Origin: Promethearchaeota archaeon
GTDB taxonomy: Archaea; Asgardarchaeota; Lokiarchaeia; Sigyniarchaeales; SOKP01
Reading direction: 5' to 3'
NCBI GenBank assembly: GCA_008080735.1
Contig: SHMW01000002.1
Span: 67,188 to 131,187 of the forward strand
Length of the DNA stretch: 64,000 nucleotides
Positions 1 through 64,000 of the stretch are shown here, piece after piece (the stretch's first letter is position 1; the number at the start of each line of letters is the position of its first letter). The translations under genes were made by a program, and so were the position numbers. The notes below the pieces were generated by a model. It was not told where the DNA came from, ran no database searches, and saw only the letters and a list, made by a program, of their open reading frames with translations.

Positions 1-114
1 AGGATTCTTTCAAGTCTAACGCCAGATGAATTGAGAGAAGTTCTGAATGATGTATTTGAAAGGTATAAGGAAGTTTTTGGAATCAAACCATTCTATTACA
101 TAAACTATACTTGA
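1..114 (+). CDS. 3' end of a gene entering from the window edge (hypothetical)
   Basis: Frame 1 is open from base 1 (RILSSLTPDELREVLNDVFERYKEVFGIKPFYYINYT) to TGA at 112-114. Confidence 0.45.
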   Translation, partial: RILSSLTPDELREVLNDVFERYKEVFGIKPFYYINYT

Positions 115-308
115 AAAAAGTCGAGGAAGTATGCAAGTCATACAAGAGAAAATTTAGTTTCAAACCCACATATCACATAGATGGATTCGAACACTTTATC
201 ATAGTCAGATTTAGAATTTTAACGGATTCTTCTGAAAAGGTTTTTAATCATCAACCAATTTTTGCCAACGATATCTATAAAATCATCCAAAACGCTTGGC
301 AAATGTAG
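111..308 (+). CDS. small hypothetical protein, or frameshifted continuation of the upstream ORF
   Basis: 65-aa ORF; TTG start overlaps the upstream TGA; shares a YKxxFxxKPxYxI motif with the upstream peptide. Confidence 0.25.
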   Translation: MKKVEEVCKSYKRKFSFKPTYHIDGFEHFIIVRFRILTDSSEKVFNHQPIFANDIYKIIQNAWQM

Positions 309-377
309 CTAATCTTTTATAATTATCTTTTCTTTTTTTCTTCATTACATTTCAAAGATATATTCAGTTTAGAGATT

Positions 378-2291
378 ATGAGTTTAAAAATTGATAACGA
401 ATGGTTTATTGACAATAAAGGGCGAAAAGTCTTGCTCAGAGGAGTAAATCTCGGTGGAAGCTCAAAAGTCCCGACGATACCAAATGGCGCTACCCATATT
501 CCCACAGATTTTTCAAATCATCAAAATGTCTCTTTTATAAATCGTCCTTTTCCTTTGGATGAAGCAGAAGAGCATTTTTCGAGATTGAAACATTGGGGTT
601 TTAATTGCCTTAGATTCTTGATCACATGGGAAGCTATTGAGCACGAGGGTCCCAATCAATATGATCGAGAATATATTAAATATCTTATAGAAGTATTAGA
701 GATTGCCAAGAAATTTGATTTCTATATTTTTATTGATCCCCATCAAGATGTATGGAGTAGGATGACTGGCGGTGATGGAGCACCAGGATGGATTTTCAAA
801 AAACTTGGACTTGATATCACTAAATTGGATGAGTCAGAAGCCGCATTTACTATGCAAAAAAGATATGATCCAAGTGTTCCTTCCTCATATCCTCCAATGT
901 GTTGGTCTAGCAACGCCGTACGTTTTGCCAACGGTACAATGTGGACATTATTTTTTGGAGGGAATGATTTTGCACTTTCAGTAAAAATAGATGGAAAAAA
1001 TGCTCAAGATTATTTGCAAGAGCACTATATCAATTCGATTTTACAAATCGTAAAGGAACTTAATCATAATTCCCATATTATTGGCTATGACAGTTTAAAT
1101 GAACCAGAGAAAGGTTGGATCGGAAAGAGAGTAGATGGGTCAGGGGAAGAGACAATTTCTGATTATAGAGGACACGTTTTTACTCCCTTTGAAGCGATGA
1201 TAACCGCAGCGGGATTTTCGCGAGAAATTGGCTTCAATGAAGTAAAAGGAGTTGGAATTAAAGAAACGAGACGAGATATTCTAAATAAGGATAATACTAG
1301 TTGCTGGTTAAACGATGAATATGATATCTGGAGAAATGAAGGGGTTTGGAAAATAGATGAAGTGGGGGATCCACAAATAATAGATAATTCCCATTTCAGA
1401 AATGTCAACGGGAAAAAAATTGAATTCCATAGGGATTATTTATCTCCATTTATTCGTAAGTTTGCGGATAAGGTAAGAGAAATTGATTCAGATGCGATTA
1501 TCTTTTTTGAAGGACATCCGGGTTCTACTATGTCGAAATCACTTCCAAAATTTAAACTCCCAAATAATGTGGTTCATGCGGGTCATTGGTATGATGCCGC
1601 AACACTAGTGACTAAGAGACCATTTTTACGAGCAAATTATGATATTACTAGAGATAAATTGGTTATTGGAAAGCAAAATGTGCAGAAAATGTTTACCCAT
1701 CAACTCAAGCTAATTAAAGAGTTTGCAAAGGGAGAATATCCCACTCTTATCGGGGAATTTGGGCTACATTACGATATTAAAAACAAGAAAGCCTATAAAA
1801 AGGTCAGAAAAAAACCCATTAAAGCTTGGAAAACCCATGTCAAAGCGTTAGACATGTATTATAATGCATTGGATGCGAATCTAATTCACGCAACTCAATG
1901 GAATTATACTGCCGATAATAATAACAGATGGGGAGATAAATGGAACTTAGAGGATCTTTCAATATTCAGCAGAGATCAACAATTCAATCCCGATGATATT
2001 AATAGCGGTGGTAGAGCTATTCGGGGGTTTTGCCGCCCTCATTTGCTCCGATGTGCGGGTGAACCTCTTAAAATGACATTTAACAAGAAAAAAGGAGAAT
2101 TTCATTTTCAATTTCAAGCAATTCCCTTGATTAAAGCTCCCTCTTTATTTTATATTCCTAAAATTCAATATCCGGATGGGTATTCAATTCATTCAAACAT
2201 AGAAGATATTAGACATGAAATAGATGGTCAAACCCTCAAAGTATGGGTTGAAGGTGATGCTATTATTGAACTTTTAATTCGTAAGAAATAG
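378..2291 (+). CDS. GH5 endoglycoceramidase-related glycosidase (EGCrP/steryl-beta-glucosidase-like)
   Basis: LLRGVNLGG start, TWEAIEH, DPHQDVWSR-GGDGAP, acid/base NEP, nucleophile IGEFG, WNYTADN, C-terminal beta-sandwich. Confidence 0.85.
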   Translation: MSLKIDNEWFIDNKGRKVLLRGVNLGGSSKVPTIPNGATHIPTDFSNHQNVSFINRPFPLDEAEEHFSRLKHWGFNCLRFLITWEAIEHEGPNQYDREYIKYLIEVLEIAKKFDFYIFIDPHQDVWSRMTGGDGAPGWIFKKLGLDITKLDESEAAFTMQKRYDPSVPSSYPPMCWSSNAVRFANGTMWTLFFGGNDFALSVKIDGKNAQDYLQEHYINSILQIVKELNHNSHIIGYDSLNEPEKGWIGKRVDGSGEETISDYRGHVFTPFEAMITAAGFSREIGFNEVKGVGIKETRRDILNKDNTSCWLNDEYDIWRNEGVWKIDEVGDPQIIDNSHFRNVNGKKIEFHRDYLSPFIRKFADKVREIDSDAIIFFEGHPGSTMSKSLPKFKLPNNVVHAGHWYDAATLVTKRPFLRANYDITRDKLVIGKQNVQKMFTHQLKLIKEFAKGEYPTLIGEFGLHYDIKNKKAYKKVRKKPIKAWKTHVKALDMYYNALDANLIHATQWNYTADNNNRWGDKWNLEDLSIFSRDQQFNPDDINSGGRAIRGFCRPHLLRCAGEPLKMTFNKKKGEFHFQFQAIPLIKAPSLFYIPKIQYPDGYSIHSNIEDIRHEIDGQTLKVWVEGDAIIELLIRKK

Positions 2292-2349
2292 TTATTTTCA
2301 GATCACAATAATTTTTTAGTCTCTAATTGCTATAAGAATTTGAATAGAA

Positions 2350-3387
2350 ATGAATGAGAAAATTCTCACTTTTGGAGAAATAATGCTAAGATTATCTCCA
2401 CCAAACTTTCAACGATTTATTCAGGCGAGATCATTTGATGCGATTTATGGAGGCGGTGAAGCAAATGTGGCTGTTTCTTTGGCTAATTATGGTCTTCCGG
2501 TTGATTATGTGACAAAATTACCGAATAATCCATTAGGAGACGCCTGTCTTAATTATATGAGACAATATGGCGTAAACACTGACAAAATTGTGAGAGGCGG
2601 GGATCGGTTAGGTATATACTTTCTGGAAAAAGGAGCCTCCATTCGTTCGAGTAATGTTATATATGATAGAGCAAATTCCTCAATCGCTACGGCAGATATT
2701 GACGATTTTGACTGGGATAAACTTTTCCGAGATGTGCGATGGTTTCATTGGACTGGAATAACTCCTGCCATCTCCCAGAACCTCGCAGATATTTGTTTGA
2801 ATGCGGTAAAAGTGGCACAGGAAAATCATATCACAGTCTCATGTGACTTAAATTATCGGAGTAAATTATGGAAGTATGGAAAATCGTGCACCGAAATTAT
2901 GTCTGAGCTGGTGAAATATTGTGATATTGCAGTTGGAAATGAGGAAGACTTTGAAAAAGTATTTAATATTGCCCCTCCTAATGTAGATATCTCCTTGGGG
3001 AAGGTTGCTGCTCATAATTATAAAGATGTTGTTGAAGAATTTAAGAAACGCTATCCTAATATTCAAAAAATAGGTATTACTCTAAGGGGCTCTATATCAG
3101 CCACACATAATACTTGGTCGGGGCTCCTTTATGATGGGGATAAGATGTATACAGCGCCAGAGTATGACATTGATTATATTGTAGACAGAGTTGGAGGAGG
3201 AGATTCCTTTAATGCGGGTTTAATCTATGGACTTCTAATGTATAAGGATGATTTACAGAAGGCCTTAAATTTTGCAGTTGGCGCTTCATGCTTAAAACAT
3301 AGCATTGAAGGTGATTTCAATTTGGTCTCGAAAGAGGAAGTCATTAAATTGATTGGGGGTAATGCCTCCGGTCGAATTTCAAGATAA
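2350..3387 (+). CDS. kdgK: 2-keto-3-deoxygluconate kinase (PfkB family)
   Basis: FGEIMLRLSP, GGGEANVA, WTGITPA, DLNYRSKLW, DRVGGGDSF. Confidence 0.88.
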   Translation: MNEKILTFGEIMLRLSPPNFQRFIQARSFDAIYGGGEANVAVSLANYGLPVDYVTKLPNNPLGDACLNYMRQYGVNTDKIVRGGDRLGIYFLEKGASIRSSNVIYDRANSSIATADIDDFDWDKLFRDVRWFHWTGITPAISQNLADICLNAVKVAQENHITVSCDLNYRSKLWKYGKSCTEIMSELVKYCDIAVGNEEDFEKVFNIAPPNVDISLGKVAAHNYKDVVEEFKKRYPNIQKIGITLRGSISATHNTWSGLLYDGDKMYTAPEYDIDYIVDRVGGGDSFNAGLIYGLLMYKDDLQKALNFAVGASCLKHSIEGDFNLVSKEEVIKLIGGNASGRISR

Positions 3388-3468
3388 AGGAAACTTAAGA
3401 TTCTCTTAAGGAAGCAACAAAACTTCTTATTTTCTTCTATTTTTTATAATTTATCATATTTATTAGTT

Positions 3469-4278
3469 GTGAATATAATTATGAATGATTATAATAAAAT
3501 GGTTTTAACTGCGACAACTGCGAATTCATGGATATATCCAGAATGCAAAAATTGGGCAGAAAATGTTGATGATTTAATTGATGACGTTGTTCATTGCTAT
3601 GAAGCAGGAGCAACGATCGCTCATATACATTTACCAAGAGGAAAAGAAATTAACACTGTAGAACGGATTCGTGAACGGTGCGATATTCTAATTCAAGCGG
3701 GCATGTCAAGTGATAGTATCCCTGAAAGAAAAGGTGATTTCGAAGCCAAACCGGATATGATGTCAATAATCTTGAATCATCATGATGAACATTTTACTCA
3801 AGTCAGTGTGAATAAACTTCATCCATTAAATGAGTTAGAGGAATATTGTAAAAAATGTTTGAATCATAAAATCAAACCTGAATGGGAAGTATGGCACATG
3901 GGGTCATATTGGAACCTTAATTGTTTAATTGAAAAAGGATTGGTGGAGCAACCCCATATATTAACACTTTTTTTTAATTGGCCAGGTGGAACATGGTCAC
4001 CTCCGACCGCGGATGAATATTTGCATAGAATCAATTATATGCCAAATGGATGTGAACATACAATTAGTGTAATGGGGGATGAGCAAACTAAAATTGCTAC
4101 ATTGGCAATATCTAAAGGTGGAAATGTACGTGTTGGCACTGAAGATTATCCCTACATCAAAAAAGGAGTTCCCGCAAAAAATAATGCTGAAATTGTCGCC
4201 AGGATGAAAAGAATCAGTGAAGAGATGGGAAGAGAAGTGGCAACTCCCTCAGAAGGCAGAAAGATATTAGGAATCTAA
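3469..4278 (+). CDS. beta-keto acid cleavage enzyme (BKACE/Kce, DUF849)
   Basis: EAGATIAHIH metal-binding motif, KPEWE, GGNVRVGTED, N-A-E-I-V, REVATPSEGRKILG; true start may be a downstream ATG. Confidence 0.85.
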   Translation: MNIIMNDYNKMVLTATTANSWIYPECKNWAENVDDLIDDVVHCYEAGATIAHIHLPRGKEINTVERIRERCDILIQAGMSSDSIPERKGDFEAKPDMMSIILNHHDEHFTQVSVNKLHPLNELEEYCKKCLNHKIKPEWEVWHMGSYWNLNCLIEKGLVEQPHILTLFFNWPGGTWSPPTADEYLHRINYMPNGCEHTISVMGDEQTKIATLAISKGGNVRVGTEDYPYIKKGVPAKNNAEIVARMKRISEEMGREVATPSEGRKILGI

Positions 4279-4314
4279 TTTAAAACAAATAAATTAAAAA
4301 GTATTGCATAAAAA

Positions 4315-5076
4315 GTGAGAATGAATATAATGGAAATTAAAAATAAAGTAGCTATTATTACAGGAGCAGGAGCTGGGATTGGAGAGGCTACTGCCCGATT
4401 ATTTGCCCAAAGAGGTGCCAATGTGGTATGTAATTCTTTATCAAGATCCGCGGAAATGATTAAAAATGAAATAAATAAGAGTGGGGGTGAGGCCATTTTC
4501 GTACAAGCAGATGTCTCAAAAGAAAATGAAGCAAAAAGGATCGTTGAAAAAACTCTTGAAACCTTTGGCAAATTGGATATTTTATTTAATAACGCTGGTA
4601 TTGTGATTCCAGGACGAATTGATTCAATCTCAACAGACGATTGGGATAAAACTATGGCGGTAAACGTGAAAGGGGTATATTTGGTCTCAAAATATGCGAT
4701 CCCTCATCTTATAAGTACAAAGGGAGTAATTGTGAATAATTCCTCCTCTGTTGCATTTAAAGGTGTTAAAGATAGAGTTGCCTATACCGCATCAAAAGGC
4801 GCAGTTCTTTCGATGACGCGTGCTATGGCTGCTGATTATATTGAGGATGGGATTCGAGTCAATGCCATATGCCCTGGAACTACTGAAACACCATCATTGG
4901 TCAAACGATTGGAAAATTTTGAAGATCCAGAACAAGCAAAAAAGGATTTTATTGCGAGACAGAAAATGGGCCGCTTAGGAACGCCTGAGGAGATTGCTGA
5001 AGGAGTGTTATTTCTTGTTCAAAACGAATTCACAACAGGTACAAGCCTATCCATCGATGGTGGGATGACAATGTAA
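4315..5076 (+). CDS. short-chain dehydrogenase/reductase
   Basis: TGAGAGIG, NNAG, YTASK, NAICPG, IDGG. Confidence 0.92.
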   Translation: MRMNIMEIKNKVAIITGAGAGIGEATARLFAQRGANVVCNSLSRSAEMIKNEINKSGGEAIFVQADVSKENEAKRIVEKTLETFGKLDILFNNAGIVIPGRIDSISTDDWDKTMAVNVKGVYLVSKYAIPHLISTKGVIVNNSSSVAFKGVKDRVAYTASKGAVLSMTRAMAADYIEDGIRVNAICPGTTETPSLVKRLENFEDPEQAKKDFIARQKMGRLGTPEEIAEGVLFLVQNEFTTGTSLSIDGGMTM

Positions 5077-5096
5077 AACACCATAAGATACAAATG

Positions 5097-6245
5097 CTAA
5101 AAATCCAATTTTAATTCCGTATAATTTTTTTGGATTGCATCATCTAAATTCTGAAAGATAAGTTCTGTGTCGTTTTCATTGGCAAAATTTATTAGGTCTT
5201 CCATGTGAATCCTCTTTCCCTCTTTTGCTGCAAGATAGCTCAGTAAGACTCCAGAAACCGCATCCTTAGCATGCAGTGGGGTAAAATCAGGCTCTCGATC
5301 TTCTAATATACATTCTGCAAAATGCATATCTTCATAAAATGCTGAAATCAAATAATATTGTGGAAAAGGTCCATGCTCAACATCTGGGGTAAAAAACTTG
5401 CCTACTTCTTCAGCATTGGGATGGTTTGAATATATTTGAACAGGCTTTTCCCAAGAATGATCTTCAAATATGGTACCTTTCGTTCCATGTAATTCAATTT
5501 TGTTAGTAAGTGGATGTAGAGTTGTAGATGATAAAGTAATTTCAACCATTGTTCCTCTTCTATATTTAACAAGTATTATCGCATTATCTTCACCCTTATT
5601 ATTGGGAGAATCATACGCCTTTCCAATCCAGCATGTAATAGAATCAACTGAATCATTTAATAGCCAATTAATTGTAGAAAATTTATGAACTCCTTGATCC
5701 GCGACCACTCCTCCTCCACCTTCTTTGTAACAAAAGTGCCAACTCTCTGGATTTAAGAACTGCTTTGGGTCGCAATAGGCACCTTCATACGATCTAATCA
5801 AAAAGATATCTCCTAAGAGTCCATCATCTATAAAATCTTTAATACATTGGTGGGCCGGAAGAAATCTATGGTTTTCAGCAATCATGAATTTTACCCCTGC
5901 AGCTTGCGTAGCTTGTATCATCGCATCGCATCCTTCCAATGTCCTTGCCATAGGTTTTTCACAGAGTACATGTTTTCCGGCGTTTGCAGCTTTCATGACT
6001 ATCTCTTCGTGTAAATAATGAGGAACAGAAACTAATACAGCATCGATATCACTTTCGAGGAGATCTTGAAGTTTCATATATGGCTGCAATTTATGGGCTC
6101 TGGAAAATCTCTTTAGCGTCCTGCTATTTATGTCATGTGCCGCCACAAATTCTAGCTTCTCTTGAACTTTTCTTTTAAAGGCTGTAATATGGAAAATAGC
6201 AGCATCACCACAACCAATAATTCCAAAATTAATAGGATGTGCCAT
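5097..6245 (-). CDS. Gfo/Idh/MocA family oxidoreductase
   Basis: GIIGCG, HVLCEKPMA, AENHRF, GGGVVADQGVH. Confidence 0.92.
   Translation of the reverse strand: MAHPINFGIIGCGDAAIFHITAFKRKVQEKLEFVAAHDINSRTLKRFSRAHKLQPYMKLQDLLESDIDAVLVSVPHYLHEEIVMKAANAGKHVLCEKPMARTLEGCDAMIQATQAAGVKFMIAENHRFLPAHQCIKDFIDDGLLGDIFLIRSYEGAYCDPKQFLNPESWHFCYKEGGGGVVADQGVHKFSTINWLLNDSVDSITCWIGKAYDSPNNKGEDNAIILVKYRRGTMVEITLSSTTLHPLTNKIELHGTKGTIFEDHSWEKPVQIYSNHPNAEEVGKFFTPDVEHGPFPQYYLISAFYEDMHFAECILEDREPDFTPLHAKDAVSGVLLSYLAAKEGKRIHMEDLINFANENDTELIFQNLDDAIQKNYTELKLDF
5857..5931 (-). repeat. 75-bp near-identical segment shared, in inverted orientation, with 8754-8828
   Basis: The reverse complement matches 8754-8828 at 73/75 by manual alignment. 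Confidence 0.85.
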
Positions 6246-6318
6246 AAAATAAGAAATAGAATTTTGAAAATAAAAATATACCTAAAAAAAAAAGAATTAA
6301 CTAAAACACTTCCTGTTA

Positions 6319-7119
6319 TTAACGAGTGGTCCATCCGCCGTCCATGCGCAAATCTGCTCCGGTCATATAGGACGCATCATCAGTAGCTAAGAAGAGGATT
6401 CCAGTGGCGATCTCTTCTGGTTCTGCCCATCTGCCTAAGACTCCTTCTTTTTCAAATTCCTTTTTAACAATTTCATAATCCACACCTCTGTCCCTTGCTT
6501 GTTTTGCCACATCGCTCTGAAGCATTGGCGTATCTGTGGCACCCGGCGAAACACTATTCACACGTACATTAAAAGGTGCCATATCAAGTGCTAATGCTTT
6601 TGTAAAACCTAATACCCCCGCCTTTGTAGAACAATAGTTTGCATGGTTAACTTGACCAATATGGGCTGCAACACTTGCCAGTGTAATAATGGAACCCTCA
6701 CCTTGCTCTTTAAAATAGGGAATAGCAAATTTACATGTATAAAAGGTTCCTTTTAGGTTAACATCAATCAATAGATCGTAATCCTCATCGGGAAATTCAT
6801 CGATCGGACCTACTCGCACCACACCAGCATTCACTATTAAAACATCAATTCTTCCGTGTTTTTCAATAGTAAATTCGATCATTTCTTTTACTTCTTTGGG
6901 ATTTCTTACATCTACCGTAATATAAGAGATTTTTCTTTTCTGATCCCCCAATAGATTGTATGTTTCTTTCAGCCCTTCTTCATCTATATCTGAAATGACT
7001 AAAATTGCCCCTTCCTCTGCAAATAACCTTGCCGTTGCTCTCCCTATTCCAGAAGCAGCTCCCGTTAATACACATATTTTATCTTTTACTCTCATATTCT
7101 CACATTTATTTATAATCAT
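6319..7119 (-). CDS. short-chain dehydrogenase/reductase
   Basis: TGAASGIG, NAG, YCSTK, NSVSPG, MDGG. Confidence 0.92.
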   Translation of the reverse strand: MIINKCENMRVKDKICVLTGAASGIGRATARLFAEEGAILVISDIDEEGLKETYNLLGDQKRKISYITVDVRNPKEVKEMIEFTIEKHGRIDVLIVNAGVVRVGPIDEFPDEDYDLLIDVNLKGTFYTCKFAIPYFKEQGEGSIITLASVAAHIGQVNHANYCSTKAGVLGFTKALALDMAPFNVRVNSVSPGATDTPMLQSDVAKQARDRGVDYEIVKKEFEKEGVLGRWAEPEEIATGILFLATDDASYMTGADLRMDGGWTTR

Positions 7120-7161
7120 TCATCAAATTTGGTTAAAAAATAAGAATAAGAATTAGGTCCC

Positions 7162-8301
7162 CTATTTTACTACTGTAGGTTTATCTAGCGAAGACAATCG
7201 TTCACATCCTATATCAGTTACTCTATAACAATCTTCTACTCCGACTAATCCTTGACCTCTCACATTTAACCATACCTCAATATCTAGTACCATATTTTTC
7301 TCAAAAGGAATATCCATTGACGAGACGGGGCCAAACATATGTGCTTCCTCACACTCTAAGCCAATATGATGTCCAGTAATTAAATAAAAACCTCTTTTTG
7401 TCAGATTTTTAAGATATTTTTGAGCATCTTCAGCAAGTACTTTTGGCATCACACCTGGTTTAATATTTTCCACACAAAAATCTTGAACTTGAATCATATA
7501 TTCTAAGGCATCTTGAGCTTTTTTAGGTTCTTCTCCAATCACCACTCCCCTACTAACATCAGAAATATATCCTTCCCAAACCGCCCCAAAATCGAATCTT
7601 ACTATATCATTTGGAGTCACAGGTATTCCAAGTCCTGGTGCTTCTGGATCAGAGGGACCAATATTCATAGTCAAATGATCCCATCCCCATGCCCCTTCAT
7701 CAACAATGGTTTTTCTCGCGATTTTTAATAATTCTGTATCCTTCACATCTAACTCCGTCGCATCGATACAAGCTTTGATGGCTTTTTCTGCAACCTCCGT
7801 GGATTTTTTAATCCTTCTGATCTCTTCCTCCGTTTTTATTAGTCTCATATCTAGAAATGCATCATCCGCATCTATTATCTTTGCATCTGGAAATTTGGAC
7901 TTTAATGCTTCAGATTGATAACGAGGCATTAAGGATTCGACACCGAGAGTCTTATCTTCCAAATTCCATTCTTTAATCTTTTTTACCAAAGTTTTAATGC
8001 ACGCTTCAACACTTCCGATTCGAAAGACTTCGCTTGGATCTATCCAAGAAAACTCCTCCACACTATCATATAAAGACCATACTATCGCACTTTCTTCTCC
8101 ATCTTTCTTTATCATAGAGAGAAATGGATATTGGTTCTTCAATACATATAAAATTGGATTGGGTGCAACATGAGTTACGGGCAATCCAGTCGTATAAAAA
8201 ACATTGACGGGGCTGGATGCGATTAATAAGTCTAAGTTTCTTTTTTCTAGAACCTCCTTTGCCTTATCCTTTCTATAACCTATTGGTTCCATTTTTTTCA
8301 C
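7162..8301 (-). CDS. M24 family Xaa-Pro peptidase/creatinase-like amidohydrolase
   Basis: Creatinase-like N domain, RLIKTEEEI, metal ligands in DFG, SDV, GHHIG, IEV and VED. Confidence 0.85.
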   Translation of the reverse strand: MKKMEPIGYRKDKAKEVLEKRNLDLLIASSPVNVFYTTGLPVTHVAPNPILYVLKNQYPFLSMIKKDGEESAIVWSLYDSVEEFSWIDPSEVFRIGSVEACIKTLVKKIKEWNLEDKTLGVESLMPRYQSEALKSKFPDAKIIDADDAFLDMRLIKTEEEIRRIKKSTEVAEKAIKACIDATELDVKDTELLKIARKTIVDEGAWGWDHLTMNIGPSDPEAPGLGIPVTPNDIVRFDFGAVWEGYISDVSRGVVIGEEPKKAQDALEYMIQVQDFCVENIKPGVMPKVLAEDAQKYLKNLTKRGFYLITGHHIGLECEEAHMFGPVSSMDIPFEKNMVLDIEVWLNVRGQGLVGVEDCYRVTDIGCERLSSLDKPTVVK

Positions 8302-8448
8302 ATTGATTTTCTATACAATTTAATATAATTTATAAATTCGTACTTAATTGAATGTTATCTAAAATACAATTTATACTTTTAATTTTCTTTTCACATTGTT
8401 AATTCATGTTTAATAAGATTTATTTATGCTCAAAGGTAAAAATGAATT

Positions 8449-9573
8449 ATGGAATATGTTAAATACGGAATAGCGGGCATTGGAGGTGCGTGGATGTTTC
8501 ACAGTGCTGGTGCCAGAAATAATAATAAGATCAAGTTTGTATCCGCTTATGATATAGATGAGCGCAAATTAAAGAGAGTTTCACGTATTTATGATATGGA
8601 ATATTATACAGATTATGATATGTTTTTAGAAAGTGATATAGACGCTGTGTTAATAATGGTTCCTCATTATCTACACGAACAACTTGTGGTCAAAGCTGCT
8701 GAAGCAGGAAAACATGTACTCTGTGAGAAACCAATGGCCAACACCCTTGAAGAATGCGATGCGATGATACAAGCTACGCAAGCTGCAGGGGTTAAATTCA
8801 TGATTGCTGAAAACCACAGATTTCTTCCCGCACATAAATATATTGCTCAAGCAGTTCAAGATGGGTTATTAGGGGATATTTTTTTAGTAAGAGCATATGA
8901 AGGGGTAAATGAAATTCCCGGTCTCATGAATCCTGAGTTATGGAAAGGAGATCTAAAAAAAGCAGGCGGCGGGTCATTGATGGATATGGGAGTTCATAAA
9001 TTTGCCACCATCCAGTGGATCTTAGATGATAATGTTGAGTCTGCTTATAGCTGGTTAACAAAGCAATGCACTAATTTGGATGAAAAGGCAGAAGATAATG
9101 CGATGATCTTTCTTAAATATAGAAAGGGGACTGTTGTTGATGTGGTTGTTAGTTTCACAGTGGTTTCCCCACCTACAAATTCACTAGAAATTTATGGGAC
9201 GAAGGGTACGATTCTTGAAAATCATATGTTGGATGAACCCGTAAAAATTTACTCGAATCACGAACAAATGGGTGATAATAAAGGCAAATGGGTAATTCCA
9301 GAAATCGAGCATGCTCCTTTTCCGAAATATTATGAGATCTCCGCACGTATAGAAGATTCCTATTTTACCGAATGCATTTTAGAAGATAAAACACCAGAAT
9401 TTACTCCTGAAGAAGCGAGAGAAGCAATCGCTACCGTACTATTAAGCTATTTATCTGCCCAAATGGGTTATCGAGTTTCTTATGATGAGCTGTTGAGAAT
9501 CTACGAAGCGCAAGGTAGTCATGTAATTCTCAATGGAATTCTAAATAATATAGAGAATAATTGTCCAAAATAA
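8449..9573 (+). CDS. Gfo/Idh/MocA family oxidoreductase (paralog of 5097-6245)
   Basis: GIAGIG, HVLCEKPMA, AENHRF, GGGSLMDMGVH. Confidence 0.92.
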   Translation: MEYVKYGIAGIGGAWMFHSAGARNNNKIKFVSAYDIDERKLKRVSRIYDMEYYTDYDMFLESDIDAVLIMVPHYLHEQLVVKAAEAGKHVLCEKPMANTLEECDAMIQATQAAGVKFMIAENHRFLPAHKYIAQAVQDGLLGDIFLVRAYEGVNEIPGLMNPELWKGDLKKAGGGSLMDMGVHKFATIQWILDDNVESAYSWLTKQCTNLDEKAEDNAMIFLKYRKGTVVDVVVSFTVVSPPTNSLEIYGTKGTILENHMLDEPVKIYSNHEQMGDNKGKWVIPEIEHAPFPKYYEISARIEDSYFTECILEDKTPEFTPEEAREAIATVLLSYLSAQMGYRVSYDELLRIYEAQGSHVILNGILNNIENNCPK

Positions 9574-9656
9574 AATATTTTCATCATCTAATGATACTCA
9601 AAATATTCAGCAATTTTTTCTTACCCACCTTGAAAAATAAAATTAAAAAAAAGCCT

Positions 9657-10619
9657 TTAGATGACTATATTTATCGGAAAATATAGTGCCACTGCCAATA
9701 ATGCAGCCATAGGGAAGGTCAATATCCATACTGCAACTATTTTCCATAAGCCTTTCTTCGTTGGTGCCCGTCTTGCTTTTGATAACCCTATAAGAGAGGC
9801 TACCAACATATGGGATCCTGAAAGTGGAATTCCTAAAAAGGTTCCAGCAAAAAGAATCACAGCAGTTGGAACCTCACTAGCGAATGCTGAGCTAGGAACG
9901 AGTTCAGTTATATTCCCGACACTTTTTATTACTCTCCTTCCTAAAACTACGATTCCCAGAGAAAAACTCAAACCTACGATTATCAGAATTAAATCCACAT
10001 CAATCCCTAGTCCGACAACTATTCCCGCTGCATTTGAGACATCGTTCCCCGCTCTAGAAAACGCAGTAAGGCAAATAACTCCCAATAGAATATAAGAAAA
10101 AATCTTTTCTGTTCGTTCGAAATCTTTAAATCCGTTTAATTTGCTTATTATTGCTTTATTTATTAATTTGTAGACTACATACGTCGCTACAAAACCTATA
10201 ACCGGTGATAATAGCCACCAAAAGCTCATTTCCAATATCGTAAGCCAATTAACTCCACCAAAACCTCCTAAAATTAAACCAATCCCCATAATGCTCCCTA
10301 TTGTTGAATGTGTAGTAGATATAGGAGCCCCCAACGCGGAAGATACAATAAGCCAAATGGATGTGGATATGAGGATTGTAAGCACTACGGCATAAGATAC
10401 TTCGATTGTTAGTAACTCTTTTCCAACTGTCTCACTAACGGCTCTCCCTAAGAAAAAGGCCCCTGCGATTGCTAAAATGGTTGCTAAAACCAGTAATTCT
10501 TTCATCATTAGTGTCTTAGAGCCGTGAACTGTGGCGAAAGTCTCGTCATTTGCTCCAATCGCAAATGCTATGAAGATAGAAATTACGATAAATATCGGGA
10601 TAATTGAAAAATCTGCCAT
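9657..10619 (-). CDS. inorganic phosphate transporter (PiT family)
   Basis: GANDET and GNDVSNA signatures, PISTTHS, PLSGSH; hydrophobic. Confidence 0.9.
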   Translation of the reverse strand: MADFSIIPIFIVISIFIAFAIGANDETFATVHGSKTLMMKELLVLATILAIAGAFFLGRAVSETVGKELLTIEVSYAVVLTILISTSIWLIVSSALGAPISTTHSTIGSIMGIGLILGGFGGVNWLTILEMSFWWLLSPVIGFVATYVVYKLINKAIISKLNGFKDFERTEKIFSYILLGVICLTAFSRAGNDVSNAAGIVVGLGIDVDLILIIVGLSFSLGIVVLGRRVIKSVGNITELVPSSAFASEVPTAVILFAGTFLGIPLSGSHMLVASLIGLSKARRAPTKKGLWKIVAVWILTFPMAALLAVALYFPINIVI

Positions 10620-10636
10620 ATTAAGCTCATCTCCAA

Positions 10637-11296
10637 TTATCTCGTGGGATATTTTATGATTAAACCACGTAAATAGTCTGCAATATCTTCAATCCATGCT
10701 ATAACGTTATATACATTATTTACCAATTTAGAAGTTAGTAATACTCTGGTGGGTTCCTCTGTTTTTTTGTAAATTGTCTCCAGCAAACTATATCTTAATT
10801 TTCGAGCTTCTCTTCTCATTTTTTCTATCTCAATTGTTTTTTCATAAGCCCCATCAAAATTGGTTTCCATTAACTCTAATGTGTCAATAAGCATTTTAAT
10901 TAGCGAATAACATGTATTACATAGCTTTTTAAAATCTTCAGAAATGTCGTCATATAAGTCAAATGGATAAATTTTGAGAAAACGAGCAATAAATTCAACT
11001 TTACCCAGAGCCTCATCTACCATTGTAATAATCTTGTACCTATCCTCAACGAGAAAAGGAAGGGCGCGTTTATCTTGAAATAAAACTTGAATATATTTTT
11101 CTTTGATTCGATCACATTTGCGTTCTGACTCAATAACTTCATCCAATCTAGTTTTATCGAGTTTATTGGTTATGAAATCCTTCATAATTTCATTTAGAAC
11201 CGAAGCACCCTCTAAAAATTGGGCATTGTATTCCTTTGCTATTTGGTCTATACTTTTATGTGTGTCCTTACTTTTCATAATGAATTTCCTTTTCAT
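10637..11296 (-). CDS. DUF47/PhoU-like phosphate transport regulator
   Basis: ExKCDRIK, EDR and EDIAD motifs; directly upstream of PiT. Confidence 0.85.
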   Translation of the reverse strand: MKRKFIMKSKDTHKSIDQIAKEYNAQFLEGASVLNEIMKDFITNKLDKTRLDEVIESERKCDRIKEKYIQVLFQDKRALPFLVEDRYKIITMVDEALGKVEFIARFLKIYPFDLYDDISEDFKKLCNTCYSLIKMLIDTLELMETNFDGAYEKTIEIEKMRREARKLRYSLLETIYKKTEEPTRVLLTSKLVNNVYNVIAWIEDIADYLRGLIIKYPTR

Positions 11297-11420
11297 ATAT
11301 GATAAATATATAGAAATATATATCTGATTTTTAAAAAGATTTTGTTCTCAAATATAAAAAGATCCACTACGTTATATGAATTTTCATGGACTAAAAAAGA
11401 AAAAAAGAAGAGTAGAACTT

Positions 11421-12722
11421 TTATTGAGAGATCTCGGAGATCTCTTCCTTTATTTGCTCTTGGGCCAATTTAGGTAGCTTTTCTTTGGCAAAAATTAGTG
11501 GAATTATTGCTGGAATCATTATAAATGCAGCTACTACGAAAATCAAAAAATTTGGAACAAAAGAAGGTATTCCGTCGATTATTTTAAACGTACCATATAC
11601 TTCAGAGATTGATCCTCCTATCCACGAACCTATTACCATGGGAATTGTCGCAGCGAATAGGACATAATAACCGCTGAATTGCCCACGCTTTTTTGCGGGA
11701 AAGAGGTCTCTCATCCATGCATTCGCAGAAATATTCCATCCGGTCATAAATAATTGAGTAAACACTCCCGCAAAGATTAATATCCATAGGTTAGCACTAA
11801 TTATGAACAGAAATAATGATAAAGCATTAGCGATTACGCAAAAAATGGTTATCTTTTTTCTCCCGATTTTATCGATTAAAATTCCTATTGGATAAGCTAG
11901 AATTAGATTTATGATAAAACCTATGAAGACGACGAGTGCTGCAGTCATAAAATCTAATCCTAGAGAATATTCTAAGTATATAAGAATAAACGGAAAGAAC
12001 ACATTGAATGCTGTAGCCCATATGAGCATTCCTAAAAGAATTAGAAATACGTCCTTATTTTTTTTGATTATATCCACGTTATAAGTCTCTTTTATGTGCT
12101 GTTTTATAGTCAGTCCAGAGGATTTGAGATCTTTTGGGTCTTTGGAAAGATATGCGCCATATACACCCAATATCCCTACAACGGCGCCCATTATGTAGAA
12201 AAAATTATAAAATCCAATAGACTCAACAATTATTCCAGCCATTCCATACACGATGAGCGTTGAAAATAACATAGTTAATTGCAATACTCCCATTCCTTTA
12301 CCTCGATTCTTCATTGTAGTGATATCAGTGATGTAAGCATTGAAGGCAGCATCAAATGCCGTGGAACCGAAATAGGTCATTATACAATCAAAAATAATTG
12401 CAACCGCTACTGCGAGAAGAGGGAGAGTTATTAATCCTGCCACGGGGTAAATAGCCGTTGTTATTGCCCACAATATAAATCCATAAAACATGAAGATTCT
12501 GCGTTTTCCTTTAATATCTGAAACTGCACCCATAATTATAGCGGTAAGTGCTGCCGTGATTGCTCATGCCCCCACCATAATTGAAATGAAAAGTGGTCTA
12601 CCTGCAATTTCTTTGTACATGAAAACATTATAAAATTGATTTTCGATCGCCCAAGCTAAGTTGCCCGCAAGTCCTACTAGCAATATGATTATAGTATTCC
12701 GTCTTGATAATTTTTCTTCCAT
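11421..12722 (-). pseudogene. MFS transporter interrupted by one in-frame TGA (codon 53, 12564-12566)
   Basis: ATG at 12722 reads MEEKLSRRNTIIILLVGLAGNLAWAIENQFYNVF...MVGA*AITAALTAIIMGAVSD, in frame with ORF 11421-12533; MFS motifs SDIKGKRR and DKIGRKK. Confidence 0.8.
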
Positions 12723-12856
12723 TTTTAAAAACTTGTTTTTATAATTAGATGTTAGATAAATTTAGGATATTACATATAATAAAGATTTAACATTAAATAG
12801 AGAATAATTTACTAAGGACCCGATTAAGGATTTCATCTGAAAATTCCTAATGTATA

Positions 12857-14011
12857 TTATGGATGCCCAGAAGTTAAATAAGTTGGAAGGAATATTGGTT
12901 TTTTCAACTTCTGATAATCTAATTTAGTATCAAAATCATTTACCATAAGCACGCTTGCTTTAAGCTTTAGAAATCCTAAACGAATGAGACCACTATGTAG
13001 AACGTGGTTTTTCCTATCACCCGAAAATATTATAATCCCAAGTTTCCTTTTAATAGCCGCTTTCATTACCTTATCGAGTAAATAAGAATAGACTAATATT
13101 CTTAATGTTCGCGTAGGAATTCTCTCCAGATCTATATAGAGTTCATGAATTATTCCAATTTTTAGAATTAGATGAAATTGGGAGAAATAGAATTTTTCAT
13201 AGGTTAAAGATGCACCTCCGATAATATGGGTATTTTTCTTGATAAATACATAGCTTGGGATTTCCCTCTCGTATGGGACATCTATTTTCGCCCATTTAAG
13301 TTTTTTAAGTGTATATTTAGAATTAAAATCATAATATTTAGGAATAATTGTGTTTATGGACTGCCGGTATTTTATATGTCCCTTGCCATGGCATATTTCG
13401 AAACCAATATCTTTGAAAAATGAGTTTAATTTAGTTGCTATTTTTATAATACTCCGTGGAAAAAGAGAAATTAACATAATCAGCGGAAAAAGTGGGAAAA
13501 ATTGAGGTAACATTTGAATTAGCCTTGTGGGGGCGGGAAAATTAAAATAAACATTTAGAGGTCTCACATCCTGAAAACCAAATTTTAGATATATTTTATT
13601 CCTTGCTATGCTATCGGACCCCGTAACCAGCATCGCTAGATCGCATCCTTTCTGTTTCATATATTTTACAGCCATCTTCATCAAACAAGTGGCAATTCCC
13701 TGTCTTGTATAGTCAGGATCACAAGATACATCATTAATATGCCCAACGAGATATTCCTTACCTTTACATCTCATCTTTTCTATTGGATTAACATAAATCG
13801 CACCTACTATTCGCTTTTTTTCCATATCCTCTGCAATCTGTATCATCTCGGGTTCAAAACCGGGAGATTGAATATATCTCCATCTGATAGATCTTTTTGT
13901 CCGAATGAAACTCTTTCCGTTCATTTGGAAAGCTCTCATAAATAAAAGTGCTAACCCTGGTTCATCACCTCTCTTATAATTTCGATAATTTATAGTTTCC
14001 ATGTATCTCAA
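12857..14011 (-). CDS. GNAT family N-acetyltransferase (Eis-like N domain)
   Basis: INDVSCDPDYTRQGIA acetyl-CoA motif A, YLKFGF. Confidence 0.8.
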   Translation of the reverse strand: MRYMETINYRNYKRGDEPGLALLFMRAFQMNGKSFIRTKRSIRWRYIQSPGFEPEMIQIAEDMEKKRIVGAIYVNPIEKMRCKGKEYLVGHINDVSCDPDYTRQGIATCLMKMAVKYMKQKGCDLAMLVTGSDSIARNKIYLKFGFQDVRPLNVYFNFPAPTRLIQMLPQFFPLFPLIMLISLFPRSIIKIATKLNSFFKDIGFEICHGKGHIKYRQSINTIIPKYYDFNSKYTLKKLKWAKIDVPYEREIPSYVFIKKNTHIIGGASLTYEKFYFSQFHLILKIGIIHELYIDLERIPTRTLRILVYSYLLDKVMKAAIKRKLGIIIFSGDRKNHVLHSGLIRLGFLKLKASVLMVNDFDTKLDYQKLKKPIFLPTYLTSGHP

Positions 14012-14085
14012 ATCTTTAATATGATTGAAATATTAAAATTTTTATACTTAATACTATATTTAAAATATTATAGAATAAATAAAGC

Positions 14086-14448
14086 GTGAGTGGAATGAGT
14101 GATAATTTATCAGGAGTGCTTGAAAGTCTTAAAGCTATAAAAGGAGTTCATGGTGCGGCATTAATCGAAAAGTTTGGTCTTATTAAAGGGAGTGCGTTGC
14201 CTGGTTGGGTAGATCCCGAAGCAGTAGCCGCTATGGTGACGCTTATCCTAAAAGCCTCTCAGAGAGCTACGAAAGAATTGGAACAAGGGAAATTTAATAA
14301 CGCGATTATCGAAAGTGAAAATGGAAAGATTTTATTTACTGAAATCAAAGGGAATGTGCTATGTATTATAACCACGGTGGATGCTAAGCTAGGAATTATT
14401 AATCTGAAGCTGGACGCGGCTTCAAAGACGATTGCGGCACAAATATAA
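14086..14448 (+). CDS. roadblock/LC7 (MglB-like) protein
   Basis: 120 aa; GVHGAALIEKFGLI, AVAAM, ELEQG, IIESENGKIL, AKLGII. Confidence 0.88.
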   Translation: MSGMSDNLSGVLESLKAIKGVHGAALIEKFGLIKGSALPGWVDPEAVAAMVTLILKASQRATKELEQGKFNNAIIESENGKILFTEIKGNVLCIITTVDAKLGIINLKLDAASKTIAAQI

Positions 14449-14513
14449 AACTTTTTTTATTTCTTAATTTTAATTCAAGGCATTTCAGTATTAGTCCGAA
14501 TAATTACTTTCAT

Positions 14514-16004
14514 TTAATTTTCGAGGTAATCATCCATATTTCTGATGAGGAGTTCTCGTGTAATTTCTGGATCCGCTGTCCCTCGAGTTTTTGCCATACA
14601 TTTACCGATCAAGGCTTCTAATGCCCGGGGGTTATCCTTATAGTCTTTAATAATTGCGGGATTCTCCTCCAAAACTTCTCTTACAATAGATTCAAGTTTT
14701 TTCTTATCAGCTAACCGTTTTTTTCCGCTTTCTTTGATAATATTCGCAAGCGATTTTCCTTTCATGAGCTTATCAACAAATGATTTTGCGATCTTTCCTG
14801 TGATTTCTCCGTCTTGAATTTTCTCAATAAGATTCGCCAATTCTTCTGGTTTTAATTCTGTCTCTAAGATATTTTTATTATGTTCATTAAGCCATCGTGA
14901 AATGTCTCCCATTAACCAGTTGCAATACATTTTATATTCCTCATCTCCAAAATTGGCTTTAAAATGAATGCCTTCTTCGTAGAAATCTGCGATATTCTTA
15001 TCCAATACAAGTATTTCAGAATCGAATTCAGATAAATGATAATCCTTTTGGAAACGGTTCATTCGTACATTAGGCATTTCAGGGAGCTCTGCTTTAACTT
15101 TATTTATAAAATCATCATCAAGGTTGATGGGAACTAAATCTTGTTCTGGAAAATACCGATAATCCTTTTCAAATTCTTTCGATCTCAGTCCAATAGTAAC
15201 CCGTCTATCGTCATCCCAATGGCGCGTTTCTTGAATAGGTTCTTTTCCATGTTTTATAAGATTTTTCTGTCTTCGTATTTCCCACTTTAAGGCTCGCTCC
15301 ACTTCCTTAAAACTGTTAATATTTTTGACCTCGCTACGTGGATACCCCTCAATAGAAATATTCGCATCTACACGTACCGAGCCTTCCAAATCTAAATCAG
15401 CGATGCCAGTATATTGGATAACAGATTTTAAATTGTTCAGAAATTCTCTTGCTTCTCGTGGGGATCTTATAACTGGTTCAGTGACAATTTCTATCAGTGT
15501 TATTCCAGAACGGTTATAATCCACCAGCGTATATGGTGAGGAGGCAATGCTGCCTTTATGTACTAATCGTGCAGGATCCTCTTCAAGATGAATCCTATTT
15601 AACGAAATTTCTTTCTTTTCGCTATTGGATCGAATAATTATATGTCCACGATCTCCAAAAGCTTTTCCGCCAGCTTTATTGTACTGGCTCACTTGAAATC
15701 CTTTAGGGAGGTCGGGATAAAAATAATTCTTACGAAAAAACCAGAATTCTTTATTGATATCACACTCTAATGCAAGCGCCAATCGTGTGGCAAATTCTAT
15801 CGCTTTTTTATTTATTACAGGAAGTGATCCTGGAAAGCCTAAACATATCGGACATACCAGTGTATTCGGTTCTTTTCCACGATAATCACTGCTACAGCTA
15901 CAGAAAAGTTTTGTATTTAGATTAGTTAATTGGATATGAACTTCAAGTCCGATAACCACTCCATTCTTTTTACTCTTCATATTAGTTGCCACCTCCTTTA
16001 GCAA
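14514..16004 (-). CDS. gatB: Asp/Glu-tRNA amidotransferase subunit B
   Basis: IGLEVHIQL, CPICLGFPGSLP, RKNYFYPDLPKG, DYNRSG, YRYFPEQDL; real start is likely the ATG near 15980. Confidence 0.96.
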   Translation of the reverse strand: MLKEVATNMKSKKNGVVIGLEVHIQLTNLNTKLFCSCSSDYRGKEPNTLVCPICLGFPGSLPVINKKAIEFATRLALALECDINKEFWFFRKNYFYPDLPKGFQVSQYNKAGGKAFGDRGHIIIRSNSEKKEISLNRIHLEEDPARLVHKGSIASSPYTLVDYNRSGITLIEIVTEPVIRSPREAREFLNNLKSVIQYTGIADLDLEGSVRVDANISIEGYPRSEVKNINSFKEVERALKWEIRRQKNLIKHGKEPIQETRHWDDDRRVTIGLRSKEFEKDYRYFPEQDLVPINLDDDFINKVKAELPEMPNVRMNRFQKDYHLSEFDSEILVLDKNIADFYEEGIHFKANFGDEEYKMYCNWLMGDISRWLNEHNKNILETELKPEELANLIEKIQDGEITGKIAKSFVDKLMKGKSLANIIKESGKKRLADKKKLESIVREVLEENPAIIKDYKDNPRALEALIGKCMAKTRGTADPEITRELLIRNMDDYLEN

Positions 16005-17478
16005 GTGAAGGCATTTTATGATAGATGTCTAATTTTTGCTCCAGTTTGTATCCAATATTTAGGATTTCCTTTTCATCGAAATAATTTCCAATAATCTGAA
16101 ACCCGATGGGTAGATCATCGTTATCGAATCCACACGGAATGGATAGTGCTGGTAATCCAGCTAAATTAACAGGACAAGTCAATACATCCATTAAATACAT
16201 TTGTAATGGATCATCTACCAATTCCCCAATTTTAAAGGCGGTTGTAGGCATTGTGGGAGAAACAATTAGATCGCACGTTTCAAATGCTTTTTGAAAGTCT
16301 TGTCTGATTAGGCTCCGTACTTTTAAGGCTTTTATGTAAAACATATTGTAATATCCAGCAGATAATGAATAGGTTCCAAGAATTATTCTACGTCTTACTT
16401 CTTCTCCAAATTTTTCCCCCCTCGTATGACTAAATGCTTCAAAAATATCTTTATCTGATATTTTAACCATTTTTCCATATCTTAGACCATCAAATCGGGC
16501 AAGATTGGAGCTCGCTTCGCTCATCGCAATGATATAATAAGTTGGAATTGAATACTTTAGATGAGGAAGAGAAATTTCTGTGATTTCCACTCCCATTTGT
16601 TCTAGTTCCTTAAATGAGCTCTGAACTTTACGTTTTACTTCTTGATCAATACCTTCACCAAAAAATTCTTTTGGAATACCTATTGTTTTTCCTTGGATTG
16701 GCGTATCTAAATATTCTGTGTATTTGTCGATTTTTTGTTCAACTGTAGTTGAATCAAGATGGTCATAACCTGCTATTAATTCTAAAAGCAATGCAGCATC
16801 CTTTACACATTGAGTGATTGGACCAATCACATCTAACGAATTAGCATATGCTATTAATCCATATCGAGAGACTCTCCCGTAAGTAGGTTTTAGTCCTACA
16901 ACACCGCAATATGATGCGGGACAGCGGATACTTCCCCCTGTATCACTTCCTAAGGCAAAGAGAGATTGTCCTGCTGCAATACAAGCACCTGACCCTCCGC
17001 TTGATCCTCCAGGAACGCGATCTAAGTCCCAAGGATTATAGGTAGGACCATAACAACTATTCTCTGTTGAGGATCCCATGGCAAATTCGTCCATGTTCGT
17101 CCTTCCGATACAAATTCCGTTTTCTTGCTCAAGCAGTTTTTTTGAAACCGTAGCATGATATGGTGGTCTATATCCTTTAAGAATTTCCGAACAACATGTG
17201 GTCGGACTATTTTTCACACAAATTAAATCTTTAATTGCGATAGGAACACCATATAATCTTCCCAAATCCATCCCTTTCTTAAATTTTGAATCTAATTCTT
17301 TCGCTCTTTTAAATGCTTTTTTTTCTTCTAAATGGACAAAAGAATGTACCTTATCTTCAGTTTGATTTATTTGTTGAAATATTAATTCTGTAATCTCTGT
17401 TACAGTGAATTCTTCCGCTTTTATCTTCTCAATTAGTTCATACCCCATGTATTCACTGATATTCATTGATTCTCCCAA
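15982..17478 (-). CDS. gatA: Asp/Glu-tRNA amidotransferase subunit A
   Basis: IAIKD, NMDEFAMGSS, PGGSSGGS, GSDTGGSIR, SSNLARFDG, EVRRRIILG. Confidence 0.96.
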   Translation of the reverse strand: MGESMNISEYMGYELIEKIKAEEFTVTEITELIFQQINQTEDKVHSFVHLEEKKAFKRAKELDSKFKKGMDLGRLYGVPIAIKDLICVKNSPTTCCSEILKGYRPPYHATVSKKLLEQENGICIGRTNMDEFAMGSSTENSCYGPTYNPWDLDRVPGGSSGGSGACIAAGQSLFALGSDTGGSIRCPASYCGVVGLKPTYGRVSRYGLIAYANSLDVIGPITQCVKDAALLLELIAGYDHLDSTTVEQKIDKYTEYLDTPIQGKTIGIPKEFFGEGIDQEVKRKVQSSFKELEQMGVEITEISLPHLKYSIPTYYIIAMSEASSNLARFDGLRYGKMVKISDKDIFEAFSHTRGEKFGEEVRRRIILGTYSLSAGYYNMFYIKALKVRSLIRQDFQKAFETCDLIVSPTMPTTAFKIGELVDDPLQMYLMDVLTCPVNLAGLPALSIPCGFDNDDLPIGFQIIGNYFDEKEILNIGYKLEQKLDIYHKMPSLAKGGGN

Positions 17479-17646
17479 ATTTTAGATGATTTAGACTGAA
17501 TTGTGTATATTTACCTTACTATATTTAGTCTAGTATTTCTAAAAAGTTTGATTAAATTTCCCCTCTAAAAGCTTCGAAAGACTATTCTTAATCTTAAATA
17601 TTGAGATTACGATTTTTTTGGAAATAAAAAGGTCATATTGGATTAA

Positions 17647-18954
17647 TTAAGGTTCTTTTCTGTCCATCGTACGGGGAAAAGGAATAGCGTCTTTTATATT
17701 GTCCAAACCGCATATCCATGAAACTACTCTCTCAACACCTACTCCATAACCGGAGTGAGGAACACTTCCATATCTTCTTAGGTCAAAATACCACTCGTAT
17801 TTACTAGGATCTTCCCCTTCTTTTTCTAATCTTTGTTTCATGTTTTTAATGGACAAACTCCTCTGGGATCCACCGATAATTTCGCAATATCCCTCAGGTG
17901 CTATCATATCGAAACATAATGCCTCTTCTGGATTTTCCTCACTGGGTGGTTTATAAAATCCCATAATCTCTGTAGGATAATGAGTAACCACGACTGGGAC
18001 ATTAAAATGCTCAGCCAATGTCTTTTCCTCATTCGTTCTCAAATCTTTCCCCCAGGGAACATTCATATCATAAGTATTGTTTAGAATTTCCAAAGCTTTA
18101 GCATATTTAATCGTGGGATATTTTGCATTAACATATTTTTCTAGTATTGAAATATCTCGTTCTAATATTTCTAAATCTTTCTTATTTTTATTTATAACCT
18201 CAGATATAATAAATCGTATTTCATCTTTTGCAACTTCAATAATTTCATCAAGCTCCATCCATGCGGCTTCCATTTCAGCCATCCAAAATTCTGAGAGATG
18301 TCTGGATGTACTTGATTTTTCTGCTCTAAATGTGGGACCCATATTGTAAATTTTCCCTAATGAGAATATTCCCGCTTCTGCGTATAATTGCCAAGATTGA
18401 CTTAAATAGACAAAATCCTCGAAATAATCCACTTTAAACAAAGTTGCGCCTCCCTCTGACATACTAGGTTGAAAAATAGGCGCATCGAATTCAAAATATC
18501 CCCGATTTCTAAAAAATTCGTGAATCGCTCCGACGATTGTATGTCTAATTTTCAGAATGGCTTTAATTTTTCGTGATCTTAACCATAAATGCCGATTTTC
18601 AAGAAGTAATTCAATAGATTGATATTCTGTTATCGGGAATGGATCAGCTATTTGGACAACCTTTAATTCCGTAACTCCTAATTCATAACCGGTAGGTGCT
18701 CTACTATCTTCTCGTAATTCTCCTCTTATTTTTATAGATGATTCAATGGTTAGATCTTGCGCTTTTTCGAACAATTTAGGTGTTTTATTTTTTTTAATTA
18801 CACACTGAATTATGTCCGACTCATCTCGGAGTACGATGAAGATGAATTTATTAGATTTTCGTTCCCGGTACACCCATCCCCTTAAATTAAATTGTGTTTC
18901 TTCTGGAAATCTTCTAATTGCCTCCTCTATTGTGATATATTTTGAATCTTTCAT
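17647..18954 (-). CDS. asnS: asparagine--tRNA ligase
   Basis: OB-fold anticodon domain, SQSWQLYAE (AspRS has QSPQLYKQ), FRAEKS--RHLSEFWM, YGSVPHSG-G-ER, IPFPR. Confidence 0.88.
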   Translation of the reverse strand: MKDSKYITIEEAIRRFPEETQFNLRGWVYRERKSNKFIFIVLRDESDIIQCVIKKNKTPKLFEKAQDLTIESSIKIRGELREDSRAPTGYELGVTELKVVQIADPFPITEYQSIELLLENRHLWLRSRKIKAILKIRHTIVGAIHEFFRNRGYFEFDAPIFQPSMSEGGATLFKVDYFEDFVYLSQSWQLYAEAGIFSLGKIYNMGPTFRAEKSSTSRHLSEFWMAEMEAAWMELDEIIEVAKDEIRFIISEVINKNKKDLEILERDISILEKYVNAKYPTIKYAKALEILNNTYDMNVPWGKDLRTNEEKTLAEHFNVPVVVTHYPTEIMGFYKPPSEENPEEALCFDMIAPEGYCEIIGGSQRSLSIKNMKQRLEKEGEDPSKYEWYFDLRRYGSVPHSGYGVGVERVVSWICGLDNIKDAIPFPRTMDRKEP

Positions 18955-19066
18955 ATTTCGATTAAAAAAGTGTTAGACACTTTAAATAAATGTCTCTTTT
19001 GTTTATATTTATTGAAAATATCAAAATAATTGCTATAGTCCATTGATGGAGGAGATTAACCTTTTT

Positions 19067-19864
19067 TTACGAAATGTTTGGGTCGTTTTTTTCTTTTTTT
19101 AGAAGATATTTCGAGAAAATATTCATATAAAGGCACTGCTCTGCTGGTAATCCTGTAGTCATGTTAGGATTCTCTGTAAATTCAACATTTGCATTTCTTA
19201 TGAACACTATGGGTGTTTGTTGGTCCGCCTCTCCGAGTAGAAACTGAGCAGCACTTACTAAATCATCTGCGACTGCTCTTAAAGTAATTTCTAATGGTCG
19301 TCCAAATAAGTCAGGTTTTCCGATGCAATCCTCGACGGGTTCAAAACCAGCAGTAGCTAATGCGATCCCTATAGTACCTTTTCGAAGTGGTTGTACTCGG
19401 GAATCTGCAATTATTACTCCCAAGTTTTTAAGATTGAATTTTTTCCTTATTTTTCTATAATATTCCCACACGACTTTTTTTTGATCTTTTGGAAATAGAA
19501 CCACATTATCCTCTCCCGCGTTTGACTGGTCAATACCAGCATTAGCTATTAAAATATCATTGACTTGTGCCAAAATGACATGTCGCATTCCCCCCAAAAT
19601 CATATCTGATTCTCGTAATATTAATTCAACTATCCTCTCATCCATATCATACTTTTCTGCTAGTTCAATTGCCCTTTTAGAGATTTTTTGTATATCCGAG
19701 AGGTTTATAACTCTTCCCTGAGCAGTAGCGATCACTTTTTCCGAGATTACAATTATATCCCCTTCTTGAACTTCTTTCTCCTCCTTTTTAAGTGTTTCAA
19801 AAAAGATTTCTAAAAGGAGATCGTTTTTCTTAATCACTGGCAGTTTCAAGGAAAAAAGATACAT
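19067..19864 (-). CDS. cofE: CofE-family gamma-glutamyl ligase (F420-0:gamma-glutamyl ligase or FolC2-like)
   Basis: VISEKVIA-AQG, ANAGIDQSN, IADSR--PLRKG, DLFGRPL, GEADQQTP. Confidence 0.88.
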   Translation of the reverse strand: MYLFSLKLPVIKKNDLLLEIFFETLKKEEKEVQEGDIIVISEKVIATAQGRVINLSDIQKISKRAIELAEKYDMDERIVELILRESDMILGGMRHVILAQVNDILIANAGIDQSNAGEDNVVLFPKDQKKVVWEYYRKIRKKFNLKNLGVIIADSRVQPLRKGTIGIALATAGFEPVEDCIGKPDLFGRPLEITLRAVADDLVSAAQFLLGEADQQTPIVFIRNANVEFTENPNMTTGLPAEQCLYMNIFSKYLLKKEKNDPNIS

Positions 19865-19915
19865 AAGAAAAAGAGTTAATTTTAATTGAAATAGTTTTTT
19901 TTGTTCATTAAGTAT

Positions 19916-20779
19916 ATGAATAAAATTGAATCTGTACTCTTTGATAACTTTATAATTGGAGATAACTCCCCTACATTAATAATGGGAGTATTAAATTTAA
20001 GTCCAGAATCTTTTTATAAATCTTCAATCTATGAAACATTCGAAAGTATAAGAGAGGCTGCATTGAAGATGATCAGTTCTGGAGCACTTATTTTAGACGT
20101 GGGCGCGCGATCTACAGCTCCTAAGTCTCCTGTTATTTCAGTAGACGAGGAAAGAAATCGTCTAGAACCCATTTTAGAAAAGTTATGTGAAATTCTCCCA
20201 GACAATCTTCTACTCTCAGTGGATACTCAATTCGCAAGGATTGCGCAAGCTGCTTATAGAATTGCTTCAAGATACAATAAGCGCATGATTTTGAATGATG
20301 TAAGTGGTCTCACGACGGATCCAGACCTAATTAATTTTATTACGAAAAATAATATACCCCTAATTTTAATGGCATCTAAGGATAAACCGGGGGATCTCCT
20401 CACGATTGATGAAATCATTCAACAATTACGATCTAAAATTCAGCTACTCAATGATAGAGGTTATGATGAGAAGAAAATAATAATCGATCCTGGTATAGGA
20501 CACTGGGTTAAAGATAAGACTTATCAATATGACTTAAAAATCATTGCAAATCTCGAGAAATTACGCACTTTACAAAAACCTATATTAATTGCACTATCCA
20601 GAAAATCATTTATTGGAGAAGTATTAGAGATTCCCGATCCAGAGGATAGACTAATGGGATCCCTTTGTGCTACCGCAGTCTCCGTATTTAATGGTGCCCA
20701 TATTGTAAGAACTCACGATGTCAATAAAAAGTTAAAAGACATAGTTAAAATGGCTGAAGCTATCAGAAGAAGTAGATAA
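19916..20779 (+). CDS. folP: dihydropteroate synthase
   Basis: MGVLNLSPESF, DVGARSTAP, SVDT, NDVSG, DPGIG, SRKSF, RTHDV; in-frame ATG at 19916 preferred over TTG at 19901. Confidence 0.93.
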   Translation: MNKIESVLFDNFIIGDNSPTLIMGVLNLSPESFYKSSIYETFESIREAALKMISSGALILDVGARSTAPKSPVISVDEERNRLEPILEKLCEILPDNLLLSVDTQFARIAQAAYRIASRYNKRMILNDVSGLTTDPDLINFITKNNIPLILMASKDKPGDLLTIDEIIQQLRSKIQLLNDRGYDEKKIIIDPGIGHWVKDKTYQYDLKIIANLEKLRTLQKPILIALSRKSFIGEVLEIPDPEDRLMGSLCATAVSVFNGAHIVRTHDVNKKLKDIVKMAEAIRRSR

Positions 20780-20885
20780 TTCTTTCATATCCCTTTTTAT
20801 TAAACACTTTTTTATCAGCACACCATTCCACCTAAATATTAAAATCAATAAAAATTTATGGAAGAAATTCTATATTTATATTGGA

Positions 20886-21632
20886 ATGAGCAAGATCGAT
20901 ATAGATGAGCTATTAAAAATACTCCCTAAACTCATCCGAGAAAATGATACAGTGAAAGGAGCAATTATCAGTGCGCTCTCTGGAGTGGTTGCCACACACG
21001 AAGATATTGTAGAATTGAATAAAGCGATGGACAAGCGATTCGAGGCAATGCAGAAGACGATGGACAAGCGATTCGAGGCGATGGACAAGCGATTCGAGGC
21101 AATGCAGAAGACGATGGACGAACGATTTGAGGCAATGCAGAAGACGATGGACAAGCGATTCGAGGCGATGGACAAGCGATTCGAGGCGATGGACAAGCGA
21201 TTCGAGACGATCGAAGTGGACATTTCAGAATTAAAAAACATGGTTGGAAATATTCAACAAACACTTGGAAAACCCTTTGAGCAATTTGCTCGTAATGTTG
21301 TGGTTAGAATTCTTGATGGAGAGGGTATGGAAAATGTACAATTAGAAAGTAGGAAATTCAGAGATCCAGAACGGTTCGTTTCTGAAGGGATCGAAGAGGT
21401 GGAGATAGATGGATTCTCTCTCACTCCTCCTATAGTGGTTGAAATAACATCTATATTGAGAAGTACGGAAAAAGTACACAAATTTCTAAGAAAGAAGGAA
21501 TTTTTAGAAAGAAAATATCAAAAAGACTTTCGAGGCTTCTTCATCGCAGCAAGCACAGAATTTCCGTCTGAAGAGATAGGTGAAATAACCGTTTTACTGC
21601 GCAAGAAGAATTCCGAACTACTAAATTTATAA
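20886..21632 (+). CDS. coiled-coil tandem-repeat protein with C-terminal PD-(D/E)XK-like domain (DUF3782/DUF1626-like)
   Basis: MDKRFEA/MQKT repeats followed by GKPFE...EIDG...VEITS. Confidence 0.75.
   Translation: MSKIDIDELLKILPKLIRENDTVKGAIISALSGVVATHEDIVELNKAMDKRFEAMQKTMDKRFEAMDKRFEAMQKTMDERFEAMQKTMDKRFEAMDKRFEAMDKRFETIEVDISELKNMVGNIQQTLGKPFEQFARNVVVRILDGEGMENVQLESRKFRDPERFVSEGIEEVEIDGFSLTPPIVVEITSILRSTEKVHKFLRKKEFLERKYQKDFRGFFIAASTEFPSEEIGEITVLLRKKNSELLNL
21027..21209 (+). repeat. coding tandem repeat: 7 x 21-bp (MDKRFEA) interleaved with 3 x 12-bp (MQKT)
   Basis: ATGGACAAGCGATTCGAGGC(G/A) and ATGCAGAAGACG units read directly. Confidence 0.95.
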
Positions 21633-21634
21633 AA

Positions 21635-22207
21635 CTAGCTCTCTTCGATTAATTTATCTATTTTTTTTGTGAACCGCTTTGCCGGACCATATAATTTAAT
21701 AGCCCATGTGAACCCTACTGCGGCGAATACAATTAGCATAAGATAGAATGGCCATAATCTGCTAAGATCCACTCCTTCTATGGCGAACATCACTGAAAAC
21801 ACGATAATATATAACACTATTGCTACAAGGAGAATAATTTTAATAAATATTCCCCCCACATAGCGGATATGCAAAAATGATTTATTCTCCCCTACTTGCG
21901 AAAGATATGCCTTCTTAAGCAAAGGCCTTTCATCTTGAGAAAGTATCCGATTGAAATCGTTTAGAAAGGATAAAACCCTTTTACCTAACTCGGTAAGGAT
22001 ATAGACTCCTTCGTCATCTTTGTCTATGAATCCACTTAAGAGTTTGAGATGATAATTGAGCTTACCGGACGAAATGGCAAAGTGATCTAATAAATCTGTA
22101 TAAGTCATCTCACTCTTCTCAAGCAGTCGCAATACTTCACGGCGGATTTCGTGGTTTAAAGCGTTTAAGATCACATCTTCAGAGGGAATTGAGATTTTCT
22201 TCACCAT
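21635..22207 (-). CDS. ArsR-type winged-HTH regulator with two C-terminal TM helices
   Basis: ALNHEIRREVL...YTDL...SGKLNYHLKLL...YILTELG followed by two hydrophobic stretches. Confidence 0.8.
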   Translation of the reverse strand: MVKKISIPSEDVILNALNHEIRREVLRLLEKSEMTYTDLLDHFAISSGKLNYHLKLLSGFIDKDDEGVYILTELGKRVLSFLNDFNRILSQDERPLLKKAYLSQVGENKSFLHIRYVGGIFIKIILLVAIVLYIIVFSVMFAIEGVDLSRLWPFYLMLIVFAAVGFTWAIKLYGPAKRFTKKIDKLIEES

Positions 22208-22295
22208 AGAGATAATTTTTCATAATAGGATGTTATGATAATAGACCAATATAAAAAAAAGGAGTTAATATAAAAAATTATTCTTTTCTAACGGA

Positions 22296-22544
22296 TTATG
22301 CCATTTTAGGAATCTCATCTGATTCGTTTCTCCGCATTCGACTTAACATATACAAGGAGACTAAAAGAACCACGATCCCAACTCCTATGAGCATTCCCTC
22401 GAGGAATGCAACCATACTGATCTCAGGACCGAATTGATACAAGATAAGGGAAATACACAAAGAACAAAGTCCTATCGGGAAAAAGAATTTTTTAATTATT
22501 ATTTCTCTCTCATCTGTATTTTTTAATAAGACCATTTGTACCAC
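22296..22544 (-). CDS. small two-TM membrane protein
   Basis: 82-aa ORF with two hydrophobic segments, co-oriented with the wHTH gene. Confidence 0.55.
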   Translation of the reverse strand: MVQMVLLKNTDEREIIIKKFFFPIGLCSLCISLILYQFGPEISMVAFLEGMLIGVGIVVLLVSLYMLSRMRRNESDEIPKMA

Positions 22545-22651
22545 CTTAGTTCATTCTTTTTTTAATTTTTAGTTGCTCTTTATTATAGAGCTTCAAAAAA
22601 GGAGAGTTTGACCACCTATTTAACACTTTTTGAAAAAAAAATTTGTGGAGT

Positions 22652-22671
22652 TTGTCAAATAAAATTGACAA
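22652..22671. promoter_or_regulatory. palindromic operator candidate TTGTCAA-N6-TTGACAA
   Basis: Perfect 7-bp inverted repeat in a divergent intergenic region next to a wHTH regulator unit. Confidence 0.4.
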
Positions 22672-22767
22672 TTAGCCTTGGGGTATTTCTTAACCTCTTT
22701 TTTGACTTTTTGTTTCCCATTTTAGAAATCAATTTAAATCATATAATATTTATTAGAGAAATTTGAG

Positions 22768-23673
22768 GTGATTTCAATTAAAAAAGGAATAATAGCTTTA
22801 ATAATAATCGCAATTATTAGCACCGCTGGACTCATTCTCTATTTCTATCCTACTCAAACTCAAACTAATTCGATGATTATCAATCACAATCACGCGCATC
22901 TAGAGGATTTAAGTGAAGTACCTCAAGAATGGATTGAAAAAGCTAAAAAAGAACTTAAAATTGTCTATTGGCACACTTCACATGGAAGTCAAATCACGAC
23001 GGGTATGAGTTCTTTGGATGCATTTATGGGCGATAAGGATGTATATGAATTCAATAGTGGAGGTTCTGAGGGTGCCCTACATTATTATGAGCCATCTATA
23101 GACTACGCAGAGAGACATCTTACTGGGAACACAGATGGGTTTGATGATACGACAAGATCATTTTTGGATTCTAATCCTGAATATAATGTAGTGATGTGGA
23201 GTTGGTGTGCATTAGACAAAAATAATGATTCTATCTCCGAATATCTTACTAATATGAATCAACTTGAATCTGAATACCCAGAAGTTACTTTTGTTTATAT
23301 GACTGGTCATTTGGAAGGTACTGGCGAGGAGGGGGCATTGCATTATTATAATGAAATGATCCGAGATTATTGTATTGTAAATAATAAAGCATTATACGAT
23401 TTTGCCGATATCGAAAGCTATGATCCCGATGATAATTATTTCCTTGATAAATCAGCAAATGATAATTGTGATTATGATAGTGATGGGAATGGCTATCGAG
23501 ATGCCAATTGGGCGGAAAATTGGCAAGAATCTCATAATGGCGTTGAAACGTATCCCGATGGCGGAGAGTGGTATGATTGCTCTCCCGCACATACCCAAGC
23601 AATCAACGGGAATATGAAAGCTTATGCTGCGTGGTATCTTTTTGCACGATTAGCGGGATGGGATGCTAAGTAA
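22768..23673 (+). CDS. membrane-anchored/secreted SGNH-like hydrolase-fold protein
   Basis: N-terminal TM/signal, HTSHGSQI, WSWC, LYDFADIES, Ca-binding-like DYDSDGNG, C-terminal His (AHTQ). Confidence 0.6.
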   Translation: MISIKKGIIALIIIAIISTAGLILYFYPTQTQTNSMIINHNHAHLEDLSEVPQEWIEKAKKELKIVYWHTSHGSQITTGMSSLDAFMGDKDVYEFNSGGSEGALHYYEPSIDYAERHLTGNTDGFDDTTRSFLDSNPEYNVVMWSWCALDKNNDSISEYLTNMNQLESEYPEVTFVYMTGHLEGTGEEGALHYYNEMIRDYCIVNNKALYDFADIESYDPDDNYFLDKSANDNCDYDSDGNGYRDANWAENWQESHNGVETYPDGGEWYDCSPAHTQAINGNMKAYAAWYLFARLAGWDAK

Positions 23674-23691
23674 GAACTTTTTAATTAATTT

Positions 23692-23859
23692 TTATTTTCT
23701 TTTTAGGAAAGATTTCCTATATTCTTCTAATATTTCATTAATAGTTAGTTTTTCAGCGAGAAAATTTAAAATTACTGATATTAAAACTCTTGTTCCCTTT
23801 ATATGAGTTTTTCCATGACAAACTTTTGGTTCAAATGAGATAAAATCTTTCCAATTCAT
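23692..23859 (-). pseudogene. truncated DUF433 antitoxin-like protein (55 aa; absent from the ORF track)
   Basis: MNWKDFISFEPKVCHGKTHIKGTRVLISVILNFLAEKLTINEILEEY matches the DUF433 pattern P-CHGKP-IKGTR; final helix missing. Confidence 0.7.
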
Positions 23860-24162
23860 TTTTATAAATTTAAAATGTAGTATTCTTTCCTAACTAACTA
23901 ATATTACGTTTTTAAATATAAAGAAATTATCCATTGATATAAATGATATTCGCTAACTGTAAAATCAATTATAAGATCTTATTTAGACCATAAATAGCGA
24001 CCAGTGTTTGAGATAAACGGTCAAAAGTTCGGATTACCTATATTACGAGAATTTTTACAAAGATATTATAACTTAACCCAGTTTTGTCTTAAGTAATTTA
24101 AAAAAAATATATCCTTTTCTTTTTATAATGCATGGAGAATATACATAGAGGAGATAGAAGCT

Positions 24163-24366
24163 ATGGAAGATGCTCTTGCTCTTATGGAGAGGTTATCTTC
24201 GAAAATTTTTAAATATAAATTTAATGAAAGAACTCAACGATTAATTGTAGAACTTTCCTCATCTATGTATGATGATCGTGATAAGAAGAAAAAAGACCTT
24301 GAAAAATTCATGAAAAAGAAATATAGACCGATTCTTTTCAAAAAACACGGTAAATCACCTTTTTAG
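24163..24366 (+). CDS. small basic hypothetical protein
   Basis: 67-aa ORF preceded by a GAGGAG RBS-like sequence. Confidence 0.45.
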   Translation: MEDALALMERLSSKIFKYKFNERTQRLIVELSSSMYDDRDKKKKDLEKFMKKKYRPILFKKHGKSPF

Positions 24367-24830
24367 AGTTCATTTTGACAAGTTTGTAAACCAATTATTT
24401 AAACTCAGTTTAGGTTGCCTTATAGATATATCTTTCTTAGGAAATCTTATTTTTTAATAAAAAATGCTATTAAAATTCTAATCTTTTTAGAATGTAGAAG
24501 AGAAAAAAACAACAGATATTTGTTTATTGATTTAATATGACTTTGCTAAAGTCAGCTCTCATTAAGTTTTAATCCACCTCTGGAAATCTTAGCCAAAATT
24601 ACTACAGAAAATACAATTTTTATCTTTCACTTCTGTTAATTGGTGTCTCTTATAATCGTTTTTTTGCTCAATTAGAATCTTTTTTTTGGATCATATTTAA
24701 ATGTGCGAATCACTATATATTAATTAGGAAGCGCAATATTTGAGTTCAATTTATATACTCTTAGGATTATTCTTCACAAGGTTTTTTCACACCATTAATA
24801 TTAATTAACAATCATCAAATAAGATTTCTA

Positions 24831-26852
24831 ATGACAGGAAATCCGTCTGATTTGGATACGGGTAAAGTAGAGAGGTCTAAATCTCAACAACTCGTGAATG
24901 GAAGATACGATGCGGAAGATATTAAGGTTTTAAAGGGGCTTGAAGGAGTTCGGCGGAGGCCCGCTATGTATATTGGCGATACAGGAACTAAAGGATTGCA
25001 TCATCTTATTTTTGAAGTTCTCGATAATTCTGTGGATGAAGCCATCGCAGGATTTGCCGATTACATTAAAGTCACCTTTTTTGAGGATGGGTCGGTTCAA
25101 ATAAAGGATAACGGGCGGGGTATTCCAGTGGATAACCATAAGGAATACGATAAACCCGCTGTCGAAGTTATTATGGAACACTTGCATTCGGGGGGAAAAT
25201 TCGATAATAAAAGCTATAAAATATCGGGAGGTCTTCACGGAGTAGGATTGTCCGTTGTGAATGCGTTAGCTGAATGGCTGGTTGTAGAAATTAATCGCGA
25301 TGGTCATTGTTACACACAGAGATTTGCCAAGGGATATAAAGCTTCAGAGCCAGAAATAACGCCTTGCGACGAGGACCAGCACGGAACGCTTATCAGGTTT
25401 TTCCCAGATTCAGAAATTTTTACATTCGATAGCGAAGATGAAGAGACATTTAATTTTGATACCATTGCAAATCGGATGAGGGAATTAGCTTTTCTCACTC
25501 CACAAGCGAAATTCGAGATATATAATCGTATAACGGAAGAACGGGAAGTTTTTCATTATGAGGGCGGATTAAAAGAGTTTATTAAGCACTTGAATCAAGA
25601 TAAAAAATCCTTACATAATCAAATAATTCATATCCAAGATAATTACGAAGAAAAGGGAGATGTTGTAGAAATCGAAATAGCGATGCAATATACCCAAGGC
25701 TATCAGACAAATCTCCTTACATATTGCAATACCATTAACACCATTGAAGGAGGCACACACCTTACGGGTTTTAAGTCAGCATTAACAAGAACACTAAATT
25801 CTTACGTAGAGGAATTTATGGCAAAAAAATATCAAAAACATTCTTTAAGTGGCAGCGACACAAGAGAGGGACTTTCCGCGGTCATTTCCATTAAACTTCC
25901 GGACCCCCAATTTGAAAGTCAAACGAAGATTAAATTAGGAAATCCCGAAGCCCGCCAAGCAGTAAGCCAAGTACTTTCCGATGAATTAATGAAATTTCTG
26001 GAGCAGAATCCGGACGTAGGTCAAAAGATTGTAAAAAAATCGATCGATGCAAAGAAAGCCCGTGAGGCCGCCAAGAAAGCAAGACAATTAATCAGAAGAA
26101 AGTCTGCATTAGATAATGCGCGCATGCCTGGAAAATTAGCAGATTGTTCTTCTAGTAATCCAGAAGAATGTGAGATTTTTATAGTAGAAGGAGATTCTGC
26201 TGGAGGTTCTGCCAAACAGGGCAGAGATCGAACATATCAAGCGATATTACCTATTCGAGGTAAGATCTTAAATGTTGAAAAGGCCCGTATTGATAGGATC
26301 CTACGCAACAATGAAATTCAAGCCATCATCAAAGCTTTGGGAGTGGGTATCCAAGGGGTAAGTGAGGAAGATTTTGATATTGAAAAACTACGGTATCACA
26401 AAGTAATTATCTTTTGCGATGCAGATGTTGACGGAGCACATATCGAGACACTCCTATTAACATTCTTTTTCCGATATATGCGACCGCTTATTGACAATGG
26501 GTATTTATATGTCGCGGCTCCTCCCTTATATAAACTAAGCTATCGGAGTACGGAGCAGTATGTCTATACCGATAAGCAGCGAGATAAGGTAATGGAAGAG
26601 ATTGTGGATAAGTATGATCTCGAGAATAGAAGTTCTATAAAAATAAAACGATACAAAGGGTTAGGGGAGATGTCTCCCGATGAGCTTTATCGCACTACCA
26701 TGAATAAAGAAACTCGGATCCTAAAACGGATTGTATACGAGGATCACTTGGAGACTGACCAAACCTTTACACGATTAATGGGTAAAGAAGTGACGCCCAG
26801 AAAGAAATTTATCATCAATAATTATGATGAAGTAAATATATTGGATATTTAA
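24831..26852 (+). CDS. gyrB: DNA gyrase subunit B
   Basis: VRRRPAMYIG, EVLDNSVDE, DNGRGIP, GGLHGVG, VEGDSAGGSA, DADVDG, RYKGLGEM. Confidence 0.97.
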   Translation: MTGNPSDLDTGKVERSKSQQLVNGRYDAEDIKVLKGLEGVRRRPAMYIGDTGTKGLHHLIFEVLDNSVDEAIAGFADYIKVTFFEDGSVQIKDNGRGIPVDNHKEYDKPAVEVIMEHLHSGGKFDNKSYKISGGLHGVGLSVVNALAEWLVVEINRDGHCYTQRFAKGYKASEPEITPCDEDQHGTLIRFFPDSEIFTFDSEDEETFNFDTIANRMRELAFLTPQAKFEIYNRITEEREVFHYEGGLKEFIKHLNQDKKSLHNQIIHIQDNYEEKGDVVEIEIAMQYTQGYQTNLLTYCNTINTIEGGTHLTGFKSALTRTLNSYVEEFMAKKYQKHSLSGSDTREGLSAVISIKLPDPQFESQTKIKLGNPEARQAVSQVLSDELMKFLEQNPDVGQKIVKKSIDAKKAREAAKKARQLIRRKSALDNARMPGKLADCSSSNPEECEIFIVEGDSAGGSAKQGRDRTYQAILPIRGKILNVEKARIDRILRNNEIQAIIKALGVGIQGVSEEDFDIEKLRYHKVIIFCDADVDGAHIETLLLTFFFRYMRPLIDNGYLYVAAPPLYKLSYRSTEQYVYTDKQRDKVMEEIVDKYDLENRSSIKIKRYKGLGEMSPDELYRTTMNKETRILKRIVYEDHLETDQTFTRLMGKEVTPRKKFIINNYDEVNILDI

Positions 26853-26898
26853 TTTGCTATATTTAAATTCTAAATTCTATTATTAAGAGTGCGTATTT

Positions 26899-29325
26899 TT
26901 GACAACGGAAAATATAAAGGACATTCGACTTAAGGAAGAGATGGAAAACAGCTATATCGACTATGCTATGTCGGTTGTGGTTGGAAGGGCAATCCCAGAT
27001 GTGAGAGACGGATTAAAACCTGTACATAGACGTATTATCTGGTCCATGACCGATAATAACCACTTTTACAACCGACCGCACGTAAAGTCTGCCAGAATCG
27101 TCGGGGACACTTTAGGAAAATATCATCCTCACGGCGATGCGGCGGTGTATAATAGTTTAGTACGTATGGCCCAAGACTTTTCAATGCGGTATCCCTTGAT
27201 GGATCCACAAGGAAATTTTGGTTCTATTGACGGAGACCCGCCGGCAGCAATGCGATATACGGAAACACGGTTATCTCGTATCGCAAATGAGATGGTGGAG
27301 GATATTGATCGAGACACGGTTGATTTTCAACCTAACTTTGATAATAGTTTAGAAGAACCCGAATATTTACCATCAAAACTTCCAAATGTATTAATAAATG
27401 GTACAAAAGGAATTGCGGTGGGAATGTCCACTTCAATGGCACCCCATAACCTGATAGAGGTGTGCCAAGGAATTATCTCGACCATTGATAATCCCGATAT
27501 CTCAATCGAAGAACTAATGGAGATTATCAAGGGCCCCGATTTTCCCACAGGAGGGATAATTACTAATACCAACGGTATCTACAATGCGTACTCAACGGGA
27601 ACTGGGCGAATCCCTATTAAAGGGAAAGTTGGATTAGAAGAAAAAGGGAATAAAAGAAGGCTAATCATTACTGAAATTCCTTATCTGCTCAATAAATCCT
27701 CTCTTATCGAACAAATTGCGAATTTAATCAAAGAAGGAATCATTAAGGATGTGTCCGATATGAGAGACGAGTCTGATAGGAAAGGGATGCGTATAGTATT
27801 AGATTTGACCCGTAAAGCCCAGCCAAAAATCATTGAAAATATTCTCTACAAACGTTCTCGCTTGTTTACGAGCTTTAGCATTATCAACTTGGTTTTGATT
27901 AATGGTGGGAAGCAACCTAAGATCCTCACCTTAAAGGAAATGATTCAAGAATATATTAATCATCGATTAGATATCGTGTATCGGAGAAATCAGTATGAAC
28001 TCAAGAAAGCAAAAAAACGACTTCATAAGGTCGAAGGGCTTATCATCGCGTTAAATGACATTGATAACGTTGTGAACATCATAAAAGGTGCTGCCGACAG
28101 AAATGACGCCGAGCAAAAGCTAATGGACAAATACAAGCTCTCGGAGATACAAGTCAAAGCTATTTTAAGTATGCCTCTCTCACGTCTTACAAATTTAGAA
28201 CAGCAAAAATTATTTGATGAAGAAAAAGAACTTAAGGCAAATATCAAAGAATTTGAAAATATTTTAGCAAGCAAGCAGCGAAGACTCGACATTATAAAAG
28301 AAGAACTCGCCGAAATAAGTAAAACGTATGGAGACGAAAGAAGAACACAGATTATCGAGCAAAGAGCAATAAAGGACATCTCTAAAATAGATTTAATTAA
28401 AAAAGAGCCCACCATTGTCATTTTTACGAAAAATCATTACATTAAACGGATTTCTATTAAGGAGTATAGAACACAAAATCGAGGCGGGAGGGGGAAAAAA
28501 GGAATGGAAGTGGATGATGAAGATTTTATTAATGATTTATTTGTGTGTTCCACCCACGATACGATCCTTTTCTTTACCTCAAAAGGGCGCATCTACTCAA
28601 TCAGATGTTTTGAAATTCCCCAACAAACCCGTACCGCAAAAGGAAAACCCGTCGTAAATATCATTAAATTACGAGATGATGAGGAGATCTCAGAGATGAT
28701 CCCGATTAATAACTTTAACACCGATGACAGGCTTATAATGGTTACCCGGAACGGGACGGTTAAAAAGATTAGATTAAAAATGTTTTCAAAGGTTCAGAGT
28801 ACAGGTATTCGGGCACAACGGATTCGGAAGGATGATAAATTAGTGAGCGTGAAAAAGCTTTCTAATGAGCTGCAAGATATTTTTATCGCGACAAAAAAGG
28901 GATATGCGATACGATTTGATGAGTCTGAATTACGGGATTTGGGAAGAAATGCGATTGGTGTCCGAGGAGCTGATCTTCGGGAAGATGATGAAGTTGTGGA
29001 TTCATTGCTTGTAACAGATGATGATATAGTGCTAACGATTACCGAAAAAGGAAATGGCCAACGGACTTATATCAAGGAATATCGGAAGACGGGTCGAGCT
29101 GCGAAAGGTGTGAAAAATATAAGCTTAAGCGAGGACGATCAAGTGATTGCGGTTCGGATTGCTAAGGTAAAAGATCTTATCGTGGGAACGGAGCAAGGTC
29201 AAGTGATCAGAGTACCCGTGGAATCAATTCGGATCACTCACAGGAAGGCGAAAGGAGTTCGAGTCATTAATCTCTATGAAGATGATTCGGTCTCAGCTAT
29301 TGGTAAATGCGCGAAAAAAATTTAG
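26899..29325 (+). CDS. gyrA: DNA gyrase subunit A
   Basis: RAIPDVRDGLKPVHRR, YHPHGD, catalytic AAMRYTE, GyrA-box QNRGGRG, beta-pinwheel CTD repeats. Confidence 0.97.
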   Translation: MTTENIKDIRLKEEMENSYIDYAMSVVVGRAIPDVRDGLKPVHRRIIWSMTDNNHFYNRPHVKSARIVGDTLGKYHPHGDAAVYNSLVRMAQDFSMRYPLMDPQGNFGSIDGDPPAAMRYTETRLSRIANEMVEDIDRDTVDFQPNFDNSLEEPEYLPSKLPNVLINGTKGIAVGMSTSMAPHNLIEVCQGIISTIDNPDISIEELMEIIKGPDFPTGGIITNTNGIYNAYSTGTGRIPIKGKVGLEEKGNKRRLIITEIPYLLNKSSLIEQIANLIKEGIIKDVSDMRDESDRKGMRIVLDLTRKAQPKIIENILYKRSRLFTSFSIINLVLINGGKQPKILTLKEMIQEYINHRLDIVYRRNQYELKKAKKRLHKVEGLIIALNDIDNVVNIIKGAADRNDAEQKLMDKYKLSEIQVKAILSMPLSRLTNLEQQKLFDEEKELKANIKEFENILASKQRRLDIIKEELAEISKTYGDERRTQIIEQRAIKDISKIDLIKKEPTIVIFTKNHYIKRISIKEYRTQNRGGRGKKGMEVDDEDFINDLFVCSTHDTILFFTSKGRIYSIRCFEIPQQTRTAKGKPVVNIIKLRDDEEISEMIPINNFNTDDRLIMVTRNGTVKKIRLKMFSKVQSTGIRAQRIRKDDKLVSVKKLSNELQDIFIATKKGYAIRFDESELRDLGRNAIGVRGADLREDDEVVDSLLVTDDDIVLTITEKGNGQRTYIKEYRKTGRAAKGVKNISLSEDDQVIAVRIAKVKDLIVGTEQGQVIRVPVESIRITHRKAKGVRVINLYEDDSVSAIGKCAKKI

Positions 29326-29403
29326 TTTTTAAAATTATTATTTCTCTTTTTCAAAAAACTCTTTTTATCAATTATTTATAACGTTTTTTACCATTTTTCT
29401 CAC

Positions 29404-29881
29404 AGAAAGCTATGTCCTTTAGGGAATGGATGAATGCGTGTAAAAATCGCTAAACTCAAGCAGGTGTACCCTTTTTATCCTATTTCATGTATTTATCTAT
29501 AATGGAATATCGAAAAGACCCCCATAGAGTCTATTCCCTCATCTATGACCTAATCGTTATAGGAAAACGCCGTCATCCCGTGTGTATAAAAGAGACCAGG
29601 AGGAGTGAAGCTCTAAAAATTAGGGTTCTTGACTTATCACAGAATTTTGAGGGAAAGGTGGTGGAAATCGAATGTGGTACGCATCATCACCAGGATAAGA
29701 ACACTTCTACTAATAGTAAGAAAGAGGGCTTACGCATCTTAGAGGAAAGAGGTATCACTGTCATTTCATGACCTACCATAGGGACTACGGGAAGTCACGC
29801 TTGTGGAGATCGTATAAGACACCATTTAGATGCGTTCGGCAAGGAAGCAAGAATCACGCTCCTTTAGGGGCTGGTAGTTCA
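29404..29881 (+). mobile_element. internally deleted IS200/IS605 element (tnpA 5' end fused to tnpB 3' end)
   Basis: Left-end hairpin TGTCCTTTAGGGAA; right-end CACGCTCCTTTAGGGGCTGGTAGTTCA; ORF 29487-29771 joins TnpA-like MEYRKDPHRVYSLIYDL to TnpB-like CGTHHHQDKNTSTN..EGLRIL. Confidence 0.85.
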
Positions 29882-29900
29882 ATTCAATTCTTTCAAATTC
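29700..29900 (+). ncRNA. putative TnpB omega/reRNA scaffold plus flanking guide
   Basis: Overlaps the tnpB 3' end and the right end (GGGACTACGGGAAGTCACGCTTGTGGAGA...GAAGCAAGAATC...); boundaries approximate. Confidence 0.5.
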
Positions 29901-29995
29901 TGAATATAATCATCATTAGTTTTTTTAATCTGATCGAATTTTGAAAGATTTAAGTATCAGAAGAGTCTATTATAATCCAATTATAGAATATTTTT

Positions 29996-31252
29996 TTGTA
30001 TAACCTCAAGTTTGAGAAAATGTCTCCCCCGAGTGAATTAGTTAAAGCAATTTCGCAAGATGAGCAAATTATCTATTTTTCAGGACAACTAGAAAGTAAG
30101 CAAACTACACACAGTTATGTGAAACTGTCGTTAATTTTAGCTATTTTTCTGTTCATTACGTTCGAAATTACCTTCAATTTAACTTTCATTGACCAATTTG
30201 ATGAATGGTATGAATTGGTTTTTTTACTATTTCCGTTTCTCTTTTTTTTAATACCAATTGTATTGTATTTAAGCAGAGACAAAAATTACAAATATTTTGC
30301 AATAACTGATAATAATATTTATATTTTGGAGTATCAAAAATATCATAATCAATATGTTCCTAATGTGTATAAAATAACATTAAGCAGAATACGCGGATTC
30401 TCATATCTCCCCTATAAGAAGGATAAGGACCTCGGAGGACTTCTACTCATAGAGGAGAACACTGAACGTCCTCCTAGGTATAAATCCGCAAAAAACATTT
30501 ATTCATTACCCAATATACCCCATTTCACCTCATTTCAAATTCTTTTCGAATCTTCTCTCTATGAATATGGGGAGATTGAAGAGAAGTGGAACAATCTAAT
30601 TGCAAAGACCGGGCTGAAGGAGCCGATCGAAATTCATATCTCACAGACACGGTTAGATGAGATTAAATCACGCATTAAACGTTATATTATGTATTTGATT
30701 GTTCTTCCAATAATATGCCTTCTTCCTCTATTCCTAAGATTTTTTCAAATTTCTCTTTTCAGCATCCTTGGGATAGGGTTAGAAATCATCATCTATATCA
30801 TATTAATGATTGTATCTGCATCAATTATAGGAATATATCTGTGGAATAGCTTTTATTATAAGGCAAGAGCCAAACCACAACACACTATATTAAGACTTGA
30901 GAAAAATAACATTTTTGTTGAACTTAATTCAGAGAAGTTAATCGAAAAAACAGATACTACATACATAGCTTATTCATCCTTAAGAGGAGTTTTATCGCTA
31001 TTAAAATCTCAAAATATCTGGGAAGATTGGTACGATAGTATCGTGATTAAACCATCTTCCTCCTCAAAGAACAATTTTTTCTTTGGTCCAATAGAGAATT
31101 TTTCATATAATTTCGAACTTACGCTTTATTATCTACTCCTCTCAAAAGCTCGGGAAGGAAGATTATTCGGAAAAAATAGAATTTTTGAATATAAAGCAGA
31201 GCAAGAAGAAATAATCGATTTTGAAGAGAAGATTCGTTTCCAAAAAAATTAA
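29996..31252 (+). CDS. hypothetical membrane protein with repeated 2TM + bPH-like modules
   Basis: Two pairs of TM helices, each followed by a beta-rich segment (YFAITDNNIYI). Confidence 0.6.
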   Translation: MYNLKFEKMSPPSELVKAISQDEQIIYFSGQLESKQTTHSYVKLSLILAIFLFITFEITFNLTFIDQFDEWYELVFLLFPFLFFLIPIVLYLSRDKNYKYFAITDNNIYILEYQKYHNQYVPNVYKITLSRIRGFSYLPYKKDKDLGGLLLIEENTERPPRYKSAKNIYSLPNIPHFTSFQILFESSLYEYGEIEEKWNNLIAKTGLKEPIEIHISQTRLDEIKSRIKRYIMYLIVLPIICLLPLFLRFFQISLFSILGIGLEIIIYIILMIVSASIIGIYLWNSFYYKARAKPQHTILRLEKNNIFVELNSEKLIEKTDTTYIAYSSLRGVLSLLKSQNIWEDWYDSIVIKPSSSSKNNFFFGPIENFSYNFELTLYYLLLSKAREGRLFGKNRIFEYKAEQEEIIDFEEKIRFQKN

Positions 31253-31375
31253 AAACGCCTTCAAATTTGGGCGATTAAAGAGGAGAATAATTGATTGGAA
31301 AAATTACACACAAAAGAAGACATATTAAAAAATCAGAATTCCTTTTAATAAAATATTGGAAAGAGATGATTATAT

Positions 31376-31903
31376 ATGAATGAGAATTCGAGGAGTTTAA
31401 TTACTATTGGAGTTATTTCCGATACCCATATCCCCTCCCGCACTTCGGAAATCCCTCCACAAGTCATTGAAGAGTTTAGTAAGCGAAATATAGATTATAT
31501 CTTTCATCTGGGGGATTACACAGAACTGGACGTATATGAGCGGCTTAAAGAGAGGTTTGGTGAGGAAAAAGTTATTGGTATTTCCGGTAATATGGATGGA
31601 AATGAGGTAAACAGTACTCTACCTACCAATCGAGAGTTGGAACTGATGGGTTATAAGATTTTTCTCACACACGGAACTGGCGGGCCGAATAGAATTATCA
31701 AACGATTAAATCGAGACCATGATTTATCGAGCTATGATCTCGTGATCTTCGGGCATGTGCATAAACCAATCAATGAAAAACACGATGGAATCTTGTACCT
31801 GAACCCAGGCACACCCACGGACAAACGTTTCGCGGATATCAATACCTTTGGGATTCTCACTCTTTCAAGGGAGGATATCGATTTTGAGATAATTGAACTA
31901 TAG
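31376..31903 (+). CDS. YfcE/MJ0936/Vps29-family metallophosphoesterase
   Basis: SDTH, HLGD, GNMD, THG, FGHVH, NPG. Confidence 0.9.
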   Translation: MNENSRSLITIGVISDTHIPSRTSEIPPQVIEEFSKRNIDYIFHLGDYTELDVYERLKERFGEEKVIGISGNMDGNEVNSTLPTNRELELMGYKIFLTHGTGGPNRIIKRLNRDHDLSSYDLVIFGHVHKPINEKHDGILYLNPGTPTDKRFADINTFGILTLSREDIDFEIIEL

Positions 31904-32077
31904 ATTTTCCAATAAAGTGTTGCTAATTGCCTATTTTGGGGTTTAAGAGAGATATTCTTGAAATGAGCAGTAGCCATCAGATTCAATAAGGGCTTCCAAT
32001 CTCGATTATATAGACCTTATTCTTCTTTCATGAAGTTGGATAGAAATTAAGATTGTTTTACAGTTTTAGAGAGCGAG

Positions 32078-32327
32078 AAAATAAGAAAAAGAGGTAAAAA
32101 AATTGTGAATTCTTCTTAGGTTTTATCCATGGATTGTCTCGAGAGCTTCTTATAATGATTGAGGACTGCTTGGCGCGCTGCGTATACAAACCCTCACTTT
32201 ACGTTCACACCGGTAATCGCTATCGTCTCATAAATCAGTGTATCTCCTAACTTTGCAGTGTCTAACACCTGTCGAATCTTGAATACATCGACAATATCTT
32301 CCAAATCCCGTTTATTGGCTAACACCA
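32078..32327 (-). repeat. ~250-bp direct repeat of the GTPase 3' end (copy of 34499-34748); pseudogenised fragment
   Basis: About 8 mismatches by manual alignment; encodes VLANKRDLEDIVD...AARQAVLNHYKK with a CGA->TGA stop. Confidence 0.95.
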
Positions 32328-33015
32328 ATTTTGATTGGCAATTTTCTCACATAAACGGGCTAACCGAAGTCGTGCTTTCCGCGGTTTTTTGAGCCCTTTT
32401 TCTTACGAGAAACCCGTCGATGTAGCTTTTTAAGGGGTGCCTCTGAGGAGCGATAAAACCGAGGGTTCGAAAAGGTCTTTTCTTCCCCTACTAAGAATTC
32501 AGACGCAGCCATATCAAAGGCGGCAATAGCATCGCGATGAACCTCTTTAAAGGGAGAGACTTCCAGCTCCTCCTCAATTAAAATAGACACGTAATATTTT
32601 CCGCTCTTGGTTTTCGAAACGGTCACGTGGTTAATGGGCTCATAAAAGCTCCTATTATCCTTAAATCTTATCCAGGTCTTGATTTTTGGAAGCTTTATTC
32701 GCTTCTTGCTAAAATCTATCTTAATGTTATTATTCATATTATAGGTGGTGTAGGTTTATGTATGCTTCTTTGATTTAAACCTCGGATATCCTACTTTCCG
32801 AGCTGCTTTTAAGCCTTTAAAAAAGTTCTGAAAGGCGTCTAATAGATGCCGGTGTCATCGATTGTAAGGCTTTACTATCGACATCTCTCATGAACTCAAA
32901 TTCTTGCTTGTTCTCCTTTTCGGTTTTATATTTATGAGCTTTTAAGGCTTCAGAATCTTCTTTGAGCTGTTGATATACCCTGGTGCGTTCTGCTAACAAT
33001 TGATTCCATAAAAGA
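32328..33015 (-). pseudogene. tnpB: TnpB (IS200/IS605) fragment with stops and frameshifts
   Basis: LWNQLLAER, VDSKALQ, GYPRFKSKK, LPKIK-W, SKTKSGKYYVSI, RuvC-I-like AFDM, RKKKGSKNR; ends ..EKIANQ, fused to the GTPase duplicate. Confidence 0.85.
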
Positions 33016-33034
33016 AGTTATTCACAGCTTCAGT

Positions 33035-33206
33035 TTATATCCGCCCCAAGTCAACATCTGACTCTTTTCTCGCATCTCTTCTGACGCATGAGCCATAAAG
33101 GATAATATAGATAAACTTATCCCTATAAAACTTTTAAATCTTTTTTTAACTCTAACAAGATATCCTTCATCTCAATAATCAGGTTATTTTGTTCAAAAGA
33201 TTTCAT
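33035..33206 (-). pseudogene. minimal nucleotidyltransferase (MNT) antitoxin remnant
   Basis: MKSFEQNNL...KDLKV, then after a frameshift YRDKFIYIILYGSCVRRDARKESDVDL (GS...DxD motif). Confidence 0.7.
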
Positions 33207-33329
33207 ATGTAATCATTTCCAATAAATATTATAAAAAATAGAATGCTTATCAAAATATCCTAATTTCAGAAAATATCTATTATAAAGAAATTTACGGAGA
33301 TGATCTTCTTAGGATATAGGGAAACCCTT

Positions 33330-33635
33330 TTACTTCTTAAAAAAAGAATCCAAATAATCATATCCTTCTAGGAGATCGTCTTTATTAATTTTAGATTTAA
33401 TCCCTAAATCCATAACTAAATCCATAAATTCTGATAATGGGATATTCGCAAGGTATGCCGCTTTCCCTATAGAGAACCTCCCTTCAGCATATCCTTTTAT
33501 AGCTAAATAAATCGTACCATTAGTTAGCAGATTTCTAACAATTTCTGACTGTTCCTTACCCATTTCTGCAGCCATAAGATCAATTTGTCTCTCCAAATTT
33601 TTATCTATTCGAACAGATATTACTTTACCCATCAT
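33330..33635 (-). CDS. UPF0175-family antitoxin with N-terminal RHH
   Basis: ISVRI...SEIVR, then Y-EG-FSIGKAA-LA. Confidence 0.8.
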   Translation of the reverse strand: MMGKVISVRIDKNLERQIDLMAAEMGKEQSEIVRNLLTNGTIYLAIKGYAEGRFSIGKAAYLANIPLSEFMDLVMDLGIKSKINKDDLLEGYDYLDSFFKK

Positions 33636-33642
33636 TCTCCCC

Positions 33643-34152
33643 TTAATTTTTAATTTTATTTTTAAAATATTCTAAATCTTCTTGTTTATACCATCCTAAG
33701 GTTTGTAAGTTATTTAGTTTTCGAAGAGTTTTATTTTTAGTTGTTATATTTTGTAAAAAGCAACGATGAATAAACAATAGCGTAGTGAAATATTTTATAT
33801 CCAGAACTTTATATGCTTTTAAGGCTCTATAATCATCTGTGGCTAAGAAGTGTGCATTTTTCTCTAAATATAATATAATCGCTTCCGCTTCCCCCTCATG
33901 GATATTGAAATCGCCCATAATTTTATTTCTTTCTTCTATATTTTTAATATCTTCAACTCTTATTTGTTTATCTTTAATGAATTTTTCAATCCGATAAGCA
34001 TCAATTTTTTTCAATATTTTACCTACTTCCACGACTTCATCAAAAACCGCTTTAGGTATCTCAATTTTATCAAATAGTTGAGTTAACAAATTTATCATTT
34101 CTAATTTCGATACTAATATTAAAAATGAAGAATCACAAACTAAAAATGGCAT
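33643..34152 (-). CDS. PIN-domain toxin (DUF3368/VapC-like)
   Basis: VCDSSFLI, IPKAVFDEV, GEAEAI, LATDD. Confidence 0.85.
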   Translation of the reverse strand: MPFLVCDSSFLILVSKLEMINLLTQLFDKIEIPKAVFDEVVEVGKILKKIDAYRIEKFIKDKQIRVEDIKNIEERNKIMGDFNIHEGEAEAIILYLEKNAHFLATDDYRALKAYKVLDIKYFTTLLFIHRCFLQNITTKNKTLRKLNNLQTLGWYKQEDLEYFKNKIKN

Positions 34153-34168
34153 CTACTTAGCAATAAGA

Positions 34169-34196
34169 TGTTTACGTAAATTTACTTATGTAAACA
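34169..34196. promoter_or_regulatory. palindromic operator upstream of the toxin-antitoxin pair
   Basis: TGTTTACGTAAAT-TT-ACTTATGTAAACA; arms match 11/13; 16 bp before the PIN start codon. Confidence 0.6.
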
Positions 34197-34272
34197 AGAA
34201 AATGTTAACAACAATATAATATGGATTTAAGACTTTAAGGATTTATATAAGTCCTCCTAAGTATATATCTTT

Positions 34273-34353
34273 CTATTCTCCCATCTTTGGTCTAATCTTT
34301 AAGATGATTTTCTTTATCTTAATAATCTGCTCGTTTAGCTCAAAAGATTTCAT
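34273..34353 (-). pseudogene. second short remnant resembling the MNT N-terminus
   Basis: MKSFELNEQIIKIKKIILK resembles MKSFEQNNLIIEMKDILL at 33206; the upstream DNA is also similar. Confidence 0.45.
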
Positions 34354-34536
34354 ATCCATTCATTTCAAATAGATACTCAAATATATTACTTTCTCTGATA
34401 ACTTCTTATTCTAATTAAAGGTGAGTATCTCTCTTTTTTTCTTTATTCTCAGAAATTGGAATAGAACTGAAGATTATTGTAAGATCTGAGAGTTTGACAA
34501 AATAAGATAAAGAGGTAAAAAAATTGTGAATTCTTC

Positions 34537-35151
34537 TTAGGTTTTTTCCATGGATTGTCCTGAGAGCTTCTTATAATGATTGAGGACTGCTTGGCGCGCT
34601 GCGTATACAAACCCTCGCTTTACGTTCACACCGGTAATCGCTATCGTCTCATAAATCAGTGTATCTCCTAACTTTGCAGTGTCTAACACCTGTCGAATCT
34701 TGGATACATCGACAATGTCTTCCAAATCCCGTTTGTTGGCTAACACCACCATTGGAACCTCTGGAGGCTCGCCGGGCCCTTTTGGAAGTAATTTATTACC
34801 ATAAAATTTTAACAGTTCTTTTAGGGACCATATATTTTCCTCCCATTGATCAATCAAGCTGTCCCATACAAAGATAATCGCATCCGTACCTTTTAAAACC
34901 GTTTGCCTTTGGAACTTGTGCCTTCTCTGGCCTGCTACAGTATATACTTGGAAAACTACGTTGGAAACTTTTGCAACGACCCGATCAAAAAAGAGCGTTC
35001 GTCCAGTTGGGTCTTGAATTTGCTGCATATCGCCCGAAGCTAAACCTTCTTTATTATACACCCATTCAAGAGCCGTAGTCTTCCCACCTAAGGAAGGTCC
35101 ATAGAAGCAGATTTTAAATACTAAAGTTCCATCTCCTCGACGACTTGGCAT
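34537..35151 (-). CDS. MglA-like small GTPase
   Basis: G1 GPSLGGKTT, G2 RTLFFD, G3 YTVAGQ (MglA type), G4 NKRD, G5 TIA. Confidence 0.9.
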   Translation of the reverse strand: MPSRRGDGTLVFKICFYGPSLGGKTTALEWVYNKEGLASGDMQQIQDPTGRTLFFDRVVAKVSNVVFQVYTVAGQRRHKFQRQTVLKGTDAIIFVWDSLIDQWEENIWSLKELLKFYGNKLLPKGPGEPPEVPMVVLANKRDLEDIVDVSKIRQVLDTAKLGDTLIYETIAITGVNVKRGFVYAARQAVLNHYKKLSGQSMEKT

Positions 35152-35375
35152 GTAATTTACTAACCTTGATTTAAATTAATTTAACTTTTTTTATATTAAG
35201 AAGATAATAGTTATTGAATATAAAAATATGTATTCCAAAAAATTTTATGATTTAGACTCAAATGGATGAAACCTAAAGGTAGAAAAATTTTGAATATTTT
35301 GAGAATTGCAGCAAAAGCCGAGAAATCAACCAACACTAATTTTTTGAAAAAGAGAATTAAATGTTATGGATTATT

Positions 35376-35489
35376 TCAATAATAGCTATTTTCAATGCTC
35401 TCCACCCACTCTTCTTGGTCTGAAGTGAGCTCGATATTGAATCCGATATGAATTTCGTGTAAATGTTTTAATTTGGTGATGGACGCGGG
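35376..35489 (-). pseudogene. orphan C-terminal LRR fragment
   Basis: Reads PASITKLKHLHEIHIGFNIELTSDQEEWVESIENSYY*; fits the LPxSIxxLxxLxxLxLxxN pattern. Confidence 0.6.
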
Positions 35490-36128
35490 TTAGACTTTTC
35501 AATGAAGAGGGCTTAGAAGGAGGAGGAGGAATGAAGAGGGCTTAGAAGGAATGGTTCCCAATACACCTCCTGGGCGACCATCTCGTCTTAGCGAGGAGCA
35601 AGAGGAACAATTACGTGAGGATATCTCCAAGCACCCCCGTGAATTAGGATATGAGTTTAGCAATTGGGAAGGGAAGAACGTTTCCCATCACATTGAAAAA
35701 GTCTTTGATATAGAGATAGGGGTTCGTCAGGTACAGAGAATCTTGCATAAACTCGGATTTTCGCTTCAACGACCCAAATATGTATTTCCTAAAGCAGATC
35801 TGGATAAACAAAGAGAATTTAAAGAGAATTTTAAAAAAGTTTGGCTACTCTCGGAAAAGACGGCGTAGTTCTATTCCAAGATGAAGCTAGGGTCCAATAT
35901 TCGCCCACTATCACCAGAATGTGGGCATTGAAGGGACAAAAACCAGAAATCAACACATATGGTGGACGCTCCCGGCAGCACTTGATTAGGGCAGTTGATC
36001 CTGGTTCAGGAAAAGTCCATGTAGTGTTCTCCAAAACGCTAAAAGCCGGACAATTTCAACATTTTTTAGAAGGTCTGCTTTTTAAATATAAGGATAAAGG
36101 AAATTGGAAAAATTCCTCTCAAGTGTAA
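35490..36128 (+). mobile_element. IS630-family transposase remnant (HTH ORF + truncated DDE ORF)
   Basis: FNEEGLEG, PGRPSRL, LHKLGFSLQRP, slippery TTTAAAAAAG between the ORFs, FQDEAR first catalytic Asp; truncated before the later acidic residues; internal 21-bp duplication AATGAAGAGGGCTTAGAAGGA. Confidence 0.85.
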
Positions 36129-36757
36129 GAGACGATCCTCCGATTTACCCTCTTCATACACGGTAAGCGGTTAGCTATCTTATAGGCTATTAACTTAAAT
36201 TATATAATTCGCGCCCACTCTCCCGATGCGATGGCGAGTTATCCTTTTTTGATTTACTCGTTCTTATTATCTGACGTTTTGGATAGTGTTTTATCTCGTG
36301 AGTTACCTTATGATTTTATCTTTATAAACATTTCTGTTCGACACCTTGATTTGGGTTTCGACATGGCTCATTATTTGGATTTTGTAGAGATTTGGTTCTC
36401 AATTGAGCTCCCGAATATTTTGCTAAATCACAAAATTCATGGTTTTAAACTAACAAATGCTCGAGCACAAATCCGCACACTCTTTATGAAAAGATAGAGT
36501 ATCTTCCACTTACTTCCCATCCTTTTTTACCTATGTTCATATGAAAGGAGTAGCAAATCGCTTTCAATGGTAAAAAATAAAAGCTTTATAGTAAAAAATA
36601 AAAATTAGAAACGCATATTGAAGAATGAAAAGTTCAGTATCAAAGTCACAATGAAAATTTAAGACTTCACAATTTTAGTTTAAAAATACTATGTGCTAAT
36701 TTATAGTAACCGAAACAATTTAGTTACCAAGTAAAAAATTTTAAGGAGCAATATTAC

Positions 36758-38515
36758 ATGAAGCGAACAATAAAAATCGCACTTATCGTGCTGGTTTGCG
36801 TGTGTGGGGTTATGCCCACGGGGATGATCGCGCCCGTGGCGGCACAGTCCCAAGACTCTGGGCTCGGCTTCGAGTTCAGTAGTGATATCGTGACTAAGAC
36901 CTTTTCCATGTATAAAGAATATAATAATGAAACCTTTTCCTACAAATATAACGGGGTATCATTTCATGAGTTCACTTGGATTTACAACACCTATTGGGGA
37001 GAGGACGGCTATTTTCATGTTATAGAAATAACTGATGAAAGTGAGATAATACAATTTAATCACGAATATAACACCACAGTTTCCGGATATTTTCGAACTG
37101 AGATGACACTCGATATGTATGAAGTCAAGATTACGTTCGGAGATTCTTACGAGATGAGGTTCTATGCCTTAAAGAACGGCTCGTTTTTTACCGAATATTA
37201 TCAAGATTATCGAGGAAATTCAATATATCGCTTTGATATTATTTATACCACTTATACCACAGTAGAGAAGATATATCTCAATGAAAATATGGAAACTCTT
37301 CTCAGCGAAGAGATAATCGACGTTGAAGAAGATGTTGGGTGGGGTGGTACTCCGGATGAGGATATACGTGTTCGTGATGATTTTAGGGTATTTTATTATA
37401 ACCAAACTGCATCGTTTGCGGCTCCGCTGGTAATGATAAACCAAATGTTTATCACACCGAATGGTCAAAAAGTCGCGTGGGGTGAGTTTATGTGGGAGAT
37501 GATTGCCTTTAATGATAATAACAATGATGGGTATTATAGCGCCGATACGAATTTTTACGATGACCCGGAATTTGAGGAAAAAATCTTGCCATACATACTC
37601 GATAGCTATGTCTATTATGATACTCCTGGAGACGAACCCATCAGAGAGATAGATCAATCCTTCCCGAATGATATGAGCGTCGCGGACGCATCATCATTAA
37701 TTAATTTTAAAAAGCCCACCCTTTCGAACGGCACTCTATCTTGGGGAGTTGATTATACACATTTTCCACTTATCGCGAACGGGACATTTGCCCTTATTTT
37801 ACCCGAAATTTCCTATGCAGATTCCTTGAAAGCCGATTATTCCTTCGATTTTGAATTTTTTCTCAATGAAGATGACACACAGTTGGATATCACCTCAGGA
37901 TTTACGCTTACCAACTCATCTCAAACAGAATTTGCAATGCTGATGGATGGTATGAGTTTGTGTGTCCCGCAATATTCTTACTTGCTTTCATCAATGAAGA
38001 TCGACCAACAATTTTCCGATGCGATAACACGAAAACAAGAGGTATTTGAATTCGAAGGGGAAAAAGGAATAGTATGCGAGATAGATATGAGCGGTCTCAA
38101 GGAACCCTACACCCTTTATAATCACTCGGATGAGAACAAGGCACTAATATATGATTGTGTGGGAGCAGGGGTGAGTAAGATCATCACCACCCCTATGCAA
38201 GGGGCAATAACCCCAGCAACTACTGATTATACACATTCATTCGAACACATGACGTTCTTACCCAACCTCGTATTTTCGGTAGGTGATCTGGTACAAGATG
38301 ATCCGCTTCTACGGGAAAGTTCGAACGCCAGTCGACTCCTCTCGATCGAGACAAAAAATTATCCAATCTGGTCGGGCAACTCGTTTTATCACGACCCATC
38401 GCTCAAGGTCGACCTCGCCCCACAGCTCCCCTTGCTTGAGATCGGCATCGTACTCATCTGCGGAGTCATCGGGATAAGCGCGGTAGCCCTGCTCTATCGT
38501 AAATTTAAAAAATAA
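36758..38515 (+). CDS. secreted cell-surface protein with C-terminal TM anchor
   Basis: Signal peptide (..PVAAQ), acidic/aromatic beta-rich body, DNNNDG Ca-type motif, many NxS/T sites, HDP motif, C-terminal TM + RKFKK. Confidence 0.8.
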   Translation: MKRTIKIALIVLVCVCGVMPTGMIAPVAAQSQDSGLGFEFSSDIVTKTFSMYKEYNNETFSYKYNGVSFHEFTWIYNTYWGEDGYFHVIEITDESEIIQFNHEYNTTVSGYFRTEMTLDMYEVKITFGDSYEMRFYALKNGSFFTEYYQDYRGNSIYRFDIIYTTYTTVEKIYLNENMETLLSEEIIDVEEDVGWGGTPDEDIRVRDDFRVFYYNQTASFAAPLVMINQMFITPNGQKVAWGEFMWEMIAFNDNNNDGYYSADTNFYDDPEFEEKILPYILDSYVYYDTPGDEPIREIDQSFPNDMSVADASSLINFKKPTLSNGTLSWGVDYTHFPLIANGTFALILPEISYADSLKADYSFDFEFFLNEDDTQLDITSGFTLTNSSQTEFAMLMDGMSLCVPQYSYLLSSMKIDQQFSDAITRKQEVFEFEGEKGIVCEIDMSGLKEPYTLYNHSDENKALIYDCVGAGVSKIITTPMQGAITPATTDYTHSFEHMTFLPNLVFSVGDLVQDDPLLRESSNASRLLSIETKNYPIWSGNSFYHDPSLKVDLAPQLPLLEIGIVLICGVIGISAVALLYRKFKK

Positions 38516-39099
38516 CCCATCCTTATTTTTTTCTATTCTCTTTTTGGACTACTTTTCAAGCTATAATGCAAGATACAACGCCCAGATGGAGTCGTTTAAA
38601 TGAATCAATTCGTGGATAATTTCAGAAAGAAGTTTGAATACCCAGAGATTTAAGAGTAGATCATAGATGAGAGATGAAAAGAAGGGATGGGAGGGTGGCT
38701 CCTATCGTCCGAGGGGGGCTTTTTTGAGGGGTGTGGGCTCATTTTTGAAATTCTAAAGTCAACCAGCTGAGACGATAGGAACCATAGGTTTTATGATTAG
38801 TATTATGCTTTCTCATTGCCCCTTTATAAATAGCAATGATATGAAACACGCATTATGTCTATTGAGGCGGATCCTTTCCAATATAATTATATTGGATATA
38901 TCCTCGTTCCATATAATTCAGAGTAATCTCCAGCGTTTTGTTAGGGTTTTTGCCAAGAGAAAAAAGAACGATGGGACTGTTTTTATCTTTACTTCGAATA
39001 ATAAAGATTTCCTTTTTCACTGAATTATCTGTCTGCTTTAAAATCCGTACCTTTTCAATAATATCTTCTTGTTCAAAAGGAGGTGTATCCTCGGTTTGG

Positions 39100-39862
39100 A
39101 TACGGGGAGATGATCGAGAGGGGTTGTATCTGACAAATCTAATACAGTAAGCAATTAAAGATTCCCGATGGAATCCGGGAGCGATTCAAAGGGACAATCT
39201 ACTAAATATAGTTCCTTTAAGTTGGGAAGGTTGGCGATATTATCTGGAAGGGTGGTAAGATTATTATGGTTAAATTCTAAGATTCTTAGGTTTTGTAATT
39301 CACCAATATTTTTTGGCAGCGAGAAAAGCCCATTCCCCTGTAGCTCGATTTCCTTTAGATTTTGGAGCATCCCAACGCTTTCAGGGAGTGTTTCGAGATG
39401 AGCGTTTTGGACACAGAAAGACCGTAGATTTTTTAGATTTCCGATACTTTCTGGAAGTAAGTCCAACGGGATGTCCGAATCATAATCTGGATCCGCAAAT
39501 AGGGCAAATTCTTCTAAATGTGTAAGCTTTCCTAAATTCTCCGGCAACACTTCTATTTTCCCGTCATAAAGATAGAGATCCGTCATTGGCTCATCATTTT
39601 GCTCAGATTCCTCATTTATCTGTTTATTTTCTAGATATTTGGAGATCTCTTCCAATAATCGGACAATTTTTTAATTGCGTTCTTTCACCGCTAGTTTATC
39701 GAGAATTCCTTTCCACAGATCCATATTAAAATATACCATCTTTTCATGATTAAATGTGGGTAATGATTGTGTTCGAATCATGCTTTTAAATTGTAAAAGA
39801 ATCTATTTTGTGGGATTTTGCCTTAATAATTCAAGAAAGAACTGTTCTTCTTCTGGACGCAT
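39100..39862 (-). pseudogene. leucine-rich-repeat protein pseudogene
   Basis: ATG at 39862 with two in-frame stops before ORF 39155-39655 (LPxxIGxLxNL repeats); past the stop the repeat continues LLTVLDL / YNPLDHLPVS via a frameshift. Confidence 0.8.
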
Positions 39863-40015
39863 TTTGAAATATCAGTTTTCACCATAATTTTAACTTATAC
39901 TAGGTCTCTTAGTTTTAATACGTTTCTTTTTCAATGTTTAGGAATAATTTAGTATAGAGGATTCATTATAAATCAAAAAAAACCGTGTATTGAAATGAGT
40001 TTACAAGATTCTTTT

Positions 40016-40567
40016 TTAACTGAATTTTTTTCTCACATTCCCTGCTAACCATCCCGATTTGGTAGATTTGATGAAATCAAATTCATTCAAATACGGTTTG
40101 ATATCCAGAACTGGGGTCTTGTCTAAAATATCTATATTCTTCACGAATATTAGGTTATTTTCTATTTTCTCCAATTTCAGTATTGAGAGTCCGATGGGAT
40201 TAGGGCGGAAGGGTGTACGCGTGGCGAAAACTCCTTTCTTCTCATTATCCAAGAAAGGTTTTGATTGAAGGGGGACCGGCAATTTCACCAAATCAAAGAA
40301 GTAAATACAATAGATATGTGAGAAGCCATCTAAATCTTTCAAACCAGCTGAATATTTGTCAAAAATTTCAATTTTTCCCCTTATTTCAGACATCGAAAAC
40401 TGAATTGGGATACCTTTTAAAGTTTTTAGTGGAGAATGAAAGATCCCAATGGGATTTAATGAAATCTCGTCAATAGGATTTCTTCCTTCAACCTTGTGAA
40501 GTTTTCTTGTAAGAATATCCATACCTTCCGTGTCTTCAGTATCTGCGCTTTTTTTTATTGGTGGCAA
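40016..40567 (-). CDS. tsaA: tRNA m6t6A37 methyltransferase TsaA/TrmO family
   Basis: PIGIFHSP, GLKDLDGFSHI, GVFATRTPFRPNPIGLS, TPVLDIKPY; start may be the later ATG (MDILT). Confidence 0.88.
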   Translation of the reverse strand: MPPIKKSADTEDTEGMDILTRKLHKVEGRNPIDEISLNPIGIFHSPLKTLKGIPIQFSMSEIRGKIEIFDKYSAGLKDLDGFSHIYCIYFFDLVKLPVPLQSKPFLDNEKKGVFATRTPFRPNPIGLSILKLEKIENNLIFVKNIDILDKTPVLDIKPYLNEFDFIKSTKSGWLAGNVRKKFS

Positions 40568-40738
40568 CTTAAGTCAAATTATATGGTGATATTTGAAAAA
40601 AAAGGTTTTTTTAATTTATGTCCTCTGTAAGAGTCGAGATGTGATAAACTTTTTTAATGGTCTATTTTAAGCTTAATGAACTTTTAATAAATATAGAATT
40701 TACCAAGAAAGCTTAAAATAAAAATGAAATGATCTAAA

Positions 40739-41809
40739 TTGAACAATACCCAATATTTACGCCCGATTATTAAGCAATTCAAAAGATTAAAGAAAATTCC
40801 ATGGACTCACTTAACTAATCTTCCAACCCCGATCGAACGCCTTAATGGTCTTGAGAAAAAACTGAATTTTAACCATATCTGGATAAAGAGAGACGATCTT
40901 ACGAGCCCCCATTATGGGGGAAATAAATCTCGTAAGCTTGAGTATCTGTTGGCTGGAGCAGAACATGAAGGCAAAAAGATTATCAAAACGGTGGGGGGGA
41001 TAGGCTCTAATCACGCCGTTGCCACGAGTATCTTTTGTAAGCTTTTAGGGATGAAATGTAAGCTTTTTTTAGTCCCGCAACCGAATTCGGAGCATTGTCG
41101 GACAAATCTGCTTTTAGATTATTATTATGGTGCCGAATTAAATTATTGTGAAGATCCTTCAGAATATCCAGAGGATATTGATATTCCTCGTGGAGGGACA
41201 AGCCCGATCGGGAACTTAGGCTATGTAAACGCGGCATTGGAACTAAAGGAGCAAATAGATGAGGATATCTTACCTGAACCTGATATAATCTTTGTCACCA
41301 AAGGCAGTTCTGGCACTCTAGCGGGATTATTACTCGGATTTGAGCTTTTAGGTCTCAAAACCATATTATACGGTGTTACGATTATTAACTCAAATACAAA
41401 GGAAGATGTGATCACCCATGCGATGGATACTTGGGAGTTAATGAAGCATACTCATGACAATTTATGTGAAGTAGAACGTGAAAATTTGAAAAATCGCTTG
41501 GTGGTATTGGATAAATTTTATGGTGAGGGTTATGGATATACCACAGTGAAGGGAGAAAATGCTATTAGATTGATCAAAAAAACCGATGAGATACTCCTTG
41601 ATTCTACTTATACAGGCAAAACGATGTCTGCTATGATTTCTTTTATTCGTTCGAATAAGAACGATCTTCTCGATAAACACATTCTATTTTGGAATACGTT
41701 TAATTCGGTAAATGTCAATGAAAAAATAAAAAACCTAAATTATCGGGTTTTGCCCAAGGAGTTTCATAAATTTTTTAATGGGACAATCTCTATCGAAAAC
41801 ACTATCTAA
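40739..41809 (+). CDS. D-cysteine desulfhydrase/ACC deaminase family PLP enzyme
   Basis: KRDDLT, GGNKSRKLE, SNHA, GSSGTLAG, LDSTYTGK (Thr rather than the ACC-deaminase Glu). Confidence 0.88.
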   Translation: MNNTQYLRPIIKQFKRLKKIPWTHLTNLPTPIERLNGLEKKLNFNHIWIKRDDLTSPHYGGNKSRKLEYLLAGAEHEGKKIIKTVGGIGSNHAVATSIFCKLLGMKCKLFLVPQPNSEHCRTNLLLDYYYGAELNYCEDPSEYPEDIDIPRGGTSPIGNLGYVNAALELKEQIDEDILPEPDIIFVTKGSSGTLAGLLLGFELLGLKTILYGVTIINSNTKEDVITHAMDTWELMKHTHDNLCEVERENLKNRLVVLDKFYGEGYGYTTVKGENAIRLIKKTDEILLDSTYTGKTMSAMISFIRSNKNDLLDKHILFWNTFNSVNVNEKIKNLNYRVLPKEFHKFFNGTISIENTI

Positions 41810-42079
41810 TCTATAATTTCCCCTTGTAATTTTCCCAATAGTTTAATGAATATTGTTATTTTTTTTATTGGAATGAATCTTTGAAGAATACCGAGAAATT
41901 TTGGACGTGTGCATGCCCCATCCGTTCGATTTCACGTAAAATTGCTTCGGATAGTTTCTCTTCCATTTAAATAATTACTATCTTCTCTAGGACATTTTTT
42001 CTTAGGATCTCTGAATAGACCAATAGAAAATTCTCTATAATAGGTAAATTTAAGGGATATAATGTAATAATAAAAAAAA

Positions 42080-42805
42080 TTATTTAATAAGTAAATTTTC
42101 TAACCATTTCGGTAAGATAAATCCAAAATAGAAGCAGATTGATGAAAATATAAGTATAAACCGAATGATGGGAAGAGTTATAAAATCTAAGGGGATTTGC
42201 GAATCTGCTATTGATCCGATTGTAAAAAGAATAAAACTTGTCAAGAGAAATTTTCCCTTTAACTTTATAATTGCTTGATCAGACCTTATAGATTCTCGAG
42301 AAATAAGAATACCTACAAATAATATATAAAAAATTGTCAAAGTAAGACCGATTTGCAGAAAACCTCGATATTCCACATCTGTTATGCCTTGTAATATACC
42401 TAATTGTGTTTCCTGTAGATATTCATTTGAGGAAAATATAAATAACAGGGTTTCCCATACTATTGCGATTATTATTACAATAGCCATAAGAATTCGTTTT
42501 TTATTTTCGAATTTCAATTCTGTTAAAGCTGCTGTGAATAAAATATGAAATCCTGGAATTGCAATGTTTCCCAGTATTAAGTATTGAGTATCTGTAAGAC
42601 CAGACCCACCAGTAATTAAAGCTTTTAAAAAGGAGACTGTAGAAGACCACCAAGGACACGCGATTAAAATAATCGCAAATCCCATATATAGAATTGTTTT
42701 TACTCTATATTGGAAATATCTTGAAATTATTATTATTCCTACGATTGTAGAAATAATAACAAAAACGAGACTTAGAGATCCATTTAATATACTATTAATA
42801 TCCAT
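42080..42805 (-). CDS. standalone 7TM membrane protein (paralog 1)
   Basis: About seven hydrophobic helices; PWW, KLKGKFL, IIRFILIFSS-FYFGF-P-W. Confidence 0.75.
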   Translation of the reverse strand: MDINSILNGSLSLVFVIISTIVGIIIISRYFQYRVKTILYMGFAIILIACPWWSSTVSFLKALITGGSGLTDTQYLILGNIAIPGFHILFTAALTELKFENKKRILMAIVIIIAIVWETLLFIFSSNEYLQETQLGILQGITDVEYRGFLQIGLTLTIFYILFVGILISRESIRSDQAIIKLKGKFLLTSFILFTIGSIADSQIPLDFITLPIIRFILIFSSICFYFGFILPKWLENLLIK

Positions 42806-42924
42806 AAAATATTCCCTAAAATAGATATTATAGGTGGAAAATGCATTAAAGGATAAATATCTTAGCTATTAATATTAACAACAAATTGAGATAAATCGGA
42901 AATTTCGACTAAAAAATAATTGGT

Positions 42925-43668
42925 TTAAGCCATCATTTTATCTCCTATTAATAATTTAGCTAGCCTATCGGACATTAAAAAACCCAAATAATATTCTATC
43001 GCACTTGAGATCAATAAGATTCTAATTATTATTAAGATTATCGGATTTGTGAACCCTCCCGCATCGAATATTCCTCCAATCGCCAATGAAAACATTCCTG
43101 CTAAAATAAACTTCCCTTTAAGCTGGATTTTTGGGATATCTGATTTCATAGATTCTCGAGCAAATAATATACCTGTGATTAGAATAGTACCAATTGAAAA
43201 CATAAGAAATGATAATCCATACCATTGATGCTCCGAATTGAAATTTCCTATAGTTGCTATTTGGTCGGGATCGCTAAACAAAAAATATATGAAAAAGACT
43301 TCATATAATCCACAGATGATGATATATGGGGGAAATACTTTTTTAAACCAATTTGGATAAGCTAGTTTTAAAAATGAATACATCCAACATAATAGAGCAA
43401 TAAAAATAAACGCATCGCCGAAGAATAAAAATTCAATCTGAGTAAATTCATAATTAAAGAGTAGATAGGCAAGAAAGGAAAAAGCGGAGCCCCACCATGC
43501 AGAACTCAAGAAGATTAAGGCTAATCCTACTGTGATTAATTCCTTCATCTTAAGTTCAAAATATTTGGTAAGAATTCGAAGACCAATAATTATGGCTATA
43601 AACACAAAAATCACACTTAAAATTCCATAAAGAATCTCATAGCCTTGTATTCCATTTTGGAGCATCAT
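42925..43668 (-). CDS. standalone 7TM membrane protein (paralog 2)
   Basis: About seven TMs; AWW, QLKGKFI, IIRILLISS-YYLGF. Confidence 0.75.
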   Translation of the reverse strand: MMLQNGIQGYEILYGILSVIFVFIAIIIGLRILTKYFELKMKELITVGLALIFLSSAWWGSAFSFLAYLLFNYEFTQIEFLFFGDAFIFIALLCWMYSFLKLAYPNWFKKVFPPYIIICGLYEVFFIYFLFSDPDQIATIGNFNSEHQWYGLSFLMFSIGTILITGILFARESMKSDIPKIQLKGKFILAGMFSLAIGGIFDAGGFTNPIILIIIRILLISSAIEYYLGFLMSDRLAKLLIGDKMMA

Positions 43669-43889
43669 ACTAATTTATTGGTTTTTCATATAAAAAAGGT
43701 TATTGCTCATGTTTTTATTAAGATCTTATTATGATATTAATTTTATACTGCGCTGCTGGTTTATAGACCTTATTCTAAGATAATGAGGATTCACTTCAAT
43801 TTTTTCGTTTTTAAAAATTAATTAAAAAGAAAGAATTATACGAAATAATTACTTGTTACCTTAAAGAACCAATAATATACCTCAATATT

Positions 43890-44615
43890 ATGACCTCTGA
43901 TACTGAAGGCATAAAGAAGCAACTGACACAAAAAGTAGAGGTAATGAAGCTTTTGAATACGGTCACTCGTCTGAGGATAATCTTAATTTTATTGGTTTAT
44001 GGAAAGCAGAGTCTGGCAGAATTAGAAGAAAAAATTGGACGAACTAAGGCCACCATTACTCATCATATTAAGAAATTTGAAGAATTAGGAATTATAAAGA
44101 CTACGAGAAAAAATGCTCGGGGGTCAATTGATGCGAAAGTGTATCAATTAATTCCTGAGTTTTTAGATTTAATCCAATTAAGTCCCGAAGAGCTAAATGT
44201 TATCGAGGAGGATGACCAGAAAGATATATTGCAATTCTTACTACTAAGGGATAAATGGATGTTTGAGATGATCAGAAACATCTTTCAATTAATAAACCTA
44301 TTCTATAAGGATTTGGAATTTGATTTTGTAAATCTGAATTTAAAAGATTTTGAGGATGTTAAAAAACAATATTTTGAAAACTTAGTTCAGTATGATATCT
44401 TATTTCTTAATAAGGAACATAAGGACCAATATAGTGAGCTTTTAAAGTCCTTAAAGTCCAAATTGAACAAGAAAAGAGAAGAAGAAACAAATTACATTGT
44501 AAATGATGCTCCATATCTGATATTCAACTCGATAATCCCCTTGGAAGATATTCTGAAATATGATCCCGAGACAAGAAAATTCATTCGTTTCTTCAGAGTT
44601 TTCGATAAAGAATAA
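43890..44615 (+). CDS. ArsR-family winged-HTH transcriptional regulator
   Basis: RLRIILIL, SLAEL, KATITHHIKKFEELGII, KVYQL. Confidence 0.85.
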   Translation: MTSDTEGIKKQLTQKVEVMKLLNTVTRLRIILILLVYGKQSLAELEEKIGRTKATITHHIKKFEELGIIKTTRKNARGSIDAKVYQLIPEFLDLIQLSPEELNVIEEDDQKDILQFLLLRDKWMFEMIRNIFQLINLFYKDLEFDFVNLNLKDFEDVKKQYFENLVQYDILFLNKEHKDQYSELLKSLKSKLNKKREEETNYIVNDAPYLIFNSIIPLEDILKYDPETRKFIRFFRVFDKE

Positions 44616-44848
44616 CTACTTCTATCTAATAATCAACTCTGAAAAGGATTTGATTCTATTCATTATAGGTTGATGATTTATTTTTGTTTTTTTTCGTTAT
44701 ATATAATGATATATATCGTTTAAAAACCTTATTAAACATTTGATTATTTAAATAGGGTATCAAATATCTTTATATAAGATTTTTACTAATTATAATAATA
44801 TTGATTAACCAAATGGAATCACACGATAAATAAAAAAAAATGTTTTAA

Positions 44849-46258
44849 GTGAAAAATATGTCAAAAAGTAAGACAGATCAAGAATCAAAAATAGAAAAGA
44901 CATCTTCAAAAGGGAAGAGGGAGATGACTTGGTATGAAGACCCGAATCTGAGGAACCTCTACGTCAAAAGCGCCTCTAACGCTATGAAGGGTTATCACCT
45001 ACCGATTACCACCCCAAAAACAGTTTTTACAGGTACTAACAGTTTAACAGACTTTACAATTCATTTAGGTGCGTTTTTAGATGAAGATGAGAAGAGGGTT
45101 CTCATTATTGTAGATAAAGATCTGCGAAAAATGGGAGAGCGAGTTGCGGACTTTATTAAAGAAAAGCGGGATATAGAGAGCCGAATTTTTGACGAAGTCC
45201 TCCCTGAAGTCCCCAAGTCGAAAATTAACAAAGCGATTGATATTTGTAAAGAATTTGATCCAAAAGTGTTTATTGCGGTTGGTGGTGGGTCTGCGATTGA
45301 TATGTCGAAATTGATTCTTCTTTATTATGAAAAACCGGAAATAAATGTAAACCAGATGATGCCTCCAAGCTATTTAGGGCTTAGAAAAAAGGTCTACATA
45401 TTAGCAGCTATTCCTACAACCAGCGGTACGGGGGCAGAAGGCTCTTTTAACGCAATGATTTATGATGACACGCGAAAACCACCCGTGAAGGTTGCTGTTG
45501 CATTGTATGAATTTTGTCCTGATTTTGTGGTATTACATCCCGACTTTGTAAAAACAATGCCTAAATGGCTCACGATGGGTACGGGAATGGATGCTCTGGC
45601 TCACGCAACCGGAGCATATGTATTAATTGGCAGTTCACCCTTCACAGATTCTATGAATATTACAGGGATCGAATTGATTTTACAATATTTACCGAGAGCA
45701 GTAGCAAGAGGAGATGATATGGAAGCGCGCGAAAAAATGCAATTAGCAGCTTATCTTGCTGGCATTGGATTTATCAATACCAGCGCTGCGGGGGTAGAGC
45801 ACGCGCTTGGACATTCCTTCGGGGCCGTTTTCCACGTCCATCACGGAATTACAGTCGGACTCTTCTTGGCACCCTCTGTTGCGTATCAAGCAAAAGTCAC
45901 GGATAGATTTATTAAGCTTGCGGAAGTCTATGCCATAGAACTAAGCGATAAACCCCGGCATGATGTCATCACGGAGATTGCCCATATGTCCAGAGAGGAA
46001 GCATTGAGAACCTTTTTTAAAAACCTTTTCAAATTTATGAATATGGTCGGAGCTCCAAAATCCATTTCAGAGTTAGATATGCCACAAATAGATAAAGCGG
46101 ATTATGAGGCAAACTTAGGATTATTAGCAGAACAAGCATTTAATGATACATGTGCGCTATATTCTAGTAGACCGTTTACCCTGGAAAATATACGCCGGAT
46201 CTACGAAATTGCATGGGATAATGATATTGAAAAGTTAATTAAGTTATTTAAAACCTAA
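44849..46258 (+). CDS. iron-containing alcohol dehydrogenase
   Basis: AVGGGSAID, IPTTSGTGAE, GMDALAH, HALGH, HG. Confidence 0.92.
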   Translation: MKNMSKSKTDQESKIEKTSSKGKREMTWYEDPNLRNLYVKSASNAMKGYHLPITTPKTVFTGTNSLTDFTIHLGAFLDEDEKRVLIIVDKDLRKMGERVADFIKEKRDIESRIFDEVLPEVPKSKINKAIDICKEFDPKVFIAVGGGSAIDMSKLILLYYEKPEINVNQMMPPSYLGLRKKVYILAAIPTTSGTGAEGSFNAMIYDDTRKPPVKVAVALYEFCPDFVVLHPDFVKTMPKWLTMGTGMDALAHATGAYVLIGSSPFTDSMNITGIELILQYLPRAVARGDDMEAREKMQLAAYLAGIGFINTSAAGVEHALGHSFGAVFHVHHGITVGLFLAPSVAYQAKVTDRFIKLAEVYAIELSDKPRHDVITEIAHMSREEALRTFFKNLFKFMNMVGAPKSISELDMPQIDKADYEANLGLLAEQAFNDTCALYSSRPFTLENIRRIYEIAWDNDIEKLIKLFKT

Positions 46259-48124
46259 TTGGTGATTATGAAAATGTATGGATATAATGGAAAAATAGCC
46301 TATATCAACTTGTCAGATGGTACGATTGATATACAAAATTTAGATGAGGAAATAGCTAAAAAATATATCGGAGGAGCCAGTCTATCGGCTAAATTGACCT
46401 ACGATCTTCTTTCTGCCAATGATTTTGAGACTTTGAAGAGCGACCCGTTTAGTGAGATTAATCCTCTTATTTTCTCTACTGGACCCTTGACGGCCTCTTT
46501 AGTTCCTTCTAGTAGTCGATATTGCGTCACAGCGATCTCTCCTTTAACTGGAATCTGGGGAGAGTCGACTTCAGGAGGATACTTTCCCACCGCATTGAGA
46601 AGGAGTGGGTATGATGCCATCATCATTACGGGTAGAGCAAAAACTCCTCAAATGATAGTGATAAGAGATGGAGAGATCTCTATATTAGACGCTCAGGATA
46701 TTTGGGGGGACGATACGAGGACTGCTATAGGAAAAATTCGTGCGGACCTAGAAGATGACAAAATACGCGTTGCGTGTATTGGAAAAGGCGGAGAGAAGAA
46801 AGTTAGATATGCATGTATCATCAATGATGAGGGCCGGGCAGCTGGACGTTGCGGAATAGGAGGAATTATGGGAGATAAGCACCTTAAAGCAATTGCTATA
46901 AAAGGTTCAAATAAAATTGAATATGCTGATTTGGATAAAATGAGAAACACTATAAAGCCGATTAGAACGGTAATGGAACAGAATTTTGGCCTTAATTTTT
47001 TCAGCCATTATGGTACACTATGCTATATGGATATGGGGATGGTTTTGGGTGATGTTCCTCACAGATATTTCACTTCAACCGACTTTAGAGCCGAATATCT
47101 CACTGGAAGAGCACTTAAAGAAAAATATCCCGTCTTGAACTATAATTGTGCGGGATGTACTGTAGCATGTGGGCGAACAACTATTGTCGAAAAGAATGGA
47201 GAGAAACTCGAAATTGACGGACCTGAATATGAAACCACGGCTGCCTTCGGTCCTTTATGTGATGTACTTGACTGGGATCCGATTCTTGAATGTAACCATC
47301 TATGTAACTTACAAAGCTTGGATACCATATCTGCAGGAGTCAGTATCGCATTCTTATTTTATTTAGGGGAAGAAGGACTCGTTAAGGAGAAAATCACTCC
47401 TTTATTGAAAGATATGTCCTATGAGGATCTGAGATTTGGGAATGCTGAAATTATGGTAAAATTACTTAACCAAATTATTAACAGGGAAGGTATTGGAGAC
47501 CTTCTTGCAGAAGGAGTGAAACGCATAGCTGAGGAACTTGGAGTGGATCCAGAATTAGCCGCACATGTAAAAGGATTGGAAGTCCCTATGCATGATCCAC
47601 GAGCATATGCGATTCAAGCGTTAGCGTATGAAATATGCAATGTTGGAGCAAGTCATGAAAAACCAGATATTTTTAATATAGAGGGAGATACGGCTACAAT
47701 TCCACGTGTTAAAACAGGAGATCGATTTAGTCCAGAAGGAAAAGAAAAAGGTTTAGTTTTATACTGGAATTTGACGAACTTATATGATTCATCTGTTATT
47801 TGTAATTTTTCCCACATCCAACAAAATCAGCTCGCAAGATTATTAGGCGCATCGACAGGATTTAAAGAAATAGCTAAGAAAAAAGGTGCATTAGAAGCAG
47901 GAGAGAGAGGAAATCAGTTAAAAAGATTAATCAATTGTAAACTTGGAATTACCAGGAAAGATGATAAACTTCCAAAAATCGTTACAAAAGTACTTCATCA
48001 TGGTGGTGCGATGAATGTGAAATTAGATCTCGAGGACAATCTTAAGAAGTTCTATAAATATGCGGGATGGGATTGGGAATCTGGATGCCCTACGGAAGAA
48101 AAAATTCAAGAAATGGAAATTTAA
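46259..48124 (+). CDS. aor: tungsten-type aldehyde:ferredoxin oxidoreductase
   Basis: SPLTG, GRAAGRCG-G-MG-K-LKAI, C-GC-VAC, GPEYET, DTISAG, VKGLE-P-HDPR. Confidence 0.93.
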   Translation: MVIMKMYGYNGKIAYINLSDGTIDIQNLDEEIAKKYIGGASLSAKLTYDLLSANDFETLKSDPFSEINPLIFSTGPLTASLVPSSSRYCVTAISPLTGIWGESTSGGYFPTALRRSGYDAIIITGRAKTPQMIVIRDGEISILDAQDIWGDDTRTAIGKIRADLEDDKIRVACIGKGGEKKVRYACIINDEGRAAGRCGIGGIMGDKHLKAIAIKGSNKIEYADLDKMRNTIKPIRTVMEQNFGLNFFSHYGTLCYMDMGMVLGDVPHRYFTSTDFRAEYLTGRALKEKYPVLNYNCAGCTVACGRTTIVEKNGEKLEIDGPEYETTAAFGPLCDVLDWDPILECNHLCNLQSLDTISAGVSIAFLFYLGEEGLVKEKITPLLKDMSYEDLRFGNAEIMVKLLNQIINREGIGDLLAEGVKRIAEELGVDPELAAHVKGLEVPMHDPRAYAIQALAYEICNVGASHEKPDIFNIEGDTATIPRVKTGDRFSPEGKEKGLVLYWNLTNLYDSSVICNFSHIQQNQLARLLGASTGFKEIAKKKGALEAGERGNQLKRLINCKLGITRKDDKLPKIVTKVLHHGGAMNVKLDLEDNLKKFYKYAGWDWESGCPTEEKIQEMEI

Positions 48125-48167
48125 TACAATCTTTTTTTTTTATATTATAGCTTATTTATAAAGATAA

Positions 48168-48923
48168 TTGATGAATATTATGACAAAATTGATTTACTTG
48201 GGTTGCCTTTCCAAAAAACACTATGAAAAGACCTGTGCTAACGCGATAAGGGTGATCAATTATTTAGATGAGCAATATCAAGTGATTGATGATGCTCCTT
48301 GTTGCGGGTCCTTAACCTTTCATTACGGTAATAATGAGAAAACTAGAAACCACATAAAATATGTGAATTCTTGGTTTCAATATCATAATATAGATAAAAT
48401 TCTGACCATTTGCGCTGGATGTTATCAATATCTTACCAGGTATTATCCCGTGATCCTTGGTTCTGAATTCAATATTAAAGTGGAACATATCATCCAATTC
48501 ATAGCTAGGCCTGATAATTTGAAAAAATTAGATTTGAAATACAATGGAAAAAAACTGAAAATTTCTTATCATGATGCCTGTCATTTAAAAAATGCCATTC
48601 AACCCGTTATAGAGGAGCCAAGGACTATACTCAATTCAATTGACAAAATAACTTTACATGCAATGGAAAATGAAAAATTATATAGTATTTGTTGTGGCTC
48701 TGGCGGAGGCGTGTATTCTATATTCAAAGAAAACAGTGATTTTAATACCCAAACTATATTTGATCAAGCTAAACGAGCTAAAATCTTATTAACAGGGTGT
48801 CCATTCTGTTATACCGCATTTAAGCGAGTTGGGGCTGAGATTAATTATAAAAAAACAATAATGAAATTTGAAGATTTTATTGCTACAATAAAATTTGGAA
48901 ACGGAGGGAAAACATTGGAATGA
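48168..48923 (+). CDS. CCG-domain Fe-S protein (LutA/HdrB/GlpC-like)
   Basis: GC, CCG, CAGC, YHDAC, CCGSGGG, CPFC. Confidence 0.88.
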   Translation: MMNIMTKLIYLGCLSKKHYEKTCANAIRVINYLDEQYQVIDDAPCCGSLTFHYGNNEKTRNHIKYVNSWFQYHNIDKILTICAGCYQYLTRYYPVILGSEFNIKVEHIIQFIARPDNLKKLDLKYNGKKLKISYHDACHLKNAIQPVIEEPRTILNSIDKITLHAMENEKLYSICCGSGGGVYSIFKENSDFNTQTIFDQAKRAKILLTGCPFCYTAFKRVGAEINYKKTIMKFEDFIATIKFGNGGKTLE

Positions 48924-50221
48924 GTATGGGAGAAGATTATTATCGTGAGTTGAAAGCCAAAATTGAAAAACTTCGAAATGAGGACTCCTTAGAACATAAA
49001 TTCCATGAATTTTGGAAGTTGGGATGTACCGCAAAATATAAAGCTTTCGAATTGAAATTTTTATACGAAAATTCAAGTAGAGAATTTGTTGAGAAATATA
49101 AGGAGCAGCTAATCAAAATTAGGGAAGAATGCATCGAAGATTTAGAAAAGAATGTCGAAAAATGTATGAAAGTGATGAAGAAAGCCAATAATATGAGGGT
49201 ATATTATGCCAAAACTAATGAAGATGCACATCGATATTTCATGGAAGAATTAGGAGGCACACGAGTATTGTTTAAGTCTAAATCCAATGAAGCTAAAGAT
49301 ATTGGATTAATTGAATTTTTAGAGGAGGAGGGAATTGAACTCATTGAGACAGATATGGGTGATATTATCTTGGAATTAATGGAATATGACCACCCCACAT
49401 ATCAATTAGGACCCGGAGCACATTTTAAGGAAGAAGAAATAGTTCAAAAAATAAAAGAAAAACATGGAGTAGAATTAGAACCAAATGCACAAGCAATAGT
49501 AGATTATTATAGGGAAAATTTTAGGAAAGAATTGCTAAATAAAGTAAAAATTTCTTTAACTTCTGCCAATGCAATCTCTGCCGACGATGGAACGATTTTT
49601 CTGGGTGAAAATGAAGGAAATATAAGTCTTTTGACAAGGGCAGTGGATACGCATATAGTTGTATGCGGCATTACTAAAATTGTGCCCACGATAATAGATG
49701 CTTTGATTATAACGAAAATACAAGAGCGGATAAATAATGTGTCTTTTAGATACATATCTCTTATTTCTGGCCCATCTAATACTTCTGATATCCAAGGGAA
49801 ACAAGTACAAGGGATGTATGGTGCGAAAGAAGTTGTGGTCATTTTTGTTGATGATTGGAGGATAAGAGCAAAAGAAGAAGATATGCCATATAAAGATTTT
49901 CTTAAATGTATTTCATGTAAGAGCTGTATATATCTATGTACCGCATTTCGTGCATTTGGTAATCTCTATGCGTCAAAATATGGGATCGGAGGTCCAATGA
50001 TCATCCGAGATTACATCCATAATGGAATTGAAGCAGCTGTGAAAGATGGCTTGTTTCTGTGTAGTGGTTGCGAAAATTGTACGAATTGGTGTCCCGCGGG
50101 AATAGATCTCGCTCAAATTATAAGAATGTTAAAAAAAGAAGCCACAGATAATAATTTATGTCCCCTTACTCTAAAAGAATACCAAGAAAAAATAATAAAT
50201 GAAAAAAATCCTTTTCTTTAA
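48920..50221 (+). CDS. LUD-domain + 2x[4Fe-4S] protein (LutB-like)
   Basis: KSKS, ETDMGD, ENEGN, SGPS-T-DI, CISCKSCIYLC, CSGCENCTNWCP; 4-bp overlap with the upstream gene. Confidence 0.88.
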   Translation: MSMGEDYYRELKAKIEKLRNEDSLEHKFHEFWKLGCTAKYKAFELKFLYENSSREFVEKYKEQLIKIREECIEDLEKNVEKCMKVMKKANNMRVYYAKTNEDAHRYFMEELGGTRVLFKSKSNEAKDIGLIEFLEEEGIELIETDMGDIILELMEYDHPTYQLGPGAHFKEEEIVQKIKEKHGVELEPNAQAIVDYYRENFRKELLNKVKISLTSANAISADDGTIFLGENEGNISLLTRAVDTHIVVCGITKIVPTIIDALIITKIQERINNVSFRYISLISGPSNTSDIQGKQVQGMYGAKEVVVIFVDDWRIRAKEEDMPYKDFLKCISCKSCIYLCTAFRAFGNLYASKYGIGGPMIIRDYIHNGIEAAVKDGLFLCSGCENCTNWCPAGIDLAQIIRMLKKEATDNNLCPLTLKEYQEKIINEKNPFL

Positions 50222-50284
50222 CCCTATATTTTCTTTCTAATTCAGCTATAATTACTATTTATTCCCAAATTTTTGGTTATTAAG

Positions 50285-51016
50285 TTATTCTAATTTGTTC
50301 CGTATCCATTTTGGTAATGCCAATCCCAGATAAAGAAAGAGGAATAAAGCCATAATGCAAATCCTAACGGGGATAAGAAGGTATTGATCTGTAATGATAC
50401 TATCTACAATAGCAAATATATAGAGTGAAAACCCAATTATTAAAAATCGTCCACGCCATTTAAGATCCCTTTGGTCTGATTCTAAGGCCCTTCTTCCAAG
50501 ATGAATACCTGTAATTATTACAGCAATGCTAATAAGTATCGCAACAATAAGGATAAATCCCTGATAATAATGATCCAATTCAGTTTGATTTACTACTGGT
50601 AATAATTCTTTGACGGGAGTTCCAGTTGGTAAGAAAAGGGTATATATGATAAGTATATCAGATATTATTATAAAAATCCCCGTAATCACAATAATCTGAT
50701 TTCTTCTTTTTTGATATACTAAATCAAGATAAATATATAACCAACTTAAAAACGCAATAGGATATAGTGTGGAACCAATTAAAATATAAGCAGCATCATT
50801 TAGCACCAATTCTTGAGTAATTAACCAACTTAAATAATCAATTACTCCTGGTAACCAAGGGGTAATAGCAAGACTAAGTGTGATAAATACCAAATATAAG
50901 GTTTTTTCTTTTGTTTGAAATGCGCGAATTAAGGTATGAGAAGCGAGCAAAATAACAAACACGACCGCAATCAACATAATTATCGCGTTTATTTGTACGA
51001 CTGGACTTAAACTCAT
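50285..51016 (-). CDS. standalone 7TM membrane protein (paralog 3)
   Basis: About seven TMs; PWL, KWRGRFL, VRICI..LYLG..P-W. Confidence 0.75.
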   Translation of the reverse strand: MSLSPVVQINAIIMLIAVVFVILLASHTLIRAFQTKEKTLYLVFITLSLAITPWLPGVIDYLSWLITQELVLNDAAYILIGSTLYPIAFLSWLYIYLDLVYQKRRNQIIVITGIFIIISDILIIYTLFLPTGTPVKELLPVVNQTELDHYYQGFILIVAILISIAVIITGIHLGRRALESDQRDLKWRGRFLIIGFSLYIFAIVDSIITDQYLLIPVRICIMALFLFLYLGLALPKWIRNKLE

Positions 51017-51155
51017 TTTTTATCTCTCTGCGCTATTTTTGAATTTTCTTTATAATTTTTTTCAAAATGTAATGGTATTTAATATTAGCATATTATCTTC
51101 TTATAGTTAATAAAACTATTGGTCTTGAGAAATCAAGACGAAATCAAGACTTGAA

Positions 51156-52673
51156 TTAGGAAAAATAATGGTTTGATCCAAGATTATCTAAAAGGTTTTT
51201 TATTTTCTCATAAAGCACCTGAGAGATTAGGTTTAATTCAAATAATTGTTCAAACTCTTCTAAATCTATTATTCTCATTTTTTCTCCACTCTTTTCTATA
51301 ACATCAACCTCAAGATCAATATAATTTATGGATCGATTTGATATCTCTATGGGGGTATTGAAATTAATATATTTCCCCTTTAATTTTCCTTCATTAGAAT
51401 AATATTCATTTAAATAATACCATTGACCTTCTTTATATGTACTTAAAGCAAAATCACCATCCCCAATGGGAATATCTAACCCATCATATTTACCTCCTGA
51501 TTCAAATTCCCGACGTAATTCGATTTCTATGTGAGAATCTTTCATTTTCTTGAATGATTTGATTTTTCCCCCTCTTAAATGAAAATTTTTCCCAGATAGC
51601 TTTTGATGATTTATTCTCATCCACTTACCTTCTTGAATACGTTCAAAGTAATTCTCTAAATAAAATGTTTCAATCTTTTCCTTATCCAATCTTTTAATGG
51701 ATTCAACCAAATCTTCAGTATAATCTAAAAATTCCGTATCATCAGCACTATACTTACCCATTCTTCTTTTAATAGTTGATAATGATTTAATTGTATGATG
51801 GTTGTGAATTGTGCTTATTACTTTACTTCTAATCTTATCTAATTTTTTTTTGAATGGAGCGGAAAATAATAAATTTATTGATTTTGATATTGAGAATATT
51901 ATTCCAGGTGTATCTTGCATTTTTGAGATTAATTTAAGAATTTTCTGGTGTGAATTTTCCAATTCATTTAATTCCCTCTCTATATCCTCTTTTTTTGCGA
52001 ACTTTGCTGCAGTGCGACATATTATTCCAAAATCCTTCTCTTCTAAGAGAGTATTCCCTAGTTCATTTAATCTTTTTCTCTCTTGTGAATCATATATTTT
52101 TTTACTGATGAATACCTTATCCGCTTCCGGTAGAAGAACAAGAAAATCTCCTGGTAAAGTATAACCTTCTACCAATTCTGCCGCATGTGAACTAAAATCT
52201 TCCCTTCTAACTTGAAAAATCCTTTTTATTCCCTTTTTCATGAAAGAATCAAAATATCCTAAATTAGTAGAAAATTTAGAACGCTCTTTATTATCTTCAT
52301 CCGCCAATTTTACAAGACTATAATTCTTTTCTTTATTGGATTTTATCACTTCCCCCCCATAAATATCATTAACATTGAAATTAGAATTTAACCTAATCAG
52401 ATAAGGTTCCTTTTCTAATGTTAAAGGAAACATTTCGAAATCACTTTGTGAAAGTTCATTATAAAATTCCTTTTTTATCTTGATAGAAATTCCTTGTTTA
52501 TCATCTCTATCATTTATAGTAATATCCTTAGAGAGTAAATTATTTTGATAAGGTATACCAAAACGATCTCGGATTTGTGGACTCGGAAAAACAATCTTAT
52601 AATCTAAATCCATAAAAAGTTTAGTCAATGCGGTGCTATAAATACCTCTGATAAATACACCTCTATCGGGCAT
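51156..52673 (-). CDS. fau-1: FAU-1 AU-binding ribonuclease (RNase E/G-like + DUF402)
   Basis: IRGIYSTALTKL, ISKKI, RTAA, GKYDGL, GKYINFNTPIE, YIDLEVDV. Confidence 0.88.
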   Translation of the reverse strand: MPDRGVFIRGIYSTALTKLFMDLDYKIVFPSPQIRDRFGIPYQNNLLSKDITINDRDDKQGISIKIKKEFYNELSQSDFEMFPLTLEKEPYLIRLNSNFNVNDIYGGEVIKSNKEKNYSLVKLADEDNKERSKFSTNLGYFDSFMKKGIKRIFQVRREDFSSHAAELVEGYTLPGDFLVLLPEADKVFISKKIYDSQERKRLNELGNTLLEEKDFGIICRTAAKFAKKEDIERELNELENSHQKILKLISKMQDTPGIIFSISKSINLLFSAPFKKKLDKIRSKVISTIHNHHTIKSLSTIKRRMGKYSADDTEFLDYTEDLVESIKRLDKEKIETFYLENYFERIQEGKWMRINHQKLSGKNFHLRGGKIKSFKKMKDSHIEIELRREFESGGKYDGLDIPIGDGDFALSTYKEGQWYYLNEYYSNEGKLKGKYINFNTPIEISNRSINYIDLEVDVIEKSGEKMRIIDLEEFEQLFELNLISQVLYEKIKNLLDNLGSNHYFS

Positions 52674-52745
52674 AAGAATCCGATCTTTATAGGAAATAGA
52701 AATATAAAAACTATCGTGATTAAATTGATTAGCTCTTTTTTTATT

Positions 52746-54941
52746 TTATTCAAAGACTACTTTTTTCGTTAGCGGGTCTAATTTTAGCAAATTTTTATTA
52801 AGAATTAGACGGATTTTCTGAGATGTAATTTTTGGATTATTATATACCAAATCATGTACATAGGAGGTATATTTTTTGCCTTTTTGAGCCAGTTTGTAAT
52901 GATCTTTGTTCTTTTCATCATAGAAAGGGATTGGGAAAGAAAAAGGACGTTTATGGATATGTCGAGAGCTTTTTATTAACTTAATATATTTTGTGATTAA
53001 AGGAGTGTTGAATATGGCTGTAAGATAATACGCTTCATTCTTCTGCTCAGTAGAATAATAATAATTCTCAGAATCTACGATTATTTTTTGTTCAAACTGT
53101 TCAATTACGGCAGATTTTAAATAAGAACCGCTTGCATTATACACTACAAGGTAAGGGGAGGTGTTCGTTTGCTTGGTTAGTTTATTCCAATAATTCAGAT
53201 TAGAAAATAACGTTTCTATATCACTGGTGGATTTTTTTCGCTCTTCATAAATATGATTCATTTTTTTATAAAAATCATACGCAAGAGGATTTGATTTCAA
53301 ATATTCTGTTTTGAATTTGTAATTTTCTTTATCAATAGGCAAAAAGACATCTCTCAACCGTTTTAGGAAGAATGGTACAAGATCTTTATTTAGGAACGTT
53401 TTAAATCGAAAATCTTTTTCTATTTTTTTATTTTTGAATTGGAATCTCCACTTTTTTTTAGATCGAGAGAGAATGTCCTTACTGGAAGATATAGACAATA
53501 TATTATTTTCTTCACTATTTATTTCAAAGAACACGAGATTCCTCGGAACTAAAGTCGCCCCTTGATAAAATCTTTTTTTATATTGACTGTATTGTATATT
53601 TGACAAATATTCTATATCCTTCTTAGGTAATATTACTAAGGCGCCGTCTTTTTCAATTTTTAAAGAAGAATATTCCGTTTCTTTTGTAATGTTTAAATTT
53701 TCATCAAAAATTTTAGCCAAAATGGGATATTTTTGCTGGATATCTTTCGTTTTATTTCCGGTATATTGGGCTTTAAGACAAATATGATCTATATTAAAGC
53801 AAGAATTATTAGAAAAATCCCATATCTCAATATTTTCAAATTTCCAAAATGCTCTGAATTTTTTACAATGATCTCCATTAATTAACGATTTTGTAGCTAC
53901 AAAAAAAATAATTCCGTTTGACTTTGAAAAGATTGTTGGGATTGCATAGAAAAATATCGCCGCAAGTTCAATATGAGTAATATATTGACTTTTGGGTTTG
54001 ATATTTAATTTTTCTGCTAAATTTCGAATTTTTTCTTGATAAGTTTTCTCTTTAAGGTCCTTGTAGGTTAACCAGGGTGGATTTCCTATAATTAGATCGA
54101 AGGAATTCAGTAACTCGTCCTGATTTAGTTTAAGCTTTTTAAATTCATTATTTTGAGGAAATAATGAATCTATATAATGGAAATTTAATTTTAATTTTTT
54201 CATATTGATATTGGGCATATATTCGTCTAAAATTATCAACGCATTGATCTTTAGAGTAAAAATTGCTAAAGGATTAATATCAAATCCAAATATATTCTCT
54301 ATCGCTTGGTATTTCAAACCATCAGATTTATGTGATTCTATTATTCTTGAGATAATTTCCATAATAAAATTACCCGAACCACACGCAGGATCTAATATTT
54401 TCATCCCAAATTCATAGCTATTCTTTACCATCTTTTTAACTAAATTTGAAGGTGTATAAAACTCACCTGTAGAATGCCTAATAGAAGATCGAATAATATC
54501 TTGATAATAATAATGAAATAAATCTTCTTTCTCGATATGAGCCTTGAATAGTAGACGGTAAATTTGATGGAAAGTTTCTTGGTCAATATTTACCCATTCA
54601 AAAGTCTGAAGTATCGGTGAGGAAAGCTTGTCATAATTTTTTGATATATAGGTTTTATATGCTTCTTTCACGTCTGCTCCTTTTTTTATGGAAATGCGAA
54701 CTACTAAAAAAATGAATAATGTCGTACAGTAATAACAGTGCTTAAGAAATAAGTTTTCGTTACATTCAATATTATATATTGACGAAAAAATGGATTTCCA
54801 TTCTTCATATTTCTTATCAAATACCTTAGTATTATTTTCCTTGACTTTCTGGATGAATTGGGATAATTTTTTATAAAAAGCAGAATTTTGCCCAAAAACG
54901 TCGACAATTCTCTTTGGATTTAAGGTTTCTTCAACAGGCAT
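52746..54941 (-). CDS. N6-adenine DNA methyltransferase with target-recognition region (type IIG/Eco57I-like, no obvious nuclease)
   Basis: GEFYTP, DPACGSGNF, FDINP, GNPPW, QGATLVPR. Confidence 0.85.
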   Translation of the reverse strand: MPVEETLNPKRIVDVFGQNSAFYKKLSQFIQKVKENNTKVFDKKYEEWKSIFSSIYNIECNENLFLKHCYYCTTLFIFLVVRISIKKGADVKEAYKTYISKNYDKLSSPILQTFEWVNIDQETFHQIYRLLFKAHIEKEDLFHYYYQDIIRSSIRHSTGEFYTPSNLVKKMVKNSYEFGMKILDPACGSGNFIMEIISRIIESHKSDGLKYQAIENIFGFDINPLAIFTLKINALIILDEYMPNINMKKLKLNFHYIDSLFPQNNEFKKLKLNQDELLNSFDLIIGNPPWLTYKDLKEKTYQEKIRNLAEKLNIKPKSQYITHIELAAIFFYAIPTIFSKSNGIIFFVATKSLINGDHCKKFRAFWKFENIEIWDFSNNSCFNIDHICLKAQYTGNKTKDIQQKYPILAKIFDENLNITKETEYSSLKIEKDGALVILPKKDIEYLSNIQYSQYKKRFYQGATLVPRNLVFFEINSEENNILSISSSKDILSRSKKKWRFQFKNKKIEKDFRFKTFLNKDLVPFFLKRLRDVFLPIDKENYKFKTEYLKSNPLAYDFYKKMNHIYEERKKSTSDIETLFSNLNYWNKLTKQTNTSPYLVVYNASGSYLKSAVIEQFEQKIIVDSENYYYSTEQKNEAYYLTAIFNTPLITKYIKLIKSSRHIHKRPFSFPIPFYDEKNKDHYKLAQKGKKYTSYVHDLVYNNPKITSQKIRLILNKNLLKLDPLTKKVVFE

Positions 54942-54944
54942 CTT

Positions 54945-56279
54945 TTAAAATCCCGGTAATCGTTTGATTCTTGTCCATTCTTTATCAAATATGAAATCGA
55001 GATCAAAATCAAAGAGTTGTTTTTTAATATCGATTACTAATGTGGACCACCCAAAATCCCTCGCTCCCATAGCTTCTCCAGTTTGAGGATGGTAATATTC
55101 AGAAAACCCAGACTTTTCTATTAAATCGAAAGTTCTCTGAGCTAATTGGAGTGCAACATTTTCGAAACCATGTTTTTTCAAACCCTTGATAATGAACCAA
55201 TTAATATTAATCCAGCTGGGACCCCTCCATAATAATCCCGTTTCTTGATCGGAAAAAGTGGGCTCGTCTAATGCAACAGAGGGGATAGGAAAATCAGACC
55301 AAAATTCCTCCTCATTCAGTAAATGATCGAACACTAAGGTTGCAGCAATATTGTTTGGTAGGTTCGTTAAAATTAGGGGAATTAGCGAAAGGGATGTTTT
55401 AACTTTGTTAATTTTATTCTCATTTCCATATGTCCCGAAAAATAAACCCTCTTCTTTATCCCAGAATTCTCGTATCAAGATAGTTTCCATTTCATCAGCT
55501 CTTTTAATGCATGTTTCCGCTTCCCCTTTTTCTTCAAGCTGGTCATATAATTCCGCAAGGAGTCTATAACCTTCGATAAAAGTACAATTAAAAAGGATAT
55601 CTTTAAATAGAAAAAAATTCATTTCAAAAATTTTCTCCATATTCCATTCACAAAGATTCAAAATATTCAATTGTTCTAGTAAAGCTTTCATCCATTGAGA
55701 TGGAAGTTTTTCCTTTGAAGTGTCAATATTGAGTGGTGCATCATAGAGTGGTGAATTATCAATTCCCGATTCCCATACATGAATGATATTTAATAATGAG
55801 ATTGGATCAACCGGATTCCTTCTTGTAGTATACAAGAAATCATAGAAATCTCGTACCGCTCCGATATATGTGCGGATATATTCTATATTCTTTTCCGCTC
55901 TATAAATCGAGCATAATGCATCAGCGAGAATAGGAGTTTGTGTTATAGAACTCTTAGATAAGAATTTGTAATATTTTCTAACTAATTGATCGATCTGAGT
56001 AATATTTCCTTTCCAATAATATATATGTGGCAAAAATCCATTATCCTCTTGAAGCTTCAAAAGGGTCTCAAATTCTTTTTTAGCATATTCAATATTAAGG
56101 TGGCTATTAACTATTATATGAAAACACGAATCCCATAACCATTGATGCTGATACTCTGGAATACTTGGGCATATATAAAAATATTTTATGTTCAGGTTAT
56201 TTTGTGCGATGTCTTCTTGGATATTATTTTCCAATATCGTAGAAGCTTTAACATCAATATCCTTAATATATTCAGACAT
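54945..56279 (-). CDS. GH63-like (alpha/alpha)6 glycosidase (MGH1/amylo-alpha-1,6-glucosidase-like)
   Basis: QWLWDSCFH, TQTP, WESGIDNSP, WRGPSWININ, FSEYY, FGWS. Confidence 0.85.
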   Translation of the reverse strand: MSEYIKDIDVKASTILENNIQEDIAQNNLNIKYFYICPSIPEYQHQWLWDSCFHIIVNSHLNIEYAKKEFETLLKLQEDNGFLPHIYYWKGNITQIDQLVRKYYKFLSKSSITQTPILADALCSIYRAEKNIEYIRTYIGAVRDFYDFLYTTRRNPVDPISLLNIIHVWESGIDNSPLYDAPLNIDTSKEKLPSQWMKALLEQLNILNLCEWNMEKIFEMNFFLFKDILFNCTFIEGYRLLAELYDQLEEKGEAETCIKRADEMETILIREFWDKEEGLFFGTYGNENKINKVKTSLSLIPLILTNLPNNIAATLVFDHLLNEEEFWSDFPIPSVALDEPTFSDQETGLLWRGPSWININWFIIKGLKKHGFENVALQLAQRTFDLIEKSGFSEYYHPQTGEAMGARDFGWSTLVIDIKKQLFDFDLDFIFDKEWTRIKRLPGF

Positions 56280-56441
56280 TAGGCAATATGCACCCTTATA
56301 ATGAACGTTGTTGATATTCTCCTTTCATTATTTCTGCATTATATAAATGCATCTTAATTATATCTATATTAAATTTTAAATAATAAAATAATTATTAAAG
56401 AAAAGTGAGTGGTTAACTCATGCTTTAATCGGGATGAATTA

Positions 56442-56978
56442 TTATCTCATAAATGAGGGGAGGAATAAGTTATAAAATTCAGAAATCTTATCCAAAATCG
56501 ACTTTTGTCGTATTTTTGTTAAAAGCAGATAAGACTCCTCTAATTCTTTCCTATCCAAAGACCCGCTAGCATAGATTGCCTCTTGATCATTAAACACGAG
56601 GAGAGAGACGACATTTGGATTATTAACAACATTTATTTTTCGTTCATTTTTTATTTCATCATAAAATTCAACATAATCCGTTGGAATATTACCACGTTCA
56701 CTTGTGACTACTCTAATATTTATTTCTTTAACAGCTAAATTTTTAAGTTCATTTGTATAAAATCTATCGATTTTTGAGCTTAAAATACTTAGTTGACCTT
56801 CCGTGTTGGTAAATAGATTCAACAATTCGTCATTAATCCTATTTTTACTATCTGGACCACCTGATATTTCAATTTCCACGTTTCCAACTAACGATAAAAT
56901 CTTGTTCTCTAATTGTTCAACTTCATTTTTTAGCCTTCGGTTTTCAACCCGTAATTCAATTAATCTGTCATCTGACAA
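56442..56978 (-). CDS. coiled-coil + degenerate PLD-like domain protein
   Basis: N-terminal heptads LRVENRRLKNEVEQLENKI; PLD-like pattern (INIRVVTS...NPNVVSLLVFNDQEAIYASGSL) lacking HxK. Confidence 0.6.
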   Translation of the reverse strand: MSDDRLIELRVENRRLKNEVEQLENKILSLVGNVEIEISGGPDSKNRINDELLNLFTNTEGQLSILSSKIDRFYTNELKNLAVKEINIRVVTSERGNIPTDYVEFYDEIKNERKINVVNNPNVVSLLVFNDQEAIYASGSLDRKELEESYLLLTKIRQKSILDKISEFYNLFLPSFMR

Positions 56979-57077
56979 TTTAATTCACTTCTTTTATCAC
57001 TAATTATGATATAAATGTAGTATTTTTGTTGATATTTAATATTATTTCATTTAATTTTGCATTTTGTATTTAAATTA

Positions 57078-59663
57078 TTATTTTGAATCCATTTTGTTCC
57101 AAGGTTCTCCATATAATATGAAACTACTTATCGTTTGGCTGTTTTCGATATTAATATGCTGATCTTCATCACTTTGCTTGGATTTTGAAATTTTTTCTTC
57201 TAAAAATTTTGTGGTCCTGTCTGCGATGCATTTTTGCCGAGATTTTAAAAGTGCCACACCTAAAGATTTATGGTCAAATAAGTTCGAAAAGAAATTAGCG
57301 ATTATCTTTTTCGATTCATCATTAAATATTGCATAATTTCTGCTAATAATCCCAGAAATATTATTGGTCATGAAGTTCGAAATAATTTCACCAAAACTCC
57401 GTAATTCATCTTCAATATGATTTCCCTCGTTATCATAAAGTTGTGTATTAAAGAATATTATTGGTCTAGTTTTGTTGTTTTCTTTCAAAGCTTCAAAAAT
57501 ATCTGAAAATTTTACAATGTTCCTATCATTAGTGAGGAAGTAGGAATTTTGAGGATTTAATTCGGAGTAAAAAATGTTTCCGATAATATATATAATATGG
57601 TGATTATCCGAAGAGATATTTTCTAAAATTTTACTATGTGTACTTTCTCTTCCCGAAAGAATATCCAAGGATTCAATTTCCGTTCGCTGGCTTAGAAATC
57701 GGGTTATAAAATCTAATTCATTCGCTCCAGCTGGAAACGGGAATAATAATTCCTTTCCTTTTAAATCTTCATTCCATTTTTTCGGTCCTAATGTATTTAT
57801 TGAGTCGATTATGAGCGCTTTATATTGACCATTGGTTGATTCTTCTTTCGAACTTGATTCTTGTTCTTTATACGTAAAATCAAATCCTCCTATAGGAGGT
57901 TCTCCAATATTATATCCACTAGAATATTTCAAGAGAAAGAAATTTCCATCGTAGATTAATTCAAATGGAATTGTCATATGATCAAGAATGAAATAGACAT
58001 GTGGGATATAATCAAGACTCCTTACTTTAAATTGAGTAAAGAAATCTCTGATGAGCTTAGGTAATAAGAGAAACAAAACTTTTCCAAAATCTCTCAAATT
58101 AAAGTCATATTCTTTTTGCTTCTCATTTGAGAACATCTCATTGTAAATATCAAGGATGTGCATATCATTCCAGAATTCATTTTCAATGTTTCCTTCAAGA
58201 GTGTCATTTTTTAGTGAAAGGATTCTATATGACATTTCTCCCGAAGATCGAATTCTAATTATTATATTTTTAATATCAAAATCCTTCTCATAAAATGCAT
58301 ATTGCTCTTTCTCATCCAAAAGATATATCTGGTTTTTTAATTCCTTAGTTTCTTCATAAATCTTTTCTAGATCTTCTAAGAGAGGTCGTATACGTTTTCC
58401 TAAGTGGGGAATAATGCTTCTTGCCAATTCTAGATCGTCTTGCTCATACAGAGCACGATAAAAGATCATCCTCCAAAAGTCGCGCTTTTCCAATGAGAAG
58501 AACATAGTTTTAAATTTCCATAAGTAGTTGCAAGTGTAAAAATAATGGAAAATTTGTGAGGGTTTTTGAGGAGTAGTTAAATGATTGGTTAATTTTTCTA
58601 TGGATTGTAAAAGATATTTTTTTTCTTTCATATTAACAAATTTCTTACATGCTTCTGCCCAAAGCTCAATAGATACATTATCGTAGCTTAAATCAGACTT
58701 CAGCATAAATAAATCTTCTAAAAAATTGTAGATCTCAAATGCTATCATAAAATTATTTCGATTAATAGAGTATTCAATAAATTGTCTGGTGAGAACGATT
58801 GCGTCTCCAAAAGATTGGAAATTCTTCGTTATATTGAATAATGCGCGAATGATGATGATAATCCAGAAAGCTTCTCCAATATTGTTTAAATATTGAATTA
58901 ACCAAATAAGATCTTCCTTAATCGAATTAAAAGTCCCTTGGTTAATCTTAATTCTGCTTAGATTACTAAAAGTATCCCGTAAGTAATTAGGAATTCTGTT
59001 CACGAGAATCTTATTCATTGTGTGTATGAATTCTTCTGAATCTTCGAGGAGCTCAAATTTTATGTTAACATTTTCTAAAATCACATACAAAAATAAGGCT
59101 CGTTTTCCAGGTTCTAATTTATATATAATTCTTCCCAAGTATTCCATTGCACTCCTGAAATAATCGGTGGGAATCACAGACTTTCTTAAATACATTAAAA
59201 GGATTTGCAACTCAATGAGCTTTGAATATTCTCGCTGCTCTATCACCTTTATTGAGAATGAGTTGATGAACTGAGTTATTCCATCGATGGATAAATCTTC
59301 CATTTCAATGAAAGTTTGGAGTAATTTAGTCGCGAATTTTTCAAAAAGATTAAAATCTTCCAATTTTGTGAGAAAGGAGAAGAATCTTTTATACGCATCC
59401 ACATATTTGATTAGATCCATCTCTTCCTTATTTTTCTGCTTTAAGGAGTTGACATATATCCAATATGAATTTGATAAGACCAGAATTAATTGATGCTTTT
59501 TTTGAGCATTCAACCATTCCTTAGTTTCAATATCGAAATATAAATCTTGAAGTAATTTCGAAGCCCAGTGATGATTTCCCGATTGAAGTAATCGTCGAGC
59601 CTGTATCACCCGGTCTTGAAATTCGCTAAGGAATTTACGTTTTTTATCTACATTTATACTCAT
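57078..59663 (-). CDS. alpha-helical solenoid protein with C-terminal catalytically inactive CHAT domain
   Basis: IPFELIYDG, AGANE, IIYIIGNI (vs IHFAGHG), IFFNTQ (vs LNAC), SLGVALLKSR, FILYGEP. Confidence 0.75.
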   Translation of the reverse strand: MSINVDKKRKFLSEFQDRVIQARRLLQSGNHHWASKLLQDLYFDIETKEWLNAQKKHQLILVLSNSYWIYVNSLKQKNKEEMDLIKYVDAYKRFFSFLTKLEDFNLFEKFATKLLQTFIEMEDLSIDGITQFINSFSIKVIEQREYSKLIELQILLMYLRKSVIPTDYFRSAMEYLGRIIYKLEPGKRALFLYVILENVNIKFELLEDSEEFIHTMNKILVNRIPNYLRDTFSNLSRIKINQGTFNSIKEDLIWLIQYLNNIGEAFWIIIIIRALFNITKNFQSFGDAIVLTRQFIEYSINRNNFMIAFEIYNFLEDLFMLKSDLSYDNVSIELWAEACKKFVNMKEKKYLLQSIEKLTNHLTTPQKPSQIFHYFYTCNYLWKFKTMFFSLEKRDFWRMIFYRALYEQDDLELARSIIPHLGKRIRPLLEDLEKIYEETKELKNQIYLLDEKEQYAFYEKDFDIKNIIIRIRSSGEMSYRILSLKNDTLEGNIENEFWNDMHILDIYNEMFSNEKQKEYDFNLRDFGKVLFLLLPKLIRDFFTQFKVRSLDYIPHVYFILDHMTIPFELIYDGNFFLLKYSSGYNIGEPPIGGFDFTYKEQESSSKEESTNGQYKALIIDSINTLGPKKWNEDLKGKELLFPFPAGANELDFITRFLSQRTEIESLDILSGRESTHSKILENISSDNHHIIYIIGNIFYSELNPQNSYFLTNDRNIVKFSDIFEALKENNKTRPIIFFNTQLYDNEGNHIEDELRSFGEIISNFMTNNISGIISRNYAIFNDESKKIIANFFSNLFDHKSLGVALLKSRQKCIADRTTKFLEEKISKSKQSDEDQHINIENSQTISSFILYGEPWNKMDSK

Positions 59664-59665
59664 CT

Positions 59666-60838
59666 TTAATCACACTCCCCTTGCTCTATTGATCCTTCTT
59701 CTAATCGGGGGTTCTTAATCCACCCTTCCAATTTATCACGACCAAACAAAACACTACCGCCGATCCATGCCATATTTTCCCTCCCTGAAGCTGCAAAAAC
59801 TTTTATCTGGTCTTTTAATTTATCAGAAAAATGCTTTCTAAGTTCAAATTGTAGTCTGTCTTTGAGTCCAGGTATAAGACTCCCCCCTCCCGAGAGGATA
59901 ACATTCGATAGTAGGTCTGCCCAATTTTCTCTGTCCCAAAAACGGACGATTTTTGCGATTACTTCTGGAAGAGACATATAATCAATATGCACAAGTTTGG
60001 GATCAAAAAGAGGTTCACTTATCATAAATCTCTCATAATTTATTTTTAATTTGGAATTATCGGGCAATTTCACTACCCTATTATATTTTGTCAGCCCCTC
60101 TTTGATCCTTTCTTTCTCTTTTTTCGGGTTTTGTACGCATATCGACATTTTTTCTTTTATCTCTTTTGCAAGCCAATAATCCAGATAAAAATTTCTGCTG
60201 GAGGCCCTTCCTTTCAAGATCATATTAAGAAAATAATTTGTAAGTTCTTCACCCGCAATCGGAAAAACATCTCTCGCCATAATGTTAGTAAAGCCATGAT
60301 AAATGGAGGAGATATAGGTATTATTTTCGCCCATATTAATAATAACACCATCTGATTTTCTCAAAGTTGAGAGTATTGCTTTATCATCGGGAAGGAAAAG
60401 TAAAAATGGAAACTCGAATTTTTCAAAAAAAATATTTTTTAATTTGGCCTTAATTATATCCGTCAAATTAAACGGGCTTATAATAATGATTGGTTGCATG
60501 AATCTGTATTCATCAGGTATGTTCAACTTCTCATAGTGAAAAAGGAAATATTTTTCGAGAATATTATAATTTTCTTCCTTGATAAATTCATGAATTTTTA
60601 AAATATTTTGATATTTTAAGGCATTATCCCCGAACAAATACTCCTGTCGGTTATCGCCGATAAAAATCTCTTCTAATCCGTTTACTACATCTGAATCAAA
60701 GATATAATCGGACGCATCAACATAAATGCTTGGAGTAAGTATCTCGGGAAAATCTCCGCCTGCCCATCCAAATCTAAACGTTGAAGAACCAAAATCAGCT
60801 ATTAATGGTCTTAAATATGTTTGTTCTGCAGACGACAT
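59666..60838 (-). CDS. Asgard actin-related protein (divergent actin/ARP)
   Basis: DFGSSTFRFGWAGGDFP, IFFEKF, INMGE, IAGEELT, EIKEK, LPD, ERF-EPLFDP, ILSGGGSLIPGLKDRL, AWIGGSVL. Confidence 0.92.
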   Translation of the reverse strand: MSSAEQTYLRPLIADFGSSTFRFGWAGGDFPEILTPSIYVDASDYIFDSDVVNGLEEIFIGDNRQEYLFGDNALKYQNILKIHEFIKEENYNILEKYFLFHYEKLNIPDEYRFMQPIIIISPFNLTDIIKAKLKNIFFEKFEFPFLLFLPDDKAILSTLRKSDGVIINMGENNTYISSIYHGFTNIMARDVFPIAGEELTNYFLNMILKGRASSRNFYLDYWLAKEIKEKMSICVQNPKKEKERIKEGLTKYNRVVKLPDNSKLKINYERFMISEPLFDPKLVHIDYMSLPEVIAKIVRFWDRENWADLLSNVILSGGGSLIPGLKDRLQFELRKHFSDKLKDQIKVFAASGRENMAWIGGSVLFGRDKLEGWIKNPRLEEGSIEQGECD

Positions 60839-60897
60839 TTTTCTTAAGAGTAAAATGTAAAATGTAGAATAATTATATAGTTAAAATGATAGTAAGA

Positions 60898-61557
60898 TTA
60901 ATGAAATATTTCATCGGTCATCCGCTTAAGTTGATATTCCTTCACTTGGAGTTCTAATAATCCTAATACTTTTCTGAATTCTCTAGACATTCCTTGAATA
61001 TCAACTTCAGCAATTTTCTCAATCTCATCTCTTTTTAGCTTGAATTGGTCTAAATTCTTACGAATTTTTTCATAGGCTTTATTGATTTCTTGTGTTAGAG
61101 CTTCTGTGTTTTTTTTGGTTATTTTACGCATTTTTCGCAGTAATGATAATAGCGCAGAAATAGAATTTTCCCATTGATTATAACGCTCTTGATTTCCATT
61201 GAATAATTTCTCGAAGAATTCCCCTAGTTTCTCATAGACATCTTCTCCTTTATACTTGCTTTTTCCCTCTTTAACAAAACTGGGGGTTTCTTTTACGGAA
61301 GAAGGGGGTTTTGGAGGCTTTACTTCTAATTCTTGTTCACTAGATTCCTCTTCTTTCTCTTCTTTTTTCACGTATGATAATTGAGGTTCAATCACCTCAT
61401 CTTTTTCAACTTTTTTTTCCTTTTTTTTGTAAAACCCTTTCCCCGATTGTAAAGCACTGATAAAATTCTGCAAATCATTTTCCGTTTTTTTTGTAGATTT
61501 TAACGCGCTGTCTAGTGAATCTTCCTTTTCCTTTCTATCACTTTTCTTTTTTGCCAT
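60898..61557 (-). CDS. hypothetical protein: K/E-rich disordered N-terminus, PPKPP motif, C-terminal coiled coil
   Basis: Amino-acid composition and heptad pattern; directly upstream of the ARP gene. Confidence 0.75.
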   Translation of the reverse strand: MAKKKSDRKEKEDSLDSALKSTKKTENDLQNFISALQSGKGFYKKKEKKVEKDEVIEPQLSYVKKEEKEEESSEQELEVKPPKPPSSVKETPSFVKEGKSKYKGEDVYEKLGEFFEKLFNGNQERYNQWENSISALLSLLRKMRKITKKNTEALTQEINKAYEKIRKNLDQFKLKRDEIEKIAEVDIQGMSREFRKVLGLLELQVKEYQLKRMTDEIFH

Positions 61558-61725
61558 GAGACTTCGTTAACTCATTTTATCTTATTATCATAATAAAGAT
61601 TTATCTTATAAATATAATTGTAGCTTCTCCTTTTAAATTTAGAGTATGCTTCCTATATTCATATTTTCTATGAAATTACGAAATAGATAAAAATGTGAAG
61701 AATAGAAATATTGGGGGGCTACATC

Positions 61726-62181
61726 TTATAATGGAACAACTTCAACCTTAAGAGCATCGCCCTCATCTTTTAGTTTTTGTTCAAGCTTATCTAAAGATAT
61801 ATCCGGGGTTGGGCTGATTACTGTCCACATGGCTTTCTTTTCCTTTTCTATGATAACTGATTCCCCGTACATTAATGATATCCCTAAACTTCCAAAAGTG
61901 CTGGCGATTTTAGCTAATGAGCCAGGTGCATCTTCCATAGTAATTCTTAATTTAATTGGCTTTCTCTCTTCATCTAATCCCACGGGAGTAATTTTGATTT
62001 CCTTGGTCTCACTATCTGCCGTCATCATAACTTGAGAATTAGTGGTAAGTCCCAAGCTTTCACGTATGATTTGAGGGATAACAACTCGACCGCGATCATC
62101 TAATGATACTATTTTCACTTCTTTCATACTATGGGTAAATAATGGGAATTCAATTATTAACATTAAATGAACAAAACACAT
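61726..62181 (-). CDS. AbrB/MazE DNA-binding + ACT-domain regulator
   Basis: LDDRGRVVIPQIIRESLGL (AbrB) and MEDAPGSLAKIA..GISL (ACT); likely start MKEVKIV near 62127. Confidence 0.85.
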   Translation of the reverse strand: MCFVHLMLIIEFPLFTHSMKEVKIVSLDDRGRVVIPQIIRESLGLTTNSQVMMTADSETKEIKITPVGLDEERKPIKLRITMEDAPGSLAKIASTFGSLGISLMYGESVIIEKEKKAMWTVISPTPDISLDKLEQKLKDEGDALKVEVVPL

Positions 62182-62348
62182 ATAAATCTATACGCTTAAA
62201 AGGTCTGATTATAATATATTTCCATCAGAGTTTATTGAGATTTGATACGATTTTTGAAGATATGGAAATTTTTCAATGGATAACTAAATCAGAGAAAAAA
62301 AATTCGATTGAGGAATAGTATAATAATAGAAAAAGAATAAAGTGGAAG

Positions 62349-64000
62349 TTAATGTTTGGTTGCTTTTAATTTCACTGAGAGGTCTCGAGCCCGTTTAGAA
62401 TACCATACCAATAATTCACCGGCATCATCAGGCTTGAAATATTCTCCTCCGCATAGTTGGGCGGCCCTATTCATCAATTCATCATCGGGATTTCCAAGTC
62501 CAACTATATAAATTACAACATTTGGATTTTCGGCAAATTGCTGGATAGCTTTAAAGAATGCATCTCCATCAGTAGGGACTCCATCTGTAAGCAGAACAAT
62601 CATGGTGGGCTGGTCTGGGTTCATTTGATTGAATTCATCCAGAACGGTCTTTGCTTTAATCATCGCACTCCCCATATTGGTTGCTTGGCCGTACGCATTG
62701 CCGATCCTATCAACTATCATTCGAGCAGCATCCTCTAAAACACCTTTTTTACCGCTCGCAGAGTCCATATAGAAACTCCCTCCAAATGGAAGAATTTGGG
62801 ACTCATCGGCGAATCGTATTACTGATACTTTCTCTCCGAATCCTCTCCCAACTTTTTCACTGAGAAATAGGACAGCAGCAAATGCAGCGGAGATTCTACG
62901 TGGAATATTAACACCTTCTTTAAATTTTTTAAGAAATTCTTGGATTTCTCGACTTTCCATGGCTGCTTTAATTCCTTCAATCGCGGGGGCGATATTCGTT
63001 ACCAATACATCTCTTGCCATCATCGAACGACTGATATCAAGAATGAGTATAGCATTGAACGGAATTAATCCTTGGGGCGAGAGAGTTAATGCGCTATTTG
63101 GTGTGATTTCAGCAAGCACATCGCCAGTCAAGTCTGGCACACAGCTGAGGATTGAACATGCGATATTTACGGCTTTCCATCGTAATTTGATTCCCTTAAA
63201 GATGATGTATTTAGAAAGCCATTCTTTAAGCTGTCCAATATTTTGTCTCGCGGTGCTTACAATTTCCCACATATTTTCTCCAGAGATGGGAGAAATTCCT
63301 AATGACACACTCTGGAGGGGAATAATCTGTCGACGATTTTTTGATACTTCCACTTCAAAACTACCTATTCCCGAAGCTTCCAATATCTCGCTATCAATTA
63401 CCACCACATTATCCGAAATGGTTTCAGAAATATCTACTTTACCGGCGCCCATCGCGCCTGTTAATTCATCTTCAAACGCTATAACATCATCCTTTTGAAG
63501 GGATAGACTGTGCTGCGTCCTCGGACTAACCAAACAATATCCTTCTAACCCTGGACGAGAATCTACCTCTAAAATAAGACTCTCTGTTTTTTGAATCGGA
63601 GGTTCTGTCGAGAAGAGTACGATTTGATCGGATTGGATATTTGTATCTTCTTTCGTATCTTGGCTAATTCGAATCTGATTATCATTTATCTGTGCTTGGT
63701 CTATACGGGCAGAACCATTTGACCTAGTAAGGGGATCTTCCCATGCAATGAGCATGCCTTGGCCAAGTCCGAGTTTTTGTAAGTTATTAGGACTTAATTG
63801 AATACGACCCCCTTCTATTTTGGAAGATACAACGGGTTGGACAATAATTCCGTTTTTCTGTTCTGCGAGTATATTAGGGTCAATTCGGTTTGGATAAGGT
63901 TCTGGCTCGACCTCTTGCATTACAGGTTCTTGTCCCATAGAGGATTGTGTTGAATATGAATTCGGAGCGGGAGGTGCTCCTTGTGATGGGGATTTTGGAG
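62349..64000 (-). CDS. Cdc48-N-like (tandem double-psi barrel) + vWA protein, 5' end beyond the window
   Basis: Frame stays open past 63938 to the edge (PKSPSQGAPPAPN); two DPBB-like repeats (LSP..LGL..G..WEDPLT / VSP..LSL..D..FEDELT); MIDAS DISRSM, AT, LLTDG. Confidence 0.8.
   Translation of the reverse strand, partial: PKSPSQGAPPAPNSYSTQSSMGQEPVMQEVEPEPYPNRIDPNILAEQKNGIIVQPVVSSKIEGGRIQLSPNNLQKLGLGQGMLIAWEDPLTRSNGSARIDQAQINDNQIRISQDTKEDTNIQSDQIVLFSTEPPIQKTESLILEVDSRPGLEGYCLVSPRTQHSLSLQKDDVIAFEDELTGAMGAGKVDISETISDNVVVIDSEILEASGIGSFEVEVSKNRRQIIPLQSVSLGISPISGENMWEIVSTARQNIGQLKEWLSKYIIFKGIKLRWKAVNIACSILSCVPDLTGDVLAEITPNSALTLSPQGLIPFNAILILDISRSMMARDVLVTNIAPAIEGIKAAMESREIQEFLKKFKEGVNIPRRISAAFAAVLFLSEKVGRGFGEKVSVIRFADESQILPFGGSFYMDSASGKKGVLEDAARMIVDRIGNAYGQATNMGSAMIKAKTVLDEFNQMNPDQPTMIVLLTDGVPTDGDAFFKAIQQFAENPNVVIYIVGLGNPDDELMNRAAQLCGGEYFKPDDAGELLVWYSKRARDLSVKLKATKH

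Follow-up and report, generated by a model that had tools for sequence, protein, structure and literature searches.

Monomeric eukaryotic actin-related proteins (ARPs) serve in large complexes, such as the pointed end of dynactin (Arp11-p62) and the nuclear modules of Arp4, Arp5, Arp6 and Arp8. In archaea, the crenactin-arcadin cluster of Thermoproteales places an actin gene beside genes for its binding partners, and crenactin is a filament former. The locus described here carries a divergent ARP gene directly before a gene for a solenoid protein that ends in a CHAT (caspase-like) domain. As in the eukaryotic complexes, the ARP would serve as a structural subunit whose polymerisation face is covered by a dedicated partner, as judged by structure prediction. 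However, the partner here is a solenoid of the caspase clan that is dead as a protease and has no relation to p62 or to HSA proteins, and only one archaeal order has the ARP clade. By analogy, the pair may work as ARP modules do in eukaryotic complexes, though it is a member of none of them. Unlike crenactin, the actin relative at this locus is predicted to be capped, and Pfam scans revealed no homology to arcadins.

The CHAT protein has the same architecture as Csx29 (Craspase), DdvA and separase, in that a helical solenoid is followed by a pseudo-protease-like subdomain and a caspase fold. It differs from TPR-CHAT proteases in having Asn and Gln in place of the His-Cys dyad, which DdvA retains. 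Also, no CRISPR or sigma-factor genes were seen beside the cassette, and Cas7-11, Csx30 and Csx31, which belong with Csx29 to type III-E CRISPR systems, are not conserved neighbours in the 41 neighbourhoods that were mapped. Another protein of the cassette shares its fold with Nuc/NucT, Zucchini, the DUF1669 domain of FAM83 and the C-terminal domain of TrmB (Z 13-19). Unlike these single-domain phospholipase D (PLD)-fold proteins, it has neither an HxK motif nor a helix-turn-helix (HTH), and instead carries a short coiled helix at its N terminus and a near-invariant C-terminal tail.

The ARP of Lokiarchaeum ossiferum (UYP47647.1) was placed among ARPs in an earlier study (PMC9834061), where its transcript was found by RT-qPCR to be below that of Lokiactin, and the RT-qPCR primers given there map inside this gene. 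The available part of that paper gives no partner, gene context or function for UYP47647.1, and describes neither the cassette nor the interface reported below. Literature searches with accessions and with combinations of Asgard, CHAT and actin, covering papers outside subscription journals, returned no description of the cluster or of the partner protein, and no partner or role for any of several Asgard ARPs. The ARP gene is therefore already known, whereas the cluster and the partner protein appear to be undescribed.

Gene content of the locus

We analysed a stretch of 64,000 nucleotides (the window) that runs up to the end of contig C2. Its last part carries six ORFs, all on the minus strand (Table 1), as an earlier note on this DNA had described. 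The spacings proposed in that note are also correct: 59 bp separate the stop of the coiled-coil (CC) gene from the start of the ARP gene, and 2 bp separate the ARP stop from the CHAT start. Downstream, four more genes share this orientation (54945-56279 to 50285-51016), and a system cannot be delimited by co-orientation alone. A single MK-D1 RNA run covers the corresponding locus, but it is available only as contigs with even coverage of the entire region, and it is therefore uninformative on co-transcription. Promoter scans gave hits at chance level with a sigma-70 model, which is unsuited to archaea.

Table 1. Features of the cassette and its upstream neighbours, in window coordinates
Feature	Position	Strand	Basis and remarks
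Cdc48N-like barrels and vWA domain	62349..63998	-	Intact MIDAS; 5' end cut by contig end; not part of the system
AbrB-ACT protein (PRK08577-like)	61726..62181	-	Common upstream neighbour; missing at the loci of MK-D1 and L. ossiferum; outside the core
CC protein, 219 aa, module 2	60898..61557	-	Alignment; retained where ARP and CHAT are absent
Divergent ARP, 390 aa, module 1	59666..60838	-	Pfam Actin 1.5e-46; tree; primer mapping; site counts
ARP residues 42-61, D-loop replacement	60656..60715	-	Family-specific insert, ~10 extra residues; alignment to Lokiactin; interface list
Solenoid-pseudo-CHAT protein, 861 aa, module 1	57078..59663	-	Model pLDDT 84, pTM 0.75; fold matches
CHAT residues 17-139, first helices	59247..59615	-	Predicted cover over ARP subdomains 2 and 4 (pointed end)
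N696, catalytic His position	57576..57578	-	Asn in 95/96; register against one intact CHAT domain
Q741, catalytic Cys position	57441..57443	-	Gln in 90/96, Cys in none
PLD-like protein, 178 aa, module 2	56442..56978	-	Model pLDDT 88.5; fold matches; motif counts

Several neighbouring genes have features of their own. An N6-adenine methyltransferase gene of Eco57I/MmeI type (window 52746-54941) lies behind the cassette in most loci of family f1, and is unusually stable for a restriction-modification gene. A gene for a one-domain gelsolin with an additional region X (L032:4183-5034; C88:453-1343 in the source genome; L106:8479-9429) matches the Loki 2DGel protein with an E-value of 8e-12; it is found upstream of the roadblock and vWA genes in f1, and directly downstream of the PLD-like gene in genome G039. 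In most loci of family f2, the PLD-like gene is followed by a gene for a membrane-like protein of ~405 amino acids that has no Pfam match (L103:8047-9261 and orthologues), and this gene is present with or without ARP and CHAT. Elsewhere in the window, gyrB and gyrA adjoin at 24831-29325, and two large ORFs have no Pfam match (29996-31252, 418 aa, and 36758-38515, 585 aa).

A conserved four-gene core

Across 41 mapped neighbourhoods, the genes for CC, ARP, CHAT and PLD-like proteins occur in this order in three families of one Lokiarchaeia order. In MK-D1 they are DSAG12_01478-81, with the protein accessions QEE15651.1-QEE15654.1, and in L. ossiferum UYP47645-48. ARP is directly before CHAT in 103 of 104 loci, once artefacts of start calls and frameshifts are set aside; CC and ARP are adjacent in 100/102 loci, and CHAT and PLD in 98/99. 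Many of these ~100 loci were picked for carrying both ARP and CHAT, and the genomes are related, so the counts describe conservation and do not amount to a statistical test.

The earlier note proposed a system that included a vWA protein, and suggested synteny of ARP, CHAT, PLD and vWA as a check. The first three of these, together with CC, are indeed conserved across the order, but the vWA gene is a neighbour of the cassette only in f1, and its distance from the cassette is ~320 kb in MK-D1 and ~310 kb in L. ossiferum. It was not found in genomes G116 (92% complete) or G141 (96% complete), which both have an intact cassette, and it is present in G039, which has no ARP or CHAT. The vWA protein is therefore rejected as a member of the system. 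The gene that the earlier note counted without naming is real, but encodes an ordinary AbrB-ACT protein. With vWA unlinked outside f1 and no AbrB-ACT gene at the loci of MK-D1 and L. ossiferum, a six-gene system does not hold.

The domains ascribed to the vWA protein are present, although the ORF lacks ~170 N-terminal residues because the window ends with contig C2. The missing residues include the first Cdc48N-like barrel and most of a Pro-rich linker. Contig C88 begins with NnrDE, a gelsolin-domain gene and a roadblock gene, which are the genes that precede vWA in relatives. The MIDAS residues (DxSxS, T, D) are all present, and are invariant in 15/15 sequences. A full-length version of this Cdc48N-like/Pro-rich/vWA gene is available at L032:5694-7847; the protein shows ~65% identity across the order, with long invariant stretches, and may merit a study of its own.

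Profile searches of 250-300 sampled genomes of the phylum detected no full-length CHAT protein outside the order, and only weak matches to the PLD-like protein. When 1.8 billion representatives were searched, the most distant full-length CHAT homologues were still located behind an ARP of the same clade, with a spacing of 0 to -4 bp. At one such locus (L182) neither CC nor PLD is beside the ARP-CHAT pair, and at another the order is ARP, CHAT, CC. No fusion of ARP and CHAT was seen among the 120 listed matches of 457-1530 aa, and the CHAT protein alone as a query for related loci yielded nothing. Inter-protein mutual information in 86 paired sequences (effective number 40) was at the level of noise for all six pairs.

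The actin-related protein

The window ARP is the orthologue of L. ossiferum UYP47647.1 and MK-D1 QEE15652.1. It belongs to the actin/ARP family (Pfam Actin 159 bits, with a cut-off of 27), and has 26% identity to the Lokiactin of its own genome. Placement in an actin-family phylogeny had been named beforehand as a check, and in a tree that included Lokiactin and no eukaryotic ARPs these proteins form their own clade, separate from the slow-evolving Lokiactin clade (21 rows, SH-aLRT 100).

Equivalents of actin D11, G13, G156, K213 and G301 are kept in 88-96 of 96 ARP homologues, and the family also keeps equivalents of K18 (mostly as Arg) and E214; the nucleotide pocket is partly kept. Other positions expected of a filament-forming actin ATPase have changed: the H161 equivalent is His in 0/96, Gly is found at the G15 and G158 equivalents in 0/96 each, and D154 is kept in 6/96. 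The earlier note listed Q137 and H161 as lost. The loss of H161 is family-wide, but at the Q137 equivalent the window ARP has Lys whereas 80/96 homologues have Gln; a family-wide loss of Q137 is thus ruled out, and this change is particular to the lineage of the window.

The actin C-terminal helix is absent from the ARP. In place of the D-loop there is an insert that is longer than the D-loop and is conserved within the family. The barbed face, with surfaces defined as in F-actin, has a conservation of 0.81 within the family and an identity to Lokiactin of 0.26, the same as the whole protein.

Two ARP genes of one genus have unusual starts, whereas that of MK-D1 begins with an ordinary start codon. 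In L. ossiferum (L108:9700-10791) there is no ATG, GTG or TTG at the expected start, where ATA or ATC follows a purine-rich site. In G078, of the same genus (L110:1-920), the ATG is not in frame and is closely followed by an A6 run. A weak start, a frameshift, gene erosion in the genus, or assembly error may account for this.

The solenoid-pseudo-CHAT protein

The structural model of the CHAT protein consists of a solenoid (residues 5-444), a pseudo-protease-like subdomain (464-590) and a caspase/CHAT fold (612-861). Its best fold matches are Csx29 (Z 18.1), separase (15.4) and DdvA (13.1), and no solved structure of a sequence relative was found. The order of a solenoid and then a caspase-like fold is as in TPR-CHAT proteins and separase, but the His-Cys dyad is lacking. 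At the dyad sites, neither His nor Cys occurs in any of the 96 homologues, whereas the nearest CHAT relatives outside the family mostly keep both residues. The proposal that the dyad is dead thus stands, and on these substitutions we regard the CHAT protein as catalytically dead. Separase orthology was considered and rejected, since the likeness is one of fold only and the nearest sequence kin are other CHAT domains. An LRR-Roc/Ras-CHAT fusion protein (L185:531-3899) is among the closest of these outside relatives.

The coiled-coil and PLD-like proteins

The CC protein has a basic N terminus, a variable low-complexity linker and a conserved helical C-terminal domain of ~115 aa, for which no usable family or Atlas match was found. 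Its description as Pro-rich was overstated, as it has 6 Pro in 219 residues and the family median is 4%. UniRef names the L. ossiferum CC protein a "FlaD/E domain" protein, but the Pfam families given for 25 members do not bear this name out.

The PLD-like protein is modelled as an N-terminal 28-residue helix (residues 3-30) followed by a single domain with the PLD fold, which matches NucT (Z 19.2), Nuc (Z 17.8), FAM83 and the C-terminal domains of TrmB and TrmBL2. Neither HxK(x4)D nor GSxN is conserved: the His site is Val in 83/86 homologues, the Lys site is Tyr or Phe in 80/86, and GSxN reads GSLD. The suggestion of a dead PLD is therefore supported. Unlike TrmB, the protein has no winged HTH, and its N terminus is a single helix. 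The C-terminal tail LP(S/T)FMR (window 56442-56459) is near-invariant, and is likely a docking motif.

A predicted interface between ARP and the solenoid

Residues 5-380 of the ARP and 1-598 of the CHAT protein, the part that precedes the caspase domain (599-861), were submitted to complex prediction, both with alignments of 96 rows. The pair scored 0.73 and the best control 0.01. For comparison, 58 of 80 solved complexes attain the score mark, as do 2 of 110 mismatched pairs, although these figures are rough for alignments of the kind used here. At least 94% of contacts were shared between the three runs, and the partner pLDDT was 86 or higher. Binding of ARP to the CHAT protein is thus supported by prediction, and the confident interface that the earlier note had asked for is in hand at this level.

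The first solenoid helices are predicted to contact ARP residues 42-61, 76-80, 218 and 259-261, which lie in subdomains 2 and 4, and the insert at 42-61 would be the main docking site. Predicted interface residues are barely above background conservation (p 0.08 and 0.10).

Two modules in place of one complex

In five genomes of two genera the CC gene is followed directly by the PLD-like gene, at a distance of 12-117 bp. These genomes are G055 (a single-contig genome), G018 and G019 of genus g14, and G039 and G063 of genus g15. Profile searches found neither an ARP orthologue nor a CHAT protein in any of the five. In a tree of CC and PLD-like proteins g14 nests among genera that have the ARP, and a single clade of g14 and g15 is rejected (p-AU 0.007). 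Since the two genera do not form one clade, at least two separate losses of ARP and CHAT are the simplest reading. Neighbouring genes can vanish in one deletion, so the joint loss of ARP and CHAT is supportive and not proof of a functional link.

Genus g4 offers a further observation. Here ARP and CHAT are seemingly deleted or broken in G027 (L176:7170-7787) and G044 (L177/L178), and are intact but more diverged in three other genomes. G027 has a 3.3-kb deletion that removes ARP and codons 1-653 of CHAT (three quarters of the gene), although a misassembly is possible in this metagenome-assembled genome. Ongoing decay of the ARP-CHAT pair in g4 is possible.

Abundances in L. ossiferum also bear on this split. 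A proteome with Prokka identifiers is available (bioRxiv 10.1101/2025.11.30.690169, Suppl. Table 2), and we mapped its GNAMCCOK identifiers onto genes by inference from the paper's ID table, one mass, an intervening tRNA-Val and one abundant protein. The mass of GNAMCCOK_03977 (20.38 kDa) matches that of the GTPase UYP47658 (20.39), and the very abundant 03971 becomes the histone UYP47653 under this mapping. The PLD-like protein would then be 03963, with a log2 value of 19.3, and CC 03966, with 17.9, where Lokiactin has 21.7 in the same table, whose unit is unstated. The rows listed, which extend down to log2 14.4, contain neither CHAT (03964) nor ARP (03965). CC and PLD-like proteins thus seem to be far more abundant than ARP and CHAT, although the low level of ARP may be specific to this lineage, in which the gene has no canonical start codon.

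The earlier note interpreted the locus as one multi-subunit complex of all its gene products. This reading is disfavoured by the unlinked vWA gene, by the persistence of CC and PLD-like genes without ARP and CHAT in five genomes and two lineages, and by the apparently far greater abundance of CC and PLD-like proteins in L. ossiferum. Two modules, ARP with CHAT (module 1) and CC with the PLD-like protein (module 2), fit the evidence better than one complex.

Possible functions of the ARP-CHAT pair

We lean, by somewhat more than an even chance, toward a low-copy, non-polymerising scaffold of ARP and pseudoprotease that is an optional add-on beside the CC/PLD-like pair. Module 1 would be a dedicated pair of ARP and pseudo-CHAT. 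The ARP probably still binds nucleotide, hydrolyses it poorly and forms no filaments. The first solenoid helices are predicted to clamp the remodelled D-loop and subdomain 4, which would seal the pointed end of the ARP. The dead caspase domain and the conserved, non-actin-like barbed face would stay free as docking surfaces, and the pair, present in few copies, might be a scaffold or adaptor to which a client binds and is not cut. CC and the PLD-like protein, as an abundant module that presumably works without module 1, would be the first candidate client.

An alternative that we consider unlikely is that the pair is a cap or nucleation seed for Lokiactin, convergent to dynactin Arp11 or to Arp2/3. 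Here the solenoid of a dead separase-like protease would seal the pointed end of the ARP, the free barbed face would bind the pointed end of a Lokiactin filament, and recruitment would be via CC and the PLD-like protein. The predicted geometry does leave the barbed face free, low abundance is consistent with one cap per filament, and a gelsolin-domain gene is in the same f1 block and directly behind the PLD-like gene in G039. However, the barbed face is no nearer to Lokiactin than the protein average, the equivalents of V287 and R290 (actin numbering) are Arg and Trp, the C-terminal helix is missing, and there are Lokiactin-bearing lineages without the ARP-CHAT pair. Also, none of the four core proteins is among the Lokiactin co-immunoprecipitation rows listed (10.1101/2025.11.30.690169), from the most enriched down to a ratio of -1.06 and including all enriched rows, though the low abundance of ARP and CHAT weakens this point. 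The partners named in the available text of that paper are gelsolins, a profilin and an ARF GTPase.

A complex of all four core proteins, which is the earlier idea without vWA and AbrB, is somewhat less probable again. The gene order that is kept in three families, with its near-constant adjacencies of CC to ARP and of CHAT to PLD, is suggestive of such a complex. Against it, CC and PLD-like genes stand alone in two lineages, the ARP-CHAT pair stands alone at L182, and the apparent abundances in the L. ossiferum rows listed differ more than 10-fold.

Distinctly improbable is a role of the pair on DNA or chromatin, as nuclear ARPs have, in which the PLD-like protein would be an effector domain of the TrmB type. 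Neighbouring genes include a Hef/XPF helicase, a histone, an N6 methyltransferase and a DEAD helicase, and the PLD fold matches the C-terminal domains of TrmB and TrmBL2, but the DNA-related neighbours vary by family and remain where the pair is absent, the PLD-like protein has no HTH, and no DNA-binding domain was seen in module 1. Least probable of all is that gene order is merely inherited among non-interacting proteins, to which vWA and AbrB would be linked as much or as little as the rest: f1 does have a long block in which even unrelated genes (NnrDE, roadblock, methyltransferase) stay in order, and local coevolution gave no signal, but the ARP-CHAT order outlasts rearrangements that part every other neighbour, and the complex prediction passed its controls.

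Implications

Since the cassette was found only in a single order, the scaffold of ARP and pseudoprotease is likely an invention of this lineage and not the direct ancestor of a eukaryotic complex. The locus nevertheless bears on whether ARPs were non-filament subunits of dedicated complexes outside eukaryotes. It gives an Asgard ARP a concrete predicted partner and binding surface, with the genes present in two cultured Lokiarchaeia, and natural lineages without the ARP-CHAT pair permit comparison. If the proposal is true, a dead separase-like protease would have been reused as a clamp on an actin fold.
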